From Candidatus Kerfeldbacteria bacterium (GTDB lineage: Bacteria; Patescibacteriota; Patescibacteriia; UBA9570; XYC2-FULL-38-9), in contig JACPGJ010000008.1 in NCBI GenBank assembly GCA_016182555.1, forward strand, positions 299,147-363,146: DNA of 64,000 nucleotides, in the 5' to 3' direction. Shown here piece by piece: positions 1-64,000 of this stretch. Position 1 is the first letter of the stretch; every line of letters begins with the position of its first letter. The notes below the pieces were generated by a model. It worked only from the letters and a program-made list of their open reading frames with translations. It was not told the DNA's origin and ran no database searches. The translations under genes were made by a program, and so were the position numbers.

Positions 1-1033
1 ACGAAGAACTCCCATAACTAATAAAGGGAAGCGGAATGCCTGTTAGCGGAAACACCGACAACATCGCTCCAATGTTCACAAAGGCTTGAAAACCAATCCA
101 CGTGGCAATGCCCACCGAAAGCAAACGGCCAAATTGATCCGGAGCGTTTTTGGCAATACGCAACGCTTGAAAAATAAATGCGAGAAAAAGGATAATGAGC
201 ATGACAGCAAAAATGAACCCCAATTCTTCGGCAATAACGGCAAAAATTGAATCCGTGGCCGCTTCCGGAAGATAATTATATTTCTGCCGTGAGTGGCCGA
301 GGCCCAGACCAAAAAAACCACCTGATCCAATCGCCAGCAATGCTTGGTTAATATGATACCCAATTCCCTGCGGGTCGAGCTCTGGATTTAAAAATACGGT
401 AATACGATCTGCTCGATACGGCGCAATTTTGACTAGTGCAAAAAATGAAGCAATACCACCAAGGAAAATATATCCTAAATGCTTCCACGGTGCGCCAGCG
501 ACAAAGTACACCACAATCGATATCACCGCAATCACCATAGTCGTGCCCAAATCTTTTTGTGCAATGGCAATAAGTAACACCAAAAAACCCAACATAGAAA
601 GGAAGGATAATAAGCCATAGGAAATATGCTCTACATCTTTTCCGCGTTTTTCCAGCCAGGCTGACAAGTAAATTAAAAAACTCAATTTCACTACTTCAGA
701 CGGTTGAAAGAAAAAACCACCAACATGAATCCAGCGTTTTGCGCCAAGGAGTTCTCTGCCAATGCCCGGGATAAACACTGCAAATAATAATACTAAAGAA
801 AAAACAGCAAGCGGAAATGCATTCTTGCGCCAATAATGATAATCAATTTTGCTCATCACATAAAATGCAATTCCACCCAAAAATAATCCATAAATAATTT
901 GATGCTTCAAATAATAGGCACTGTCATTTTTATCCAGATGCCCTTGAATAGAACTCGCCGAAGAGAGCATAATGAGCCCAAACACTAATAAGACACCCAC
1001 AATAATAAGTAGCTGACTATCAATCGCTTCCAT
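1..1033 (-). CDS. ftsW: SEDS-family peptidoglycan glycosyltransferase (FtsW/RodA-like), C-terminally truncated by window edge
   Basis: Manual reverse-complement translation from ATG at 1033: MEAIDSQLLIIVGVLLVFGLIMLSS... multi-TM; C-terminal end near position 1 reads ...FPLTGIPLPFISYGSS, the canonical SEDS motif. Not in ORF track because the frame runs off the window. Confidence 0.85.
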   Translation of the reverse strand, partial: MEAIDSQLLIIVGVLLVFGLIMLSSASSIQGHLDKNDSAYYLKHQIIYGLFLGGIAFYVMSKIDYHYWRKNAFPLAVFSLVLLFAVFIPGIGRELLGAKRWIHVGGFFFQPSEVVKLSFLIYLSAWLEKRGKDVEHISYGLLSFLSMLGFLVLLIAIAQKDLGTTMVIAVISIVVYFVAGAPWKHLGYIFLGGIASFFALVKIAPYRADRITVFLNPELDPQGIGYHINQALLAIGSGGFFGLGLGHSRQKYNYLPEAATDSIFAVIAEELGFIFAVMLIILFLAFIFQALRIAKNAPDQFGRLLSVGIATWIGFQAFVNIGAMLSVFPLTGIPLPFISYGSSS

Positions 1034-1344
1034 GCCACGAGCATATCGTTTCCGTACGCCTTTTTTCGGTGAAGAAGTTGAATGAATTGTACTACGCACT
1101 TGTCTGCGTGATGCACTATACGCCATAGGCACAGTATAACAAAAAATACCCATTTGCGCATACAGAAAGAGCATAGGAGAAGCACAAGCAGCTCACCATT
1201 TTTTACGTTTTTCTCAGAAAGGTAACGCCAACGTTGGTATACTGAGGAGGAGTCATATACCAGAGGCGTCACCTTCCTGAGTCTCATCTTGAGAAAGCCA
1301 TCCAGATGAGCGAAGTCAAAATTGACCCTTTTGTGTAAGGGAAG

Positions 1345-1372
1345 ATTATACGGGTTTTTGAAAAAGTGTCAA
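1345..1372 (-). promoter_or_regulatory. Consensus sigma70-type promoter (TTGACA-16nt-TATAAT) on minus strand, ~310 nt upstream of SEDS start
   Basis: Plus strand tgtcaa at 1367-1372 and attata at 1345-1350, i.e. minus-strand TTGACA ctttttcaaaaacccg TATAAT. Both hexamers are perfect consensus. Confidence 0.55.
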
Positions 1373-1428
1373 GCCATAAGAAAGTCCATCCGTGGATAAC
1401 TCTTTTTTTTGCGAACATTGGCACTATA

Positions 1429-3237
1429 TTAACGCTTGAGAATCGCAAGAAATGCTTCTTGTGGAATATCCACTTTTCCAATAGACTTCATTTTCTTTTT
1501 CCCTTTTTTCTGTTTTTCCAACAATTTTCGTTTCCGAGTCACGTCACCACCATACAATTTCGCGGTCACATCTTTGCGCATGGGAGCAATACGTTCACCG
1601 GCAATCACTTTACTCCCAATCGTCGCTTGAATTTTGACTTCAAACATTTGCCGTGGCAACACATCTTTTAACGTTTTCACTACTTTGCGACCGACCACCT
1701 GCGCTTCATCACGGTACACCATTGAAGCCAGTGGCCCCACTGATTCTTCGGCCACGACAATATCCATCCGCACAATATCTGCGGGATTGTATCCAAAAAA
1801 TTCATAATTCATCGACGCATAGCCCGAACTCACATTTTTCAATTTGTCATAAAAATCGACCACAATGCCAGCAAGTGGGATATGGTAATGTAAAATGGCT
1901 CTCCGTTCATCCAGGTACTCCACTTCTTGCGCGGTAGGCTTTCCTCGTTTTTCAATAACCAGTTGCATAATCGGACCAATATATTCTGTTGGCGTGACAA
2001 TATCCACAGACATGATTGGTTCTTCCATGTGGTCAATCTGCGTGACGTCTGGTAAATCAAGCGGTGAAGAGATGAGTTCTTCATGACCATCTGTTGTAAA
2101 AATTTTATATGCTACCGATGGAGTGGTGACAATAAGATCAATATCAAATTCACGGCGAATACGTTCGCTAATAATGTCCAGATGCAACATACCTAAAAAA
2201 CCACAACGAAAACCAAATCCCAGCGCCACAGAATTTTCTGTTTCATACACCAATGCAGCGTCATTGAGTTTTAACTTACCCATCGCATCGCGTAACAGCG
2301 GATATTTCGAACTATCTTTTGCATAAATGCCAGCATAGACCATGGGTTTCACAATTTTGTACCCAGGAAGTGCCTCTTGTGCACGCCGATTTTTTAGCGT
2401 CACGGTATCACCAACACGAGCATCTTCTACACCTTTAAAGCCAGTGACAATATACCCAATCTCACCAGCACTCACATGATTCTGTTTCTCGAGTTTGGGT
2501 CGAAAATATCCCACTTCTAAGGCTTCTGAACTCGTATCACGACCCATTAAATAAATGTGGTCACCGCGTTTCACCGAACCATCGATCATGCGGACATACG
2601 TAATCACCCCACGGTAATCATCAAAAACGGAATCAAAAATAAGTGCGCGCACCGGTGCTTGAATATCGCCGCTCGGTGCGGGAACGCGCTCCACAATGGC
2701 TTCCAGAATCGCTTGCACATTTTGCCCGGTTTTTGCCGAAACCGGAATAATCTCTTCTGGCGCACACCCAAGCAAAGAACACACTTCTTGAGTTACACGA
2801 GGAAGATCAGCAGCGGGAAGATCAATTTTATTGATCACCGGAATAATTGTCAGGTTTTGTTCAATAGCCAGGTAGAGATTGGCCAGTGTTTGCGCTTGAA
2901 TGCCCTGTGTCGCATCGACGACTAATAATGCCCCTTCGCACGCTTGAAGTGATCGAGAGACTTCATAGGTAAAATCCACGTGGCCTGGCGTATCAATAAG
3001 GTTTAAGGTATACGGCTGTCCGGCGCGTGTTGTGTATTGCATGCGTACTGGTTGCAGCTTGATGGTAATCCCCCGCTCGCGTTCCAAATCCATCTGGTCA
3101 AGCATTTGCTCCTGCATTTCTCGTTTTTCCACGGTGTGCGTCAATTCCAATAACCGATCGGCTAATGTGGACTTCCCATGATCAATATGGGCCAAAATGG
3201 CAAAATTTTTTATATTACTTTTTTTGTACTCTATCAT
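1429..3237 (-). CDS. lepA: Elongation factor 4 (LepA), translational GTPase
   Basis: N-term NFAILAHIDHGKSTLADRL G1 motif and GHVDFTYEVSRSL; 602 aa full-length LepA architecture including C-terminal LepA domain. Confidence 0.97.
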   Translation of the reverse strand: MIEYKKSNIKNFAILAHIDHGKSTLADRLLELTHTVEKREMQEQMLDQMDLERERGITIKLQPVRMQYTTRAGQPYTLNLIDTPGHVDFTYEVSRSLQACEGALLVVDATQGIQAQTLANLYLAIEQNLTIIPVINKIDLPAADLPRVTQEVCSLLGCAPEEIIPVSAKTGQNVQAILEAIVERVPAPSGDIQAPVRALIFDSVFDDYRGVITYVRMIDGSVKRGDHIYLMGRDTSSEALEVGYFRPKLEKQNHVSAGEIGYIVTGFKGVEDARVGDTVTLKNRRAQEALPGYKIVKPMVYAGIYAKDSSKYPLLRDAMGKLKLNDAALVYETENSVALGFGFRCGFLGMLHLDIISERIRREFDIDLIVTTPSVAYKIFTTDGHEELISSPLDLPDVTQIDHMEEPIMSVDIVTPTEYIGPIMQLVIEKRGKPTAQEVEYLDERRAILHYHIPLAGIVVDFYDKLKNVSSGYASMNYEFFGYNPADIVRMDIVVAEESVGPLASMVYRDEAQVVGRKVVKTLKDVLPRQMFEVKIQATIGSKVIAGERIAPMRKDVTAKLYGGDVTRKRKLLEKQKKGKKKMKSIGKVDIPQEAFLAILKR

Positions 3238-4018
3238 AAATATTCTGTATACAGCGGCTCATGTCCTCAACACGCTTCTTGTGCTTAAGGTGTGGCTTAA
3301 GAAGTGTAAATAATACAATTAATGATCTAACCTTGCTCACACGAATTCTCCACAAATCGTTATGATACTTCCACCCAGTTTTGGTATTATAGATTTGATT
3401 TTTTAATCCAATTTGTTGTGGAGGGGGACAAGAAATTCCATTTATTATAAACCATCTGTAGAACCAAAAGATAACATGTTTATCGTATGTGTCAATCTTC
3501 AAGCGCGCACGACCATCATAGATGCCAATATTTGCCTCTGCATCTATATAACCTGCCGCAAAAGCTGCAGAGCAGTTAGGATCACTCGTAATCCAACGAG
3601 CTACGCGATAGGTATTCTTCGGTAATAGAAAAGCGAACGTCTTATTCATATAGCAATTTACATGGTAAGATTTTGTACGTTTATTCATTGAAATAGTCAC
3701 TTGACCATATGGTTCAAATAATTGACGCATCAGATTGATTTGATCTTGTCTTGTCGTATGACATCGAACAATAATAACTTCTGAAGAATTCACCGTTTGA
3801 TAGACGTTTAAATCTCCTAGTCGAAAGCCAATTAAATAGGCTTTCTCATCACTGTCACCGAAAAAATTTTTTTTCTTATACGTACTTTGAATAATGGATC
3901 TGGAAAGCGATTGAAGACCATACTCTCGCATACGATTTGCTACCGTAGAAAAACTACATTGATAAAGATTGCCAATAGCATATTTAGATTTTTTCTCTCG
4001 GTAATGTAAACGAATCAA
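3215..4018 (-). CDS. Free-standing LAGLIDADG-type homing endonuclease-like protein with N-terminal HTH
   Basis: Two LAGLIDADG-like motifs (KAYLIGFRLGDLNV and AAFAAGYIDAEANIGIY), N-terminal HTH-like AIGNLYQCSFSTVANRMREYGL. Local GC ~33% versus markedly higher in flanking lepA. Overlaps lepA start by 23 nt. Confidence 0.6.
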   Translation of the reverse strand: MIRLHYREKKSKYAIGNLYQCSFSTVANRMREYGLQSLSRSIIQSTYKKKNFFGDSDEKAYLIGFRLGDLNVYQTVNSSEVIIVRCHTTRQDQINLMRQLFEPYGQVTISMNKRTKSYHVNCYMNKTFAFLLPKNTYRVARWITSDPNCSAAFAAGYIDAEANIGIYDGRARLKIDTYDKHVIFWFYRWFIINGISCPPPQQIGLKNQIYNTKTGWKYHNDLWRIRVSKVRSLIVLFTLLKPHLKHKKRVEDMSRCIQNIYDRVQKK

Positions 4019-4058
4019 TTCATCTTTTGGTATCTTTATTGTAAGATTGAAAAAACTC

Positions 4059-5648
4059 TTACCAATATCTTTTCAGGAGAGACCACATTCCAACAATCTT
4101 TGTTTTTACCGCTTCCGCTTCATCAAAATGAAATTGTGTTGCGATAAATAAATACATCATTCCACCGCCAATCAAACTCCCCATGGTTTGCAGAAAAATA
4201 CCCACGAAGGTGTGCATATCCACCGCAGGGGCAATCACATATTTCAACCCTTGAATAATGCAGCCCATGCCTAAAGAAGAAATAATAATTTTCCACGTCG
4301 ATGAAATAATATGATTATCTTCTAAATCGCCATGCCGTGCGCGCAAGGTCACCAGCAAGGTGAGCATTTCAATAATTTCTGCAATGGAAAACGCCAACGC
4401 TAAACCAATAATGCCCCACAGGTGTGCAAACCACCAACCAAGCACCAAGTTCACCACCACCGAACCCAGACTAATGACGACGGGCGTCATGGTATCTTGT
4501 CGCGCAAAAAATGCTCGTGCTAACAACGGGATAAGGCTTTGCGCAAACATGGATAACGCAAACATGCCAAGGGTTTGAGCAGTCAACTTCGTGGCTGTCC
4601 AATCAAATACACCAGCGCCGTACACTAAACGCACAATTTGCGCACGCAATAATAATGTGGCAATAGAAATAGGAATAATAAAAAAGAGAATGCGCCGGAA
4701 ATTTTCCGAAAAAATTTGCTTAAAGCGATGAATATTGTTTTCCGCAAATGCTTCAGAAAACAGTGGAAAAACAGCCAGAGACAACGACACACCAAAAATA
4801 TTGATGGGAAAATGTTGTAAATTATCGGCATATTGCCACACGGATTTCGCACCATCACTGAGTGTAGAAGCGATAATAAAAATAATAAACAAATTCACCT
4901 GAGTGAGCCCAAGCGCAAATGAACGCGAAGGCATGAGCATGAGAATACGCCGCACTCCCGGGTGACGGAGCGAGAGATGCGGACGAAAACGAAAACCGGT
5001 TTTCATTGCGGCCGGAAGCTGCACCAAAAAATGTAATGCCGCACCAAACACCACGCCCCACGGCAACCCGGTGACACCAATGATTGGATACAACACCAAA
5101 ATACCGATGATAATCCCAACATTATACATAATGGGCGCCATCGCATAGACAAAAAAACGTTTATTCGCGTGTAACACACCAGCCAACACATTACTCATGC
5201 CAAAAAAAATCATCGAAAGCAACATGATACGGGTAAAGTGAGTAATCAATACACGCTCTTCACCAGAATCACCATAACCGAGAATATGCACAATGCTCGG
5301 CGCAAAGATAAAACAAATTGCCGCCAATACCACCAACGAAAAAGTGAGAATATTGAGTACATCATTAGCAATATCCATCGCTGCTCGTTCTCCATCTTTT
5401 TTTCGGTATTCAATAAAAATAGGAACAAAAGAAGCAGACAACGCGCCAAGAACAAGAATATTATAAATAAAATCTGGAATACGGAACGCACTAAAATAAC
5501 TATCAGAGATATGCCCAATGCCAAAATGGCTAGAGATCAAACGGTCACGGAAGAGGCCGAGAAAACGGCTGGTAACCGAAGCCGCGCCCAGAATGAGCGC
5601 GCTACCGATAACGGTTTGCTGGAGTCGTTCAATCAATTGTTTTCCCAT
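4059..5648 (-). CDS. murJ: Lipid II flippase MurJ (MviN family)
   Basis: 529 aa, ~14 TM; N-term LGLFRDRLISSHFGIGHISDSYFSAFRIPDFIYNILVLGALSASFVPIF matches MurJ signature. Confidence 0.9.
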   Translation of the reverse strand: MGKQLIERLQQTVIGSALILGAASVTSRFLGLFRDRLISSHFGIGHISDSYFSAFRIPDFIYNILVLGALSASFVPIFIEYRKKDGERAAMDIANDVLNILTFSLVVLAAICFIFAPSIVHILGYGDSGEERVLITHFTRIMLLSMIFFGMSNVLAGVLHANKRFFVYAMAPIMYNVGIIIGILVLYPIIGVTGLPWGVVFGAALHFLVQLPAAMKTGFRFRPHLSLRHPGVRRILMLMPSRSFALGLTQVNLFIIFIIASTLSDGAKSVWQYADNLQHFPINIFGVSLSLAVFPLFSEAFAENNIHRFKQIFSENFRRILFFIIPISIATLLLRAQIVRLVYGAGVFDWTATKLTAQTLGMFALSMFAQSLIPLLARAFFARQDTMTPVVISLGSVVVNLVLGWWFAHLWGIIGLALAFSIAEIIEMLTLLVTLRARHGDLEDNHIISSTWKIIISSLGMGCIIQGLKYVIAPAVDMHTFVGIFLQTMGSLIGGGMMYLFIATQFHFDEAEAVKTKIVGMWSLLKRYW

Positions 5649-5659
5649 ACCGTGTAACG

Positions 5660-8044
5660 TTAGTGCGAACGTTCAAGAATAACTCCAGTAAACAAATCTT
5701 CCTCAAGGAGTGTAGTGTTCTTCCCAGTGTAATCCTCTGGATACGACCGGTCAATGCGCATATCATCAGGCAAGTTCAGTGTACTGCTGAAGAGCATATT
5801 GATACCGGGCTGTTTTTGCACCAGTAATGAATATTGATCGGTATGGTGCCAGAAACGACCGAGAGAAATCGAAAATGGTAGTGTGTATTGAATGACAACT
5901 GTTGAACTATCATTGAGCGGTGTTTGCATCCAGCCCGCAACAACATCTTTATCAAATTCTGTATTCGTGTACACTCCGGTAAGCGGATTGAGGGAAATAT
6001 CGCCAGAAACGGCTAACAAATCTTTATCAAGGACCGCATCCGAGTCTGGCGTGAGGAATAATTTGGAATCTGGTGTTTCAAAACCGGTGGCGGAAATGAG
6101 CGTACTGCCTTTTGGAATATAGAACCGAACAAAGGAGATATGGTTCGTATTCTCAAACGGATCTGTTTCCGAACCTTTGTGCACTGCCGTGAGAGTGACG
6201 GTATTGGTGATCTTTCCACTCTCGTTCACCACGGTATCAAGATGAGCACTATGTTCAACGACTTGGCTTGTTTTTCCACCACCAATATTGGCGACATTGA
6301 TATGCAAGTAATCACGGTCAGTAGACATCAACTCTCCGCTCCAATTTCGCTGCGAAAATAATTGCTCGATTTCCGAATCATTTACCCATACCAAAATATC
6401 TTTTTGATTGAGTGCGGTTTGAAAAACACGCAACATATTCATCATCTGTTTTGGATCTTGCGCAGCAGCAAACACTTTTTCAAATAATGCCGGCGTCATA
6501 TCGGCGATAATGCGTTTCGATTCTCGTGTTTCGTCAAATTTTTTCTCTGCCTCGGTTTGAACAATTGAATAAAAATTTTCTGCGGTAATGATCTGCCCAT
6601 AATCAGTGGTCATGTCAATCGGGCCAGTCAAGGCAAGTAATTTTTCAACAACCGTTGGCGTTAAAGAAATAACACCATCAACCGACACCGGGTCATTGGT
6701 ATGTTCCAAAAACCATTCTACTTTTTGTGCACTGGTTGGATAATGCGGAAACCACAATGCATCTTGAATATTCCACAGCGGGTTTACCACATGTAACGGC
6801 TCCGGAGAGATCAATTTTTCCTGCAGCTGACCAGCGACATCATAAATACCACCGCCAGGAATTTCCGCTTGCGTGACTACGCCTTTTGAAATATCAAAAA
6901 TACCAAAGCTGCCAGGGAAACCGCCACCGGTTGGACGCAGTTCATGGTTGTTGGCAAACAGCACCAGATACCGCTTCGATTCATCATTCCCCAAAAAAGA
7001 TAATAATAACTCATTGGCGGCGAGTGCATCTTGGAGTTGTTGTTCGGCCCGGGGAAGAAACTGTTGAGCAGCAGCCACGAGTGCACGCTTATCTTCTGGT
7101 ACTGCTTTGAGGGAAACACGCCCTAATGCAGTATTGGCTTCCTGAATACCATCAAGCGCTGGAGAAAAACCAGAATGCGCCGCAACGAGAATGCTGGTGA
7201 GTCCAGTATTTGTATCTGACAATTGTGTTTTCCAATCTGCCGTACTCAACAAGTCGAGCGTTTTGGCAATTTGCGCACCGCTATTCGAGAGTGCTTGGGC
7301 TGCAACAATCAAATGCTGCCCGCTTGCAAATTTTTGGCCTGGCCCAGGAAGATATGGAGCAATAGTACGCGCGACAACATTGATATCATCAATACGCGTG
7401 CGTATATCACTCAGTTGCGTATGCGCAGTATCAAATTCTTTCTGTGCATCAATAAAATTCAATTCTTTCATATCTTGTGCCGCTGTTTGCAAATGGGTAA
7501 ATGCTTCTTGAGCTGATTGACTCAATTGATTTTGCATACGTTCGGCGTGGGCAAGCATAGCAAATGCACCAGCTGGGAGAATACAGAGCAGTGCTAAAAA
7601 CAAAAAAACGACTAAGGGTTTACCCACCGCACTAAACGACAGACCAAGTAACGGTAATTCACTCGCACGAAGGCGGTTTAATTCGGCATCTTCCAGTGGT
7701 CGTTCAAAAAAGCGACGCCGCTTACGGGGTGTTTTTTTCTTTTTTGTTCGAGGAGAAACGGTAGGTGAAATCGTTGTTTCTTTTTTCTCTTTTTTTGGTA
7801 CCTGCGTACGAACGCGACGTTCAGGCGAAGCTGTGCGTGTACCCTGCACACGTGGTGCGTGGCGGCGATGTTGAGATTGTGCCGCTTCTCGCTTTGCAAC
7901 CAAGCTGCGTAAATCAAGAATATTATCTTTTGGCACGGTTCCATCCATATGCTTGCGCGGAGTCAACCGTTGTTTTCCATTCTGCGCAATATGAATATTC
8001 TCAATGTGTTCTTTTTTTGATTTTTTATTTGTCATGGATAGCAT
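5660..8044 (-). CDS. DUF4012-like membrane-anchored envelope protein with highly basic N-terminal tail
   Basis: Basic K/R-rich cytoplasmic N-term, single TM (VVFLFLALLCILPAGAFA), large extracytoplasmic domain with NNHELRPTGGGFPGSFGIFDISKG motif reminiscent of DUF4012. Sits between murJ and a GT4 glycosyltransferase. Confidence 0.5.
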   Translation of the reverse strand: MLSMTNKKSKKEHIENIHIAQNGKQRLTPRKHMDGTVPKDNILDLRSLVAKREAAQSQHRRHAPRVQGTRTASPERRVRTQVPKKEKKETTISPTVSPRTKKKKTPRKRRRFFERPLEDAELNRLRASELPLLGLSFSAVGKPLVVFLFLALLCILPAGAFAMLAHAERMQNQLSQSAQEAFTHLQTAAQDMKELNFIDAQKEFDTAHTQLSDIRTRIDDINVVARTIAPYLPGPGQKFASGQHLIVAAQALSNSGAQIAKTLDLLSTADWKTQLSDTNTGLTSILVAAHSGFSPALDGIQEANTALGRVSLKAVPEDKRALVAAAQQFLPRAEQQLQDALAANELLLSFLGNDESKRYLVLFANNHELRPTGGGFPGSFGIFDISKGVVTQAEIPGGGIYDVAGQLQEKLISPEPLHVVNPLWNIQDALWFPHYPTSAQKVEWFLEHTNDPVSVDGVISLTPTVVEKLLALTGPIDMTTDYGQIITAENFYSIVQTEAEKKFDETRESKRIIADMTPALFEKVFAAAQDPKQMMNMLRVFQTALNQKDILVWVNDSEIEQLFSQRNWSGELMSTDRDYLHINVANIGGGKTSQVVEHSAHLDTVVNESGKITNTVTLTAVHKGSETDPFENTNHISFVRFYIPKGSTLISATGFETPDSKLFLTPDSDAVLDKDLLAVSGDISLNPLTGVYTNTEFDKDVVAGWMQTPLNDSSTVVIQYTLPFSISLGRFWHHTDQYSLLVQKQPGINMLFSSTLNLPDDMRIDRSYPEDYTGKNTTLLEEDLFTGVILERSH

Positions 8045-9176
8045 CCTGATAAATCTGCCAGGTACGTTGCATCATTGTTTTCCAAGAATATTGCCGTAAC
8101 TGTGTTGTACTGGCCTGAATCAAATGAGCGCGAAGATGTTCATCGTTCATGATTCTTTCAACAGCATTGATTATACCAGAAATATCATTCGGATCAAAGT
8201 AGAGTGCGGCATCACCAAGAATCTCCGGTAAACAGGATGACCGAGCAGCCAAGACTGGTGTTCCATAGCTCATCGCTTCGAGTGCTGGCAACCCAAACCC
8301 TTCATAATGAGAGGGAAAAATATAGGCCTGAGCGTTAGTATACAGTGCTGGCAATTCATCGTCAGGAACAAAATCGGTGAAGACAATGTACTCATCTATA
8401 TTTTTCGCTCTCGCTTCCGCTTTCAAACGCTTATAAAAATAATCTTCTCGACCCACAAGCACGATATGCCATAGTGGTGGAGTGCCGCGTTTTTTCAATT
8501 CTGCCAACAGGTCAATAACCACTTCCAAATTTTTATGTGGGTAGACATTGCCTACATATAAAAGATAGGGTTTGCTAATATCATATTTTTCTAATACCTT
8601 CGTTATTTCGGCCGCAGTCAAGTGTGCACTCACTGGTTCAGCGGCTTCGTAAGTGACCTGAATTTTTTCTGCAGGCAAATGATAATAACTCATGATATCT
8701 TGCTTGGAAAATTCTGAAACCGTGAGAATATGACGCGCTTGCTTTACCGCATGACGCATCACCAACTTTCCAGCAAGGTGTTTAATGGTATAGAGCAGAG
8801 GCCCTAAGGTCGTTGCACGTTCAGTGGGAAAATGAAGAATAATTAAATCATGCACCGTGACAATAAATGGTCGTAACCAACCATACAGGAGTGGAACATT
8901 GAAATGCGGAAAATGCATTAAGTCAACGTTTGCCGCACGAATTTTCAATGGCATGAGAAGTTGCTCGCGGAAGGTATACCAACGGTATGGCGCCAACACG
9001 GGAGTAAAATTGTTGTTTGGAATATTCCAAGCGTTGAAACCATCTTGCTGCAAAAAAACAACATACTCATTGGTGTGATCATACGCAGCGAGGTGTTCAA
9101 TCAATTTCTGAGTGTATCGACCGAGCCCTTTGGATTGTTCGCCGCCATAAAAACGTGCATCAATACCTATTCTCAT
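8025..9176 (-). CDS. Glycosyltransferase family 4 (GT-B, RfaG-like)
   Basis: C-terminal EGFGLPALEAMSYGTPVLAARSSCLPEILGDAALYFDP motif (E-x7-E GT4 signature). Confidence 0.85.
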   Translation of the reverse strand: MRIGIDARFYGGEQSKGLGRYTQKLIEHLAAYDHTNEYVVFLQQDGFNAWNIPNNNFTPVLAPYRWYTFREQLLMPLKIRAANVDLMHFPHFNVPLLYGWLRPFIVTVHDLIILHFPTERATTLGPLLYTIKHLAGKLVMRHAVKQARHILTVSEFSKQDIMSYYHLPAEKIQVTYEAAEPVSAHLTAAEITKVLEKYDISKPYLLYVGNVYPHKNLEVVIDLLAELKKRGTPPLWHIVLVGREDYFYKRLKAEARAKNIDEYIVFTDFVPDDELPALYTNAQAYIFPSHYEGFGLPALEAMSYGTPVLAARSSCLPEILGDAALYFDPNDISGIINAVERIMNDEHLRAHLIQASTTQLRQYSWKTMMQRTWQIYQDAIHDK

Positions 9177-10324
9177 ATATGTGTTATTGTATCACGAATT
9201 TCCTTCATCAACTGCAAATAAAATGTGAGGTTATGAATCGTTGCCAAACGTGCGGCGAGTGGTTCATTCACGGAAAATAAATGCCGAATATACGCACGTG
9301 AAAATCCAGATGTACAGGTAGAACATAAACAAGCACGGTCGATTGGATTAAAATCTTTACTATATTTATCAGATTTTATGTTGATTCGTTCATACTGAAC
9401 CTCTGAAAGATCATTGGCAACAATGGACTCATGACCGATGCGATGAACAAACAGCGATCCATGTCGTGCATTCCGGGTCGGCAACACACAATCAAACATA
9501 TCCACTCCCCGCTTCACCGCTTCTAAAATCTGCTCCGGAAACCCAACGCCCATTAAATAGCGCGGCCGATCGCTTGGAATATGCGGAACCGTAGACTCCA
9601 AAACACGGTACATCTCTTCAGCCGGTTCCCCTACAGCCAACCCACCAATCGCATATCCATCAAAATCAAGCGCGACCAACTCTTTGGCACTCTGCTCGCG
9701 TAACTTCGCTATTGTCGAACCCTGAACAATGCCAAATAATTTTTGCGTGGTTGCACCCTGCCCTTCACGATAGCTATCCACCCATGCGCGGCATCGTTTC
9801 GCCCACCGTGTAGTGAGTTGCACTGAATGTTCAACATCTTCAGGCGCGGCAGGATATCCAGGAAAATAATCGAATGCCATCCAGATATCCGCTCCAATGA
9901 CAGATTGAATTTCCATCGAAAATTCTGGCGAAATATGATGCATACTCCCATCAATATGAGAACGGAAATTCACCCCCTCTTCGGTGATGGTTCGCAAATG
10001 TGATAAAGAAAAAATTTGAAAACCACCAGAATCTGTGAGCATTGCTCCACCGGCAGGCCAATGCATAAACGGCGCAACTCCACCTGCTTGACGTAACAAC
10101 GCCAAGCCCGGCTTCAAATATAAATGATAGGTATTACTGAGTACAATCGGCGTGGTTTCATTATCAATATCACGCTCCAGCGAAAATAATTCGGGAGCAG
10201 ACAACGTTTTGACTGCACCCTTTGTAGCGATCGGCATAAAAAAAGGCGTACGCAGCGTACCGTGAACGGTCTGCAGCTCACCGTAGCGAGCACCAGAGGA
10301 ATGCGTGCGGATCAGCCTAAACAT
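9173..10324 (-). CDS. tgt: Queuine tRNA-ribosyltransferase (tRNA-guanine transglycosylase)
   Basis: LPTRNARHGSLF and zinc site CLCSTCTSGFSRAYIRHL; 383 aa. Confidence 0.92.
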   Translation of the reverse strand: MFRLIRTHSSGARYGELQTVHGTLRTPFFMPIATKGAVKTLSAPELFSLERDIDNETTPIVLSNTYHLYLKPGLALLRQAGGVAPFMHWPAGGAMLTDSGGFQIFSLSHLRTITEEGVNFRSHIDGSMHHISPEFSMEIQSVIGADIWMAFDYFPGYPAAPEDVEHSVQLTTRWAKRCRAWVDSYREGQGATTQKLFGIVQGSTIAKLREQSAKELVALDFDGYAIGGLAVGEPAEEMYRVLESTVPHIPSDRPRYLMGVGFPEQILEAVKRGVDMFDCVLPTRNARHGSLFVHRIGHESIVANDLSEVQYERINIKSDKYSKDFNPIDRACLCSTCTSGFSRAYIRHLFSVNEPLAARLATIHNLTFYLQLMKEIRDTITHI

Positions 10325-10325
10325 A

Positions 10326-11732
10326 CTACTGAGTATCAGTATTCTGTTTATTGGTATTGCTATTCGTTTGGGTTTTGGTTTTCGTTTGTGGTTGTTCTAC
10401 ATTCATGGAGACCGTTGCCTCATTAGAAAAGGATACCTCTCTGCCTTCCACTTTTGCAGATACCACTGATGCACTTACATTCAAATTTTTTGTATCCGTA
10501 GTTGCATCATCAGCGAGCGTCGTTGCATACGTCAACTTCATGGTTTCCTGTGGAGACAACGTATCAATCACGGGAAAGGTGTATTCATCTTCGGTAAACA
10601 ATCCACCAATAAAACTGAGCACCACCTTCACCTCTTTTATTTCAATATCAGAAGTATTTTTCACTTCAATATTCAACGGCACTTTTTCTCCTGGCGCTAC
10701 GGTTTCTGAAGCACTTATCTGCAAATCAATTTCTGGGTTCACGATCACGACCAATGAACTTTTTTCACTCTGCAAACTGAACGTATTATCTATTTCCACA
10801 ATCCCTAATTTCACATGGAACTCCTTCGTTTCACCTGAATCACCATCGAGCGTGCCAACAATCGTAATCGTTTGCGTTTGTTTTGGTTCCAGAGTATCTA
10901 TCCGCCATTCATTGTCCTCTACAGTTGCAGCAGGGTCTGTGGACGTCACGGAAAATCCATGGGGATATTCCATCAATACTTTCACATGATTGAGCGCTAA
11001 TTTCGAGGTATTCGTATACTGCACTTTGTATGTCAGCTCTTGATTGGACTGCACTTGACTCGGTGCATCGACAGAGACATCAATAATAGAAGAAGTAATC
11101 GTAACTGTTGATTGTGCCGATTCTTGAAAATCGCGTTGGAAGTTCGATGGTTGATACGTGAATAATGCAGAGATAGTTTTCTGTTCATCTTTTTGACCAA
11201 CGAGTTGCCCCGTAATACGAATTTTTCCACCCGTTCCCGCAGGCAAATTTTCAATATTCCAGGAACGATTATTATCGCTTGAAGCGATGGGCAGGCTGCT
11301 TGCGAAGGAAAAACCATCCGGGTACAACAATTCAATTTTTCCTTTTGTCAATGGAACATTTTTATTATTCATGTAATCCAATTCGATCGTCACCACGTCA
11401 CCGGACGCGACCTTGTCTTCCACCTGCATGTTCATTGTGACCTCTCCATGAGCCGAACCGCTTTGCTGACGAAAAACCACATAGCCCAAATACATCACTC
11501 CGAGGAGTAACACCATTATACCAATAGCGAGGACAATCCATTTTCCACGCCGTGGTTTTTTTTCCATCGTGGTCATGTCCACTTCCTCTTCATCGTCATC
11601 AGCGTACATCAAACGCAAATCATCATCTGCATTCACTTCTTGCACTTTTTCATCAGGAATATCGGGTTTCGCAGGAACCGGTGCGGGGTTATATTGTTTT
11701 CTTTTTTTTGATCGTTTTGGGGTGTGTGCCAT
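10326..11732 (-). CDS. Hypothetical membrane-anchored protein with repeated beta-rich extracellular domains (DUF11-like); start codon uncertain
   Basis: ORF 10326..11789; probable start at MAHTPKRSKKRK (11732) or a later Met; acidic N-tail, single TM (WIVLAIGIMVLLLGVMYLGYVVF), then T/S/V-rich repeated modules. Confidence 0.45.
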   Translation of the reverse strand: MAHTPKRSKKRKQYNPAPVPAKPDIPDEKVQEVNADDDLRLMYADDDEEEVDMTTMEKKPRRGKWIVLAIGIMVLLLGVMYLGYVVFRQQSGSAHGEVTMNMQVEDKVASGDVVTIELDYMNNKNVPLTKGKIELLYPDGFSFASSLPIASSDNNRSWNIENLPAGTGGKIRITGQLVGQKDEQKTISALFTYQPSNFQRDFQESAQSTVTITSSIIDVSVDAPSQVQSNQELTYKVQYTNTSKLALNHVKVLMEYPHGFSVTSTDPAATVEDNEWRIDTLEPKQTQTITIVGTLDGDSGETKEFHVKLGIVEIDNTFSLQSEKSSLVVIVNPEIDLQISASETVAPGEKVPLNIEVKNTSDIEIKEVKVVLSFIGGLFTEDEYTFPVIDTLSPQETMKLTYATTLADDATTDTKNLNVSASVVSAKVEGREVSFSNEATVSMNVEQPQTKTKTQTNSNTNKQNTDTQ

Positions 11733-12504
11733 TGATATGCATTGATTGATTGCGATACAAAGCATACCACAACACAGCACCAAAAACAACCATCACCAGA
11801 GAAAGATATTGGGCAACCGTCAAGTGAAAAAAACGAGTATCAGAGAACGGTAAATCCGTGGCACGCCAAAAATCGAGCACAAAACGGGTGATACCATAAA
11901 AAAATAAGAAAAAAATGCTGTAGAATCCTGGGTTGCGTTGCGGCCGTGTGAGCCAGAGAAAGAAAAAAATCATCGCTAAAATGAGCCCATCGATTGAAAG
12001 ATACAACCCATGGTTATGGCGCACAATACCATCAATGTATTTCTGACCCAAAAAAAATGTCGTTGGTGTACCAGGATGATCAAAAATGAAGAAACATCCC
12101 AAACGACCAATGGCCATACCAAGTGGCAAACCGAATACACACACATCCGCATACTCAAAAAAAGATAACTGTCGGCGATGTAAAACAAACCAGCCAGCCA
12201 ATGCTGCTCCGATGAATCCACCAGAAATCGACATTCCCCCTTTCCAAATTTTGAATATCTCGAGCAGATGATGAACGTAATAAGAAAACTCACTGAATAC
12301 AAATACCAGTCGCCCCCCAATGAAACTGGCCAAAATCACCCAAAACGCTAAATCAGCAACAACCCCTTGATCCAGCCCCCGTACCCGAGCGGCGTAGCGA
12401 GCGACAGCAAAACCAGCAATAATACCCAGTGCAACCATGAGCCCCCATATATGAATAGTCAGTGGACCAAGAGAAAATTGCACCCATTGAAAATACGGCA
12501 ACAT
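11689..12504 (-). CDS. lgt: Prolipoprotein diacylglyceryl transferase
   Basis: Multi-TM 271 aa, LGPLTIHIWGLMVALGIIAG N-term and GRLGCFFIFDHPG (Lgt G-R-x-G-N/C-F motif region). Confidence 0.75.
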   Translation of the reverse strand: MLPYFQWVQFSLGPLTIHIWGLMVALGIIAGFAVARYAARVRGLDQGVVADLAFWVILASFIGGRLVFVFSEFSYYVHHLLEIFKIWKGGMSISGGFIGAALAGWFVLHRRQLSFFEYADVCVFGLPLGMAIGRLGCFFIFDHPGTPTTFFLGQKYIDGIVRHNHGLYLSIDGLILAMIFFFLWLTRPQRNPGFYSIFFLFFYGITRFVLDFWRATDLPFSDTRFFHLTVAQYLSLVMVVFGAVLWYALYRNQSMHINGTHPKTIKKKKTI

Positions 12505-12518
12505 AGTGCGCAGAATAA

Positions 12519-13580
12519 TTATTGATTGACATTAAATTCGATCGAGGCTTGTCGTTCTGCTACCCATGCATTGATTTGCTCAAGCGCCGCATCAAAACCC
12601 GCTAATGATGGGGTCGTGAGAAAACCGTTGCCCACAACTGGATCGGTAATTCGGTCAAACGTCAGCAGCTCCGCGTCCATCATGGCGGCCAACATTTCGC
12701 TTTGTGCAATGGGCACAAACGTATCAGCTTCGCTATGCAGAATCAATACCGGTATATCAATATGCAGCACATCCTGTAACGACAACTCATGTAAACACGC
12801 ATCTTGATTTGCCGCAGTATGACAACCGCTTTGTTGCAAAAAATTATCAGCGCTGGTCGCATCAGTCGTCAGTAAATATCGATATTCTTCCGCGGGGTTA
12901 ATATATCCATACGCATCGATCACACCATCAATAGACACATCTTCTTGTGTTGCCAGGAGCGATATATACGCACCATGCTCTATACCAAAAAGAATAATTG
13001 GTTGACTAGCGGTTTCCTGCAATCCACGCACCCAATCAATCGTCGATAATAGATCCGTCAAATCTTCTTGACCGAATGTGCTCTCTCGCCAATCAACCGT
13101 AACAGTCATCATCCCTGTCGATTGCATCAACGGCTCACCAAGCACCTCTGCCATTCGGTCTGTTGATCGCTGCGATGATTGACCACCATGCATCAAAATC
13201 ATCGTTGCAAATGGGCCAACGCCTTCTGGCTTTGAAATTTTCGCATGAATGGTTTGGCTATCTCGAGTAATAAATTCTATTTCTTTATTCATCATTGCCT
13301 CTGTGCGCAGGCTCGCTTGAGATAATTGATCCAGGTTCACATTTTGGGGAATAACAGAATTCAGAAATTCTTCCAACGTGGCTGGTTGGTTTGTGGCTAT
13401 CTGTTTTTTCTCTTCTGGTGCGAAATGGTTATATAAACGTAGCGCAATAAGAGCAACAATCATGAACGCAAAAAAAAGCATGCTCACCGGCCCCATCAGG
13501 CTATTTGATCGATCGTGTTTTGTTGATTTGGTAGATATTGATTTTTTTTTCATACGGCATAGGGCAACGCCCTGTCTCAT
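12519..13580 (-). CDS. Alpha/beta-hydrolase fold protein (S9/dienelactone-hydrolase-like), N-terminal TM anchor
   Basis: TM helix then MILMHGGQSS ... LHSEADTFVP typical alpha/beta hydrolase blocks. Confidence 0.55.
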   Translation of the reverse strand: MRQGVALCRMKKKSISTKSTKHDRSNSLMGPVSMLFFAFMIVALIALRLYNHFAPEEKKQIATNQPATLEEFLNSVIPQNVNLDQLSQASLRTEAMMNKEIEFITRDSQTIHAKISKPEGVGPFATMILMHGGQSSQRSTDRMAEVLGEPLMQSTGMMTVTVDWRESTFGQEDLTDLLSTIDWVRGLQETASQPIILFGIEHGAYISLLATQEDVSIDGVIDAYGYINPAEEYRYLLTTDATSADNFLQQSGCHTAANQDACLHELSLQDVLHIDIPVLILHSEADTFVPIAQSEMLAAMMDAELLTFDRITDPVVGNGFLTTPSLAGFDAALEQINAWVAERQASIEFNVNQ

Positions 13581-13661
13581 GTGAGTATACCCTTTTTCTC
13601 ATGACTATTCAATTATCCAATCGTGAATGGTAATAGCTCGTTGTTTGTCATAAAATATATA

Positions 13662-14672
13662 TTACGCTTTTTTGAGTACGGTGCGTATGCGGTCAATAAT
13701 ATGTGTGGATGTCAGACCATAGTGTTTCCATAGTTCTATGGTTGTGCCAGATTCTCCAAACGTATCTTGCGTGCCCATGCGTTCGAGCGGGGCTGGTTCG
13801 TGCTCCGCGAGTAATTCGGCAACAGCTCCACCAAGTCCGCCAATGACTTGATGCTCTTCAATCGTTACCACGCAACCGGTTTTGCGAACCGAAGCGAGAA
13901 TGGTTTCCGCATCGAGCGGTTTCACCGTATGGGCGTTAATCACTTCTACCCGTATTTCGCCTTCCAGCGCTTTTGCGGCAAGCAATGCTTCATACAACAC
14001 TGCACCGCAACCGACAATGGTAACGTCGGTGCCTTCCAACAATACCTGCGCTTTGCCAATTTCAAATGGTGTTTCTGGCGTCGTAAAAATAGGAAATTTT
14101 TCGCGTGTGAGGCGAATGTATGTTGGACGCGGGTCTTTGGCAATAGCGAGCGTTGCAAGGCGCGCTTGTTCCACATCTACCGGAACGACCACCACCATAT
14201 TCGGCAACACGCGCATGATCGCCATATCTTCAAGCATTTGGTGCGTGGCACCATCTTCGCCTACCGACAAACCCGTATGCGAGCCAACAATTTTAACTGG
14301 TTGATCGTTGTAACAAATAGTCGTGCGAATCTGTTCCCAGTTGCGGCCAGGGGAAAAAGCGGCAAATCCACCAGCAAATGGAATTTTTCCGGCTGCCGCC
14401 ATGCCCGAAGCGACGGTGACCAAATTTTGTTCCGCCACACCCACCTGAAAAAAGCGGTTGGGGAATTTTTCTGCAAACGCGGTCATGCGCACCGATTCCG
14501 TCAGGTCCGCGCACAACCCCACCACGCGTTCGTCAGCTTCTGCGGCTTCCACCAAACCGATGCCAAAACCATCACGCGTTCCGCCACTTTTGAGTTGCGC
14601 TGTATCAAATACATGTTGCGCCAGGTGCGCCTGTGGGTTAATAGTCATAGGTATTTGTTTCAATTTGTTCAC
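13662..14672 (-). CDS. tkt: Transketolase, C-terminal (pyrimidine-binding) subunit
   Basis: FPNRFFQVGVAEQNLVTVASGMAAAGKIPF and IVGSHTGLSVGEDGATHQ motifs; split-gene form. Confidence 0.92.
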   Translation of the reverse strand: MNKLKQIPMTINPQAHLAQHVFDTAQLKSGGTRDGFGIGLVEAAEADERVVGLCADLTESVRMTAFAEKFPNRFFQVGVAEQNLVTVASGMAAAGKIPFAGGFAAFSPGRNWEQIRTTICYNDQPVKIVGSHTGLSVGEDGATHQMLEDMAIMRVLPNMVVVVPVDVEQARLATLAIAKDPRPTYIRLTREKFPIFTTPETPFEIGKAQVLLEGTDVTIVGCGAVLYEALLAAKALEGEIRVEVINAHTVKPLDAETILASVRKTGCVVTIEEHQVIGGLGGAVAELLAEHEPAPLERMGTQDTFGESGTTIELWKHYGLTSTHIIDRIRTVLKKA

Positions 14673-15507
14673 GAATCGTTTGTAATTCTTTCAGTGCGGC
14701 AGCAAGTTCTTCCGGTTTTGGTGCTTTCCCATGCCAAGAATATTGATGTTCCATAAAACTCACTCCTCTACCAGGAACGGTGGTTGCGATAATCACCGTC
14801 GGTTTACCAACGGAATCTTTCGCCCAGTTGATGGCTTCAATAATTTGAGAAAAATTGTGACCGTCAATTTCACGGACATTCCAATTGAATGCGGAGTATT
14901 TTGCGCGCAGGGAATCAAGGGGCATCACGTCTTCAGTGTTGCCTTCAATTTGAATATTATTACGGTCAATTATTTGAATAATGTTGTCGAGTTTATATGC
15001 GGCGGCCATCATCACCCCTTCCCACGTGTTCCCTTCCTGGTGTTCGCCGTCTGAGGTGAGTACATATACATGATGCCGCTTGTTGTCTAAGCGTGCGGCA
15101 AGCGCCATACCCACAGCTTGTGAAACACCTGAGCCCAATGGGCCGCTCGTAGTTTCGATGCCCGGAAGCGCCACGCGGTGTGGGTGACCTTGCAACCGTG
15201 CACCAAATTTCCGAAGCGTCATCAATTCTTCTGTCGGAAAATAGCCAACGTGCGCCATCGCCGCATACATCACCGGACAAATATGACCATTGGAAAGCAG
15301 CAACCGATCACGCTCTTGCCACGTTGGGTTTTGTGGGTCGTGTTTCAACGCATGAAAATAGAGTGCGGTAAAAATATCTGCCATGCCAAGCGAACCACCT
15401 GGGTGCCCAGACCCGGCTGCGGTAAGCGCTTTCAACACATCTTGTCGAATGGTGTTGGCAAGCAGCGCAAGTTGTTTATCATCAGTAATTGGTTGGTGTT
15501 CAGCCAT
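14638..15507 (-). CDS. tkt: Transketolase, N-terminal (TPP-binding) subunit
   Basis: GSGHPGGSLGMADIFTALYF and GDGEHQEGNTWE motifs; overlaps downstream subunit by 35 nt. Confidence 0.92.
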   Translation of the reverse strand: MAEHQPITDDKQLALLANTIRQDVLKALTAAGSGHPGGSLGMADIFTALYFHALKHDPQNPTWQERDRLLLSNGHICPVMYAAMAHVGYFPTEELMTLRKFGARLQGHPHRVALPGIETTSGPLGSGVSQAVGMALAARLDNKRHHVYVLTSDGEHQEGNTWEGVMMAAAYKLDNIIQIIDRNNIQIEGNTEDVMPLDSLRAKYSAFNWNVREIDGHNFSQIIEAINWAKDSVGKPTVIIATTVPGRGVSFMEHQYSWHGKAPKPEELAAALKELQTIREQIETNTYDY

Positions 15508-15560
15508 AGGAATAGTATTGAAATAAGTATAATCAAAATAATCTTACTTTCATAGACGCC

Positions 15561-15932
15561 TCAGCCAGGCACTCTTTTCAAAGTAACAATCTTATATTTG
15601 CAATCTACTATTGCGGTATAAGAAAATTTGCTCAGAAAACTAATTCCAGCTAAAGGCATGCTGTTTGAGATTAGTACTTGAACATAATTTTGACTCTCTT
15701 CCATTTCAGCAATCGCTAAAGCTGTTGGTACTTCTATAATCTGACCATTGGCAATTTTTGTTTTCGTCACTCCGGAAATTTCTAAATTCAATTCTTGAGC
15801 AATGTCAGGAGTCACTTGCAAGTCTCCAGTAAAACCAGTATCTAAAATAAAAAGAGCATATTGCACCGATTGATTCCAACCGATGACAATTTCAATAAAT
15901 GGAACGTTTTCAACAAAAAAACCGTGAATCAT
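15561..15932 (-). CDS. Retropepsin-like (clan AA) aspartic protease, small cytoplasmic form
   Basis: 123 aa with ILDTGFTGDL (D-T/S-G active-site motif) in a retropepsin-sized fold; start overlaps upstream gene stop (ATGA). Confidence 0.6.
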   Translation of the reverse strand: MIHGFFVENVPFIEIVIGWNQSVQYALFILDTGFTGDLQVTPDIAQELNLEISGVTKTKIANGQIIEVPTALAIAEMEESQNYVQVLISNSMPLAGISFLSKFSYTAIVDCKYKIVTLKRVPG

Positions 15933-16207
15933 CAGCTATCAATAAAAGACCGAGCCATCGTTTCGGCTACATCAAATCCGATCTTGACAACATAAAAAAC
16001 GTTGTCCGGGTATCGCTGTTTCGCAATTTCAACCGCTTCTGCACTCGTGTTTCCTAAGAACACGTCTTCAGAGTCAATATCAATGGCTAAAAACTTCCCT
16101 TTCTCTTTCGGATCATACTGCAGCTTAATATGCTCATAGATTCTGCCTCCTTCTTCAGCAATCTTTTGAATATCAGCTCGTTTTATTAAATTTTCACTAT
16201 TGATCAT
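15932..16207 (-). CDS. Small DUF5678-like protein, partner of the downstream retropepsin-like protease
   Basis: 91 aa; GKFLAIDIDSEDVFLGNTSAEAVEIAKQRYPDNVFYVVKIG resembles the DUF5678 pattern; translationally coupled to 15561..15932. Confidence 0.45.
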   Translation of the reverse strand: MINSENLIKRADIQKIAEEGGRIYEHIKLQYDPKEKGKFLAIDIDSEDVFLGNTSAEAVEIAKQRYPDNVFYVVKIGFDVAETMARSFIDS

Positions 16208-16250
16208 GAAAATAGTATAGCCTAATAATCACCCAAATACAAATATTGAA

Positions 16251-16895
16251 TTATTTTTTTGCCGTTTCCCAGTCTTTGAGAAATTTGGCGATGCCAGCGT
16301 CAGTTAAGTGGTGGCTGAACAGTTTCCAAAATACTTCTGGTGGCATGGTGGCAACATCAGCTCCAGCCAGTGCAACCTGTTTCACGTGCAATGGGTTTCG
16401 AATACTTGCCGCAAGAATTTGGGTAGGAAATTGATAATTGTCGTAAATCGCACGAATCTCTTCAATAAGTGCGATGCCTTCTTCTCCAATATCATCTAAC
16501 CTCCCCATAAATGGTGAAACAAAAGTAGCGCCGGCTTTTGCCGCAAGCAAGGCTTGGTTCGCGCTGAACACGAGCGTCACATTCACCTGTACTTTTTGCT
16601 TTGCCAGTTTCACGCAGGCGGCAATCCCTTCCGCAGTCATCGGCACTTTAATAGTAATGTTTTTGTGAATTTTTATGAGCGGCGCGGCTTGTTTCAGCAT
16701 ACCGGCAGTGTCGAGCGCGGTCACTTCCGCGCTAATCGGCCCATTCACCAGCTTGGTAATTTCGCGCACGACTTCGGCAAACTTTCGACCCGATTTGGCA
16801 ATAAGCGATGGGTTTGTGGTAACCCCATCAATAATGCCAACCTCCACCGCTTTGCGAATTTCCTCTACCTCGGCTGTGTCTAAAAAGAATTTCAT
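16251..16895 (-). CDS. tal: Transaldolase / fructose-6-phosphate aldolase (Tal/FsaA type 3B)
   Basis: [36 protein letters not shown] with catalytic Lys context VKIPMT; 214 aa. Confidence 0.9.
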
Positions 16896-16955
16896 ATCAT
16901 AAAAAATAATAATAGAATACTCCTATCATATCATAGAAAAAAATGATAACCAAGT

Positions 16956-17582
16956 TTATTCCACGCCCTGCAACGCCTTCCACGCTGTTCCTAAATCTTC
17001 GGCTTTCCACAGAGCACTGGCGGCACCAATATGCGTCGCGCCAGCAGCTTCAATCATATCTCGATTATACATATTCACTCCTCCATCGACTTCCACCAGC
17101 AATTCCGGTTTCCATTTTTTCATTTCTTTCACCTTTTCCAATACATCTTTCTGAAATTGTTGTCCGGAAAAGCCAGGGTCAACACCCATCACCACCACCA
17201 TATCAACCATATCCAAATAGTCCTTAATTTCGTAGGTCAAGGTTTCTGGGTTAATAGCCAATCCGATTTCTTTTCCACTTGTACGCATCAAGGCGATATC
17301 ATGTTCCATATTCCCAATCGTTTCAAAGTGAACAATCAATCGTTGCACATTTGGCAGAGCCCATTGTTGAAAATACAAAGCAGGTTTGTCGATCATCAAA
17401 TGAATTTCAAGCGTAGCATCAAGCGTGGCAATACGGGCAGCATCTCTAAACGTTTCATTGGGCACAAAGGTATTGTCCATAATATCGATCTGAAGAAAGT
17501 TCGTATATGGTTTAACGCGTGCCACTTTTTCAACCATCTCATTAAATGATTTTTCTAAAATAGCTGGGACAACTTGGAGCAT
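16956..17582 (-). CDS. rpe: Ribulose-phosphate 3-epimerase
   Basis: Start taken at internal Met (MLQVVPAILEKSF..., cat at 17580-17582) 11 nt after rpiB stop; IDIMDNTFVPN and HLMIDKP motifs. Confidence 0.88.
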   Translation of the reverse strand: MLQVVPAILEKSFNEMVEKVARVKPYTNFLQIDIMDNTFVPNETFRDAARIATLDATLEIHLMIDKPALYFQQWALPNVQRLIVHFETIGNMEHDIALMRTSGKEIGLAINPETLTYEIKDYLDMVDMVVVMGVDPGFSGQQFQKDVLEKVKEMKKWKPELLVEVDGGVNMYNRDMIEAAGATHIGAASALWKAEDLGTAWKALQGVE

Positions 17583-17593
17583 AGATGAATAGA

Positions 17594-18046
17594 TTAATGA
17601 TTTTTTTCGTATTCTGTAATTTGTTGCACACGCCGCACATGGCGTTCTTCGTTTGAGAACGGAGTATCGAGCCAAGCAAAAAGCATCTCATGCGCTTGTT
17701 CATCAGTTAACCAATCACCAGAGAGTCCAAGCACATTCGCATCATTATGTTCACGGGAATGATGAGCCGCTTCGACACTGAATGGAGCAACCGCACGGAC
17801 GCCAACCACTTTATTGGCGGCAATCACGACGCCCGCCGCAGAACGACAAGCAAGAATTCCGCGGTTTTCCGCTGGTGCCTTTGCCACGCCTTCCGCTACC
17901 GCAAATGCAAATGCTGGGTAATCATCTTCAGCATCAAATGTATGCGCACCCACATCTGTATACGGCAAATGACGTTCATCAAGCCATTGCACAATTTTTT
18001 TCTTGAGTTCAAACCCGCCGTGGTCGGCACCGATAAAGATCATCAT
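17594..18046 (-). CDS. rpiB: Ribose-5-phosphate isomerase B
   Basis: MMIFIGADHGGFELKKKIVQWL ... GILACRSAAGVVIAANK: RpiB/LacAB signature. Confidence 0.92.
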   Translation of the reverse strand: MMIFIGADHGGFELKKKIVQWLDERHLPYTDVGAHTFDAEDDYPAFAFAVAEGVAKAPAENRGILACRSAAGVVIAANKVVGVRAVAPFSVEAAHHSREHNDANVLGLSGDWLTDEQAHEMLFAWLDTPFSNEERHVRRVQQITEYEKNH

Positions 18047-18780
18047 TAGTTATTTTGGAAATAATTGATAATTTTTTGAAAGCCCGCATACGTAATAACA
18101 CCAGCCAACTTATTTCCATTAAAGAAAAATGTTGGTGTGCCACCGACACCAGCTCGAAGTCCGTCAGCAAAATCGGCTTTCACCTCTTCTGTATATTTGC
18201 CGGAATCAAGGCAATTGTCAAACTGATCCGTATTCAAACCCAGCTGCTGAGCATATTGTTTCAAATATGTCACATCCAATTGTTCTTGATGTTGGAACAA
18301 CATATCATGATATGGCCAAAATTTTCGCTGGTCATTGGCACACTGCCCAGCTTCAGCAGCCGCCTGGGCATGTTCATGCAAATCGGTAATTGGAAAATCG
18401 CGGTAGACAAAACGAATTTGAGAACCATACTGAGACAACATTTGTTTTTCGGCCAAAAATACCTCACCGCAATTCGGACATTGAAAATCTTCAAACGCGA
18501 CGATGGTCAATTTTGCGTCTGCCGGACCAATGCTCGGATCATCGACAAAATTATTCACATACGCCAAATTGGGATTTTTTACCTCTTCAGCGTTGGTTAA
18601 ATTTGTTGTCGCGCCATGTTCAAACTGGCTAAAATCAACCGTGCCTGTTCGAATTTGTTCATAATACGAATAGGTGCGCTTTGCAAAATACATCATGATA
18701 GCGAGCAGGAGAATCGCCCCTACTAATAAAACCACTTTCCCCCATTGTTTCCACCAAGACTGTTCTGCTGCTTGTTCCAT
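18046..18780 (-). CDS. Membrane-anchored DsbA-family thiol:disulfide oxidoreductase (BdbD-like)
   Basis: N-terminal TM, thioredoxin fold with CPNC active site (AFEDFQCPNCGEVF) and C-terminal GTPTFFFNG. Confidence 0.8.
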   Translation of the reverse strand: MEQAAEQSWWKQWGKVVLLVGAILLLAIMMYFAKRTYSYYEQIRTGTVDFSQFEHGATTNLTNAEEVKNPNLAYVNNFVDDPSIGPADAKLTIVAFEDFQCPNCGEVFLAEKQMLSQYGSQIRFVYRDFPITDLHEHAQAAAEAGQCANDQRKFWPYHDMLFQHQEQLDVTYLKQYAQQLGLNTDQFDNCLDSGKYTEEVKADFADGLRAGVGGTPTFFFNGNKLAGVITYAGFQKIINYFQNN

Positions 18781-18788
18781 ATATTCAG

Positions 18789-19730
18789 CTATTGTGCTCC
18801 TAATTTATTAACGTAATCAACGGCAGAAAGTGCAGCAAGAACCCCTTGACCTGTTGCAATAGCAATCTGCTTGTACGGAACATTCGTCACATCACCAGCG
18901 GCATACAATCCCGGAATATTCGTTTCACAGCGGCTATTCACTTCAATTTCTTGAAAACGATTTTTTATCACCTGTTCGGAAACAATGCTGCTATTTGGAA
19001 TCAAGCCAACATGAATAAACACCCCCTGAGTATCAACGCGGCGTTCTTCGCCACTCGGTTTGTGCGTGTACACCACTCGTTCAACAAATTGTGATCCTTC
19101 AATCGCTTTCGTTTGTGCTTCGTACAAAATTTCAATATTTGACTGCGCGGTCACTTTATCAATGAGTACCTGCTCTCCTTTGAACATGGAGTTAATATTG
19201 ATAAGCGTTACGTGGCTGGCAATAGCGGAAAGCATGAGTGCGGATTCGAGCGCACTATTTCCTCCGCCAATAGTGACCACTTTTTTATTTTTAAAGAGTG
19301 GACCGTCACAGGTGGTACAATACGTGACTCCTTTACCGCGAAATTCATCTTCACCTGGCAGGTTCAAATGCCGCGGATGCACACCGGTGGCGATAATCAC
19401 CGTTTTGGCCTGATACAAAATTTCTTTCCCGCTCTTGCGTGCGAAAATATCAAAATGTCCATCTGCCTCTTCTGTTTTGACAACGCGATCCACTCGCACG
19501 CCTAATTCTGGCTCAACGCCGTTGGCTTTCAAATGTTCTCGAAATTTTTCAGACAACGCAATACCATCGGTTTCTACAAAACCGGGGTAATTCCAAATTT
19601 CACCCGACGTGGCTACTTCACCGCCAAAATCTTCGGAAATCATCAGCATCGGTAACTTACGACGTGCGAGATAGATACCCGCAGACGCTCCTGCTGCTGA
19701 ACCTCCAATAATAATACTATCGTAGATCAT
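18789..19730 (-). CDS. trxB: Thioredoxin-disulfide reductase
   Basis: FAD motif IIGGSAAGASAGIY, redox CTTCDGPLF, NADPH motif; 313 aa. Confidence 0.92.
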   Translation of the reverse strand: MIYDSIIIGGSAAGASAGIYLARRKLPMLMISEDFGGEVATSGEIWNYPGFVETDGIALSEKFREHLKANGVEPELGVRVDRVVKTEEADGHFDIFARKSGKEILYQAKTVIIATGVHPRHLNLPGEDEFRGKGVTYCTTCDGPLFKNKKVVTIGGGNSALESALMLSAIASHVTLININSMFKGEQVLIDKVTAQSNIEILYEAQTKAIEGSQFVERVVYTHKPSGEERRVDTQGVFIHVGLIPNSSIVSEQVIKNRFQEIEVNSRCETNIPGLYAAGDVTNVPYKQIAIATGQGVLAALSAVDYVNKLGAQ

Positions 19731-19806
19731 AAAATATGTATCAAATAAAATACTCGGCTATTGTACTCAAAAATAGGCGGGAAGTAAAGATGCTGCGTAT
19801 CCAAGA

Positions 19807-21042
19807 CTATTCAACAATATCTTCAGCGGTAGTCCATTTAAAACCAGACGACCACGCGGAAAATTGTTGTTTGCCATTTTCTTTTTTTCCGAGCACCGCA
19901 CGCACAATTGCACGATATTGCGTATTCGCTTGTAACGCACGAACCGTATGACGGCGTGTTTTAATATTTTTGATCACGCGTATCGTTTGATCATTTTTCG
20001 GATTGAGCAATTTAATTTGATACGATTTTGCTCCTTTCATTTTTACCCATGTCAATACTGCTGAACGATCAGTTATTTTTTCTTCATCACCGGAAAGATG
20101 ACGTACGGCGCGTTGCGTAAATGTATACTGTTCTGTTGCAGTTTCGTCAGCGAGGGTCAACACCGCCCGTCCGGACGAGTCACTAAATGTATCACTATTA
20201 TACATTGCAGCCGATAAATTCACTGTATCGCCATATTTAAAATCTGCGTATTTAAACAATTCAGAAATATCTTGACTCACTTCAAAGGCATAATCTTCTT
20301 TTGACACTATGTCTGCATTACATTCTGCATCATCGCTTGCGTCATTAGAATCGCATGATTGTTCATCTTCTGACAGATCAATAGTCTGTAGTTCCGTATC
20401 TTCATTCGGATCAAACATTGCATCATCAAAGGTCACATCTTCATCCGATTCTTCATACAAGTATAATTTGGGTACACGGTCGTTTTCTTCTGAATCTCCA
20501 TTCAATTCTCGACCTTCATCCATGGTGAGATCCGCAGCAAAATACATAATGGAACCTTCACCAGCAATATCCTGAACTTTCCACACCATCCAATAATGAT
20601 AATCTGCCGGAAGTGTGAAATTGCCACCATCACTTCCATCTTCATTTTCCATACGCGACCAAAAATCCACATACTGATCTTGTTCTTGATCATAGAAATA
20701 CATCATCGGTTCTTCTGTGCGCAACATCATGAAGAACGTATCTGTATTGCAGACCTTCATCTGTTGAATATTCGCTTGTTGTGTCAAATTCGCTGAATAA
20801 CGCCAATTTTCCGGTTCTTCATTCGTCCATTCGCCAGTGTCAGAGTCAAGATAAGAAATGGTACCATCTACTGTTTCATCTGTATCAATTAAATAATTGA
20901 TATTTTCCCAATCTGCAACGTTGCCATCGGTCGTATCAATGCCCGAACAATCGAACGAATTTACGGTTAAGGCGTGCACTGATTGCGAACCAAAACTAAA
21001 GCACAGCATGATCGCTGTCATCAGTAGTAGATTTCTCTTCAT
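19807..21042 (-). CDS. Secreted highly acidic protein with C-terminal lysine-rich FN3-like domain
   Basis: Signal peptide MKRNLLLMTAIMLCFSFGSQSVHA; D/E-rich body; C-terminal ~90 aa (AVLTWVKMKGAKSYQIKLL...YRAIVRAV) resembles the C-terminus of the 1194-aa protein at 59348..62932. Confidence 0.5.
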   Translation of the reverse strand: MKRNLLLMTAIMLCFSFGSQSVHALTVNSFDCSGIDTTDGNVADWENINYLIDTDETVDGTISYLDSDTGEWTNEEPENWRYSANLTQQANIQQMKVCNTDTFFMMLRTEEPMMYFYDQEQDQYVDFWSRMENEDGSDGGNFTLPADYHYWMVWKVQDIAGEGSIMYFAADLTMDEGRELNGDSEENDRVPKLYLYEESDEDVTFDDAMFDPNEDTELQTIDLSEDEQSCDSNDASDDAECNADIVSKEDYAFEVSQDISELFKYADFKYGDTVNLSAAMYNSDTFSDSSGRAVLTLADETATEQYTFTQRAVRHLSGDEEKITDRSAVLTWVKMKGAKSYQIKLLNPKNDQTIRVIKNIKTRRHTVRALQANTQYRAIVRAVLGKKENGKQQFSAWSSGFKWTTAEDIVE

Positions 21043-21123
21043 AATTTTTCCCCCTGTTAATTATTATATTCCATTATAACAACAAGTGGGATGAACAAGC
21101 AAATTCAATATGATGAATGAAAA

Positions 21124-21606
21124 CTATTTTCGAACACTCGTGATGCGAATACGATGACGAAGACCAAAGGTAACCACGGTAAGCCCGAGGAAGATAGAAC
21201 CCACGCTCCAGAGCATTCCATAATACGGCAAGAATATCCATTCATTAAATCCGGTTGGTGTATAAAAAATGAATTCAAACAATACTGCCGATATGATAAA
21301 CACCAACAAAAATGGAAAAATACTAAATTTCGCAATCACTAATGCATCATGAATGGATACGGGGTGATAATAGAATACTATTTGTTGTGTTAACCAGAGC
21401 CAAAATCCAGTGAAAAAAATAGGAGAAACGAGTAGAATATACATTCCAATTGGCACCAAGGGAAGGGAAACAATGGCGAGTATACAAAAGGAAAAAATAA
21501 TGAATGCGTTATACACAGCAAATAATAATCCAATATGATGAGCGTGCAGGCGTTGCTCGCGTAGCTTGTGACCAAATGAAACGCAATACTGTTGAATGGT
21601 CTTCAT
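21124..21606 (-). CDS. Hypothetical integral membrane protein (4-5 TM)
   Basis: Hydrophobic 160-aa ORF, no recognisable motif. Confidence 0.4.
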   Translation of the reverse strand: MKTIQQYCVSFGHKLREQRLHAHHIGLLFAVYNAFIIFSFCILAIVSLPLVPIGMYILLVSPIFFTGFWLWLTQQIVFYYHPVSIHDALVIAKFSIFPFLLVFIISAVLFEFIFYTPTGFNEWIFLPYYGMLWSVGSIFLGLTVVTFGLRHRIRITSVRK

Positions 21607-21642
21607 ACTATTTATGAGTATATCACAAAGCAGAAAAAATGA

Positions 21643-22140
21643 TTACTCCTGCGTAGTCGATGAACGGGCAAACAACGCATCAATCGTATATTTCATGGCG
21701 GGCTTCATATTCAATAAAAACCAGCTCATGGCAACAAGGAGTATGACATCACGAAGTATCACGCTCGACGGTGTTTCTCCTAAACGAATAATACTCCCTG
21801 AACAACCACAATCGGTGAGCACCAACCCTCGTGCGATGGCTTGAGAGAGCGCCGTAATAAACATCAACAGTAAACCGGTAATCCCCCAAGCCGCCAAACG
21901 GGTAAAAAGACCAAGAATCAACAATACCCCCAAGGCAATTTCTATATACATCATGGTGCTGCCGAATGCCGGAACAATACTCACGGGCAGCATCTGATAA
22001 TCACGAATACTACGAAAAAATATTTCGTGCGGTTCAATGACTTTAATTATCCCGAAGAGTAGAAAAATGCCGCCAACGACAATACGAATAATCAAAAATA
22101 CTATCGGGTGTCTAAAAAATTTATTGAGTTGCTGTCGCAT
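21643..22140 (-). CDS. DoxX/MauE-family membrane protein with CGC motif, likely redox partner of adjacent DsbA-like protein
   Basis: 4 TM, LTDCGCSGS motif in a TM segment; overlaps start of downstream thioredoxin-fold gene. Confidence 0.5.
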   Translation of the reverse strand: MRQQLNKFFRHPIVFLIIRIVVGGIFLLFGIIKVIEPHEIFFRSIRDYQMLPVSIVPAFGSTMMYIEIALGVLLILGLFTRLAAWGITGLLLMFITALSQAIARGLVLTDCGCSGSIIRLGETPSSVILRDVILLVAMSWFLLNMKPAMKYTIDALFARSSTTQE

Positions 22141-22873
22141 TCAATGCATCGTCAATAGCTTTTTTTAAATTCACCGAATATGGTGGTTCGGCGACCGGGG
22201 CACCATTCACGAAAAATGTTGGTGTACCGCCGACGCTCAATGCACGACCTTCCGCCATATCTTCATTCACGCGATCGGCAATCGTCTGAGAAGTCACACA
22301 ACTTCCAAAAGCAGTCATGTCTAACCCAACACCCTCGGCATATTGGCTAAATAAATTCTGTGCTTCATCCTTTGTGCTCGCTGCTTCCCATTGTTTTTGT
22401 TTATCAAATATCACATCGTGCAATTCGAAAAATTTATTTTGATCAAAGGCACACTGACCAGCAATCGCCGCAGGAACAGCATATTTATGTTGTGACAGTG
22501 GAAAATCATTATACTCAAACCGAACCTTGTCTCCGTATGCTTTCAACAAATCTTTCACGACTGGATAAACAGCTGCACACGTTGGACATTGAAAATCGCT
22601 ATACTCTTTTAACACCACTGGCGCCTCTGCCGGTCCTTTGGATGGATCAGCAGATACATTAATCCGATCATCCACTGTTTTACGCGCGTACGCGACAACC
22701 ACAACAATGCCAACGACAATACCAATAAGCACAAACGCAAAAACAACCTTTTTCATCATGATTTTCCGCTCTTCTATTTTCCGTTGTTGATCGCGCTGCT
22801 TTTTTTCTTCTTCTCGTTGTTCTTTTTTTGATAATGCGCTGGATGGCGTTGTGGGTATTGAATTATCGGTCAT
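22121..22873 (-). CDS. Membrane-anchored DsbA-like thioredoxin-fold oxidoreductase (second copy)
   Basis: ORF 22121..22975, start placed at internal Met (MTDNSIPTT, 22873) to limit overlap with fba; TM anchor, CPTC active site (YSDFQCPTCAAVYP), C-terminal GGTPTFFVNG. Confidence 0.75.
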   Translation of the reverse strand: MTDNSIPTTPSSALSKKEQREEEKKQRDQQRKIEERKIMMKKVVFAFVLIGIVVGIVVVVAYARKTVDDRINVSADPSKGPAEAPVVLKEYSDFQCPTCAAVYPVVKDLLKAYGDKVRFEYNDFPLSQHKYAVPAAIAGQCAFDQNKFFELHDVIFDKQKQWEAASTKDEAQNLFSQYAEGVGLDMTAFGSCVTSQTIADRVNEDMAEGRALSVGGTPTFFVNGAPVAEPPYSVNLKKAIDDALNATATQ

Positions 22874-23855
22874 AGAATTTTTTCGATTCGTTAAGAGTGA
22901 GTTGATGAATCTTTGGTGCGTTTCCGGCAGCACCAAATTGTTGCATACGCAATTGTACCACATTTTTAAGTGCATCTCGAGCAGGTGCTAAATATTCGCG
23001 TGGATCAAATTTTTCTGGATGCTCCGCAAAAAATTGACGAATGGCACCAGTAATCGCAATGCGACCATCGGTATCCACGTTCACTTTCGCTACTCCGTGC
23101 GGGATGGCTTGTTGAATTTGCGCAATTTCAACACCTTTGGTATTGGGCATTTTACCTCCATATTGATTCACTAATGCAACCAAATCATCTGGTACAGAAG
23201 AAGAACCATGCATGACGAGCGGCATGTCTAAAATGCGACGGTGAATTTCTTCTAACACATCATGCGCTAACACACACTTCTCTTTGAATTTAAAAGCCCC
23301 GTGTGAAGTTCCAATGGCGACGGCAAGCGAATCGACCGCCGCTTGTTTCACAAACTCTACTGCTTGTTCTGGGTCGGTGACATGAATTTGTCCAGAACCC
23401 ACCTCATCTTCAATTCCACCAAGTGTGCCAAGCTCTGCCTCCACGCTTACGCCGAATGGGTGCGCATAGTCCACTACCGCTTTCGTCACTGCCAAATTCT
23501 CTTCAAACGATAATGGAATTTTCCCAGTTTCATCCAAAGAACCGTCAATCATCACTGAAGTGAAACCGAGGTCAATAGCGGTTTTCACAATCTCCAAACC
23601 ATTGCCGTGGTCCAAGTGCATAGCCACAGGAATTTCCGGGTGTTCTTCGGCGGCAGCCAAAATAATATTGCGCAAATAGGTCATACGCGAATATTTCAAT
23701 GCGCCACGGGACACTTGAATAAATACCGGTGATTGTGTTTCGGCGGCGGCATCAATAATGGCTTGCACCTGTTCCATATTGTTGGCGTTAAACGCGCCAA
23801 CAGCATAGTGGTTCGCAAACGCATGATCGAGTAGAATTTTTCCAGGAACTAACAT
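22863..23855 (-). CDS. fba: Fructose-bisphosphate aldolase, class II
   Basis: FNANNMEQVQAIIDAAAETQSPVFIQVS, HLDHG, GVSVEAELG: class II FBA/TBP aldolase blocks. Confidence 0.92.
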   Translation of the reverse strand: MLVPGKILLDHAFANHYAVGAFNANNMEQVQAIIDAAAETQSPVFIQVSRGALKYSRMTYLRNIILAAAEEHPEIPVAMHLDHGNGLEIVKTAIDLGFTSVMIDGSLDETGKIPLSFEENLAVTKAVVDYAHPFGVSVEAELGTLGGIEDEVGSGQIHVTDPEQAVEFVKQAAVDSLAVAIGTSHGAFKFKEKCVLAHDVLEEIHRRILDMPLVMHGSSSVPDDLVALVNQYGGKMPNTKGVEIAQIQQAIPHGVAKVNVDTDGRIAITGAIRQFFAEHPEKFDPREYLAPARDALKNVVQLRMQQFGAAGNAPKIHQLTLNESKKFYDR

Positions 23856-23861
23856 AGAAAT

Positions 23862-25145
23862 TTATTTATTGAATGTCAAACTATACAAATTGTACGATGT
23901 TTGGTTTCGTCCACGTACAAAATACCAGAACGAATCGAACTTGCTCACTTGGCGCGGTGCCGCTTTATCAGCGATCATACAATCGTCATCAAACCAGGTC
24001 ACCGCATCACGGCTCACTAAACAGCGATCAACAACCGTGGCTTCGTCATCGCTATTGGTCGAATTCTCTTGCATGCTCGCAAAGAGCAACCCCGTATCTG
24101 CAGAACCAAAAAGTGTTAAGGAATGATCCACCATATCGATCTCACTTTCAAAACTGAAATTGATTGGCGTAAATGTTTCGCCCGTTGTTGTGTAATACAC
24201 TTGGTTTTTATCATGCGTGAAAAGCGTAGACTGATGGTTCACAAAATCGGTGAACTTGCCGCCCGCACTGCGCCAGACAACGCCATTGGTTGAACGTAAT
24301 GTTCGCCAATTACTGCGTTTCGTGAGTGATTCGGCATCAAGGCTCGGGTTAATATAGCCAGAGATGAATAGCGTGTCGTTAAATGAAACCACTTCCTGAA
24401 CACTCTTGATCGGTAAGTTACCGTTATAATTGCCTAAACCGGCAGGAATAAATTTTTTTCCGTTTGGGGTGAGCGGTGAATACACCACCGATCGATATTT
24501 GGTCATAGGCGCTTCTTCCGTACCGGTCGTATACGAAAGGTTTGCAAACAGATATGGCGTGTCTTCAAGAATTTGGGTAGCGACATATTGTGGGTTATGT
24601 TTGCGCAATACTTTTTTATGCCAATCATCACCGTTGCTGGTGCTGAGTACCGCAATGAGCGAAGTGGGAGTTGTCGTTGTGGACTGCGCAATCACGTACA
24701 GCCGCTGTGGAGTAATGATCAAATCTTTCAACGAGATAGCTGTATCTTTAACGGTGAATGTTTTTTTCTCTTCCCAGGTCGTTCCATCGTCTGTGGATTG
24801 GTAAAGCGTGATGCCGTCTGCGGTGGTCAACGTAAAATAGAGCGCATCATTAAATTCTATCATATCATCATCGGCATCAAGATTACCTTCAGCGGCAAAA
24901 ACAAGACCAACGGCATTCGGGTTCTCGGTTGATTGTCTATATAACCGCTTCTCTTCATAACTCCCACGGTCAATGTGATCGACCAAAAACGTGTAATCAC
25001 CAATAACACGAATCGTGTGAACATCTTCAAGTGAATCATCAAATAATGGACCGTCCAGGGTAAGCTGGTCGGTTTCAATTTGTGCGTGAACAAACGACGG
25101 AAACGTAGCAAGAGCGAACATGAATGTGGCAAGTAGACGTTTCAT
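23862..25145 (-). CDS. Secreted BNR/Asp-box repeat (beta-propeller) protein
   Basis: Signal peptide; four Asp-box repeats (STDDGTTW, STSNGDDW, RSTNGVVW, SRDAVTW). Confidence 0.55.
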   Translation of the reverse strand: MKRLLATFMFALATFPSFVHAQIETDQLTLDGPLFDDSLEDVHTIRVIGDYTFLVDHIDRGSYEEKRLYRQSTENPNAVGLVFAAEGNLDADDDMIEFNDALYFTLTTADGITLYQSTDDGTTWEEKKTFTVKDTAISLKDLIITPQRLYVIAQSTTTTPTSLIAVLSTSNGDDWHKKVLRKHNPQYVATQILEDTPYLFANLSYTTGTEEAPMTKYRSVVYSPLTPNGKKFIPAGLGNYNGNLPIKSVQEVVSFNDTLFISGYINPSLDAESLTKRSNWRTLRSTNGVVWRSAGGKFTDFVNHQSTLFTHDKNQVYYTTTGETFTPINFSFESEIDMVDHSLTLFGSADTGLLFASMQENSTNSDDEATVVDRCLVSRDAVTWFDDDCMIADKAAPRQVSKFDSFWYFVRGRNQTSYNLYSLTFNK

Positions 25146-25152
25146 AAAATAA

Positions 25153-26142
25153 TTATAGTGAAAAAATCATTGGTTTTCGTTTCGGATCAAGCGAATGAAT
25201 AGATTCCACAAAACGGACAGTGCCGGCTTGCAGTGCCATCACCATCGAATTGGTTCGTGCACCACCGGGGAAAAATTGAACCCCATGAAGCAAATCACCA
25301 TTCGTCACGCCCGTCGCCGCAAAGAGCATCTGTTTTCCTGGCGCCAGGTCTTCAATCGTGAGCACGCGCTGAGGTTCAGCGATCCCTGCATGTGTGAGTT
25401 TCGCGCGGTCTTGCGCTTCATCAGCACCGTCGCGGACCACAAAATGCGCTTGCATATATCCATTCAAACATTTGAGCGCCGCCGCCGCAAGAACTCCCTC
25501 TGGTGCACCACCCGTGCCCATCATCGCATGAATATTCGTTCCACGAACTGTTGCGGCAATCGCGGGAAGAATATCACCATCAGTAATCAGTTTGATGCGG
25601 GCACCAGTCGCGCGGATCTCCGCAATCAATGCGGCGTGCCGAGGTCGGTCCAACACAACAACGACCAACTCTCCAAGTGTGCGGCTGAGTGCTTGCGCCA
25701 AGGCTTTAAGGTTTTTTTTCACTGGTGCGTGAATATCAACACGATTAGCAGCCTCTGGGCGAACCACTAATTTATTCATATAGATATCTGGTGCATGGAG
25801 CAACCCACCACGTTCAGCCATTGCCATCACCGTGATTGCGTTATTCATTCCGCTTGCCGTGAGATTTGTGCCTTCGAGTGGATCGACGGCGATATCAATT
25901 TCTTGGCCCGCATCCGGTGACTGTCCAAGTTTCTCACCAATATACAACATGGGTGCTTCATCCAATTCCCCTTCTCCAATCACCACTGTGCCGCGGATAT
26001 CTAATTCATTCAGACGGGTACGCATAGCGGTCGTTGCCGCATCATCAGCACCGATTTTGTCACCAGTTCCCATAAACCGCGCAGCCGCGATTGCCGCTTC
26101 TTCCACGACCCGAATCAAATCTAATTCTAATAGCTTATGCAT
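25153..26142 (-). CDS. glpX: Fructose-1,6-bisphosphatase class II (GlpX)
   Basis: Start at internal Met MHKLLELDLIRVVEEAAIAAARFMGTGDK (cat 26140-26142); GlpX-type FBPase blocks throughout. Confidence 0.9.
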   Translation of the reverse strand: MHKLLELDLIRVVEEAAIAAARFMGTGDKIGADDAATTAMRTRLNELDIRGTVVIGEGELDEAPMLYIGEKLGQSPDAGQEIDIAVDPLEGTNLTASGMNNAITVMAMAERGGLLHAPDIYMNKLVVRPEAANRVDIHAPVKKNLKALAQALSRTLGELVVVVLDRPRHAALIAEIRATGARIKLITDGDILPAIAATVRGTNIHAMMGTGGAPEGVLAAAALKCLNGYMQAHFVVRDGADEAQDRAKLTHAGIAEPQRVLTIEDLAPGKQMLFAATGVTNGDLLHGVQFFPGGARTNSMVMALQAGTVRFVESIHSLDPKRKPMIFSL

Positions 26143-26188
26143 AGGTCTATCATAGCGAAAATTCACTGAAATGACAAAGAAGCAAAAG

Positions 26189-27064
26189 TTACTTTTGAGT
26201 TGTACAAGTAAAATGATCGCCAGGAGTGGTGCAGGTGACGCGACCTTGCTGGTCAGTGCGGAAAACCACCGCCCCACTCTGTTGCAAACGCTTCAGTGTT
26301 GCGAACGTTGGGTGGCCATATTTATTCTGCGCTCCAACAGAAATCAACGCCACTTCCGGCGTGGTTGCCGCTAACAATTCCGGCGTCGTACTATATCGAC
26401 TACCGTGGTGAGACACTTTTAATAAATCAATATCCATACTCGATTGACCAAATTCTGGGTAGCTTGCGACAATCTCATTTTCAATACGGCCAGAGACATC
26501 CCCCATCATGAGCGCCGTCGCATCTTTATAATGCAAAATGATTGAAACCGAATTATCATTCGTCTCGGGTTCTACATGTGCCGGGTCTGCCGGATTCAAA
26601 AACTCTAACCACACCCCGTCTTCTATATCTAAACGCCAGCCACGATATGCTTGCCAGACTTCTATGCCATACCGCTCTGGCCACGCCTGTACCGCCGCCG
26701 CCGCTGCCGTGTCTTTTGGCGCGCCACTAATAATCAGATGTCCAATGGTATAGCGTTCCGGTAATTCACCCAAGCCCGCAATATGGTCGCTATCCGGATG
26801 GGTCGAAATCACTAATTCCAATGTATGGTCATAAGGTGGCATTGCTTCCCCTAATTGATAGAGCACACTGCGATCTGGACCACCGTCGACCAAAATATCA
26901 TTCCCCTGCGGCGTGCGAATATAAATAGAATCTCCCTGGCCAACATTAAGCGCAGTAATGCTGAGCGTATGTGTTGTGGTCGGTTGCCATTGCCATAGGC
27001 AGTACGTCACGAAACCCGCAACACCAAGAACAATGAGTAAAAAATTTTTTTGACGTGTACTCAT
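26189..27064 (-). CDS. comEC: ComEC/Rec2 C-terminal metallo-beta-lactamase domain protein (separate ORF)
   Basis: Start at MSTRQKNFLL (27064) forming an ATGA overlap with the upstream N-terminal ComEC ORF; TM then MBL motifs (ALNVGQGDS, ISTHPDSDHIAGL, VSHHGS). Confidence 0.8.
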   Translation of the reverse strand: MSTRQKNFLLIVLGVAGFVTYCLWQWQPTTTHTLSITALNVGQGDSIYIRTPQGNDILVDGGPDRSVLYQLGEAMPPYDHTLELVISTHPDSDHIAGLGELPERYTIGHLIISGAPKDTAAAAAVQAWPERYGIEVWQAYRGWRLDIEDGVWLEFLNPADPAHVEPETNDNSVSIILHYKDATALMMGDVSGRIENEIVASYPEFGQSSMDIDLLKVSHHGSRYSTTPELLAATTPEVALISVGAQNKYGHPTFATLKRLQQSGAVVFRTDQQGRVTCTTPGDHFTCTTQK

Positions 27065-28494
27065 ATATTTTTTCTTCTCTGTATACGCACAGCAAAAAAA
27101 GCAATCATCACAAACAATGCCAACAACAACAATGGATGGAACGACGGAATGGGTAATGACGCGTATGGAAAACGGGCGAGCACTTGCATAATTTGAATAA
27201 AGAGATGAATAAGAAAATAGAGCGGGAGTGCCAACCACACCGTGACCTTCGGCAGACACAACGCCAATATCGCAATCACAGCTCCAGCAAGCGTGATAAC
27301 CGTCATAATCGGCACTAAAATGATATTCGCAATGAGCGAAATGGCAGAAAAGGTATGAAAATTATAAGCAATAATTGGTGCAGTCGTGGCAGACGCGGAG
27401 AGCGTGGTCGCAACACAGGTTCGCAGCCCAAGCAACTCTGGAATGCGGGTGAATGTCTTTTCAAATGGACGGGTAAATACAATAATCCCGACCGTTGCGG
27501 CAAATGAAAGTTGGAACCCAACATCATAGAGCAGCAATAATGGGTTAACGAATACCATGGCTGTCGCGACAAACAAAATAATACGCAGTGCTTGCCCGCG
27601 CCGACCAAATAATTCTGCAAAAAGAAGCGTGCTGGAGCAAAACACGGCACGCATAGCTGATGCTTGCACGCCCGTAAACACGCCGTACACACCAAGTGAA
27701 ATCATGACGAACAGAATCGCCCATCGTTTTGGTATGGGTAAATATTTCATTGTGGAAATGAGCACCTGCGCGATTAACACAATTTGCATACCGGAAATGA
27801 CTAACAAATGCGTGGTACCCGTGAGTTGAAATTGTTGCAATAATGCTGGGTGCACTGAATGCTGCTCGCCAAACAAAATACCAAGCAGCAACGTATTCTC
27901 TGGAAACGGCATAATTTGTTCTAGCGCATAAACAGCCTTTTGCTTGAACACAAAAAGTGTTCGCATGAACGATTCGTGTTCACCCACCTTTTCTACTGTT
28001 GGAAAAGAGCACAGCGCACCAACGCCATGCCGGGCTAAATATTGATCATAACGAAATTCGTTAAACGCCTCTGGTTTACGGAGGTTACAGGCGACAGTAA
28101 GCCGGTCACCCACTTGAAAACGAGGCTGCAGTGGAAGTGTCAACTGCAACAACCCATGAATATTGCGACTGGAGACCGTAATGCGTTGTTTATCCAACGC
28201 GAGGTCTGGTTCCCGTACGATCTCTGCCGAGATATTGACATACTGGTCATACGGGTTGTCAGAATAATCTGGTAAAAATAATGCGCGCCCAGACGCTATG
28301 CAAAGAGTAATAATGAGAAACACGAAAACGCGAATTTGCGGTGAACGTAACATACTTCCGAAAAATGCGGCAAAAACAAAAACAATGCTGACAACCATCG
28401 CAGACAGCTGCGTGGTTGTTGCGATACCTGTGCCAATAACATACGCTAAGCAACAGAGAACAAGAATCGTCGATTTATGGAGTGATGAAAACAT
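27061..28494 (-). CDS. comEC: ComEC/Rec2 N-terminal membrane channel (competence) domain protein
   Basis: 477 aa polytopic membrane protein with DUF4131-like N-term and Competence domain; stop overlaps start of MBL-domain ORF. Confidence 0.8.
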   Translation of the reverse strand: MFSSLHKSTILVLCCLAYVIGTGIATTTQLSAMVVSIVFVFAAFFGSMLRSPQIRVFVFLIITLCIASGRALFLPDYSDNPYDQYVNISAEIVREPDLALDKQRITVSSRNIHGLLQLTLPLQPRFQVGDRLTVACNLRKPEAFNEFRYDQYLARHGVGALCSFPTVEKVGEHESFMRTLFVFKQKAVYALEQIMPFPENTLLLGILFGEQHSVHPALLQQFQLTGTTHLLVISGMQIVLIAQVLISTMKYLPIPKRWAILFVMISLGVYGVFTGVQASAMRAVFCSSTLLFAELFGRRGQALRIILFVATAMVFVNPLLLLYDVGFQLSFAATVGIIVFTRPFEKTFTRIPELLGLRTCVATTLSASATTAPIIAYNFHTFSAISLIANIILVPIMTVITLAGAVIAILALCLPKVTVWLALPLYFLIHLFIQIMQVLARFPYASLPIPSFHPLLLLALFVMIAFFAVRIQRRKNI

Positions 28495-28522
28495 AAAAAG
28501 CCCTTCAAATACAAGAAGGGCT
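28495..28522 (-). terminator. Intrinsic terminator downstream of glmS (minus strand)
   Basis: 8-bp stem agcccttc/gaagggct with 8-nt loop, followed on minus strand by TTTTTAT; 130 nt after glmS stop, directly before comEC start. Confidence 0.65.
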
Positions 28523-28653
28523 GTCCAATCGCTAAAAACATAGCAAAGATAAAAATTTTTGACAAATCACTATTCAAACAGAGATGGAATCGCCAACATC
28601 ACCCCGTATTCTTTGGAGCATCAACTGGTGTGCAGTGAAGAATGACAAAACAG

Positions 28654-31600
28654 TTATTCTACCGTCACCGACTTGGCTAAATTGCGAGGTTGATCAACAT
28701 CATGGCCACGCAATACCGCCACATGATAGGCAAATAACTGCAATGGAATAATCGACAACATCGGTGTCAACATTTCTAATGTTTTGGGAATATATATCAC
28801 ATCATCTGCTAGTGCCTGCATTTCCGTATTCCCTTCTGTCGTAATCACTAAGACGCGTCCGTGGCGTGCTTTAAATTCTTGAATATTCGAAATATTTTTC
28901 TGATATACAGAATCTTCTGGTGCAATAAAAATAGAATAAAATCGATCATCAATTAACGCCAATGCACCATGTTTGGGTTCGCCGGCAGGATACCCTTCTG
29001 CATGCACATACGAAATTTCTTTCAACTTATGCGCCCCTTCCACTGCCACAGGGTAATTGTATTTTCGTCCAAGAAATAGTGCGTGATCATACGACGAATA
29101 TTTTTTCGCCATTTCTGCAATGTTGTCTGATTGTTGAAAAATGGTTTGCATTTTTTCTGGAATACCCATCAATTCTTTCGCAATGCGTTGACCGGTCACA
29201 AGTGACATATTTCGTTGACGCCCAAGCGCAAGTGTAAGTAATGCAAACATATTTAGCATACCAGTAAACACCTTTGTAGATGCAACTGCTTTTTCTGGAC
29301 CAGAATGAATATACATACCAGCATCAACTTCACGCGCAATAGTGGAACCAATCACATTCACAAGCCCAAAAGTGAATACCCCTCGTCGTTTTGCTTCTCG
29401 AAGTGAAGCAATCGTATCTGCTGTTTCACCGGATTGCGACACCAGCACCACTGCCGTTTTCTCATCCAAAACAGGTTTACGATAACGAAATTCTGAACCA
29501 AATTCAACCTCAACAGGAATTTCTGCATATTCTTCTAACATATATTCTCCTACTTTTGAAGCATACGAAGCCGTGCCGCAGGCAACAATAATAATCCGTT
29601 CAATATTCTTCCATCTTTTGATATTCTCATTAAATCCACCCAAATGCGCAATGCCATCTTCTTCAATCAAACGCCCACGCAATCCATTCAAGATAACCTC
29701 TGGCTGTTCAAGCATCTCTTTGAGCATAAAGTGTTCGTGGCCATTTTTTTCTGCTTGTGCCGCTGTCCATTCCACTCGACTCACTGGGTGTTCAATATGT
29801 TGCTGATCAAGCGTAGTGATTGTATATCCATCGCGCGTTACGGTGACCATTTCTGCTTCTTCCAAATACACTACCTCACGCGTGTGGGGTAAAATGGCAG
29901 AGAGATCTGAGGCAACAATGTATTCACCCACGTTCACAATACCAAGAATAAGAGGGCTGCCCAGGCGAGCGGCGACAATTTTATTTGGTTCACGTGAAGA
30001 AAACACTGCTAAACCATATGTACCTACCACCTCTTTGAGTGCACGACTCACGGCTTGCTCCAGCGAACATTTTTTGTAATACGCTTCTATAAGATGCGCT
30101 AGTACCTCGGTGTCTGTTGCGGTTTTAAATGTATGTTTCTCTTGAATGAGTCGCTGCTTGAGTTTGGAAAAATTTTCAATGATGCCATTGTGAATAATAA
30201 AAATTTCATCGCCGCAATCGGAATGCGGATGCGCGTTTGTGTCATTCGGTTCACCGTGAGTTGCCCACCGGGAATTGTGCGAAACTAAACCATTGGCAAT
30301 AAAATTTTCTGTTCCACTCACTTCTAAATCATAAACGTACGGAAATGTACTTCTCACTGTTTGAACTTCGGTAACTTTTTGAAATACAAGCTCCCCAGTA
30401 AATAACTGTTGTAATTGCTGAATGTAGGGGTGTGCACTCTGTTGAACAGACAGTAATTGAAAAAACTGTTCTATCGTACCTCGAGATGGGCTGCCCTTTC
30501 CATGCAATTGTCTATATGCTGCCCCACGAATACCAATTTTTTTTAATTGAGTGGCGATCTCTGTTTTATCCCACGGAAGCATAGCGTACGAGTTCGTCAC
30601 GTTCATAGCCGATTTTTGTTCTAACACTCGTTGTAATTTTTTTTGCTTCTCCGGTGCGGTGAATCCAATCTCTTTATGAAAACGTGTAATAGAATCCGCA
30701 CCACTCATGCTTACTATATACGTTGCATGCGGTCGTTTCTGCTGAATATTCTTTTTCTGAATACAGACTGAACTCATCATACCGAAACGTAATAACCACT
30801 GTTGAATTCTTCCAACAAAATCTCCATCAATCATTGCAAGAGAAACTTGACCAGCTCGAACACGAATCGTTCCTTCCGCATCAAAAATGCCTCGTAAAAA
30901 CTTGCGCAATTCTCGATCTGGTAATTGCCCAATTTCATCATAAAATGCACGTCGTCTCTCAAGAATATTTGTTTTGAGCCATGCCACCACTTCTGTACTA
31001 TTCACCTCTAATAAAAATGCAGCTACTCCTTTGAGCGGCACTATTCTTCCCGTAATACCAAATACGGTTTTTATCAATTCTCTATACTGCTCGAGAACAG
31101 CTTTTCGTGTATCTTTAAAACGCACACACCGCTCATGCGCATGGCCATCACCAATAAAATATCCTAAAATTTGCATCAATTCAGAGGATGATCGTCTTGG
31201 TAACTGCACAAAATTTCCATGAATACTATTCACTGGAGTCATGCCTTCCAGCGGAAAGGGCAAACTCAAGGTTTTTAAAAAGCGGCGCGTGGAATATTCT
31301 TGTGCATGTCTTTCTTGTCGTAAAAAATGATAAATGAAGGAGCTGGATATACCAGAAACATTTGCCAACCCACGTACATTTATCTCTTGCTGTGCCATTG
31401 TATTACGAACAACCTCTATTGTTTTTGATGTCAGTTGCCAATATCGCTGTGGTTCTTGGCATATAAAAGATATTTTTTGCCCGCGCAGAGATATTTTTTT
31501 TGGTGCACACAGAATATCCCCGGGTTGAATATCACGGGCATACTTTTCTTCTATATGACCATCACGAACAATAAGCATGCGATGATTCTCTGTAGAAGTA

Positions 31601-32007
31601 AATCTGCTGACAGAAGTACGAATTTGAAAAAGCTGCTCTGGAGCCGGATGCTTAAATAGGCGTGCCTTTTTTTTAATAAATTGATTTGTTGTTGTATCCA
31701 ATGAGAGGACATCTGCTTTCTCTGGCATATCTGCAATTTTCATCACCCGCCCGTTTGCTAATTGTATTAACGTATCTGGAACAAGGCAATGCGCAACGCC
31801 CACCGTTCCTTGCACCAAGTGCGTGTCCAACAACTCTTTTAAATTTCCAAGCTTTCCGGCCTTTTTATAGAGGTGCACCTTGCTGTTCTGTGTATCCATA
31901 ATAGCCAAACCCGCTGAATCGTAACCTCTGTATTCCATCCGCTTCAAGCCTTCAAGCAAAATAGGTTTTGCCTCTTGTTTTCCAATATAACCAATGATTC
32001 CACACAT
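28654..32007 (-). CDS. glmS: Glutamine--fructose-6-phosphate aminotransferase (GlmS) interrupted by a 505-aa intein with LAGLIDADG endonuclease domain
   Basis: N-term MCGIIGY (Cys1 nucleophile) ... GVAH | CLVPDTL...LVSHN | SRWATHG. Extein halves reconstitute the GlmS glutaminase motif; SIS domains and C-terminal ...VTVE present. Intein ~30274..31788 with LGYFIGDGHA and LRGIFDAEGT motifs. Confidence 0.93.
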   Translation of the reverse strand: MCGIIGYIGKQEAKPILLEGLKRMEYRGYDSAGLAIMDTQNSKVHLYKKAGKLGNLKELLDTHLVQGTVGVAHCLVPDTLIQLANGRVMKIADMPEKADVLSLDTTTNQFIKKKARLFKHPAPEQLFQIRTSVSRFTSTENHRMLIVRDGHIEEKYARDIQPGDILCAPKKISLRGQKISFICQEPQRYWQLTSKTIEVVRNTMAQQEINVRGLANVSGISSSFIYHFLRQERHAQEYSTRRFLKTLSLPFPLEGMTPVNSIHGNFVQLPRRSSSELMQILGYFIGDGHAHERCVRFKDTRKAVLEQYRELIKTVFGITGRIVPLKGVAAFLLEVNSTEVVAWLKTNILERRRAFYDEIGQLPDRELRKFLRGIFDAEGTIRVRAGQVSLAMIDGDFVGRIQQWLLRFGMMSSVCIQKKNIQQKRPHATYIVSMSGADSITRFHKEIGFTAPEKQKKLQRVLEQKSAMNVTNSYAMLPWDKTEIATQLKKIGIRGAAYRQLHGKGSPSRGTIEQFFQLLSVQQSAHPYIQQLQQLFTGELVFQKVTEVQTVRSTFPYVYDLEVSGTENFIANGLVSHNSRWATHGEPNDTNAHPHSDCGDEIFIIHNGIIENFSKLKQRLIQEKHTFKTATDTEVLAHLIEAYYKKCSLEQAVSRALKEVVGTYGLAVFSSREPNKIVAARLGSPLILGIVNVGEYIVASDLSAILPHTREVVYLEEAEMVTVTRDGYTITTLDQQHIEHPVSRVEWTAAQAEKNGHEHFMLKEMLEQPEVILNGLRGRLIEEDGIAHLGGFNENIKRWKNIERIIIVACGTASYASKVGEYMLEEYAEIPVEVEFGSEFRYRKPVLDEKTAVVLVSQSGETADTIASLREAKRRGVFTFGLVNVIGSTIAREVDAGMYIHSGPEKAVASTKVFTGMLNMFALLTLALGRQRNMSLVTGQRIAKELMGIPEKMQTIFQQSDNIAEMAKKYSSYDHALFLGRKYNYPVAVEGAHKLKEISYVHAEGYPAGEPKHGALALIDDRFYSIFIAPEDSVYQKNISNIQEFKARHGRVLVITTEGNTEMQALADDVIYIPKTLEMLTPMLSIIPLQLFAYHVAVLRGHDVDQPRNLAKSVTVE
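30274..31788 (-). mobile_element. GlmS intein (Cys1 ... His-Asn, +1 Ser) with double-LAGLIDADG homing endonuclease domain
   Basis: Residues 74-578 of the ORF; codons verified manually at both junctions (tgc at 31786-31788; aat/tcc at 30271-30276). Confidence 0.85.
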
Positions 32008-32113
32008 AGATAAAATATCAATTTTAATTCACCTATTCTAGCAGCTTTACAGTTGAGGAGCAAAATTGGTACACTAAAAAATAATCACCAGGAGTACGCT
32101 ATAAAAATACGCT

Positions 32114-33325
32114 ATGCAGCCTGAAACACACTATCCCACAACCCAACAAGGAGTCGTTTTTGTATCTCTCAATACCGTTCGTTGTATGCAAAAATCGATT
32201 CGACCACTCAGGGATAATGAAATTTTAGTACAGATAGAATTAGCGGGCATTTGTGGTGCGGAATCTCGTGCAATTAAAGGTGGGAAAAAAGGTGTAAATG
32301 CTACTAGTGTCAAATCAGGGATTATTTTAGGTCATGAAGGCGTCGGGATTATTCATGCAATAGGTTCTGCTGTTTCCCATTATGCGATTGGTGATCGAGT
32401 AGCTATCCTCTCCCATGTACCTTGTGGAAATTGTACTTCTTGTACACAAGGCCATACGAATCGATGCCTAAAATTGGAACATATCGGCTTTACTAGAGAT
32501 GGCAGCGCTGCGGAATACATTATTCTTCCGGCTCAACATCCAACCATTATGAAAATTCCACATGATATTCCTGCAAAAATTGGAACACTCATAGAACCAC
32601 TATCCTGTGTACTCCATGGATTGCGACGCCTACATCCAGATTATTTTTATGCCCTCCATCAAAAACAGGTGCTCATTTTAGGAGCAGGACCGATTGGGAT
32701 GATTTGGGCACTTTTTGGATTGTCGAATGGAGCAACATCTATTACGATTGTTGATCCACAAAAAAATATTGATCTGATATACAAAGCTATTCCCCATATC
32801 TACAAAAATCGTGTTCACGTGTTATCTTCAATAGAGCATGTGCCAAAGAATTCTGTTGATACAGCAATCATAGCAAACTCTGATCCACAATCAGCGTCTC
32901 TATTACCTCCATACCTCACGCAGGAATCAGAAATCGTTTCTTTTGCTGGATTAAATGGATATTCACCAAAATTACAATCAGATGGCACCTATGGTTTTGA
33001 TCTAGATACAGATACATGGCAGTCACTCAACCCAATACTTCTCTCTGAAGTGCATTATAAAGAAATTCGCCATGCGATATTTTTAGACAATACGAAAATC
33101 ATTTATCTCGTGGGGTCATCGGGTTATACCATTGACGATGCAGAAATGGTATTGAAATTATTCATTAAGAAACCAAATCTTTATGAGTTATTTACTCCTA
33201 TAATCACCCATGAACTCAACCTTCGTGAAGCAGCAGAGGTCTATAGTCATTTTGGAGATCATGCTCAACTCTCACAAGGCACCTATAATGCAGATCAAGC
33301 AATACAAATGATTATTCGCCCATAA
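32114..33325 (+). CDS. Zinc-dependent medium-chain dehydrogenase (threonine/sorbitol dehydrogenase-like) with C-terminal extension
   Basis: GHEGVGIIHAIG, structural-Zn CGNCTSCTQGHTNRC, Rossmann LILGAGPIGM. Apart from the partial LCP gene at the right-hand edge, the only complete plus-strand CDS in the window. Confidence 0.8.
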   Translation: MQPETHYPTTQQGVVFVSLNTVRCMQKSIRPLRDNEILVQIELAGICGAESRAIKGGKKGVNATSVKSGIILGHEGVGIIHAIGSAVSHYAIGDRVAILSHVPCGNCTSCTQGHTNRCLKLEHIGFTRDGSAAEYIILPAQHPTIMKIPHDIPAKIGTLIEPLSCVLHGLRRLHPDYFYALHQKQVLILGAGPIGMIWALFGLSNGATSITIVDPQKNIDLIYKAIPHIYKNRVHVLSSIEHVPKNSVDTAIIANSDPQSASLLPPYLTQESEIVSFAGLNGYSPKLQSDGTYGFDLDTDTWQSLNPILLSEVHYKEIRHAIFLDNTKIIYLVGSSGYTIDDAEMVLKLFIKKPNLYELFTPIITHELNLREAAEVYSHFGDHAQLSQGTYNADQAIQMIIRP

Positions 33326-33336
33326 AAAACCTTGTG

Positions 33337-34443
33337 CTAACGATTGTTCTGTTCCTGTTTCCAGCGCAAATAGGCTTCCATAAAGGGTTGTAGGTCGCCA
33401 TTGAGTACGCGGTCCGGGTTATTGGATTCATGCTCGCTGCGATGATCTTTCACCAATTTATACGGATGCAACACGTATGAACGAATTTGGTTCCCCCACT
33501 CGGCTGAAGAATATTCACCGCGCAACTTGCGTTTCTCCGTTTCTTGTTCTTCACGGTACAATTTATGCAATTTCGATTTCAAAATTTTCATGGCCGAAGC
33601 TTTATTCTGGTGCTGCGATTTTTCATTTTGGCAACTCACGGTAATACCCGTGGGAATATGGACAATACGCACGGCTGAGTCGGTGGTATTCACACTCTGC
33701 CCACCGTTACCACCGGCACGAAACACATCAATACGCAAATCTTGAGGGGCAATTTCGATTTCCGCAATGTCGCCTAAATCTGGAATCACTTCCATAAGCG
33801 CAAAACTGGTATGTCGCATTTGTTCGGCATCAAACGGTGAAATGCGCACTAACCGATGCACACCATTTTCTGATTGCAAATAGCCGTATGCATACCGTCC
33901 GGCAATATGCAGTGTCACACTTTTTACCCCCGCTTCTCCACCGCGTGACAAATCTAACACCTGCACGCGCCAACCACGCTGTTCACAAAAACGTGTCATC
34001 ATCCGTAACAACATCTCTGCCCAATCTTGCGCATCTACTCCGCCTGCGCCTGCATGAATCGATACAATGGCATCATGTGCATCATATTCACCGCTGAGCA
34101 TGATATAAAATTCTAACTCTTCAAAGCGCTGTTGTAATTCGAGAACTTTTTTCTCAATATCTGCTTGCAATGATTCATCGTGTTCCTCTTCTGCAATCGC
34201 GACCAATGCAAGCGTATCCTCTACTTCTGTTTTAATCTTCTCCCATGTATCTAATTCTTGTCGAAGATCATTCAGCTCTTGCGAAACCGCACGCGCCTGC
34301 TCTTGATTATTCCAAAACGCTGGCTCCAATGTTTTCCCTTCCAAATCCAAAATCCGCTGCCGTGTTTCGTCTAGTCGCAACAACTTCCACGTATCTATAA
34401 TTTTTTGCTGCAATTCCTGCAACTGTTCAAACGATGATGCCAT
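33337..34443 (-). CDS. prfB: Peptide chain release factor 2
   Basis: SPF tripeptide (RISPFDA) and GGQ motif (RAGGNGGQSVNTTDSAVRIVHIPTGI); uninterrupted 368-aa frame with no +1 frameshift site. Confidence 0.92.
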   Translation of the reverse strand: MASSFEQLQELQQKIIDTWKLLRLDETRQRILDLEGKTLEPAFWNNQEQARAVSQELNDLRQELDTWEKIKTEVEDTLALVAIAEEEHDESLQADIEKKVLELQQRFEELEFYIMLSGEYDAHDAIVSIHAGAGGVDAQDWAEMLLRMMTRFCEQRGWRVQVLDLSRGGEAGVKSVTLHIAGRYAYGYLQSENGVHRLVRISPFDAEQMRHTSFALMEVIPDLGDIAEIEIAPQDLRIDVFRAGGNGGQSVNTTDSAVRIVHIPTGITVSCQNEKSQHQNKASAMKILKSKLHKLYREEQETEKRKLRGEYSSAEWGNQIRSYVLHPYKLVKDHRSEHESNNPDRVLNGDLQPFMEAYLRWKQEQNNR

Positions 34444-34475
34444 ACTGGGCTATCCTAGCAAATCTTTCCGGAGTA

Positions 34476-34503
34476 TAAAAGAGGGGCGTGTTTACACCCC
34501 TCT
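34476..34503 (-). terminator. Intrinsic terminator downstream of htrA (minus strand)
   Basis: 7-bp stem agagggg/cccctct, 10-nt loop, followed on minus strand by TTTTATACT. Confidence 0.6.
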
Positions 34504-34522
34504 CCAGCTTAACCGAAATGTG

Positions 34523-35827
34523 CTATTGCGCCTCTTCCGGTAATTCTTCTAATGTCACAGTCATCGTTTTTTCCTGGCCATCAGTAAATACTTTTATTTT
34601 CACCGTATCACCAACAACGTGGTCTTTAATCAGACTCGCCAACGAATGATCTTCATCCACTTTCGTTCCATCAACTTCGAGAATAATATCCCCTTCTTTC
34701 AAACCTGCTTTGTCTGCCGCGCTCTCTGGAATAACACCAGGTTCTTTCTGCGACCCTTTAATATAGGCGCCATAATCGTAGAGTAAATGGTTCACCTGGG
34801 CGACTTCAGGAGTAATTTGAACATAGCGAATACCAAGACCAGGGTGAATAATGCGACCATTTTTCTGAACACTATCGATAGCTGATTTTGCTTCGTTAAT
34901 CGCAATCGCAAACCCAATCCCTTCACCAGATCGATCCACGGCGGTGTTAATACCAATCACTTGTCCATTGATATTAATAAGCGGCCCACCAGAATTCCCT
35001 TGGTTAATTGCGGCATCAGTTTGAATTAAGCCACTATATTCACCACCCAAGTTACGGCTCAAACCGGAAACGATTCCTTTAGTGACGGTATTACTATATT
35101 CACCGAGTGTATTGCCAATAGCAATAACGGTATCACCAACAGCGGCTTGGTCAGAATCCGCTAATTCCAGGGGCGTTAACCCCATCGCATCAATTTTGAG
35201 AAGCGCTAAATCGGTAAGAGCATCGCGCGCTAAAATCTTTGCATCGTAACTCGTGGCGTCATCAAAAATAACCGTGTACTGCGCGTCATCAATATTCACC
35301 ACATGACGGTTGGTCAGAATCATACCATCGGCGGAAACCACAAACCCGCTTCCTTCTTGCACTTCAATTTCTTTATTTACATCATCTTCAAATGGCGTAT
35401 TTTGGTCAAATAGATTTCCACCATTGCCAAAAAATTGATTAAAAAATGGATCATTCTGAAATGGGCTCACGGAATTTTGTGACTGCAGCTTACTCGCTTT
35501 TTCACTCACCACAATGCTGACCACGGATGGTTTGGATTTTTCCACCACACTCTTCGTGGCGGATTCTTCTTGCACCTGAATGGTGTTCACGGTTTTTGAA
35601 ATTGGAGTAGAAGTTGCCTGACGGGATGCATACAGTTTCGTGAAACCGGGAATACGGTCAAGAATACCTGCATTATACAAAAAGAAAAAGAGCGCTGCGC
35701 CAAGCATACCAACAATCAATGATCTAAAGAGTCCACGACCTGATTGTGATGGATATTGATAGGAGCGTACCTCTGGTGGTTGGAGTGGTTCCATAAAATA
35801 GAAATTACTTATCCTGCTCATCGACAA
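34523..35827 (-). CDS. htrA: HtrA/DegP-family serine protease with PDZ domain
   Basis: TM anchor, catalytic triad context (TNRHVV, DLALLK, GNSGGPLININGQVIGINTA), C-terminal PDZ. Confidence 0.92.
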   Translation of the reverse strand: MSMSRISNFYFMEPLQPPEVRSYQYPSQSGRGLFRSLIVGMLGAALFFFLYNAGILDRIPGFTKLYASRQATSTPISKTVNTIQVQEESATKSVVEKSKPSVVSIVVSEKASKLQSQNSVSPFQNDPFFNQFFGNGGNLFDQNTPFEDDVNKEIEVQEGSGFVVSADGMILTNRHVVNIDDAQYTVIFDDATSYDAKILARDALTDLALLKIDAMGLTPLELADSDQAAVGDTVIAIGNTLGEYSNTVTKGIVSGLSRNLGGEYSGLIQTDAAINQGNSGGPLININGQVIGINTAVDRSGEGIGFAIAINEAKSAIDSVQKNGRIIHPGLGIRYVQITPEVAQVNHLLYDYGAYIKGSQKEPGVIPESAADKAGLKEGDIILEVDGTKVDEDHSLASLIKDHVVGDTVKIKVFTDGQEKTMTVTLEELPEEAQ

Positions 35828-36026
35828 CGGCTTGTAAATCAGCCACCATCAAATTCGCCACTTCATCTGGTAAGCCATGGAGTAATACGCCATTGCCAAT
35901 GGTATCAAACATTTTTCCTGGGCAGCTTAAACAATACGCTTCACCAAGGTATTTTTTCAATACCTCTTCAGATGCTGGATATTCTTCTAAAATTTCACCA
36001 AAAATAGTATCAAGTGTGACTTTCAT
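35805..36026 (-). CDS. DUF1858-like small redox protein (hybrid-cluster-protein-associated disulfide domain)
   Basis: Start taken at MKVTLDTIFGEILEEYP; CLSCPG motif; 74 aa. Confidence 0.5.
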   Translation of the reverse strand: MKVTLDTIFGEILEEYPASEEVLKKYLGEAYCLSCPGKMFDTIGNGVLLHGLPDEVANLMVADLQAVVDEQDK

Positions 36027-36048
36027 ACAATAGAGACTACGAAAGCAC

Positions 36049-36645
36049 TTATTCTTTTGTGACAATCGCTTGCGCGCGCAGTATCGCCGCCTGTCGCCGA
36101 TCTGCCAAAAACACCGGTAATGCATTCCACACTGTCAACGCCACAATAGAAACTGATGGCACAATGATGAGCGTACTGATGAATTGATATTTCAGAAATG
36201 GGAGGCCCATGATATATGATTGTGCTAAACCATTCAGCGTATGTGGATACAACCCACCAATATGCCACACACCAAAGTTGGTCAAAAGGTAAAAGAAGAC
36301 GTTTCCTAATATGCCCATACCCGTCAATGCCAAGGCATGGCGGAACGGTTTCTTCTCACGTTTCCGCAACACCCAACCAAACACACCCATCGCTGTCCAC
36401 GCTGACCACGTGTAGAGCAGAATGCTCGTATTGCCAATAAGCATATCGGTCGTGGCAACCACGGCCAAACCAACAACAAGAGTCCACACACCACCAAGCA
36501 GTGATCCCGCCAACAGTGAAACAACCGTAATTGTTTCAATATTGGGGATATCTTTTAGCAGATAGCGGCCCACGGCTCCAAACAGGATAAGTATCGCCAC
36601 GGTGATGAGTTTTTTTTTCGTAAACTGTTCTGGGGATATACGCAT
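36049..36645 (-). CDS. Hypothetical polytopic membrane protein (ECF-transporter S-component-like)
   Basis: 198 aa, 5-6 TM, no diagnostic motif. Confidence 0.35.
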   Translation of the reverse strand: MRISPEQFTKKKLITVAILILFGAVGRYLLKDIPNIETITVVSLLAGSLLGGVWTLVVGLAVVATTDMLIGNTSILLYTWSAWTAMGVFGWVLRKREKKPFRHALALTGMGILGNVFFYLLTNFGVWHIGGLYPHTLNGLAQSYIMGLPFLKYQFISTLIIVPSVSIVALTVWNALPVFLADRRQAAILRAQAIVTKE

Positions 36646-36680
36646 AGAGTAAAAATTATCTAGAAACTATTGTATCATAG

Positions 36681-39600
36681 TTACGCACATTTCGAATAGC
36701 CGCATCCATGGCACATCATGCATCCTTCAGCCATAGCGAGTACTGATCCGCACTCTGGGCATTCTGGTGCCACTCCGGCATCAGCAATAGAACTCGCTTT
36801 CATCGAAATGGTTGTTTGATGGGTGGTTGCCGTATCTGTTTGCGTGACGGTTACGGATTCTTGCGTTTTCACTGGGCTACTGTTGCCTAATAATTCATCT
36901 GCTGTTTGCAATGGTGCTGGCGTCGCGGCAAACTGTAAATTCAACGTGCCTTGAGCAGAATTCACATGGTTAGCCAGTACCTGAGCAATCGCATCAGCAA
37001 TCGAGAGAATTTGACCATTCTTTCCCCACGTTGGTGCTGGGCCACGAATACCTTTAATTTGATCTACCACTGTTTCTACTGGAATACCAGAACGCAATGC
37101 CAAAGAAACTAAACGGCAGATCGCTTCTGATTTCGCGGCAAAAAACCCGCCCGATTTTCCAATAGTCGCAAACACCTCAAATGGTCGGCCAGCTTCATCG
37201 TGGTTAATAGTCACGAACATTGTACCGTAACCGGTTTTAATTTTATAGGTGAATCCAGGCACCATCTCTGGGCGAGAACGTGGTGATGGAGGTGTTAAAC
37301 CAGGCCCCGTGTTCATTGGTTGGGCAACTGCAGGTGCTGCAGCAGCGAATTGAGCGGGAACCGCTGTTTGTACCTCTTCTTTTTTCACTTCTTTTTTATC
37401 ACCAGCATCTTTTTTATCTAAAGATTCCAATACAGAAATATCACGAGAGCCATCACGATAATAGGTCACCCCTTTGCATCCCATTTTGTACGCTTGCATA
37501 TACAATTCTTTCACCTGTTCCATGGTATGTTCATTTGGCGCGTTCACCGTTTTGGAAATAGATGAATCAGTATATTTTTGTGCCACAGCTTGCATGTTCA
37601 CGTGTTCCATTGGACTCAGCTCCTTGGCACTCACAAAATATGCTGGTTTTTCTTCTTCTGGCACATTCGGGTGTGCTTTTCGCCACTCTTCATATAATGG
37701 ATGGTAGACAATATGTTCTCCTAAACGATCTTTCCGTTTGAAAGCAAAATCATATACCGGTTCAATACCAGAACTGACGCCGGCAAGAATACTCGTTGTA
37801 CCAGTTGGTGCTTGGGTAAGAATCACCGCATTACGCACGCCGAATTGTGCAATATCGGCTTGTAAGTCGCGCGGTAAACGTTGAATAAACTTCCCTTGCA
37901 TATATTTTTCGCTTTCAAAACCGGGAAACGCTCCTTTCTCTTTCGCAATTTCCATAGACATGCGGTAGGATTCATCGCGAATCACCCGATAGACCTCTTC
38001 ACACCATGCGACAGCTTCTTCTGATCCATAACGAATCTTCATTTTAATGAGCGCATCGCCCAAACCCATGGTACCCAAACCGGTACGACGAATTTTTTTC
38101 TGCATCTCTTCATTTTCTTTGAAGAAGTACGGAGTTGAATCAATCACGTTATCTAAGAAGCGAATCGCCGTGTGCACTGTTTCTTTGAGCGCAGCGGTAT
38201 CAAAGACCCCATCGTTCACAAATGCTGCCAAATTCACCGCACCCAAATTACACACACTCCATGCGCCAAGACCTTGTTCCCCACAATTGTGCACTATTAA
38301 CCCATTGGCTGCAAAAGAATGTGTCACTGGTTCTGTCAGATCATACACCATTTCCTGACCAAGATGCTCTAACCCGACAAATGTCGCTACAAATTTTTGT
38401 GTATATGGCCCATCGGTATATTGACTAAGTAATTTTGTTAGCTTTTGTTGTTTTGCAGATGATAAAAATCCTACGGATGTAGCAAATATCTTCAACCCGG
38501 CCTTGCTAATCACCAAATCATGTTGCGCCTGACAAGGATATGATGCTAATCCACCGCGACCATCGGGCAGTTCTCGCACTTGTTCCATGCGCCGATTCGC
38601 ATACAAACGACTCACGATACCAAAATTTAACAGTAATTGTTGCACTTCTTTCAATAGATCTTCTGAAATAGAAGTGAGCCGAATACTCACACCTTTTTCT
38701 GGTGAACCAGCGACATGTCCATCGGCAGTAAACAACCCTTGCAAAAATCCCTTCTGCATTTCTGCTGTGCCTTCCCATACTGGTTGTGGCACACGCAACT
38801 TCGATTCTACCGTCATCCCTACGTTAGTGAATATCTGATTCAACCGTTGGGATGAAATCCGAGCTTCATCACGGCCGGCAACTTCGGCAACAGTCACCGC
38901 AACAGATGAATGTTTGCCATTGGTATTGTTGGTTGAAGCGTTAATCGCACCATTAACGGCTTGAACAAGCCGCGGTGCTACTTCTCGTTTTTCTTCACCA
39001 AAAAATGACAGTACCGCCGTATGCTTAGATTGATTAAAATGACCATCACCGATAAACCAGCCTAACACTTGACCCCAAGATTGATCACCGGTGGTCCCAA
39101 AACCGCCAACGCGATCAAGTAATAATATCTGATCACCTGTTTGCAAATGCTGCGCTTCTACCCAACCACGTGCTGTGCGTACTTGATGATTGGCCGTCAG
39201 TTTGAGTTCATATCCTTCTTTGGTTTGTAATCGATACACATCTTTGATGCCCGTTTCAATAATTTGCGATGTGCGCTCCGTTGACTGTGCACCCAAACGA
39301 CTATCAATAGTCAAGTTCACTTGCTGTTGCGCCTCGTATAATGCTTTGATCGTTTTGAGCCCGTCGGTCGTTGAAACACGCGTATCGCCCGTGACGCACG
39401 GATTCACACAAATAATTTTTTCAAAATACCACGTATTTGATTCCTTGTTATAACGCTCCATAAACACCAAGCCCGGCTCACCAGATGCATGAGCAGATTC
39501 GCAAATCAAATCCCACAATGTGCGGGCTTTGATTGTTTTATAGACTTTACCTCCCCATTTTAAATCCCAATCTCCGTTCTGTTCCACGGCTTCCATGAAC

Positions 39601-40205
39601 CGATCAGAAACACAGACAGAAAGATTGGCATTCGTGACCAAACCCATGGTGCGTTTTACGGTAATAAACTCTTCAATGTCTGGGTGATCGTCATTCAGCA
39701 TTAACATCAGTGCACCGCGGCGAGATCCACCTTGAATCACCAAGCCAGTCGCATGCGAATACAACCCACCAAAAGACACCGCACCAGAAGCAGTACCATT
39801 CACTCCTTTGACATACGCACCACGTGGACGCAGTGAAGAAAGGTTCACACCCACGCCGCCACCACGAGACATAATTTCGACCATGGTTTTCACTGAATCA
39901 AAAATGCCACCGCGACTATCTTCTGGAGATGGGATGACATAACAATTATAGAATGTGAGGTCTACACCAGAACCGGCGCCAGCCAAAATACGACCACCGG
40001 GTAAAAACTTGAATCCTTCCAAAGCCTGATAAAACTTCTCTTCCCATTCTTTCTTTTTTTCAACCGTGGTTTCAATGCTGGCAATACCGCGAGCAACGCG
40101 GTGCCACATCTGTTCGGGGGTATCTTCAACACGACTCCCGTTTTCATCTTTGAGTGCGTAGCGATCAAAAAACACTTTTTGGCGCAATCCAGTAAGGTGC
40201 TCCAT
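36681..40205 (-). CDS. nrdJ: Adenosylcobalamin-dependent (class II) ribonucleotide reductase NrdJ, interrupted by a 371-aa intein
   Basis: Active-site motif split as ...ICVNP | CVTGDTRV...LIVHN | CGEQGL (NPCGEQ of class II RNR). The gene start (40203-40205) was confirmed by eye to be cat/ATG. C-terminal CxxC...CxxC tail (CPECGS...CMMCHGCGYSKCA). Intein 38286..39398 with LGWFIGDGHF and LQGLFTADGHV. Confidence 0.9.
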   Translation of the reverse strand: MEHLTGLRQKVFFDRYALKDENGSRVEDTPEQMWHRVARGIASIETTVEKKKEWEEKFYQALEGFKFLPGGRILAGAGSGVDLTFYNCYVIPSPEDSRGGIFDSVKTMVEIMSRGGGVGVNLSSLRPRGAYVKGVNGTASGAVSFGGLYSHATGLVIQGGSRRGALMLMLNDDHPDIEEFITVKRTMGLVTNANLSVCVSDRFMEAVEQNGDWDLKWGGKVYKTIKARTLWDLICESAHASGEPGLVFMERYNKESNTWYFEKIICVNPCVTGDTRVSTTDGLKTIKALYEAQQQVNLTIDSRLGAQSTERTSQIIETGIKDVYRLQTKEGYELKLTANHQVRTARGWVEAQHLQTGDQILLLDRVGGFGTTGDQSWGQVLGWFIGDGHFNQSKHTAVLSFFGEEKREVAPRLVQAVNGAINASTNNTNGKHSSVAVTVAEVAGRDEARISSQRLNQIFTNVGMTVESKLRVPQPVWEGTAEMQKGFLQGLFTADGHVAGSPEKGVSIRLTSISEDLLKEVQQLLLNFGIVSRLYANRRMEQVRELPDGRGGLASYPCQAQHDLVISKAGLKIFATSVGFLSSAKQQKLTKLLSQYTDGPYTQKFVATFVGLEHLGQEMVYDLTEPVTHSFAANGLIVHNCGEQGLGAWSVCNLGAVNLAAFVNDGVFDTAALKETVHTAIRFLDNVIDSTPYFFKENEEMQKKIRRTGLGTMGLGDALIKMKIRYGSEEAVAWCEEVYRVIRDESYRMSMEIAKEKGAFPGFESEKYMQGKFIQRLPRDLQADIAQFGVRNAVILTQAPTGTTSILAGVSSGIEPVYDFAFKRKDRLGEHIVYHPLYEEWRKAHPNVPEEEKPAYFVSAKELSPMEHVNMQAVAQKYTDSSISKTVNAPNEHTMEQVKELYMQAYKMGCKGVTYYRDGSRDISVLESLDKKDAGDKKEVKKEEVQTAVPAQFAAAAPAVAQPMNTGPGLTPPSPRSRPEMVPGFTYKIKTGYGTMFVTINHDEAGRPFEVFATIGKSGGFFAAKSEAICRLVSLALRSGIPVETVVDQIKGIRGPAPTWGKNGQILSIADAIAQVLANHVNSAQGTLNLQFAATPAPLQTADELLGNSSPVKTQESVTVTQTDTATTHQTTISMKASSIADAGVAPECPECGSVLAMAEGCMMCHGCGYSKCA
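38286..39398 (-). mobile_element. NrdJ intein at the catalytic-cysteine site, with LAGLIDADG endonuclease domain
   Basis: Residues 270-640 of the ORF; junction codons verified manually (tgc 39396-39398; aat 38286-38288, tgt 38283-38285). Confidence 0.85.
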
Positions 40206-40279
40206 AAATAGTAACGAATTTAGCGAGTTATATAGGTTTGGCGTGATGCAAGCATCATATCAAACCGGTATCTCCCGTT

Positions 40280-40295
40280 TTACTATATATAGTGT
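40280..40295. promoter_or_regulatory. NrdR box 1 upstream of nrdJ
   Basis: ttACTATATATAGTGt matches the NrdR-box consensus acaCwAtATaTwGtgt at 14/16 positions. Confidence 0.7.
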
Positions 40296-40311
40296 TTATT
40301 TATTGCTGTGG

Positions 40312-40327
40312 TGCCTATATATAGTAT
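40312..40327. promoter_or_regulatory. NrdR box 2 upstream of nrdJ
   Basis: tgcCTATATATAGTat; centre 32 bp from box 1, matching the typical tandem spacing of NrdR boxes. Confidence 0.6.
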
Positions 40328-40379
40328 TTTCTCTAGTGCTGTTGTATTCTAGCATATTTCTTTTTGAGTCACAATTATC

Positions 40380-40400
40380 AAAAAACCGCCTTTCGGCGAC
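40380..40400 (-). terminator. Possible short intrinsic terminator after cobO (minus strand)
   Basis: Minus strand CGCC-GAAA-GGCG followed by GTTTTTT; only a 4-bp stem. Confidence 0.3.
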
Positions 40401-40470
40401 TTCGATGTGGATAAGTCTTACTTTATCCTGTGACACCACTATATATGGTGGTGTATACGCTGTCAGCTTT

Positions 40471-41037
40471 CTAATGCTCAACACCAAAACGCGGAATAAA
40501 ATCTTCACCGTATGGACTTTTTGTGGTCGTCATCACCGTAATTAAATCTGCTGCATTTAATAACTCTTTAGGAGCATTCCGACCAGTCAGTATCACCTCT
40601 GTTTCCTGATGCTTATTATCTAAAAAATCCAACATATCAGTCGTTTTAATCAACCCATGGTGCATGGCCGTATTCACTTCATCAAGAATCAAAATATCTG
40701 GGCGTTTCATCACCATGGCTCGCCGTGCATAATCCAACCCTTGGTTTGCCAAGTAGACATCCATAGCGGACGGATCGTGCAAATTCGTGAATTCTGGTGT
40801 ACCGAACTGAACAATATCTACATACGGTTTTAAACGATCATGCGCCAAGAGTTCACCAAAATCTTTATGGCCCTTGAGAAATTGAATCACTAGTACATTC
40901 ATCTTTGCTCCGGCTGCACGAAGAGCTACGCCCAACGCTGCGGTCGTCTTGCCTTTTCCATCACCCGTATACACATGGATATAGCCCAAGCGTTTTTTCG
41001 GGTTGAATTCGTTTGTGGGTCGTTTATGCCAATACAT
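40471..41037 (-). CDS. cobO: Cob(I)alamin adenosyltransferase (CobO/BtuR family)
   Basis: P-loop YTGDGKGKTTAALG and overall 188-aa CobA/CobO architecture. Confidence 0.85.
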   Translation of the reverse strand: MYWHKRPTNEFNPKKRLGYIHVYTGDGKGKTTAALGVALRAAGAKMNVLVIQFLKGHKDFGELLAHDRLKPYVDIVQFGTPEFTNLHDPSAMDVYLANQGLDYARRAMVMKRPDILILDEVNTAMHHGLIKTTDMLDFLDNKHQETEVILTGRNAPKELLNAADLITVMTTTKSPYGEDFIPRFGVEH

Positions 41038-41039
41038 AG

Positions 41040-41522
41040 TTACCCCTTCTTTTTACCATATTTTCTCTGTTTTGGGGAGAGCTTCTTCAGTGCATCAGCA
41101 AACTCGTCCACATCTTCAAATGAACGATACACAGAAGCAAAACGAATATACGCTACTTTATCTAATTTTCGTAAGTATTTCATCGCGATTTCTCCAATAG
41201 TCGTCGTAGAAATATGATCCTTTCTGGCTTTTGCTTGTATTTCTTGTTCAATTTGTTGCACTACCCGTTTAAGGCGTTCTGGAGAAATAGGGCGTTTTTG
41301 TAAAGGTAATTTCAAACTGCGAACGAGCTTCTCTTTATCATACGCTTCTTGGGTACCGTTCACCTTATCTACAGTCAACGTCAAAATTTCAATTTCTTCA
41401 ATGGTAGAATAGCGAAAATGACAACTTGGGCACTCCCTGCGTCGTCGAATAGTTGAACCATCTTCAATCACGCGAGTATCAATAACTCGAGTGTCTTCAG
41501 TGTGGCAGGACAAGCAGCGCAT
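41040..41522 (-). CDS. nrdR: Transcriptional repressor NrdR
   Basis: Zn ribbon MRCLSCHTEDTRVIDTR...CPSCHFRYSTIEEIE plus ATP-cone (KRPISPERLKRVVQQIEQEI). Confidence 0.95.
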   Translation of the reverse strand: MRCLSCHTEDTRVIDTRVIEDGSTIRRRRECPSCHFRYSTIEEIEILTLTVDKVNGTQEAYDKEKLVRSLKLPLQKRPISPERLKRVVQQIEQEIQAKARKDHISTTTIGEIAMKYLRKLDKVAYIRFASVYRSFEDVDEFADALKKLSPKQRKYGKKKG

Positions 41523-41541
41523 AATTATGTAATCATAGTTA

Positions 41542-43230
41542 CTACCTGGGATTTAAACTCTGTAGTGTTGCTTCTTGAGGAGGTTGTTCATTCAATAATA
41601 CAGTTTTGATAAGTGAAAAAAATATATCTGAATATTTCTCCCATAACGCATAGAGAATAACACTAGCATCGTCCCGAACAGCAGAATCAACAGTGTAGCC
41701 ACTATTGACCAGCATGGCATCCATCAAAGCAATATCCACCGCCCCTCCTCGTTGAATGGCATCTCTACCCCGTTTAGTAGTTGCTACAACATCGCTCAAA
41801 GATTCCGGACGGACAATGCCTGGTTTCAAAACACGTTTTTTGCCATTCATATTTGCTGCCCAAAATGTTCCGTTGACTTGTGTAATATTTTTATCACCGT
41901 TCGGTTCTTGGCCTATCACTAATCCAGATTGTTGCACTGGAATTCCCGGTATAGCCTCTATCGTTTGATTAATATCGGCAATACGTTTTACTTCTTTCAG
42001 CAATTTTTCTGCTGTTCTTTGATTTAAAAAATCTGGATTAAAGAAAACTTGAATATGAGCTTGCTCTACTACTAAGCCCAAAAAATCAACTGTATGCCTC
42101 ACGAACTCTTGCAAACCCGACACACCACATCCTCTATGAAGATATTCAGCACGTGCGGAAGACGCAACATTTCTTATCCTTGCTACATCCACTGCAATAG
42201 GCTGATATCCTTTTTTAGACATTTCTGCATCTTGTCTTGCTAAAACGTCGGAGACTGTTAAAGCATTTTGAGTTGTAGAATTTTTAGAAACTTTATTAGT
42301 GTGTAGAACTACTACTCTATATGCTGAATCGGCAACTTGTTCATGATCTTCACCGTCATGGGTAACCTGTGCAAGGGCATCTCTCACAGTACACACCTGT
42401 TGCAACCCAGGAACTGTTTCCGGTATATTTGTGGATTCTAAATTTTGTATGCTCTCTTTCAGTAATGGATAATAATAATCTCTAATAGCGGCATTTAAAA
42501 GTGCATGGCATTCCTGCCTATCCGCAATCATATTTTCTTCTGTTTGTTTCAATGCATTCTTGTTTTCCAAAAAAACATAACGAATCGCTTGCAAAACTTC
42601 TGATAATTGCTGCACCACTGCTTGAATATTTTTTGTATCTACATGTATCAATGCATGAAAACGTCGTACTCTTGCTTCAGTGCGTTTTGGAACAATGTGT
42701 TGACCAAAAAATTCCATAACTGCAGCAGGCGCGGAATCAGAAAATCCAACAGTAGCTAAACTATCCAGAAGCGTTTCTTCCCATAGATGATGTTGTATTG
42801 GATCTCCGCCTTCACTCGACAGCGGTAACGGCATATCGAGTATTTGTTTCAGGCTGATTAATAGAGTTTTTAATTGTTGTTCGTATGCCTTATTTTTTGC
42901 ATTTCCTGTTTGTGTGCGTGAATATTCCGCAAGAAGTTGATCAAGAATAATCACACGGCGCAGCAGCGATTTTTTTAAAGCCCATGTTGCTTCAGCCTCT
43001 GGATTAGACTGTGTCAATTGTTGACCCAATAAATCCAATTCACATAAAATAGTTTGATCAGCTTCGACAATCCCCTGCTGCAATCGCTCTGGATCACACG
43101 CAGGAATCTGGCGAATTGCTTGTTCGAATGCTACTGCTGACTGTCCTGCTTTGTTTCTTTCTCTTCGTGTTGGTAATTCAGACATAAAAATAGCGATAGT
43201 GTTCTTTCTACTATTGAAATCTGTATACAA
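41542..43230 (-). CDS. Hypothetical 562-aa cytoplasmic protein of unknown function
   Basis: No TM, no signal peptide, no motif I recognise; patches of ~27-32% GC. Wedged between ftsZ and nrdR with 5-19 nt spacers. Confidence 0.5.
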   Translation of the reverse strand: MYTDFNSRKNTIAIFMSELPTRRERNKAGQSAVAFEQAIRQIPACDPERLQQGIVEADQTILCELDLLGQQLTQSNPEAEATWALKKSLLRRVIILDQLLAEYSRTQTGNAKNKAYEQQLKTLLISLKQILDMPLPLSSEGGDPIQHHLWEETLLDSLATVGFSDSAPAAVMEFFGQHIVPKRTEARVRRFHALIHVDTKNIQAVVQQLSEVLQAIRYVFLENKNALKQTEENMIADRQECHALLNAAIRDYYYPLLKESIQNLESTNIPETVPGLQQVCTVRDALAQVTHDGEDHEQVADSAYRVVVLHTNKVSKNSTTQNALTVSDVLARQDAEMSKKGYQPIAVDVARIRNVASSARAEYLHRGCGVSGLQEFVRHTVDFLGLVVEQAHIQVFFNPDFLNQRTAEKLLKEVKRIADINQTIEAIPGIPVQQSGLVIGQEPNGDKNITQVNGTFWAANMNGKKRVLKPGIVRPESLSDVVATTKRGRDAIQRGGAVDIALMDAMLVNSGYTVDSAVRDDASVILYALWEKYSDIFFSLIKTVLLNEQPPQEATLQSLNPR

Positions 43231-43235
43231 TAAAC

Positions 43236-44399
43236 CTACATCATCTTCTTTCTAATGAAGGCTGGGATATCTAAATCTGAATCATCAGAATTATCGACTT
43301 TATCTTGATCCATAATAGACCGAGCAGCTGGAGCAGATGAAGATGGTGCTGGTGTGGAAGCAGATTGTGGCTGTTCATCCATGCTACGGTTCAAACTGCT
43401 GATATCACGAAATGGATTCGAAGCCTGTATTTTTGTTGTAGAACGAGCAACATTACCGAAACCCGTGGCCACGACCGTCACCTTCAACTCATCTTTCATA
43501 CTTTCATCAATAACTGAACCGAAAATAATGCGCGCGTTCGGGTCAGCAGATTCGGTAATAATCCGTGCCGCTTCATTCACTTCAAACATACCCAAATTTG
43601 CTCCACCCGTGATGGTAAACAGAATTCCCTTCGCGCCATCAATGGACATTTCAAGTAATGGGCTGTCGATGGCTGCTTTAGCGGCGTCAATTGCGCGATT
43701 TTCGCCACTCGCTTGACCGATGCCCATGAGGGCAGAACCGGCGTTGGACATGACGGACTTCACATCGGCAAAGTCGACGTTGATTAAACCCGGAACGGTG
43801 ATTAAATCAGAAATACCTTGCACACCTTGGCGCAGTACTTCATCCACAATACCAAACGCTTCAAGCAAAGATGTTTTCTTATCAATAATTTGGAGTAAGC
43901 GGTCATTCGGAATAGTAATGATGGTATCTACTTGTTCAGAGAGTTGATGATAAGCCGCTTCCGCAATTTGCCGACGTTGTGCTCCTTCAAATTCAAATGG
44001 TTTTGTCACAACAGCGACAGTAAGCGCACCAGCTTCGCGAGCAAGTTGCGCTACACGTGGCCCAGCGCCAGAACCCGTACCTCCACCCAAACCACAGGTA
44101 ATGAACACCATATCTGCACCTTTGATGGCTTCTTTAATTTCATCTTGGTTTTCTTCGGCCGCCTTATATCCCATTTCCGGATCCATACCCGCACCTAACC
44201 CACGAGTGGTGGTTTGGCCAATATGAATTTTCTGTTTTGCTGGCGAATGATGCAATGCTTGGGCATCCGTATTCACAGCGATAAATTCCACGCCTTTGAG
44301 TCCGGCGTCGATCATACGTGAGATGGCTGAACCTCCTGAACCACCAACACCGATCACTTTAATTTTGGCAAAGGTTTCGATTGCTGGTTTCACTTCCAT
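43236..44399 (-). CDS. ftsZ: Cell division GTPase FtsZ
   Basis: [13 protein letters not shown], tubulin signature [11 protein letters not shown]-terminal conserved tail DIPAFIRKK. Confidence 0.97.
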
Positions 44400-44436
44400 A
44401 AAATAATTGTCGTGTTTAATTTTTTCTGATTTATTA

Positions 44437-44545
44437 TGTGTACAAAAAATGTATTCAGTTTGTACAATGAAAAAAATCTACGATCACATTCTACAATATA
44501 TGCCAAAATATGACAAGTCTTCTTGTATACAAAATGTATTCAGTT
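44437..44545. repeat. Two ~22-bp direct repeats (TACAAAA(A)ATGTATTCAGTT) containing TGTACA/TGTATACA palindromes, in the ftsZ upstream region
   Basis: Copy 1 at 44437-44460, copy 2 at 44524-44545; a further TGTACA at 44462-44467. Confidence 0.6.
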
Positions 44546-44699
44546 GAATGTTGAAATAACCACTTGAATTATTTGATGACTTACCAGTGTTCGAATTGAA
44601 TTTAGAAAATCAGTCATAACAATTGATTACTCTTGATCGAATACCAACAGCTTTAGCCCGAAGAGGAAACTTAACTTGACAGTACGTGGTTCGCGCACA

Positions 44700-44927
44700 T
44701 TATTTTCTTCTCAATGCATCGTACTCCTTAACTGAAATTTGAATATCATTCAATATTTTTCGTAACAATCCACGACTAATTTCTTTGTTGTGAACAGGAA
44801 CAACAGTTGTACGGCCATCGGCGTGTCTAAAAAAAACATGCGAACCTTCAGCGTCTCTTTGTACAAAGCCTAACTTCAACAGTATTTTAATAAAAGGTTT
44901 TGGTTTAATCGGAACCAATTTAGGCAT
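44700..44927 (-). CDS. hicA: Type II toxin HicA (mRNA interferase)
   Basis: 75 aa; KILLKLGFVQRDAEGSHVFFRHADGRTTVVPVHNKEISRGLLRKIL is the HicA/YcfA family signature. Confidence 0.85.
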   Translation of the reverse strand: MPKLVPIKPKPFIKILLKLGFVQRDAEGSHVFFRHADGRTTVVPVHNKEISRGLLRKILNDIQISVKEYDALRRK

Positions 44928-45156
44928 GTGAAAATTCTAGATTTTGGATACCTACAAAACGATGTTTTTTTATTTCTTCGGTATCATCATTACGGAGACA
45001 CAATTTAATAACTTCTGATAAATTTTTTAACATTTCTTCTTGCGTATCTCCTTGTGCGTGACAACCAGAAAGAGCGGGTATAGAACCAATAAAAACACTA
45101 TCCTCGTCTTGTTCAATATAAACAGTGAATTGTAGATTTTTAGAATATTTTTTCAT
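44920..45156 (-). CDS. hicB: Type II antitoxin HicB (UPF0150 family)
   Basis: 78 aa; FTVYIEQDEDSVFIGSIPALSGCHAQGDTQEEMLKNLSEVIKLCL matches the HicB N-domain; overlaps hicA by 8 nt. Confidence 0.8.
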   Translation of the reverse strand: MKKYSKNLQFTVYIEQDEDSVFIGSIPALSGCHAQGDTQEEMLKNLSEVIKLCLRNDDTEEIKKHRFVGIQNLEFSHA

Positions 45157-45262
45157 ATACTTTATACTACCACAGAAAAAAAATAATGCAAACTACGGTA
45201 ACAGTGACTACGCAGGCGAACGACCATTCGACAGACTCAGGATGACAAACCGAATCGCACAA

Positions 45263-46513
45263 TTACGGCATCAAGGATTTAAACCACTTCCCCATTTTAC
45301 TGGTCACGTTTGCGACAGAAGAAAAATTGGTAATGCTTGGGCGGTTCAGGCCAGCATGCAACCCATGGCCCCACTGCACCAACCCAACAGCTGTGGCAAA
45401 AACAGGGTCTTGGACTTTATCAATCGCTGTTTGAATATTGAGCGGTGTGCCAATAGATGCAGATGTTCGGAAATGATCTTTGGCCATTTCAATAAGACCG
45501 TTCAACTTTGCTCCCCCACCCGTAAACACAATTCCGGCTGGCAATTTACTATCACGGTCCACGGCCTGTAATTCCTTTTTAATCATGTGAAAAATTTCCT
45601 CTATGCGGGCTTGAATAATTTCAGCGACTTCTTTGCGAGAAACTAACACCTGCTCTTTGGCATCGATACTCGCTAAATCAATATCATCATGTTTACTCAC
45701 TTGGTCCGCCAGAGCCGTGCCAAATTGAATCTTCACCGTTTCCGCTACATCAACTGAAGTCCGCAAGCCAATGGCAATATCATTCGTAATATGCCCAGAA
45801 CCGACTGGTAAAATTTTGGTATGAATGACATCGCCTTCTTCAAATACCATCAAGCTCGTGGTTGCACCACCAAAATTGACTAAAGCAACGCCCAAATCTT
45901 TTTGACGCTTTGTTAATACGCTTTCCGAAGCGGCTAAAATTTCCACCACTAAATCATCTACATCTACGCCCGTGCGATAAATAGATTTGGTAATATTTTT
46001 AACTTGTGAAGTCATGCCTAAAATAATCTGTGCATCAACTTCAAGTTTAATACCGGTCATGCCCACTGGATCTTTGATTCCTTTCTGGTCATCCACAGAA
46101 AATGTGCGTGGAATGACATGCAAAATTTCATAATTTGGTGGTGTTGCCACACTTTGAGCGGCTTCAATCACCCGTTCCACATCATCTTCCGCTACTTCGC
46201 CATTCGCTTTTGAAATAGCCACCACACCATGACTTTCTTGCGCAATAACATGCGCGCCATTTACACTCACCAACGCATGCTCAATCGGCACACCGGTCAT
46301 CCGTTCACATTTTTCCAATGCCGAAGAAATGCTCGATACGGCATCTTCAATGCTCGTCACTGTGCCCTTATTAATACCTTCTGCTACTGATTCGGCTGCG
46401 CCAATAACCTGTACCATCTGGCCACCATCAGGAGCCGGTTTCATTTGCGCACTCACCACACGAATAGTGGTGGAACCAATATCGAGGCCGGTGATAATAT
46501 CTTCTCGAGGCAT
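45263..46513 (-). CDS. ftsA: Cell division protein FtsA
   Basis: Actin-like ATPase: GLDIGSTTIRVV ... VNFGGATTSLMVFE ... GIVFTGGGAKLNGL. Confidence 0.95.
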   Translation of the reverse strand: MPREDIITGLDIGSTTIRVVSAQMKPAPDGGQMVQVIGAAESVAEGINKGTVTSIEDAVSSISSALEKCERMTGVPIEHALVSVNGAHVIAQESHGVVAISKANGEVAEDDVERVIEAAQSVATPPNYEILHVIPRTFSVDDQKGIKDPVGMTGIKLEVDAQIILGMTSQVKNITKSIYRTGVDVDDLVVEILAASESVLTKRQKDLGVALVNFGGATTSLMVFEEGDVIHTKILPVGSGHITNDIAIGLRTSVDVAETVKIQFGTALADQVSKHDDIDLASIDAKEQVLVSRKEVAEIIQARIEEIFHMIKKELQAVDRDSKLPAGIVFTGGGAKLNGLIEMAKDHFRTSASIGTPLNIQTAIDKVQDPVFATAVGLVQWGHGLHAGLNRPSITNFSSVANVTSKMGKWFKSLMP

Positions 46514-46570
46514 AAGAAATAATGAATAGAGTTGAGTTCAAATCTTCTCGTGTGAATTATACCATATTTC

Positions 46571-46939
46571 TCACAGCAGCGCTATAACGTAGGGGGTGAA
46601 AATGATGAATCCCACGACAATAGACCCACAAGCGGCCAAAAACACAGCCGCAGCCATCATATCTTTAATAATGGCCACTTCATCATGCAATCGAGGTTTG
46701 AGAATATCGATAAACCGCTCAACAATCGTGTTCAAAATTTCCAAAACCAGCACGGCCACAATCATAAAAATGAGTGCGACGGCTTCTGCTGGTGTCACAC
46801 GGAAAAATACCATAGCCAAAATCACCAAGACACCCATCAGATTTTGTAAACGAAAATTCTGTTCATTGCGGAATGTATACATAAATCCCTTCCATGCATA
46901 CAGGAAACTTTTTCTTAACGTGCGAATGCTAATCCACAT
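46571..46939 (-). CDS. dgkA: Diacylglycerol/undecaprenol kinase (DgkA family)
   Basis: 122 aa, 3 TM, NEQNFRLQ and EILNTIVERFIDI (DgkA E-x-N-T/S-A-I-E motif). Confidence 0.8.
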   Translation of the reverse strand: MWISIRTLRKSFLYAWKGFMYTFRNEQNFRLQNLMGVLVILAMVFFRVTPAEAVALIFMIVAVLVLEILNTIVERFIDILKPRLHDEVAIIKDMMAAAVFLAACGSIVVGFIIFTPYVIALL

Positions 46940-47340
46940 AGGCGTAAAATAGTATGTTCTAATTGTCTCATTTCTCGAGCTTCACGAGCTGACCGTTCAT
47001 GATCCCACCCCAAAATATGGAGAATGCCATGCACCAGCATAAATGCAGCCTCTACTTGAACCGTATGTCCAAATGCTTGTGCTTGAGCACGAATACGATC
47101 AGCGGAAAGCAGAATTTCACCAGAAACATCGCTGTAACGAAACGAAAGTACATCTGTTGGTGTATTTTTATGGCGATAGCGCTGATTAGCTATCTTGATG
47201 GTCGCATCTGAAACAACAGCAATAGAAAAATGAAAAGATGCCGGGATATCGACAGTCTTGCCCGCCGCACGAAACAATTGACGAATCAATGGAGTAGGGA
47301 GAGCAGAAAAACGCACGGCTCGATGAATATCAAATGTCAT
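46915..47340 (-). CDS. ybeY: Endoribonuclease YbeY (rRNA maturation factor)
   Basis: HGILHILGWDHE zinc-binding H3xH5xH motif. Confidence 0.92.
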   Translation of the reverse strand: MTFDIHRAVRFSALPTPLIRQLFRAAGKTVDIPASFHFSIAVVSDATIKIANQRYRHKNTPTDVLSFRYSDVSGEILLSADRIRAQAQAFGHTVQVEAAFMLVHGILHILGWDHERSAREAREMRQLEHTILRLCGLAFAR

Positions 47341-47354
47341 GGAAGAACGACGAT

Positions 47355-48593
47355 TTACGAATTAGTATTGTCGTTATTGCTATTGTTGTTGGCATTACCA
47401 TTGGTATTCTTCGATTTCGCTGTATAGGTAAAACTCGCCACCATCATATCAAAGGTCGTACGGAAGTGAATAGTTGTTGTTGTACCATAATTATACACAA
47501 TACCAATGATATACTGATCATTTGCCAAATAATAGGTTAAACCATTATTCACAACAATACCCTCTAGCCCACCGACCGTTGTAGTTTCCAAATCATCCAC
47601 CGTGATATCACTATAGAGTGATGCGTACCACTGAGCAGCACTTTGGTGCTTTGTATTTTCGGTTACAATGACTTCCACAAACTCCCCTTCAATCGTGTCT
47701 GGAGTAAAAATAATCTCACTATTACTGTCGTTCAACGATTCCACTAACCACTGTGCCGGATAATCAATTTTCCAAGAAAATTCGCCATTCTTTTCTTCAA
47801 TAACCAAACCACTATTCAACAAACTCTGGTTCGCTTTTGTTGGAGAGTATAGGTTCGCTACTTCCGTTCCGTCGATATACCCATCTTTATCTGTATCCGG
47901 TAAGCCCGATTGGGTGCCATAGATTTTCTCTTCTTCATCAGTTAAATGGTCTTTATCTTTATCTGAAGCATCGGTCACTTCTTCACCATTCGTTGGCGTG
48001 TTGGTATTGATTGCTGTATTTGTATTGCCATTGATATTGGCGTTCAGGTTAGTATTGGCATTGGCGTTTGCGTTGGTATTATCATTGAGGCCAACGTTGG
48101 CGTTCTGATTTGCTGGTTGGTTTGTATTAGCCGGATTCGTATTCGTGTTGGCATTTGCCACAGATGAAGGAGTGTTCGTATTATTGGTTTGCGCTGGAGT
48201 ATTGCTATTTTTATTTGTCTGTACTGGTTGAGCCTTTTGTTGCAACATAAATACCACCACGACACCAACGACGACTAAAATAAAAAGGATAATCGCTATG
48301 AACAAGAACAATTTCTTTTTTCCACCACGAGCAGAACCGGTTTTTGGAGGCATAAAACGCTCCGGCATCGTATAGACTCGCTCCGGCGTTGGTGAACCCT
48401 GGCCAGGAATAGCACCAGGCCCAGCTGCACCCGTCGTATTTAAAACTGGCACATTCATTGGCCCAGCATTTTGGTTGGGCAATGGGTAAGGTGTTTGTGC
48501 TTGCATCGGAACCGCAGGAGAAAATGGTTGCGGTTGTGGTGGCACAGGTTGTGGTTGTTGAGGCATTCCTGGTGTCTGTTCAAACATAGGCAT
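47355..48593 (-). CDS. Bitopic membrane protein: Pro/Gln-rich N-tail, TM, Asn/Thr low-complexity spacer, TSP3-like Ca-binding repeat, C-terminal globular domain
   Basis: MPMFEQTPGMPQQPQPVPPQPQP..., TM LFLFIAIILFILVVVGVVVVF, NTNTN... low complexity, DTDKDGYIDGTE repeat. Confidence 0.6.
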   Translation of the reverse strand: MPMFEQTPGMPQQPQPVPPQPQPFSPAVPMQAQTPYPLPNQNAGPMNVPVLNTTGAAGPGAIPGQGSPTPERVYTMPERFMPPKTGSARGGKKKLFLFIAIILFILVVVGVVVVFMLQQKAQPVQTNKNSNTPAQTNNTNTPSSVANANTNTNPANTNQPANQNANVGLNDNTNANANANTNLNANINGNTNTAINTNTPTNGEEVTDASDKDKDHLTDEEEKIYGTQSGLPDTDKDGYIDGTEVANLYSPTKANQSLLNSGLVIEEKNGEFSWKIDYPAQWLVESLNDSNSEIIFTPDTIEGEFVEVIVTENTKHQSAAQWYASLYSDITVDDLETTTVGGLEGIVVNNGLTYYLANDQYIIGIVYNYGTTTTIHFRTTFDMMVASFTYTAKSKNTNGNANNNSNNDNTNS

Positions 48594-49207
48594 TATTGGT
48601 TATTGGTGTTTGCTTGTTGAATCACATCTGGCACAGCGAGCATTTTCCCGCTGCCGTTGGGATTATAGAAATTGCGTACCTCTTCGCCATCGGGAAAGCC
48701 ATCCTTATCGGTGTCTTTCTCGTTCGGATTGGTAGAATAAATCTTGACCTCTTGCCGATCAGACAATCCATCATGATCCGAATCCACATCTTTCGGGTCG
48801 GTGCGATAATTTTGTTCTTCAGAATCTAATAATCCGTCGCCATCTGAATCCACAATCGTACCATTCGTATTGGATGCAGCATTAGCCGCTGCATTATTCA
48901 ACGGCTGCACATGATTTAAGTTCTCTTCCGTAACAGGAGCAGATCCTTGTTGCCGACCAGACCAATACTGCCAACCCACAAACAATAAGGCTATAAGCAA
49001 TACCACCCCTGCACCAATCATCACCCATAAACGTTTTTGTGAAATAGACCGTCGAGGCGCCTCTGAATCGATAGTCGTATCGATAGTCGTTGGTACAGCA
49101 TGGACAATAGCTGGAGTAGGCGGAGTAGGATTCACCGAATCAAACAAGTCTTCCACCGGCCCCGGTTGCTGATCATTTGGGAATGTCGACGGTTGATTTG
49201 TTGGCAT
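48593..49207 (-). CDS. Bitopic membrane protein with Pro-rich N-tail and three TSP3-like (DxDxDG) calcium-binding repeats
   Basis: MPTNQPSTFPNDQQPGP..., TM, DSDGDGLLDSEE / DSDHDGLSDRQE / DTDKDGFPDGEE; 1-nt overlap with next gene. Confidence 0.6.
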   Translation of the reverse strand: MPTNQPSTFPNDQQPGPVEDLFDSVNPTPPTPAIVHAVPTTIDTTIDSEAPRRSISQKRLWVMIGAGVVLLIALLFVGWQYWSGRQQGSAPVTEENLNHVQPLNNAAANAASNTNGTIVDSDGDGLLDSEEQNYRTDPKDVDSDHDGLSDRQEVKIYSTNPNEKDTDKDGFPDGEEVRNFYNPNGSGKMLAVPDVIQQANTNNQ

Positions 49208-49213
49208 AGAGAC

Positions 49214-52200
49214 TTAAGGAGTAATAGTATACCACGTTCCTCCTGGGTCAAATTGACTCGTTATACCATAATTATAACAAGAACATTCAGCATTTGAAAT
49301 ATCTTCACACGCATCAAATATCGCTGTCGTGTCGGTATATGCCCCTTCCCCATCATATTCTAAATGAGCATAAATGGAAGCGGTTTGGGAATCGTCAGGG
49401 TTATTCGCATCGACTTTCCACATATACGTAAAGGAATTCGCTGGGCAGAAGAAATGCTGGTTGACGGTATCCCAACAAGTTCCGCCTTCTTGGTCATAAT
49501 ATGCATTATCTTCGGGTGCAGACGGGCAATCCTGCACATGTTCTTCTCCCTCATAAACCCACGGCGTTGATCCGGCGTTCCAAGGGTCAGCTTGATCGGC
49601 AGCATAGAAGATATTGTACTGATCGGTTGGCAATGTTTGACCGAATAGATTACCCAGTGCTCCTTGCCAAGATGGCCACACGCTGGTCGTCATCGTTTTC
49701 ACATACGAACCAAATGTATCACTTTGTGGTCGTGGATAATACCCGTGTTGCGCATAAAAATCATTTGCCAAATTACTAATGGTGGTAATGTCATTCACGC
49801 GCTTGGTGTCACGAATCAATTTCTCTTGGTCAGAATTTTCACATTCCGCATGGCTCAAATTCATGTTAAACCGAACGTTATTGATCAATTGATCGGCAAT
49901 TTTCAATAGGGTCTCTTCGTCGCTAAACGTAAAAAGATAGATGTTATTATAAATTGTTCCATCTAATACATTGCTAGCAGCAACATAATAACTTAATCCA
50001 TCTTGTACCGCTTCATAGCCGTTTACTTGCAATGAAGAGACCTCCCCTGGGTTTGGTACATTTTGAGCATACCATTGGTCTGGGGTGAGGTCTTCGGTGT
50101 TTGGATACACACGAATACCAACCACCTGTTCTTCATTTTCTGGGTTCACAAACAAATATTGTCGGAAAAAATCTCCATCCGGATCAGTGGTAATAATTGG
50201 TTCTTCTGTTAAAGTAGGTAAGCCATTATCTTTACAGTAAAGCAAGTCAAAATTTTGCCGTAAATCATCACTTTCATCTGTATTCGCATATTCCCACACA
50301 TTGTCTTCTCCGCAGAAAAATACATTCACATTGGCTGTAACATCATCCACAGACCAATCTGCTTCCGTGGTGGGAGTTGCCGTGACCGTAATGCCATCTT
50401 CGGCATGATTTTCATCACCGGCCGTGACCGTTTGGGTTTCGGCATTCGGATCACTGCCTAGCTCAACCCAAGCGGTATTATTACAACGCGCATCGTCTTT
50501 ATATGGGCTCCAGGTATATTCCCAACCCATGATATTTGTGGGAATAATTTCTTGATCATCTGATGTATGCATACTCACCGTAAATGTGGTTTGTGCTCCC
50601 GATGAAGTAAACGTATACGTAGCTGTATCACCTTCCGAAGAACTCCCATTGTCATTATTGATAAGTACCAGATGATCTGGTTCACATTCGTTAGCTGCCG
50701 TCATGAAATAGATCTCTTGGGTGCCTTGCTCCACAGCCAGCGTATTGGCTTCGCTCACGATTCCGGTGTCTGTATCTGTATTACTCACGAACGTCAATCG
50801 ATATACCGTATTTGTTTTCCAGCCATCATTTGGCGTCACGGTGATTGTTTTTCCATCTGCGCTATCAACCGTAATCGCAACAACCGTATCATTAGCAATA
50901 CCTTCAGAAAAATCATCGGTTGAGTAACCATCTTCATAGTCTAATGCGTTGAGTCTGACCGTATCGGTTGCCGAATCGCCGGTCGCCAAAAAACCAGTCA
51001 TCGGTTCACTAAATACCGCACTAAATTCTCTATTTGGACAAACCTCCGTATCACCATTGACTGGATCAGAAGAAACAAATGTTGGTCTTTCTGCACAATA
51101 GGTTTCGCCAGTATCATCCACGACACATTCTCCATCACTACCACACACAGTATCTTCTGTTCCTTCCGTACATTCACCGCTAGAATCATCATCGCACACA
51201 CCATCTACACAATAATATCCCTCTTCACAATCATCGGCGGTGATACAAGATGTACCAAAATCTAACCCATTGCTCAAACAAGCATTGACCGACACCACTG
51301 CTGGTCCAGAGGTGGCGCCATACGGAACAGTGGCAGAAGATTTGCCTGTTCCCACATACGTATAGTTGTCACCACTAATATAATCGATGGTATCATCAAA
51401 CGTACTTTCCGGATCAGCACCTTCTACTACCTCATCAGTAAATAAATCTCCTGTACTTTGGCCATCGGCTGGGTTTCCAAATTGGTCACCCATAAATGTG
51501 ATGGAATCGCCATCCTGAGTTCCCTCCGCTGAAGCGGCATATCCTTCAACCGAAGAGAGCTTACACAATACCGGTACTCCGGAATCTGGCACATCGGCAC
51601 CACTGCTACACTGTGCCGTGGTAGAAAAAGTTTTATCATCATTACTATTATACCCATTATTGGAAACCACCACCGCATAAGACTGCCCTGTATCTAACGC
51701 TTCCGGTACATTGGCAATAATTTGCGTATTTGACCACCCATCGGTGCAATACAATGCCGCTTCCTCACCACCAAATGTCACCGAGGCATCGGAATCATAA
51801 GATCCAAAAAAGCAGCCGTTAATCGTTGTGGGTCCACCAGCAGGACCGGAATCTTGTACAATGCTTGTCACCACCGGTGTGCACACACCTTCTTCAGAAC
51901 AGGTAGCTTGGTCACTGCCGCAGGATTCCTGACATTGTTCATCTGTTGTACAGGTATTACAAAACTCCGCAGCTTGGCAGATACCATCTCCAGAACAGCA
52001 GCCGCTGCCGCATTCATTATTGGCGCTACAAGAAACCGAAAACTCTAATGAGTTGGAACAATATTCTGAAGCAGCAGCACAATCCACATCTCCACCTTGT
52101 GTTACGGCACGGAACCCATCTTCTCCACTCACCGCACCAGAGGCTACTTCTGTACTTACGCGCTCTGGTGTCCAGGCAGTTGCTTCTTCGGACGCAGCAA

Positions 52201-55200
52201 CACGTGTACCGGAATCCGCTTCCGTTCCATAATCATCATCACCTAAAAAGCTTGCGAGTCCTTCTTCGTCACCCAATGCTTTTCCATAGATCGTTACAGC
52301 ATCTTCTTCTGCGCCTGCTTCTGGGCTAATAGCACAAATACCGGGGTAAAAATTTTGATCAATATGATAATCCGTACCGGCTTCCGTCGAATCACCATAT
52401 TGTGTTTCTACTTGTAGTTTATAATCCTGTGTTGGTAAATCGAGCGGCATTTCAACAATAATTTGACTATCATCCCAGGTATCTCCACACGTTGCGCTAT
52501 TTGGCCAATCAGTTTCCGTTGAAGTTGCACCATCCAGCGTATTCCAGTACACATTTCCTTTTTGAGAGCCAAACATACACCCTTGAATAGTCACCCAGGT
52601 ACCCTGAATCGCACTATTTGGCGTAAAACTCTTAATCACTGGGGTACAATGTCCGGTATCGGTATTACATGTAGATGTGTTGCCACTCCCATCGCTGCAC
52701 GATGCACAGTCTGCATTGGTCGTACATGCACCAAGATCAACAATAAATTCCGCATCATCTGTTTCCAAATCCACAGCCGTTTGAATCGTTGCCGTTCCTT
52801 CATTCTCTGCATCATCTCCAACAACAAATATTTCCATCAGTGGATCATGATCATCTTCACCGGTCGCAAATTTCGCTACCGTATGATCTGCTGGGTCAGT
52901 GCTCGGAATACTCCAATTCCAACTATACGAAGAACTATCCAGTAATGCACAAGCCGGGCCATAGGCATTTCCGCTATATACTTCACTCTGACCATCCGCA
53001 TTTTTAATGGTAGATCTGCTCGGAGAAACATTCACACTCTCAATCGCACACGGCGTTGTGGTGTTATCGGTTTTGAAATGCATGGTATATGCACTTTCCA
53101 TGGCAATACCGGAGGTACCGGTAATACCAGTGGTGAGCGTCAACTGGTACCACGTATTTGGTTGTAAGTAAGATGAATCTGTCCCGGGTCCATCAGTTTG
53201 CCCATCCTGATTACTATCTTGAACTGTTCGATCAATGGCATATTGGAAACCGTAATAGTTCGTACTACCAGAAAGATATGACCACTCCGTATTCGTAAAG
53301 TGCCCATAAACCGGCAATGGTGAAAATGCACTATTGAATGTGTCTCCAGCGTTATATTGTTCTAAAAAAACCGTATCGCTATTGAATGTATCGGTGTTAA
53401 TTTGTTGGTCAAACAGTACCCCAAGAGCAGCATTGATACACGCCCGTTCTTCATTCGGTTGTGGATTTGGTGAAGGGTACACATCTGCTTCGGCATCGCA
53501 AGAATTTAATTCGGCAACACGTGGCCCAGCACTGCACGGGAAATTGTATTCACGACCATTACTACTCAAACCGGTATCGCCATCATAAATTGTTACCCAA
53601 TAATCACCAGGGGTCATGGATTCATTTGTCGTGCCTTGAATAGATGTATCCGTCCAGTCACCGGAAGGAGTTTCCGGATGAAAATAGACGCTAGAATCTG
53701 CCAAAGAAGTAAAGGGTACCTCGCTTCCACCTTGAGCAGTTCCAAAACCATCGCCGGTAATGGTAAAGCTGGCTCCAGCGGAATTATCACAACTGGGCAC
53801 AATTTCACATAAGTTCGGCCGAACATTATCTGAGTAGGTAAATTTTTGAAGATCCGAATAATGGCCATCTGCATGAATCACCTGGATATAGCCCACATCA
53901 CCCGTAACCCATTGGTGTTCTCCGGTGGCATCAGTATAAGTTTCTGGTGCAATCGCCACAATTTCATCATTGGTCCATACATTACCGCAGGCCGTTGGTT
54001 GCGCCATGGTGGATGTGCGAGTACCATCCAAGGAACGCATAATCACGGTGCCAGGCGTATCACCATAATTATCTCCACTCATCGTAATATATTGACCAAC
54101 TGCCCCATCACTTGGATCTACGGATTGAATATACGGGCTATACACATCAACTTCAGAAGATGATGGGTCACTTTCTTCTCCAGCCACACTCACGCGCAGC
54201 GTGGAATCATTCGTGCCGACTGGCGTACGCAATGATAATTGATCGCTGCGTTGATCTGCTTCATCCATACAAATATCTCCAGCCGACGTATTATCTTGCA
54301 TGTTACCGTAATGATCGGTATTGAAACAGGTATTCACGGTTTCTGCGGCGTAAATATTGCCATCTTGAAAAATGACCTCGGCATGCGGCGCCAAATACAA
54401 ACCTGATATGGCGAGTGTGCCTTGGCCATATTCCACGCAAACACCGGCTTCGCAGCTACCAGAGCCACATTCGGTATTGGTTGTACAACTTTGACCGCTG
54501 TGTAAGCCGGCATAGTCACCATAATAATCTCCACCAGGATTCACCGATTCAATCACCGGTGTACAGGAAGCATTATCTCCAGTTTCCCATGTGATGGGGT
54601 CTTCAGTTGCACCCGCGGCCTCATCAAAACCATAAAAGTTATCCACGGTGGAACCTTCAGCAATACCGTCACCATCGCCATCGAGTGCGTTTCCACAATA
54701 ATCGGTAAGCGCACCTGCAAAATCGTTACTGGCATCGCCACCATATAATCGCGTACTATAATATGAAAAACTATTCAACGTGGTTTCTGGTCGAACTTGA
54801 GCGTAATCAAAATCTCCACCGAAACTCCACCCTTTTAATGCGAGTGGGTCCGCCCAATCTGGTGCAAATGGCACATCTGGTGTACCGGCGCTATCTAAGA
54901 CAAATGATTGATCATCGTTGAATGTGGACGTCAACATTGGCTCAGAAAAATCGAAGTTAATCACTGTATTCGTACAGACCTCTGCTTCACCATCTGCCGG
55001 AAATGGTGAATTGGAATGAACTTGTACTGTTGGTGGTGTCTCATCTTTTTCACTACCTGTCGTAAACTGCCAAATATAGGAAGAGGTGAGCGCCAACCGA
55101 TCATCAATACCATCATCTGGCGTATCGTCATAACTGAATACACCATCAGTTCCACCCACAATAACCGCTTCATACGTGGTGTTTATTTCTAAATCTGTAT

Positions 55201-55936
55201 CTGGAACAAAATTGAATGTCGAGGTGGTGTCCCCCGGACCAAATGCAATAACGCCAGCAACCGTATCACCCACACAGCGGTTTTCCTGACACAAGCCTGA
55301 CCCACAAACATTATTACTTGAACATTCCCCGCCGTCTGCTACACCCCCAGGAATATGGAGGTACCAGGTATCTGGTGTCACGGTACTGGTATCAATATCT
55401 TTGCTCATGCGTACTTGAACGGCACAGAGGGAAGCACCCGTTTCTCCTGATTCCGGATCTGTAGACAACACATAAAAACTGGAATCGCTGGTGGGAATAT
55501 ACCCACCACCACTCGTGCCGCTAGCATCATCTATAGACCCACCAGTTGCATCACTAAAAAACCCAATAAGCCAGAGCACCAGGCCCCATGAGACCATAAT
55601 AATCACCAGGCCAATCCCCGCATTGCGTAATACCGCCTTGGCTTTGTTCACTTTATCTGGGTTACCGGCGGAGGTCAGCCACATGTAGCCGCCATAGATA
55701 ATAAAAATAACCGCCACCAAGGCCATGAGCGATAGAGCAACATTCACAATATCTACCACGATGGAAATAATATCGTTATTTCCTAAAGAGCTGGCAATAC
55801 CGGCGTAATCTGTTGTTATTTGGGCGTATGCAGGAGTGACAGTTGCAAATATTCCGAAAAGAAAAAAGCTCATGGCGGTAAAACAACCACGCATGGCTTT
55901 TTTCAGATTTCTATTTTTCGGAAGACGTTCCCGCAT
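49214..55936 (-). CDS. Giant (2240 aa) cysteine-rich surface protein: signal peptide + pilin-like double-TM N-domain, then repeated PSI-like Cys modules each followed by IPT/TIG-like domains
   Basis: SP MRGCFTAMSFFLFGIFATVTPAYA; two hydrophobic helices flanking YGGYMWLTSAGNPDKVNKAKAVLRNAGIG (TrbC/VirB2- or T4SS-pilin-like topology). At least five CxxxxCGSGxC modules followed by TPVI(x)S(x)xP...G...VTIxG..FG segments. Confidence 0.7.
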   Translation of the reverse strand: MRERLPKNRNLKKAMRGCFTAMSFFLFGIFATVTPAYAQITTDYAGIASSLGNNDIISIVVDIVNVALSLMALVAVIFIIYGGYMWLTSAGNPDKVNKAKAVLRNAGIGLVIIMVSWGLVLWLIGFFSDATGGSIDDASGTSGGGYIPTSDSSFYVLSTDPESGETGASLCAVQVRMSKDIDTSTVTPDTWYLHIPGGVADGGECSSNNVCGSGLCQENRCVGDTVAGVIAFGPGDTTSTFNFVPDTDLEINTTYEAVIVGGTDGVFSYDDTPDDGIDDRLALTSSYIWQFTTGSEKDETPPTVQVHSNSPFPADGEAEVCTNTVINFDFSEPMLTSTFNDDQSFVLDSAGTPDVPFAPDWADPLALKGWSFGGDFDYAQVRPETTLNSFSYYSTRLYGGDASNDFAGALTDYCGNALDGDGDGIAEGSTVDNFYGFDEAAGATEDPITWETGDNASCTPVIESVNPGGDYYGDYAGLHSGQSCTTNTECGSGSCEAGVCVEYGQGTLAISGLYLAPHAEVIFQDGNIYAAETVNTCFNTDHYGNMQDNTSAGDICMDEADQRSDQLSLRTPVGTNDSTLRVSVAGEESDPSSSEVDVYSPYIQSVDPSDGAVGQYITMSGDNYGDTPGTVIMRSLDGTRTSTMAQPTACGNVWTNDEIVAIAPETYTDATGEHQWVTGDVGYIQVIHADGHYSDLQKFTYSDNVRPNLCEIVPSCDNSAGASFTITGDGFGTAQGGSEVPFTSLADSSVYFHPETPSGDWTDTSIQGTTNESMTPGDYWVTIYDGDTGLSSNGREYNFPCSAGPRVAELNSCDAEADVYPSPNPQPNEERACINAALGVLFDQQINTDTFNSDTVFLEQYNAGDTFNSAFSPLPVYGHFTNTEWSYLSGSTNYYGFQYAIDRTVQDSNQDGQTDGPGTDSSYLQPNTWYQLTLTTGITGTSGIAMESAYTMHFKTDNTTTPCAIESVNVSPSRSTIKNADGQSEVYSGNAYGPACALLDSSSYSWNWSIPSTDPADHTVAKFATGEDDHDPLMEIFVVGDDAENEGTATIQTAVDLETDDAEFIVDLGACTTNADCASCSDGSGNTSTCNTDTGHCTPVIKSFTPNSAIQGTWVTIQGCMFGSQKGNVYWNTLDGATSTETDWPNSATCGDTWDDSQIIVEMPLDLPTQDYKLQVETQYGDSTEAGTDYHIDQNFYPGICAISPEAGAEEDAVTIYGKALGDEEGLASFLGDDDYGTEADSGTRVAASEEATAWTPERVSTEVASGAVSGEDGFRAVTQGGDVDCAAASEYCSNSLEFSVSCSANNECGSGCCSGDGICQAAEFCNTCTTDEQCQESCGSDQATCSEEGVCTPVVTSIVQDSGPAGGPTTINGCFFGSYDSDASVTFGGEEAALYCTDGWSNTQIIANVPEALDTGQSYAVVVSNNGYNSNDDKTFSTTAQCSSGADVPDSGVPVLCKLSSVEGYAASAEGTQDGDSITFMGDQFGNPADGQSTGDLFTDEVVEGADPESTFDDTIDYISGDNYTYVGTGKSSATVPYGATSGPAVVSVNACLSNGLDFGTSCITADDCEEGYYCVDGVCDDDSSGECTEGTEDTVCGSDGECVVDDTGETYCAERPTFVSSDPVNGDTEVCPNREFSAVFSEPMTGFLATGDSATDTVRLNALDYEDGYSTDDFSEGIANDTVVAITVDSADGKTITVTPNDGWKTNTVYRLTFVSNTDTDTGIVSEANTLAVEQGTQEIYFMTAANECEPDHLVLINNDNGSSSEGDTATYTFTSSGAQTTFTVSMHTSDDQEIIPTNIMGWEYTWSPYKDDARCNNTAWVELGSDPNAETQTVTAGDENHAEDGITVTATPTTEADWSVDDVTANVNVFFCGEDNVWEYANTDESDDLRQNFDLLYCKDNGLPTLTEEPIITTDPDGDFFRQYLFVNPENEEQVVGIRVYPNTEDLTPDQWYAQNVPNPGEVSSLQVNGYEAVQDGLSYYVAASNVLDGTIYNNIYLFTFSDEETLLKIADQLINNVRFNMNLSHAECENSDQEKLIRDTKRVNDITTISNLANDFYAQHGYYPRPQSDTFGSYVKTMTTSVWPSWQGALGNLFGQTLPTDQYNIFYAADQADPWNAGSTPWVYEGEEHVQDCPSAPEDNAYYDQEGGTCWDTVNQHFFCPANSFTYMWKVDANNPDDSQTASIYAHLEYDGEGAYTDTTAIFDACEDISNAECSCYNYGITSQFDPGGTWYTITP

Positions 55937-55978
55937 CTATTTGTATTTTTATCGATGTTTATACCTACTCACTCATCA

Positions 55979-56422
55979 CTATTGAGCCGTATATTTCTGT
56001 ACCAGTGTGCGCACGGTATTTCCATCAGCCTGCCCGTGTAATTTTTTCATGACGGCGCCCATCAATGCGCCGAAATTCTGCGTACCCACCTCTGCGGCAA
56101 CACGAGCCACAACCTGCATAATTTCGTCTTCGGAAAGCTGTGCCGGTAGATACCGTTCAATCAAGGATAATTCTTTCTCTTCTTTTTCTGCAAGGTCTAC
56201 GCGGTTTCCTTGTCGAAATGCCGTAGCGGATTCCTGTCGTTTTTTGGCTTCTTTGCGCAACAGGGCAAGTACAATTTCGTCGCTGAGTTCCTCCGAACCT
56301 CCCGCTTCTTTACTAGCCAAGATGAAGGAAGATTTGATCATGCGGAGAACAGATACGGTATCTGCATCTCGTTCTTTCATGGCATGAGTGAGATCTGCCA
56401 GAATAGTCTGTTGCAAAGACAT
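55979..56422 (-). CDS. GatB/YqeY domain protein
   Basis: MSLQQTILADLTHAMKERD...VLRMIKSS...LSLIERYLP: typical YqeY family. Confidence 0.75.
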   Translation of the reverse strand: MSLQQTILADLTHAMKERDADTVSVLRMIKSSFILASKEAGGSEELSDEIVLALLRKEAKKRQESATAFRQGNRVDLAEKEEKELSLIERYLPAQLSEDEIMQVVARVAAEVGTQNFGALMGAVMKKLHGQADGNTVRTLVQKYTAQ

Positions 56423-56440
56423 AAAAATACGCTAGATATA

Positions 56441-56710
56441 TTATGATTTTTTCTGTTGAGTACTTTTTTTCGCAGGTTTACCAAATTTCGTCACCACTTC
56501 TTTTTTGCCAATACGAATGAGATATTCATCTTCTTTTCGCATGCGTTCACGCCGAATTGCGCTTTCGCGACGTTGTGTTCGCGTAGGTTGTTTTTCACGA
56601 AATTGTCTTTTTTTATTTCGTTTAAACATCCCCGTAGATTGTACTTTACGGGAAAAACGACGCATCAAACTTTCGTTTGATTCATGTTCTTTCTTTTCGA
56701 CTTCGATCAC
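56441..56710 (-). CDS. rpsU: 30S ribosomal protein S21 (with basic C-terminal extension)
   Basis: NESLMRRFSRKVQSTGMFKRNKKRQFREKQPTRTQRRESAIRR parallels the S21 core (ALRRFKRSCEKAG...EFYEKPT..RK). Confidence 0.7.
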   Translation of the reverse strand: MIEVEKKEHESNESLMRRFSRKVQSTGMFKRNKKRQFREKQPTRTQRRESAIRRERMRKEDEYLIRIGKKEVVTKFGKPAKKSTQQKKS

Positions 56711-56862
56711 GGAGTATTCACCGACCTCTCTAGTACATTATGTAATAAAATTCACTCTTTGAATATACCATTTATAGATGACTGGTGTCAAACACTATTT
56801 CTTACGCCCGCAAGAATATTTCATTCCCGTTCTATGTAATACTAATCGTCATGGCCGTAGTC

Positions 56863-56920
56863 GGCAATTCCGGAGAGAGCACGTATTTGCGAAGCAAAAC
56901 GAAGCTCTCGAGGAATTGCC
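56863..56920. repeat. Long imperfect inverted repeat (GGCAATTCC-GGAGAGAGC ...23 nt... GCTCTCGAG-GAATTGCC) in the 233-nt rpsU upstream gap
   Basis: 9-bp perfect outer arms plus 6-bp inner arms; no flanking T-run on either strand. Confidence 0.5.
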
Positions 56921-56943
56921 GCGAAGGATCATGTACACCACAA

Positions 56944-57285
56944 TTACACCGGCACCCGAATGGGTTCGCCGCCAACGAGGTGGAGATGAAAATGTTGAAT
57001 AATTTGGCCACCATTATCACCCACATTATTAACGACCTTATATCCACTTTGGTCAATCCCTAATACTTTTGCCTGTTCAGCAGCACGCAACATCAACTTC
57101 CCGAGCAACAGAGCATCATCGGCAGTGGCCGCATTCAAACTTTCAAAATGTTTTTTTGGAATGACTAACAAATGCACCGGCGCTTTCGGACGAATATCAC
57201 GAATCACGATCATATCCGCGTCTTCGTACAACAATTCAGATTCCGCTTCTTTGCGAATAATCTTACAAAAAATACAATCCCCCAT
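56944..57285 (-). CDS. HIT-family (histidine triad) nucleotide hydrolase
   Basis: QHFHLHLVGG histidine triad; 113 aa. Confidence 0.9.
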   Translation of the reverse strand: MGDCIFCKIIRKEAESELLYEDADMIVIRDIRPKAPVHLLVIPKKHFESLNAATADDALLLGKLMLRAAEQAKVLGIDQSGYKVVNNVGDNGGQIIQHFHLHLVGGEPIRVPV

Positions 57286-57296
57286 ACAATGAATGG

Positions 57297-58667
57297 TTAT
57301 TTTTTTAGTTGCTTCTTCAAGAAGTCAATCAACTTCGTTTGGAGAATGGTTTCCTGCGAACCATTTTCCATGTCGCGCGCAATAATGGTGTTATCAATCA
57401 TCTCTTTTTGACCGAGAATAAGGGTAATCTTTGCTTGCGATTTGTTGGCAAGCGATAACTGATCAGATAGTCCATTCTTACTAATGTTGGCTGCCACCGC
57501 AATTTCCGCCTGACGCAAATCTTCAAATAATTGCAATGCACGCTTACGAGCTGTTTCCCCAATCTGCGCCAAAAACACATCTGGCGTTGGTGGTTGAGCT
57601 ACTGGCACACCCGCTTCTTTAATCGCCAAAATCACCCGTTCAATGCCCATGGCCATACCGACCGCCGGCGTTTCGCCAGGACCACCTAAATCTTGAATCA
57701 AATAATCATACCGACCACCACCTAATAATGCTGCTGGGCTTGCTTCTTCCTGATCTTTTTGTAAATAGAATTCAAATACGGTATGGGAATAATAATCTAA
57801 CCCCCGTACCAACCGTGGGTGCAAATGGTAGACCACATCGCCTTCATCTAAATATTCCAATACTTTCATAAAATGCTCACGACAGGCTTCACACAAATGA
57901 TCGACAATTTGCGGTGCTTCAGCAGCAATAGCCTGACACGCTTCTTCTTTACAATCGAGGACACGCAACGGATTTTTCAATAATCGATTTTTACAATCTT
58001 CACACAAATTTTTCTTGTGGGTTTTAAAATATTCTTTCAATACCGCAATATAGGCTGGTCGGCATTCGCGACATCCAATGGAATTCACACGTGCCATAAC
58101 CTCTAACCCTAAATCACCCAACAAATGACTGCCTAATGAAATCAATTCCGCGTCAATGGCTGGTTGGTGAGAACCGATAATTTCCCAATCCACTTGGTGC
58201 AATTGACGATATCTGCCTGCTTGTGGGCGGTCATACCGAAACAGTGGCCCGTCTGTCCACAGCTTCACTGGCTGCGGGATATTCTTCATACCGTGCTCAA
58301 TAAACGCGCGGCAAATACCCGCAGTAAATTCCGGGCGCAGCGCCACATGGTCTCCACCAGGAGTTTCAAAATCATACATTTCCTTAGACACAATATCAGA
58401 AGATTCACCTACCGTACGGGCAAAAAGTTGATATTCTTCTAAGACCGGTACCTCGATACGCTGGTAACCATAGGCACGAGATGCTTGCTGCGCAGATTCC
58501 TGCACATATTCCCAATACGGCTGCTCTTGTGGAAGGATGTCTTTCATTCCACGAAGCAGTTGCGGTTTTTTGGAAGATTTTTTTGGAGTCATTTTTTTGA
58601 GTGGTTCATTATCTTTAAGGGAATTCTGGGGCACAGGTTTCTTTTTCATGAATTGCTTGTGAGCCAT
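57297..58667 (-). CDS. hisS: Histidyl-tRNA synthetase with Lys-rich N-extension and Cys-rich insertion
   Basis: Class II motifs (GMKDILP, RYDRPQAGRYRQLHQVD, GGGRYD), anticodon-binding C-term; insertion with CRECR...CEDC...C...CEAC. Confidence 0.9.
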   Translation of the reverse strand: MAHKQFMKKKPVPQNSLKDNEPLKKMTPKKSSKKPQLLRGMKDILPQEQPYWEYVQESAQQASRAYGYQRIEVPVLEEYQLFARTVGESSDIVSKEMYDFETPGGDHVALRPEFTAGICRAFIEHGMKNIPQPVKLWTDGPLFRYDRPQAGRYRQLHQVDWEIIGSHQPAIDAELISLGSHLLGDLGLEVMARVNSIGCRECRPAYIAVLKEYFKTHKKNLCEDCKNRLLKNPLRVLDCKEEACQAIAAEAPQIVDHLCEACREHFMKVLEYLDEGDVVYHLHPRLVRGLDYYSHTVFEFYLQKDQEEASPAALLGGGRYDYLIQDLGGPGETPAVGMAMGIERVILAIKEAGVPVAQPPTPDVFLAQIGETARKRALQLFEDLRQAEIAVAANISKNGLSDQLSLANKSQAKITLILGQKEMIDNTIIARDMENGSQETILQTKLIDFLKKQLKK

Positions 58668-58669
58668 AA

Positions 58670-59233
58670 TTATTTATATTCTACTTGTGAAAAATGATCA
58701 ACCTTATTTGGCGGCCAAGCACGTAACCAGGTACGACCGATAATGGAATCGCCGCTGATGGAACCAAAACGACGAGAATCGAGACTTTCATTTCGGTTGT
58801 CCCCCATCACGTAATATTGATTTTCACCGAGGGTTTCTTTTTTATTTCCGAATGTGTCTACCGTATCAGCTAAATATGCGGATTCATCGATTTCTTGTCC
58901 ATTAATATAGACATGCCGATTTTTGACTTCAATAGTTTCGCCTGGCAAGCCAATAACCCGTTTAATAAAGAACTGTGATGGATCGGTAGGGTTATGGAGC
59001 ACAACCACATCGCCTCGGTAGGGTTCATGAAAGCGATAACTGAGCTCATCAATAATTAAATACTGATTTTCATGAAAATTTGGCTCCATTGATGCGCCTT
59101 TCACATAGAATGGCTGAATCAAAAAATAGCGAACCGGAATAATAATCGCTAATGAAATAACAACAACTTTAATGACTTCCCACGTAAACTCCTTGGCGTT
59201 TTCTAAACGCTCTTTTTTTTCTTCTTCTTTCAT
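58670..59233 (-). CDS. lepB: Signal peptidase I
   Basis: GASMEPNF (Ser nucleophile box), KRVIGLPGE (Lys box), GDNRNESLDSR. Confidence 0.92.
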   Translation of the reverse strand: MKEEEKKERLENAKEFTWEVIKVVVISLAIIIPVRYFLIQPFYVKGASMEPNFHENQYLIIDELSYRFHEPYRGDVVVLHNPTDPSQFFIKRVIGLPGETIEVKNRHVYINGQEIDESAYLADTVDTFGNKKETLGENQYYVMGDNRNESLDSRRFGSISGDSIIGRTWLRAWPPNKVDHFSQVEYK

Positions 59234-59284
59234 GAAATCGACGTTACTAAATGAACTGCGCTAGTATACCACAGGATACAAATA

Positions 59285-59322
59285 AATCAAAGCGCGCCAG
59301 CACAGAAATGGTGTGGCGCGCC
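59285..59322 (-). terminator. Intrinsic terminator after the 1194-aa surface-protein gene (minus strand)
   Basis: 8-bp GC-rich stem gcgcgcca/tggcgcgc with 14-nt loop, T-rich tract (TTTGATTTATTTG) following on minus strand. Confidence 0.55.
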
Positions 59323-59347
59323 AAAAACTATTGTACGGAAATGGTAT

Positions 59348-62300
59348 TTACTCTGTCGTCGAAAATGCCTGCCATTTGGTAAACGCCGAGCAAGATTTCT
59401 TTTTGCATGCCTTCACGCGTACCTGATAGTTGGTATTTGCAGACAATTTTTTGATCTCTTTTTGAGTTTTCTTCACTGTGGTATATTTCGTCCACTGTTT
59501 CTGTTTTTTTACACCGTTTGGCCGTACCTGCACCACATATCGGGTAATTTTTTTCTTGCCCTGTGGTTTCTTCCATGTAGCAAGTGCAGATTCATCGGTG
59601 ATATTCTTCACCCGTAAGTGACGCGGTTTATTGATCTTTACTCCAGCGGCAGTTTTTAATTGATTGTTGTACACAATACCCACTTGGGAAAAATGCTGCA
59701 AAGTGAACGTAATGGAGCCCTGGGTTTCATCACCTTCAATGAGGTCTTGTGATGCATTGTCCACATCTTGCCACGCACCAAGTTCCTCGTCCCAATATTT
59801 TGGCACCAGAATAGATTGATCCGTAATACCCAACCGTTCTAACGAATCTTTTGTATAATTCAGTGTCAACGTGATCGCCGAATTGAAATCTCCGGAGATC
59901 AATACACCGTCGGCATCATAAACTTCCAATTGACGTGCCGGACCAAATGGTGAATCAAAGGATGTTTTAATGGCGTTCAATTCCGGTTCAATGGTAATAG
60001 TGACGTTGCCGGAGTTCTGAATTGCTCCAGCGGGTATATCGAGCTGGAATCCACCATCGTCAAGGACAATCGTTTTTGCTTGCGACGAGTCGAATGTTTC
60101 GGTTACTGAATCTGGAATTTCAAATACCGATTCACCCAAAGTAACATTTTTCGTAATATTGTCATCATTTTTCCCCACATTCACCTCCACATCATCCTGC
60201 GTATTGTACCATACACGCTCACCATTATCATTCACGATTTCCGTGCTGCACCACAGGTGCCAAGTGCCTTCCAACGCATTAAGAGAAAATTCATTATCGA
60301 AACTTTCATCCCAGGCACTATACCCTTCTTCTGCCCATGCACCGCACCAGAGACGATCCACATCTTCTGCGGCCAGGCCAGATGCTTCAGAGAATTTCGC
60401 CTTTCCGGTAATCGTTGCGGTAGCTTCACGAAATGTAAAGTTCAGTGTTTGGTCACTCGATTTTTTGGTAATTTTCACACGCTGGGATTCCGGGCCAATC
60501 AGGTTGGAATAATCGGAATGTACGCCAACCCAACATTCATATTCGTGGCCAGTGACGAGCCCCACAACCGCCACACCGTCTTGGCCAGACTGTGAACCAT
60601 TTTCAATCACGCGTCCGGCATCAAAATCTCCCTTAGCACTATCTTCCAATTCCGGCCAGTTGCCACAACCTACCCAGGCATTTGCAACCGGGTCTCCATT
60701 ATTATCTTCCAAAAATGCGGTCACCGAACCACTCACTTTCTGAACGGTAATCGTTTTCGTTTTCGTTTCTCCTTCGGCAATGGTCACATCTTTTTCCTGT
60801 GCCCAACTGGCGATATAGTCATTGCGATCTTCAAACCACACACCCACACGATAGCTTCCTGGCGCAACGCGCAATGTTCCCACGCCGCCTTCTGGGCGCG
60901 TATCCGACCACCCACCATCTTCACTATTGGCGTAGATTTGTGCGTTATCGGAATCAATGAATTCATTATCCGTATCTTTAATATTCACCGTGATCGTTGC
61001 TGAACGTTCGACTAACGTGAATTCTAACGCCACATCTTCACCATCCGTAAATTCTTGCTGCTGTTCTCCAATGGCTTGATAATTTTGATCGTTAATCCAG
61101 ACATTGCAAAAATATTCCCCTCCAATAGCACCAAAACTACCGGTACCATATTCCACAGAGCCGCCAAAACCATAGCCTTCATTACTCCAACAGTTTGCCC
61201 AGCCGTTTACTGCTGCCACACTTCCATCTTCAGCAAGCGTCGTCACATTGACCGTCAGTGTCGTTGCTGTCAGCGTAAAGGTCAACGAACCGGTATCACC
61301 AGATTCAACGGTCACCTTCTCTTCCGGGCCCGCATAAATATATTGAGTCGTGCTCCACGTAGATGGACGAATGGTCCAATCTCCCTCATATAAATACAAA
61401 ACCGCTTCTCCGTTTTCGTCAGTTTGCGCATTATTCCACCCACCTTCTTGCTGCCAAGCGTCTACATACAAATCAGGAACAGGGTTGCCATTGTCATCCA
61501 ACAATGTAACGGTATATACCACATCGCGTTCTTTTAATGCAATGGTGCCAAGGTCTAGATCCTCATCCGCTTGTACCGTGACTGTTGCTGCATCCCAATA
61601 GGTGTGCTCTTCTGCATTATTTGAATTATATTGAACAAAATAGGTCGTACTGCCTATAGAGCGTGCGCGCAACGAAGTGGATTGAATATCAGAAGAATTG
61701 CCTCCTACAACGGCGATAGAAAAAGTGCCATCTTCAGCATTTACATTTCCACCAAACCAATATTGGTCATTCCACATTGATACCCAACCAGAAGCCGGAA
61801 ATGAACCATCCGGATTTGTAAACACGGCGGTGACGGTTGCATCTGCGCGCTGTACTTCAAAATCAAGTGTTTCAGATTCTTCGGAAGAATCATCGGCAAA
61901 CGACACATGCTGACAATTATTACCATTGGGCATATACCAATCTTTCTCAACACGGTCGCCATTTTCATCGTATTTATCACCTAAACAAATATCATATTCG
62001 CCTCCAGAAATAGCCATTGAATATACACCATTTTCATCAACGTCCGCGCTACTCCATGAACCCGTACCGTTGGCGTTCACAGAAACAGCGGTGACCGGAT
62101 CACCAGTATCGGCATACGTAATCGTTCCATTCACGATTTTACTTGCTTCCTCAACCATAATATCTTGGTTCACGGTTGAGCCGGAATAGGTAAAGGATAC
62201 AGAAGTGTTAAATAAACCAGTGGAAGTATCCGGGTAAACTTGAATATTCACCGTATCCCCAGAGTCAAACCCAGGATTTTGAACAGTATAATATCCCCAT

Positions 62301-62932
62301 TCATCGCTATTAAACCAGGCATAGAGCGACCAATCCTCATTATACACATTGCCATATAACTGCACTGGGTTGCTATCTGGATCCGTCAGTGTCCCATACG
62401 CCAAAGGAGTGCCAAGAATAAATGGATCACTCACGGTGGATATGTTGTCACCGTCTGACACTGAAGACATATCCGTTCGAGATGCTCGAATAGCGAACCG
62501 ATAGCCGCCCACATCCGATGGGTTCACCACATTATTGAGTGTCGTGGTATATGTACCCGCAGGAAGATCGCTCGTATTGGAAAAATCAAAAATAAAGGAA
62601 TTATCGCTAGCAACAATATCTCCATCAATGCCTGTCAACGTGCTATTGCTGAAATCACCCTGGCAAGCGGTATAATCAGCCATACAATTCGTAGGCGAAA
62701 ATTCAATATTAAAACCCGTGAGCGCATCTATAACTGCTGCTGTTGTAAAACTCACGCTGTAATTGGTGGTCGCTCCAGGGGTAAGCGATTCTGGCGTGAC
62801 CGAGATGCTCGTAATCGTTTCGTCTGGTATTGTTGTTGCGTACGTTGGTGTGGTGGTGGCCATACCAAATAGAACGAATGAGGCGAGTGTGATGCTTTGA
62901 ATCACTCGCCGCACAAAAAATCTGTTGTTCAT
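59348..62932 (-). CDS. Secreted 1194-aa multidomain surface protein (Ig-like/CarboxypepD_reg-like beta-sandwich repeats) with C-terminal Lys-rich FN3 domain
   Basis: Signal peptide MNNRFFVRRVIQSITLASFVLFGMATTTPTYA; T/S/D/G-rich beta-rich repeats; C-terminal PRHLRVKNITDESALATWKKPQGKKKITRYVVQVRPNG...YQVRVKA (FN3). Confidence 0.65.
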   Translation of the reverse strand: MNNRFFVRRVIQSITLASFVLFGMATTTPTYATTIPDETITSISVTPESLTPGATTNYSVSFTTAAVIDALTGFNIEFSPTNCMADYTACQGDFSNSTLTGIDGDIVASDNSFIFDFSNTSDLPAGTYTTTLNNVVNPSDVGGYRFAIRASRTDMSSVSDGDNISTVSDPFILGTPLAYGTLTDPDSNPVQLYGNVYNEDWSLYAWFNSDEWGYYTVQNPGFDSGDTVNIQVYPDTSTGLFNTSVSFTYSGSTVNQDIMVEEASKIVNGTITYADTGDPVTAVSVNANGTGSWSSADVDENGVYSMAISGGEYDICLGDKYDENGDRVEKDWYMPNGNNCQHVSFADDSSEESETLDFEVQRADATVTAVFTNPDGSFPASGWVSMWNDQYWFGGNVNAEDGTFSIAVVGGNSSDIQSTSLRARSIGSTTYFVQYNSNNAEEHTYWDAATVTVQADEDLDLGTIALKERDVVYTVTLLDDNGNPVPDLYVDAWQQEGGWNNAQTDENGEAVLYLYEGDWTIRPSTWSTTQYIYAGPEEKVTVESGDTGSLTFTLTATTLTVNVTTLAEDGSVAAVNGWANCWSNEGYGFGGSVEYGTGSFGAIGGEYFCNVWINDQNYQAIGEQQQEFTDGEDVALEFTLVERSATITVNIKDTDNEFIDSDNAQIYANSEDGGWSDTRPEGGVGTLRVAPGSYRVGVWFEDRNDYIASWAQEKDVTIAEGETKTKTITVQKVSGSVTAFLEDNNGDPVANAWVGCGNWPELEDSAKGDFDAGRVIENGSQSGQDGVAVVGLVTGHEYECWVGVHSDYSNLIGPESQRVKITKKSSDQTLNFTFREATATITGKAKFSEASGLAAEDVDRLWCGAWAEEGYSAWDESFDNEFSLNALEGTWHLWCSTEIVNDNGERVWYNTQDDVEVNVGKNDDNITKNVTLGESVFEIPDSVTETFDSSQAKTIVLDDGGFQLDIPAGAIQNSGNVTITIEPELNAIKTSFDSPFGPARQLEVYDADGVLISGDFNSAITLTLNYTKDSLERLGITDQSILVPKYWDEELGAWQDVDNASQDLIEGDETQGSITFTLQHFSQVGIVYNNQLKTAAGVKINKPRHLRVKNITDESALATWKKPQGKKKITRYVVQVRPNGVKKQKQWTKYTTVKKTQKEIKKLSANTNYQVRVKACKKKSCSAFTKWQAFSTTE

Positions 62933-63082
62933 AGATTCCTCCTTAATGAATAATTATCTCTAGTATATACCTCAACAACAAAAGTGCAAAGTGTATTCAT
63001 CCACAGCCGCACAGGCGGTCCCTTATACCCTTGCCGTGGAGATACATTCTCAGTATAATGACCGTCGTCTATCAAAAAAAAT

Positions 63083-64000
63083 ATGGCAGAAAATAATTTC
63101 CCCATTGAAGAAGAAAAAAATAATCCATCGCCAGCAATATCGCTTGAGCCGCTCACACCAACGAACGAATCTGAACCCGCGCATGTTGACCTACACCCTG
63201 AACACCGGAAGCGACACCGTGTACGAAATGCGATATCTATTTTGGTTGGATTGATTGGAATTGGTATGATCGCGTTTGGTGCGTATGCCTATTCACTGAC
63301 AAAAAATGAAATTGTTGATAAAGAAAACCAAACGAATTTTTTTGGACAGTTACATCGCATTATTGATAACGACGTAGAACCCTTGCAAGGTGAACAAGAT
63401 GATCGAATAAATATTGCCCTATTTGGTATTGGTGGCGAAGGTCATGAAGGTGGACAACTCACAGACACCATGATGGTCGCTTCTATTAAACCATCTACCC
63501 ACCAAGTGGCGCTCATCTCGATTCCACGTGATTTACAGGTCGCTTTTTATAATGAGAAAGATACGAAAGAACAATACCCTGAATATTATAAAATGAATTC
63601 TGCCCTATTTCGCGGTGGCATTGACTTGGCGATTGATAAAGTAGAAGAGGTCACCGGATTGCCGATGCATTATTATGTGTTGGTCGATTTTGCTGGCTTT
63701 CGAGATTTGATCGATACCGTTGGTGGGTTGGACATTACGATTGACACCAGTTTTAGCGATAGCCAATATCCCAATTATAATTATGGGTATTTGCCCACGT
63801 TGTACTTCAAAGCCGGCCCTGAACAGATGAATGGAGAACGTGCATTGCAATTTTCTCGTTCACGGCATGGCACTAATGGTGAAGGTAGTGACTTCTCTCG
63901 TGCACGCCGACAACAAAAAATATTAGAAGCATTACGTGAAAAAATGCTGTCAACATCGACATTGTTGAACCCAGCAACATTAAGCGGCATATTAAAAGAT
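63083..64000 (+). CDS. LytR-CpsA-Psr (LCP) family cell-envelope phosphotransferase, C-terminally truncated by window edge
   Basis: Manual translation from ATG 63083: acidic N-tail, TM (ISILVGLIGIGMIAFGAYAY), then LCP core INIALFGIGGEG...TDTMMVASI...ISIPRDL...GGIDLAIDKVEEVTGLPMHYYVLVDFAGF. Confidence 0.85.
   Translation, partial: MAENNFPIEEEKNNPSPAISLEPLTPTNESEPAHVDLHPEHRKRHRVRNAISILVGLIGIGMIAFGAYAYSLTKNEIVDKENQTNFFGQLHRIIDNDVEPLQGEQDDRINIALFGIGGEGHEGGQLTDTMMVASIKPSTHQVALISIPRDLQVAFYNEKDTKEQYPEYYKMNSALFRGGIDLAIDKVEEVTGLPMHYYVLVDFAGFRDLIDTVGGLDITIDTSFSDSQYPNYNYGYLPTLYFKAGPEQMNGERALQFSRSRHGTNGEGSDFSRARRQQKILEALREKMLSTSTLLNPATLSGILKD

Follow-up and report, generated by a model that had tools for sequence, protein, structure and literature searches.

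Three linked genes of Candidatus Kerfeldbacteria apparently encode a giant Ig-domain surface fibre tethered by a secretion-pilus-type hairpin and two small calcium-binding partners

Several described systems resemble parts of the locus analysed here. The VirB2-like pilins of type IV secretion systems (T4SS; PF18895), such as those in the arrays of Southlakia epibionticum and Nanosynbacter lyticus TM7x, have a signal peptide and two hydrophobic helices around a basic loop. Modular type IV pilins of Streptococcus sanguinis carry a functional adhesive module behind an N-terminal pilin module (a vWA module in PilB, a lectin module in PilC), and their signal is of the class III prepilin type, followed by a pilin with only one helix, alpha-1. 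Giant Ig-repeat adhesins (SiiE, the 7651-aa adhesin of Mobiluncus, large surface proteins of Absconditabacterales) display very large, acidic Ig-like arrays at the cell surface. The bacterial TSP3-repeat proteins CglD and MtsD of Myxococcus (PF18884) contain calcium-binding repeats of the DxDxDG..D..E type. The PsbP/Mog1/DUF1795-like proteins include PsbP, LpqN, Apa, MTC28, DcrB, Tsi3, TplEi and the Eag chaperones; Tsi3 and TplEi are T6SS immunity proteins.

The window, i.e. the whole 64-kb stretch of DNA analysed, comes from a MAG of Candidatus Kerfeldbacteria (Patescibacteria, class ABY1), an uncultured CPR bacterium with a small genome, as the original prediction from the bare sequence had supposed. 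Three minus-strand ORFs were confirmed where that prediction had placed them, genes 1 and 2 being 6 nt apart and genes 2 and 3 overlapping by one nucleotide (TAATG). The features are as follows.

56762..56791, minus strand: sigma-70-like promoter match upstream of rpsU, the best on the coding strand (11/12 matches and an extended -10 TG)
49214..55936, minus strand: gene 1, pilin-anchored giant surface protein of 2240 aa, 239 kDa, pI 4.05 (ORF and NCBI match)
55823..55936, minus strand: predicted signal peptide of gene 1, aa 1-38, with signal peptidase I site AYA/Q (basic n-region and hydrophobic core)
55547..55777, minus strand: VirB2-like pilin hairpin of gene 1, aa 54-130, with basic loop SAGNPDKVNKAKAVLRNAG (PF18895, hydrophobic segments, collinear pilins)
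50297..55477, minus strand: Ig-like array of gene 1, aa 154-1880, about 16 divergent beta-sandwich domains (Big_5 and IPT/TIG) and seven small disulfide knots (Pfam, PDB profiles, Cys clusters)
49877..50248, minus strand: PsbP/Mog1-like domain of gene 1, about aa 1897-2020
49217..49849, minus strand: C-terminal head of gene 1, aa 2030-2240
48593..49207, minus strand: gene 2, bitopic protein of 204 aa (ORF, PF18884, motif scan, family alignment)
48647..48850, minus strand: TSP3 repeat block of gene 2, aa 120-187 (PF18884 and motif scan)
47355..48593, minus strand: gene 3, bitopic protein of 412 aa (ORF, more than 140 homologous clusters, family consensus, composition)
47844..47975, minus strand: TSP3 region of gene 3, aa 207-250, with a degenerate repeat and a canonical DTDKDG one (motif scan, match to gene 2 repeats)
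47424..47822, minus strand: extracellular PsbP/Mog1-like domain of gene 3, about aa 258-390

As predicted, the N-terminus of gene 1 comprises a signal peptide followed by two hydrophobic segments (aa 54-91 and aa 101-130) flanking a basic loop, whose K/K/K/R residues agree with the positive-inside rule. The NCBI entry, an 'Ig-like domain-containing protein' of Candidatus Kerfeldbacteria with 100% identity, starts at Met15. Against the T4SS_pilin family PF18895, whole gene 1 scored 34.7 bits and its N-terminal 120 aa alone 41.5 bits, compared with a Pfam threshold of 26.6. The proposed match to TrbC/VirB2 (PF04956) failed, with 13.9 bits against a threshold of 27.9, and NF045849, whose cut-off is 40, gave the hairpin only 32-36 bits. 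Stand-alone pilins (114-148 aa) aligned end to end with the N-terminus at 38-45% identity and stopped at the start of the Gly/Ser linker of gene 1. In this alignment A38 and Q39 of the AYA/Q site, where the signal peptide would be cleaved, were invariant, as were G83, W86, T88 and G91 of the hairpin. In a library search the hairpin was up to 50% identical to stand-alone pilins, and it was 38-49% identical to the hairpins of orthologues from more closely related loci. Since it is as close to the former as to the latter, it has not visibly degenerated into a mere anchor. As judged from its sequence, the N-terminus of gene 1 is a complete VirB2-like pilin of the PF18895 family, sharing with the T4SS pilins of Patescibacteria an above-threshold family score, 38-50% identity to stand-alone members and the phylum. 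Nevertheless, gene 1 is about 20 times longer than these pilins because a 2100-aa ectodomain follows the hairpin, and it lies in a housekeeping gene string, neither in an array nor near virB4. Fusions of VirB2-like pilins to a large ectodomain were not mentioned in the T4SS-pilin literature searched.

Among the 153 best PF18895 relatives, 35 were proteins of 541-6060 aa with a single hairpin at the N-terminus, and in 11 of these the ectodomain lacked a C-terminus like that of gene 1. N-terminal pilin hairpins on large ectodomains are thus common among these relatives. The hairpin also occurred in tandem, with 2-17 copies within single polypeptides, and therefore is not always a free polymerising subunit.

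We considered whether the hairpin could be a functional VirB2-type pilin, built at low stoichiometry into the tip or shaft of a T4SS pilus and displaying the 2100-aa adhesin far from the cell. A T4SS encoded elsewhere in the genome would extract the hairpin from the membrane, and the pilus would consist mostly of small PF18895 pilins. This was the 'pilus-tip-like' idea of the original prediction, and it parallels PilB and PilC. The C-terminus of F-type pilins faces the pilus exterior and tolerates peptide fusions, which counts for this possibility, as do the collinearity with stand-alone pilins, with all invariant positions kept, and the VWA domains in some giant relatives, a likeness to modular type IV pilins. 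Furthermore, VirB4 is reported in most Kerfeldbacteria genomes, and Patescibacteria are the only monoderms that have VirB2-like pilins as well as a T4SS, and Southlakia cannot do without these (PMC12102498, PMC12857230, PMC10633639). However, T4SS and type IV pilus genes were absent from the 64-kb window and, at every locus examined, from the 8-10 kb nearest to the module, leaving the pilus-tip idea without positional support. The module adjoined T4SS genes in none of about 24 loci, whereas a pilin gene lies near virB4 in 1135 of 1948 VirB4-containing assemblies. One module-bearing genome, RIFOXYC2_FULL_38_9 (L009), was entered without VirB4 in Table S1 of PMC12102498, although this MAG may be incomplete. 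The PF04956 and NF045849 scores below cut-off and the tandem arrays also argue against a pilus subunit, and a 225-kDa passenger on a 9-kDa pilin would be sterically extreme. We therefore regard this explanation as rather unlikely. Use of the hairpin as an anchor is supported by the 35 of 153 relatives with a hairpin on a large protein, by the lack of T4SS genes near the module and by the L009 entry. Gene 1 also differs from modular type IV pilins in its pilin superfamily, since its hairpin is of the VirB2 type and its signal peptide a Sec one, and its passenger is an order of magnitude larger.

The fusion had been predicted to carry about 2000 extracytoplasmic residues; the ectodomain amounts to about 2100, is very acidic and is rich in disulfides. 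A tiled Pfam scan matched Big_5 four times and TIG four times, and PDB profiles matched CGTase domain D and an IPT/TIG protein, so that the predicted IPT/TIG domains are real. It had also been proposed that each Cys knot is followed by such a domain. Half of the detected Ig-like domains were Big_5, though, and two knots were insertions within a beta-sandwich while one preceded Big_5 rather than TIG. The predicted five or more PSI-like knots were not recovered, since C-x5-CGSG-x-C occurred only three times (aa 205, 484 and 1303) among seven four-Cys clusters. A PSI identity was not supported, PF01437 giving no score even at E<=1. At least 80% of orthologues retained 61 of the 69 Cys residues, and no DNA tandem repeats were found in gene 1. 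Compared with giant Ig-repeat adhesins, gene 1 is likewise very large and acidic, and calcium involvement is a plausible further likeness. In contrast to them, its anchor is a pilin hairpin, not T1SS retention or LPXTG, its domains have diverged and are not recent tandem repeats, and its orthologues are collinear, hardly vary in length and keep the same place in the genome.

The end of gene 1, overlooked in the original prediction, consists of the PsbP/Mog1-like domain and a head in which a long helix (LIRDTKRVNDITTISNLANDFY..G.YP) is predicted to pack against a beta-sheet. The best-conserved stretch of gene 1 (aa 2081-2120, 68% identity) lies in this head, which is tentatively type-IV-pilin-like.

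As predicted, the products of genes 2 and 3 each combine a tail of 20-26% Pro, a single TM helix and a stalk rich in Asn. In gene 2 the cytoplasmic tail bears the family motif EDLF/EDIF and is followed by a TM helix (aa 59-82), an Asn-rich spacer and three canonical DxDxDG..D..E repeats starting at aa 120, 142 and 165, with 54.8 bits for PF18884 against a threshold of 25. In gene 3 a 26%-Pro tail ending in the family motif YTMPERF precedes the TM helix, an Asn/Thr-rich stalk of about 90 aa, the TSP3 region and a PsbP-like domain that the first reading also missed. Only one of its predicted TSP3 repeats is canonical and the second is degenerate; gene 3 itself stays below the Pfam threshold, though relatives reach it. 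The region was 49% identical to the gene 2 repeats over 55 aa (E 4e-11), and its D/E positions were invariant across the family. The remark that both proteins start with MP depends on the choice of start codon, since NCBI starts gene 3 at Met3 and its family consensus is MF. The more than 140 homologous clusters of gene 3 were hypothetical or unnamed, and belonged to Patescibacteria wherever a taxon was given. Gene 2 matched CglD (E 2.6e-9) and MtsD (E 1.5e-7) at the repeat level, far under the family cut-offs (35 vs 400 bits); unlike these lipoproteins, the products of genes 2 and 3 are small membrane proteins of type II whose cytoplasmic tails are Pro-rich. NCBIfam matches to ZipA, RodZ, FliL and GltJ were far under cut-offs and resulted from TM and low-complexity content. 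The PsbP-like domains of the module were 6-15% identical to known PsbP/Mog1/DUF1795-like proteins and had no Pfam match, so there is no membership at the sequence level. In contrast to the known proteins, one is joined to a TM anchor and TSP3 repeats and the other placed at the tip of a giant fibre.

Co-occurrence of the three genes in relatives was confirmed in each of the 22 distinct loci whose length allowed a judgement. The order was always yqeY, pilin giant, TSP3 gene, PsbP gene, ybeY, set between rpsU-yqeY and ybeY-dgkA-ftsA-ftsZ, and sampling from gene 1 or from gene 3 gave the same outcome. The linkage persisted down to 22-29% identity in gene 1. Synteny is just as strong across the whole neighbourhood, which extends from the S26 peptidase to ftsZ, and conserved order alone therefore cannot single the trio out. 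The tight spacing is not specific to it either, because the entire region is made up of closely packed genes running in one direction: 14 nt separate the trio from ybeY, and 42 nt lie between yqeY and the trio. These two facts favour three independent envelope genes whose order is frozen alongside housekeeping neighbours. Against this, the predicted PsbP-like folds of genes 1 and 3 are paralogous (hhalign 94%), genes 2 and 3 have TSP3 repeats and overall architecture in common, and TSP3 repeats lie inside the giant itself in P0029, P0030, P0230 and L019. Moreover, two lineages (L007 and L008) each possess two pilin-domain genes and two TSP3 genes, a parallel duplication, and every gene 3 family member in the loci examined stood beside a pilin giant. 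Independence of the three genes is thus very improbable, and their linkage and shared domains suggest that the proteins associate physically.

The approximately 27 orthologues of gene 1 were collinear, nearly constant in length and 39-48% identical, and gene 1 evolved no faster than ybeY or yqeY, unlike host-range-determining adhesins. The module was most likely inherited vertically. This, together with its place in a housekeeping and cell-division gene string, suits a constitutive envelope structure no less than a pilus specialised for host attachment. The ABY1 envelope could accordingly have an S-layer-like coat or spacer made of the giant and its partners, maybe laid down with division, rather than a dedicated adhesin. 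The single copy in a fixed position at every locus, the housekeeping-like rate, the extreme acidic pI beside calcium-binding partners, and conserved tail motifs that could dock to cytoplasmic machinery are in line with this, as is Big_5 being the SbsA-type S-layer Ig domain. The trio is also probably co-transcribed with its rpsU-yqeY and ybeY-dgkA neighbours. The promoter match upstream of rpsU is a possible start of an rpsU-yqeY-gene1-gene2-gene3-ybeY-dgkA transcript, and no intergenic terminator-like site was found downstream of it on the minus strand; it is a consensus match alone and no evidence of function. However, the module has no S-layer family signature (SLH etc.), and the lattice-forming S-layer proteins known to us do not resemble a membrane-tethered fibre of 2240 aa. 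The proximity to ftsA/ftsZ is weak evidence, the genome being nearly all co-directional and packed. SLH-domain proteins are described in another CPR lineage, Absconditicoccaceae, and no S-layer protein of ABY1 was identified in the literature checked for S-layer mentions. We consider a coat or spacer unlikely.

Our preferred reading, with a probability of about 0.5, is that the module, inherited vertically, builds a giant surface fibre anchored in the membrane and accompanied by two accessory calcium-binding proteins, and that it serves cell-cell or host contact. Gene 1 would be exported by Sec, lose its signal peptide and be held in the cytoplasmic membrane by the hairpin, which would serve mainly as an anchor; the basic loop would face the cytoplasm, and both termini would lie outside. 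About 2100 acidic, disulfide-stabilised residues would project as some 16 Big_5/TIG beta-sandwiches, over tens of nanometres if extended, and the fibre end, with the PsbP-like domain and the conserved head, would make contact. Genes 2 and 3 would be N-in membrane proteins whose Asn-rich stalks hold the TSP3 repeats outside, where their ectodomains may associate with the fibre, while the Pro-rich tails with the EDIF and TMPExF motifs may link to a partner inside the cell. The analysis shows the linkage, conservation and paralogy as well as the domain identities and predicted folds; from these we infer the topology, the association of the three proteins, the calcium dependence and the contact role, the last being argued from domain types. 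The trio constitutes a conserved set, and, in keeping with the original prediction, which recognised no named system, it is probably a cell-contact apparatus of an ultra-small bacterium that is undescribed in the literature searched.

Three adjoining ORFs had been predicted on the minus strand of the window, and all three were recovered at exactly the predicted positions:

49214-55936, minus strand: gene 1, ORF of 2240 aa, the giant protein with the N-terminal pilin hairpin
48593-49207, minus strand: gene 2, ORF of 204 aa, a bitopic protein with three TSP3 repeats
47355-48593, minus strand: gene 3, ORF of 412 aa, a bitopic protein with TSP3 repeats and a PsbP-like domain

Gene 1 and gene 2 are separated by a spacer of 6 nt, and gene 2 and gene 3 overlap by 1 base (TAATG). 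At NCBI, a contig of 598,550 bp encodes a protein that gene 1 matches with 100% identity, and gene 3 is the adjoining NCBI "hypothetical protein HYV32_05580". Since the NCBI starts are Met15 for gene 1 and Met3 for gene 3, the earlier remark that genes 2 and 3 both start with MP carries no weight. Nearly all sizeable ORFs of the window lie on the minus strand, as tightly packed housekeeping genes (lepA, murJ, tgt, a split transketolase, glpX, comEC, glmS and RNR with inteins, nrdR, ftsZ, ftsA, dgkA, ybeY, yqeY, rpsU, HIT, hisS and the S26 signal peptidase gene); therefore, the close spacing of the trio is not special. No tRNA or Rfam family was found in the window. The highest-scoring promoter-like match of the coding strand precedes rpsU, and no terminator-like site was found between the genes that follow; it is therefore plausible that the trio is co-transcribed with the neighbouring genes. 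A phage or mobile origin of the module was rejected, as PHROGs gave only a TM/low-complexity match, the GC content was unremarkable, and the context is housekeeping and syntenic.

Several other features of the window were recorded. The RNR large subunit (36681-40205, minus strand) and GlmS (28654-32007, minus strand) each contain a LAGLIDADG-endonuclease intein (Intein_splicing and LAGLIDADG_3 matches); the RNR of orthologous loci such as L001 and L031 is about 785-813 aa and without intein. A 267-aa ORF between lepA and murJ (3215-4018, minus strand), without Pfam match, is probably a free-standing homing endonuclease, because it bears LAGLIDADG-like motifs (LIGFRLGDLNVY, AAGYIDAEANIGIY). ComEC (26189-28494, minus strand) is spread over two overlapping ORFs, with DUF4131 and Competence in 27061-28494 and a metallo-beta-lactamase domain in 26189-27259, so that the gene is either split or frameshifted. 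Another large secreted protein, of 1194 aa (59348-62932, minus strand), is encoded immediately upstream of the S26 signal peptidase and has a signal peptide, a C-terminal fn3 domain and a basic tail; in related loci, a divergently oriented LytR_cpsA_psr gene takes its place. More secreted proteins are encoded at 19807-21042 (fn3) and 10326-11789 (DUF11).

The N-terminus of gene 1 shows a basic n-region, a hydrophobic core and a predicted cleavage site between AYA and Q, followed by hydrophobic segments at aa 54-91 and 101-130 on either side of the basic loop SAGNPDKVNKAKAVLRNAG. The original prediction compared this region with both the T4SS-pilin and the TrbC/VirB2 families, and only the former comparison held at the HMM level. 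The PF18895 (T4SS_pilin) threshold of 26.6 bits was passed by the whole protein (34.7 bits) and by N-terminal pieces (37.4-41.5 bits), with 41.5 bits for the first 120 aa alone, whereas PF04956 (TrbC/VirB2) scored 13.9 bits on the same 120 aa, below its threshold of 27.9. The NCBIfam model NF045849 (Mbov_0395 family pilin-like conjugal transfer protein) scored 32.3-35.9 bits on gene 1, below the cut-off of 40; among the orthologues, P0010 bears this family name at NCBI and P0008 has a faint precomputed PF04956 match. In the alignment, gene 1 aa 1-135 was collinear with ten stand-alone pilins of 114-148 aa (38-45% identity), and 11 columns were invariant, including the cleavage-site A-Q, G83, W86, T88, G91, A99 and G109. 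Because these pilins stop exactly where the Gly/Ser linker of gene 1 starts, gene 1 is a complete VirB2-like pilin that continues at its C-terminus for another 2100 aa. The positive-inside rule, together with an analogy to the VirB2/TraA topology, would place this extension outside the cell.

The remainder of gene 1, a protein of 239 kDa and pI 4.05, is mostly an acidic ectodomain (345 acidic vs 54 basic residues) with an array of Ig-like domains. Both Big_5 (PF13205, 87.8 bits) and IPT/TIG (PF01833, 51.8 bits) scored above threshold in four stretches, and the predicted presence of several IPT/TIG-like copies was thus borne out. The tiled Pfam scans placed the domains as follows:

aa 154-293: Big_5
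aa 298-357: Big_5, partial match to the 105-position profile
aa 601-701: TIG
aa 712-794: TIG, weak
aa 922-956: Big_5, partial match to the 105-position profile
aa 1354-1438: TIG
aa 1616-1723: Big_5

The full second and third Big_5 domains may extend over about aa 298-450 and 805-956. A further TIG copy at about aa 1098-1190 emerged from a search of PDB sequences with the family profile, which matched TIG domains only, CGTase domain D among them; the same search with gene 1 itself gave no match. Of the 69 cysteines of gene 1, 61 recur in at least 80% of 27 orthologues. The original prediction counted at least five PSI-like CGSG knots, which did not survive: four-Cys clusters number seven, CGSG occurs in only three of them, and the PSI domain (PF01437) never scored, at E<=1 for the whole protein or E<=0.05 for tiles. 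A PSI domain has about 50 aa and 8 Cys. The knots of gene 1, with 17-29 aa and 4 Cys, are too short and lie partly within domains; the clusters at aa 205-221 and 484-500 are inserted within a beta-sandwich, and the last cluster precedes a Big_5 domain. No tandem DNA repeat was found in gene 1, which, together with the collinearity of its orthologues, ruled out a repeat-expansion adhesin. No SLH or similar Pfam match was found in gene 1.

The C-terminal 460 aa of gene 1 had no Pfam match, and a PilJ_C (PF18223) match at aa 1888-1962 (E 0.033, below threshold) was set aside. A PsbP/Mog1-like fold was recognized, since a confident model matched solved members structurally. By profile-profile comparison (hhalign 94.3%, E 1e-7, 76 columns), gene 1 aa 1925-2008 was homologous to the PsbP-like core of gene 3. 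The protein ends in a head (aa 2030-2240, tentatively type-IV-pilin-like), in which a 29-residue helix (LIRDTKRVNDITTISNLANDFY...G.YP) packs against a sheet. Aa 2081-2120 of the head are the best-conserved stretch of gene 1 (68% identity), followed by the membrane-proximal Big_5 at aa 321-440 (61-64%) and the hairpin (aa 54-130); when the head by itself was used to search for homologues, a single fragment, P0309, was recovered. Gene 1 combines a complete VirB2-like pilin with a giant Ig ectodomain, acidic and rich in disulfides, at whose end lie the PsbP-like domain and the conserved head. The original observation of the three genes was largely right, apart from the PSI name and some of its counts, and it had overlooked the PsbP-like domains and the C-terminal head; its interpretation was supported in part, for the pilin homology and the co-occurrence.

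Genes 2 and 3 encode small membrane proteins with TSP3 repeats and a predicted N-in orientation. In gene 2, a Pro-rich tail and a single TM helix (aa 59-82) are followed by an Asn-rich spacer and by three canonical TSP3 repeats, with three DxDxDG..D..E motifs and a PF18884 score of 54.8 bits against a threshold of 25; its orthologues have a cytoplasmic EDIF/EDLF motif in common. Gene 3 has a tail of 88 aa (26% Pro) that ends in a nearly invariant (I/Y)xTMPExF, and its TM helix follows RGGKKK, therefore its N-terminus should lie inside. A stalk of Asn and Thr (roughly 90 aa) is followed by TSP3 repeats and a C-terminal domain without Pfam match, whose PsbP-like fold is paralogous to that of gene 1. 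TSP3 repeats had been predicted in both proteins; in gene 3 only one is canonical and one degenerate, with no PF18884 match, yet members of its family are annotated with PF18884. The similarity between genes 2 and 3 is limited to the TSP3 block (49% over 55 aa, E 4e-11) and the overall architecture, and in L028, a related locus, the protein at the gene 2 position also has a PsbP-like domain. NCBIfam matches of the two proteins to ZipA, RodZ, FliL, GltJ and anti-sigma factors were far below the cut-offs, over TM/low-complexity regions, and were rejected. The conserved short linear motifs of the Pro-rich cytoplasmic tails lie at window positions 48371 (gene 3 aa 75-80, just N-terminal of the TM helix) and 49153 (gene 2 aa 19-22), and ftsA and ftsZ are immediately downstream of the module.

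About 27 full-length orthologues of gene 1 were found, with 39-48% identity and a near-constant length of about 2200-2400 aa; more distant relatives were 1504-3835 aa, some with TSP3 repeats, VWA or Cys-rich DUF4215 modules. The neighbourhoods of 8 loci reached via gene 1 homologues, 20 loci from a scan with the gene 1 alignment (one genome per GTDB species) and 2 loci reached independently via distant gene 3 homologues were compared. The gene order, (S26 peptidase-hisS-HIT)-rpsU-yqeY-[pilin giant]-[TSP3 protein]-[PsbP protein]-ybeY-dgkA-ftsA-ftsZ, was identical in all 22 distinct loci of sufficient length, including those where gene 1 identity falls to 22-29%. The predicted co-occurrence of the three genes was thereby confirmed, and their linkage at a fixed chromosomal site was invariable in every related locus compared. 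That three independent genes are merely syntenic here is highly improbable, as the proteins of the module have domains in common. The module is conserved in the Kerfeld-, Uhr- and Magasanikbacteria-type loci compared here, lineages that we take to be class ABY1.

L007 (Uhrbacteria) and L008 each contain two genes with a pilin domain, one of about 600 aa and one of 3100-3400 aa, as well as two TSP3 genes. The extra protein of about 600 aa (PF18895 and Big_5) precedes the giant in these Uhrbacteria-type loci, at 6181-7995 in L007 and 6179-7990 in L008. Because the library representatives P0269, P0291, P0293 and P0298 are also about 600 aa, these short pilin-anchored proteins appear to form a separate conserved family. 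In public MAG titles, L014, L017, L019, L025 and L026 are labelled 'uncultured Gammaproteobacteria bacterium' and L015 'Bdellovibrionales bacterium'. The loci L014, L015, L019 and L025 are of the Kerfeldbacteria type, and their ftsA and ftsZ share 61-84% identity with those of the window; the sequences of L017 and L026 stop before ftsA/ftsZ and hold the giant and its partners only. These labels are probably taxonomic mislabels or mis-binning.

The pace of evolution of gene 1 is about that of ybeY and yqeY; in Kerfeldbacteria loci, the identity was 40-46% for gene 1, about 80% for ftsZ and 60-75% for hisS. This housekeeping-like rate, the fixed position of the module and the acidity of gene 1 would all fit an S-layer-like or division-coupled envelope scaffold, a reading that we nevertheless hold to be unlikely.

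To place the hairpin among its relatives, gene 1 aa 1-135 was searched with HMMER against 1.84 billion representatives. The search gave 25,878 relatives at E<=1e-3, of which 1,860 also passed E<=1e-10. An HMM made from stand-alone pilins was then used to reclassify the best 153: 91 had 2-17 hairpins per polypeptide, 18 were stand-alone (under 200 aa), 6 had a single hairpin in 200-499 aa, and 35 were proteins of 541-6060 aa with one hairpin, at the N-terminus. P0181 and P0208, the closest of the stand-alone pilins, lie on contigs of only 929 and 600 bp. The size of gene 1 departs from the small hairpin-only pattern of PF18895, as does that of the 35 large relatives, 24 of which have the C-terminal module of gene 1 and 11 of which lack it; thus, the hairpin is common in CPR as the base of large ectodomains. 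Tandem arrays were seen in P0162-P0166, P0170, P0202 and P0245 (1775 aa, at least 14 hairpins), and may be polytopic proteins, signal-peptidase-processed polyproteins or fused gene calls.

We favour the reading that the hairpin of gene 1 is a membrane anchor (probability about 0.5), because no T4SS gene ever adjoins the module, many unrelated ectodomains sit on the same hairpin, and the hairpin is also found in tandem polytopic arrays. No virB4, virB6 or other T4SS gene was present in the 64-kb window or within 8-10 kb in L001-L008, L030 and L031. Alternatively, gene 1 could be a modular T4SS pilin displayed on a pilus, a possible but lesser alternative, for which the undegenerated pilin sequence and the pilin-bearing T4SS of the phylum would speak. 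VirB2-like pilins and arrays have been described in Patescibacteria, with 1948 VirB4-containing assemblies and a location near virB4 in 1135, and no PrgB-like adhesin was detected in that survey (PMC12102498). VirB2-like pilins are essential in Southlakia (PMC10633639; PMC12857230), and very large proteins of other CPR lineages are surface-targeted (PMC13059738). Kerfeldbacteria are placed in class ABY1, and VirB4 is present in most of them and listed as absent in RIFOXYC2_FULL_38_9, possibly an incomplete MAG (Table S1, PMC12102498), which has the module as locus L009. In the literature searched, no published account of pilin-anchored giants or of the three-gene module was found.

The three proteins would form one surface assembly, in which the gene 1 fibre, with about 16 sandwich domains, may reach tens of nanometres; calcium would be involved, and the whole may mediate contact with other cells. 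The constituents are of known kinds, namely a VirB2-like pilin, a giant Ig adhesin and TSP3 partners; the variant combining them is new. We further speculated that ABY1 Patescibacteria took over a VirB2-type hairpin as the foundation of a core surface organelle with a fixed place on the chromosome. Gene 1 would then be a "modular T4SS pilin" of 230 kDa that either is handled by the essential T4SS of Patescibacteria or polymerises with small pilins; two Ca-binding partners would position it, and their cytoplasmic tails would couple it to the division/cytoskeletal machinery (FtsA/FtsZ, encoded immediately downstream). We regard this as rather unlikely; if true, giant adhesins carried on pili would form a new class, and host attachment by uncultured CPR would become directly accessible.

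The ABY1 lineages, which include the Kerfeld-, Uhr- and Magasanikbacteria, abound in groundwater, and to our knowledge have no cultured representative. In the literature searched, every attachment or envelope function with experimental support was from Saccharibacteria, namely type IV pili and a T4SS that is essential and has VirB2-like pilins (PMC12857230; PMC10633639). The module, apparently single copy and present in every related locus compared, unites a T4SS-type pilin and a giant adhesin-like fibre in one protein, and its two dedicated partner proteins are testable. In enrichment cultures, the head of gene 1 and the TSP3 proteins offer concrete targets for antibodies, for metaproteomics and for cryo-ET. 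Should the hairpin become part of a pilus, gene 1 would be, as far as we know, the first modular T4SS pilin, and would bear on the purpose of the patescibacterial T4SS. If the hairpin is an anchor only, it would represent a widespread mode of surface-protein tethering in CPR, seen in 35 of the 153 closest relatives, of which we found no discussion in the literature searched.

Follow-up and report, generated by a model that had tools for sequence, protein, structure and literature searches.

A terminal basic fibronectin type III domain on acidic secreted proteins of Candidatus Kerfeldbacteria: a putative non-covalent surface retention module

Two secreted proteins, A and B, encoded in a 64,000-nucleotide stretch of DNA (the window) from Candidatus Kerfeldbacteria, an uncultivated groundwater bacterium, consist of a strongly acidic body followed by a strongly basic fibronectin type III (FN3) domain, with a body pI of 4.05 and a tail pI of 10.5-10.6 in each. 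We tentatively propose that the basic FN3 is a portable, terminal module that retains its carrier non-covalently, through electrostatic binding to an anionic polymer of the envelope. That the domain binds, what it binds, and that its partner belongs to the envelope of the producer itself we infer from its composition, its position and the genomic context.

Both open reading frames were found exactly as an earlier note on this DNA had given them, and the C-terminal sequences quoted there for A and B are correct. Protein A (whole-protein pI 4.2 and net charge -99, computed from the sequence) is 100% identical to an NCBI entry from a metagenome-assembled genome, 'fibronectin type III domain-containing protein [Candidatus Kerfeldbacteria bacterium]'. 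Both proteins begin with a predicted Sec-type signal peptide. That of A, read by eye, has n-, h- and c-regions and an AxA-like predicted cleavage site; in the AlphaFold2 model residues 5-19 form a helix and pLDDT is below 50 across residues 1-34. The model is all-beta with a mean pLDDT of 65, and the top Foldseek matches for the body (net about -123) are the B. anthracis TIE protein, Cna B repeats and Gram-positive pilins. As modelled, the body is a string of about 10 CnaB/pilin-like beta-sandwich domains. The C-terminal domain matches Pfam fn3 at residues 1102-1179 (E = 4e-14), and its strands span residues 1104-1191 at pLDDT ~85, leaving three residues between the last strand and the protein end. 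The tail (104 aa) contains 23 lysines and 5 arginines, giving a net charge of about +23 to +24 and a pI of 10.6. This bipartite layout of the model is compatible with an S-layer lattice protein.

Table 1. Features of the two secreted proteins and the neighbouring glycopolymer ligase gene, in window coordinates.
Feature	Residues	Coordinates	Strand	Basis
Gene A, secreted all-beta protein with basic FN3 tail	1194 aa	59348..62932	minus	ORF call
A signal peptide (MNNRFFVRRVIQSITLASFVLFGMATTTPTYA, cleavage before TT)	~1-32	62837..62932	minus	sequence read by eye
A body, ~10 beta-sandwich domains in chain	~33-1082	59687..62836	minus	AlphaFold2, Foldseek
A linker, low-confidence tether before FN3	1083-1099	59636..59686	minus	pLDDT < 50
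A C-terminal FN3	1100-1194	59351..59635	minus	Pfam fn3 + model strands
LCP (LytR-CpsA-Psr) glycopolymer ligase gene, cut by window end		63083..64000	plus	PF03816; open frame 63062..64000
Gene B, secreted acidic protein with basic FN3 tail	411 aa	19807..21042	minus	ORF call
B signal peptide (MKRNLLLMTAIMLCFSFGSQSVHA, cleavage before LTV)	1-24	20971..21042	minus	sequence read by eye
B orphan beta-sandwich domain	~25-287	20182..20970	minus	AlphaFold2 model
B linker, low-confidence tether	~288-305	20128..20181	minus	pLDDT < 50 at 288-293, 295-303
B C-terminal FN3	306-411	19810..20127	minus	

Protein B (pI 4.2, net -44, likewise computed) was modelled with a mean pLDDT of 79.8 and a pTM of 0.70. 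A24, the last residue of its signal peptide, is invariant across 31 homologues, and residues 3-16 form a helix in the model. The body carries a net charge of about -56, an invariant cysteine pair among homologues (Cys32/Cys98) and a very acidic loop at residues 201-250, which is disordered and has a net charge of -19. The N-terminal domain has no match in Pfam and none among PDB sequences, and fold searches with the whole model gave mostly FN3-driven matches. The chain of CnaB/pilin-like sandwiches in A and the orphan domain in B agree with the earlier description of the two proteins as otherwise unrelated. The tail of B (101 aa) has a net charge of about +12 and a pI of 10.5, and six residues follow its last FN3 strand. 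In both models a low-confidence linker precedes the FN3.

The two C-termini share 29% identity across a 91-column alignment (BLASTP E = 3e-6). Their Smith-Waterman score is 86, against 31.6 +/- 6.2 for shuffled sequences, of which 0 of 2000 scored as high (z = 8.7); this rules out shared composition as the source of the similarity. The earlier note had called the tails basic and FN3-like. Basic they are, and the fold is not a new one: the tails are genuine, canonical FN3 domains. Both pass the Pfam fn3 (PF00041) gathering threshold of 25 bits (A, 53 bits; B, 25.9 bits), adopt a beta-sandwich of seven strands superposable on solved FN3 structures, and have 1FNH and 3R8Q among their top PDB sequence and structure matches.

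The further proposal of a distinct, lineage-specific domain family was not supported by direct comparison of the tails. A profile built from the tails acts as a generic FN3 profile, matching 52,425 proteins ranked by summed score, so that giant multi-FN3 proteins stood on top and single-domain carriers could not be listed. Each tail scores 7-25 bits against the HMM of the other, within a range in which generic FN3 domains reach up to 41 bits, and their F-strand motif, Y-x-V-[KR]-V-x-A, is common to FN3 in general. A word-indexed search with the A tail alone gave no match, and a metagenome scan with a narrow FN3 alignment returned two loci only, both non-CPR. One further Kerfeldbacteria FN3, that of a 307-aa secreted protein (L008), scores 59.5 bits against the B-tail HMM and 41.7 bits against the A-tail HMM, above all of about 4000 generic FN3 domains, which peak at 41.1 and 31.9 bits, respectively. 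From these scores it is plausible that this domain bridges the A and B tails within a Kerfeldbacteria clade of FN3 domains.

The charge of these domains is what sets them apart. Reference FN3 domains (n=1654) have a net charge of -1.8 +/- 3.9; 10% reach +3, 0.8% reach +8, 0.5% reach +12 and none reaches +22, figures drawn from giant multi-FN3 proteins that may not represent bacterial single FN3 domains. A has three orthologues at 40-52% identity, which carry Pfam PF13620, and B has 36 homologues of ~400 aa at 28-68% identity, all on Kerfeldbacteria-type contigs (six loci in a contig scan of genomes with the B family). The acidic body and basic tail are retained in all three A orthologues and in about 35 B homologues. 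Tail charge is +22 to +41 in the A family (4/4 members; +23 to +41 in the orthologues) and +3 to +31 in all members of the B family, hence positive in ~45/45 sequences, and the FN3 core residues W, Y, L, Y and T are invariant. The retention of a positive sign while the tail sequence drifts suggests selection on surface charge. Within the B family, K344, K358, R377, R381 and K402, on strands C, C', F, F and G, are invariant or nearly so. The conserved basic positions are not the same in the A family, so there is no binding site common to A and B.

We also searched ~320 kb of partly redundant Kerfeldbacteria-type DNA, made up of the window and 16 fetched loci, for other carriers, as the earlier note had suggested, and found two more secreted proteins. 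These are the 307-aa protein already mentioned, with an FN3 at residues 35-121 (+12; Pfam fn3, 31.6 bits), and a PGA_cap/CapA-like protein (L009) with an FN3 at residues 30-100 (+9; 48.3 bits), both above 25 bits. The basic FN3 thus occurs on four unrelated bodies, namely the A stalk, the B orphan domain, the 307-aa protein and the PGA_cap/CapA-like protein. The C-terminal placement first described is correct for A and B and fails for the two new carriers, where the module is N-terminal; a terminal position holds in 4/4 architectures. All four proteins have a signal peptide and no cytoplasmic carrier, which would have spoken against an anchoring role, was seen in the ~320 kb. All FN3 domains found in this DNA are basic.

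These data bear on another reading of the tails, that they are ordinary FN3 domains serving as spacers or for solubility, whose basicity is a quirk of the lineage (partial compensation of acidic bodies, or relaxed, Lys-codon-rich evolution) with no binding role. Extracellular enzymes of bacteria often contain FN3 as a linker (PMC8610288). The tail profile and F-strand motif, both indistinguishable from generic FN3, fit such a role, as do the poorly conserved charge magnitude of the B family and the A-rich DNA of the A tail (39% A, against 28% in the A body). We nevertheless regard this reading as unlikely. A spacer would be expected to lie internally, whereas the module is terminal in every architecture; the sign of the charge is constant where only a tenth of the background reaches +3; tail charges of +12 to +24 are too small to neutralise bodies of -56 to -123; and the tail DNA is A-rich merely because lysine is encoded by AAA and AAG.

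Neither A nor B carries a recognised means of attachment. The reported lack of LPxTG, S-layer-homology (SLH) and LysM anchors was borne out, with no Pfam anchor at E <= 1 and no motif near either C-terminus; the Pfam search at this threshold likewise gave no CWB2, SLAP, GW-SH3b, choline-binding or other anchor. The sole loose match to LPxTG, IPAGA at residue 966, lies internally in A. Besides the signal peptides, no hydrophobic segment in A or B reached the scan threshold for a transmembrane segment, and no NCBIfam family, and so no sorting-signal model, matched at E <= 1. An LPXTG sortase substrate was rejected on the lack of a C-terminal motif, hydrophobic segment and NCBIfam sorting-signal match, and PEP-CTERM, GlyGly-CTERM and T9SS CTD sorting domains on the lack of any Pfam or NCBIfam match or membrane helix. 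Acidic pI values (4.1-4.8) are also found for the other extracytoplasmic proteins of the window, nearly all of which have membrane segments. One signal-peptide protein (23862..25145) has neither a membrane anchor nor a basic tail, so the basic FN3 module is not universal.

The genomic context cited in the earlier note is real: an LCP gene (PF03816, 137.5 bits, E = 5e-40) is the divergent neighbour of gene A, and MurJ, GT4 and DUF4012 genes lie in the window. From this gene content the organism can, by prediction, attach glycopolymers to its own wall. Genes for teichoic-acid synthesis were not found in the window. At another locus (L016) a B orthologue likewise has an LCP-like gene beside it, while the neighbours of B are inconsistent (DUF3048 in two lineages, LCP in one), and no neighbour of A or B is conserved across the loci compared.

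On the retention reading, A and B would be exported via Sec and their signal peptides cleaved. The acidic body would be repelled by a strongly anionic surface, and the flexible linker of ~15 residues would separate it from the tail, leaving the polycationic FN3 (+10 to +40) to bind electrostatically to an anionic polymer in the envelope of the cell that made it. Proteins with neither a membrane nor a covalent anchor could thereby be kept at the cell surface. Candidate ligands are an LCP-attached wall glycopolymer, a teichoic-acid-like or poly-gamma-glutamate-like polymer, and anionic lipid head groups. For A, this would place the FN3 next to the cell, at the base of a stalk resembling an adhesin or S-layer protein; for B and the two carriers with an N-terminal FN3, the module would hold an enzymatic or binding domain in place. 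The wide range of tail charge in the B family, down to +3, weakens the case for a purely electrostatic anchor.

The same tail charge could instead place the domain at the other end of the molecule, as the part that binds an external polyanion such as a host or partner envelope, extracellular DNA or RNA for scavenging, or a negatively charged mineral or biofilm matrix. CPR bacteria are often episymbionts. The A body resembles the stalk domains of adhesins and pilins, the window contains genes for ComEC DNA-uptake machinery and for a giant pilin-like surface protein, and animal FN3 domains with cationic patches bind heparin, fibronectin FN12-14 (1FNH) being among our matches. Yet with the FN3 as a tip A and B would have no hold on the producer cell, the C-terminus of Gram-positive stalk adhesins is the wall-proximal end, and a host-binding tip would be less expected on the enzyme-like PGA_cap protein that also carries the module; we give this arrangement only a small chance. 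Docking of the basic FN3 onto an acidic body, either within one molecule or between neighbours, as a head-to-tail or S-layer-like lattice or as a latch on loop 201-250 of B, would draw on the extreme acidity of the bodies and that loop, on the B-family basic face, which resembles a defined interface more than diffuse charge, and on a pTM of 0.70 for a two-domain protein, but is improbable given that a specific co-evolved interface with each of four unrelated bodies is unlikely and that a flexible, low-confidence linker speaks against a fixed intramolecular dock.

If the retention reading is right, surface proteomes could be predicted from metagenomes by looking for a terminal FN3 of pI > 10 on an acidic signal-peptide protein, and it would point to an anionic wall polymer as the product of the LCP and glycosyltransferase genes nearby. 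How proteins are held on the surface is of interest in CPR/Patescibacteria, whose genomes are tiny and many of which rely on cell-to-cell contact. Should the anchor reading be wrong, the proteins would still be a clean case of strong, conserved charge segregation within secreted proteins. A broader and rather doubtful extension is that polycationic FN3 domains form an unrecognised class of non-covalent surface anchor, used in Kerfeldbacteria as one copy at the N- or C-terminus of secreted proteins that lack other anchors and, maybe independently, as tandem lysine-rich C-terminal arrays on giant surface proteins of gut Firmicutes (P0048, P0153, L014), in the role that LPXTG, SLH or CWB2 plays elsewhere. 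A 2018 catalogue of monoderm wall-binding domains has no FN3-based member (PMC5817068), and one would join a short list of non-covalent wall anchors if the proposal is true.

Compared with canonical FN3 (PF00041), typically of net charge -2 +/- 4, the domains described here are highly charged (+9 to +41), strictly terminal and attached to an acidic body. A precedent on the same scaffold is the heparin-binding 'cationic cradle' of fibronectin FN12-14, in which clustered Arg/Lys binds a polyanionic glycan; that protein is eukaryotic and the domains lie within a long array, whereas the basic FN3 is terminal. The cradle lies on the A-B-E sheet, in contrast to the B-family basic face on strands C, C', F and G. 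In bacteria, the C-terminal teichoic-acid-binding (TAB) domain of Lactobacillus SlpA is highly positive and has phosphate sites (PMC11181022), and the SlpA/SlpX TAB domain is described as common to S-layer and S-layer-associated proteins (PMC11181022; PMC5993097). This 'SlpA motif'/SLAP domain is C-terminal, positive, non-covalent and inward-pointing and binds (lipo)teichoic acid phosphates; the tails of A and B are likewise C-terminal and positive. They belong to a different fold and family, with no SLAP/PF03217 match at E <= 1, and share no counterpart of its defined YxY...KxxN phosphate site. Anchoring domains common to S-layer and other surface proteins can be swapped (bioRxiv 10.1101/2025.04.02.646754), and the SLH and CWB2 domains of Firmicutes follow the same logic as proposed here, a swappable module that many unrelated secreted proteins, the main surface protein among them, carry at one end or the other (PMC5817068; bioRxiv 10.1101/2025.04.02.646754). 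The A and B tails are not members of these families by sequence, and SLH and CWB2 act as trimers of repeats that recognise specific secondary wall polysaccharides, in contrast to a single FN3 with diffuse charge. For the Pro-Pro-endopeptidases of Salinicoccus and Jeotgalicoccus, which like A and B are secreted with a single C-terminal FN3, the authors predict that this domain anchors the enzyme to the Gram-positive wall (PMC8610288); the predicted contacts there are made by aromatic residues to carbohydrate and not by polycationic charge. Finally, the body of A is a bead string of CnaB/pilin/TIE-like sandwiches similar to that of LPXTG-anchored CnaB/pilin-type stalk adhesins, but A lacks their LPXTG motif, C-terminal membrane helix and sorting-signal match, and a basic FN3 stands in the place of the sorting signal.

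The window belongs to a metagenome-assembled genome of Candidatus Kerfeldbacteria (CPR/Patescibacteria) and is gene-dense (~43% GC), with genes nearly all on the minus strand. Two of its secreted proteins, A and B, end in FN3 domains (the tails). Both ORFs exactly match the coordinates, strand and size described in the earlier note; each product is 100% identical to a protein of the NCBI assembly, both lie on one 598,550-bp contig, and both already carry the database name 'fibronectin type III domain-containing protein'. Residues 1102-1179 of A and 322-387 of B match Pfam fn3 at 53 and 25.9 bits, both passing Pfam's own threshold. The tails align at 29% identity (BLASTP E = 3e-6), with a Smith-Waterman score 8.7 sd over composition-preserving shuffles and reached by none of 2000, so the shared end-domain proposed earlier stands well above chance. 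In the structural models a low-confidence linker precedes each FN3 (residues 1083-1099 in A, 288-303 in B). The remainder of A, its body, resembles the CnaB/pilin/TIE-type stalk of Gram-positive adhesins, and that of B is an orphan sandwich in which a pair of cysteines, Cys32 and Cys98, is invariant.

Coordinates of the two genes, of their neighbours and of related proteins in fetched loci (L numbers)
Feature	Sequence	Position	Strand	Remarks
ORF A	window	59348..62932	minus	1194 aa
ORF B	window	19807..21042	minus	411 aa
LCP (LytR-CpsA-Psr) ligase	window	63062..64000	plus	divergent to A; cut off by window end
DsbA-like thioredoxin	window	18046..18780		near B
Thioredoxin-reductase-like flavoprotein	window	18789..19730		near B
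MauE/DoxX membrane protein	window	21643..22140		near B
DsbA-like thioredoxin	window	22121..22975		near B
Acidic secreted protein	window	23862..25145	minus	427 aa
ComEC, both parts	window	26189..28494	minus	ORFs 27061..28494 (part 1), 26189..27259 (part 2)
GlmS	window	28654..32007	minus	intein
Ribonucleotide reductase large subunit	window	36681..40205	minus	intein
Membrane protein	window	47355..48593	minus	
TSP3-repeat protein	window	48593..49207	minus	
Surface protein	window	49214..55936	minus	2240 aa, net -286
FN3 carrier	L008	15840..16763	minus	signal peptide, FN3 (residues 35-121, +12), acidic orphan domain
FN3 carrier	L009	12449..13663	minus	signal peptide, FN3 (residues 30-100, +9), PGA_cap
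LCP-like	L016	11239..12444		adjoins B orthologue
DUF3048 protein	L002	11327..12550		beside B orthologue
DUF3048 protein	L010	8690..9901		beside B orthologue
FN3-array protein	L014	1795..3465	plus	
FN3-array protein	L015	151..1221	plus	human-gut metagenome

Body and tail are of sharply opposite charge in both proteins: net -123 (pI 4.05) against +24 (pI 10.6) in A, and -56 (pI 4.05) against +12 (pI 10.5) in B. Reference FN3 domains (n = 1654), drawn from giant multi-FN3 proteins, average -1.8 +/- 3.9, with 0.5% reaching +12 and none +22; as they were gathered with a basic-biased profile, the comparison is conservative, although their origin in giant proteins calls for some caution. Three A orthologues (40-52% identity), among them Rifle groundwater Kerfeldbacteria proteins, carry tails of +23, +26 and +41 with FN3 core residues unchanged, and all ~35 B homologues (28-68% identity) combine an acidic body (pI 4.1) with a positive tail (+3 to +31). 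Positive tail charge is a conserved property of both families. The invariant or nearly invariant basic positions of the B family are K344, K358, R377, R381 and K402 (strands C, C', F, F and G, respectively), whereas the A family conserves K1102, K1109, K1121, K1149 and K1186; the families share overall positive charge and no common site. Charge-complementary protein-protein assembly through the basic FN3, which would draw on this contrast, is improbable.

The earlier note took the tails for a lineage-specific domain. A profile of 14 tails matched 52,425 proteins at E <= 1e-3, the best 150 all being giant multi-FN3 proteins. Against the B-tail HMM, A tails reach 7-25 bits and generic FN3 domains up to 41 bits; against the A-tail HMM, B tails stay at or below 20.8 bits, and generic domains go up to 31.9 bits. 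These cross-family scores fall inside the generic range and, at this level, indicate no special domain family; what is unusual and conserved is the charge. We consider it unlikely that the tail is just a plain FN3 whose composition is peculiar to the lineage. The L008 FN3, a chance find in a Kerfeldbacteria flank, reaches 59.5 and 41.7 bits against the B-tail and A-tail HMMs, above all of ~4000 generic domains on both, so A and B may be divergent members of a lineage clade.

All six frames of the window, and of 16 fetched loci of Kerfeldbacteria type (together ~320 kb, partly redundant), were scanned for other carriers, as the earlier note had suggested, and yielded two new architectures beyond the orthologues of A and B, both secreted with an N-terminal basic FN3; the PGA_cap domain of one is CapA-like and poly-gamma-glutamate-related. 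All FN3 domains detected there are basic, lie at a terminus and belong to proteins with export signals; no cytoplasmic carrier was seen. Two distant homologues of the A body (P0005 and P0006) end in other modules, a further sign that the tail is modular. Large secreted, apparently non-CPR proteins, P0048 (3242 aa), P0153 (1767 aa) and those of L014 and L015, end in 2-6 lysine-rich FN3 domains in tandem, each with a charge of +10 to +27, and may represent the same principle in array form in Firmicutes. In the L014 protein, FN3 occurs together with BspA-type LRR and Listeria-Bacteroides repeat. Where Pfam matched, no anchor domain was found besides the arrays; the L015 protein had zero Pfam family matches.

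Family and motif searches of A and B found neither an LPXTG motif nor a membrane helix, nor any domain known for wall binding or sorting, in agreement with the earlier report that LPxTG, S-layer-homology and LysM anchors are lacking. Acidity is just as marked in the remaining extracytoplasmic proteins of the window (pI 4.1-4.8) but, unlike A and B, nearly all of these have membrane segments. A signal peptide is clear in the 427-aa acidic protein, whose only matches are weak and BNR-like; though secreted, it is without membrane anchor, basic tail or FN3 module. The extremely acidic 2240-aa surface protein has a T4SS-pilin-like N-terminal membrane region with TIG and Big_5 domains, and with the two genes that follow it may form a surface-appendage set.

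The LCP, GT4, murJ and DUF4012 genes cited previously are all present, together with Lgt and FtsW/RodA. Neighbourhoods of A and B are not conserved across genomes, so gene context lends plausibility, not proof. An LCP-like gene adjoins one B orthologue. In two divergent genomes a DUF3048 protein lies directly beside the B orthologue, an arrangement that the window does not show. Gene B is set among extracytoplasmic thiol-disulfide genes (17594..22975), an arrangement not retained in other genomes. Elsewhere in the window, inteins with a LAGLIDADG homing-endonuclease domain are found, one each, in GlmS (glutamine-fructose-6-phosphate aminotransferase) and in the large subunit of ribonucleotide reductase. 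ComEC is seemingly split into a DUF4131 and Competence part and a metallo-beta-lactamase part, overlapping by ~200 nt in different frames; a frameshift, an incorrectly assigned start or a genuine split could account for this.

The best-supported mechanism, which we put forward tentatively, is that the basic FN3 serves as a portable module for non-covalent, electrostatic retention: the tethered polycationic domain would bind an anionic envelope polymer, keeping an acidic, otherwise anchorless secreted protein on the cell surface. We infer this function for a domain that is itself an ordinary FN3 of unusual, conserved charge; the anchoring idea is reasonable, has partial support and has withstood the alignment of the tails and the survey of carriers. 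The same chemistry would suit an FN3 that acts as a tip and attaches to a polyanion outside the cell (a host surface or DNA, for instance), a reading that seems rather unlikely. In Firmicutes proteases a C-terminal FN3 was previously predicted to anchor the protein to the wall (PMC8610288), and FN3 is absent from the 2018 catalogue of monoderm wall-binding domains (PMC5817068).

The retention module proposed here belongs to none of the anchor families tested. In its action it would resemble the positively charged domain with which the C-terminus of Lactobacillus SlpA binds teichoic acid (PMC11181022) and, as one swappable module common to many surface proteins, SLH and CWB2 (bioRxiv 10.1101/2025.04.02.646754); its likeness to heparin-binding FN3 domains lies in the chemistry.
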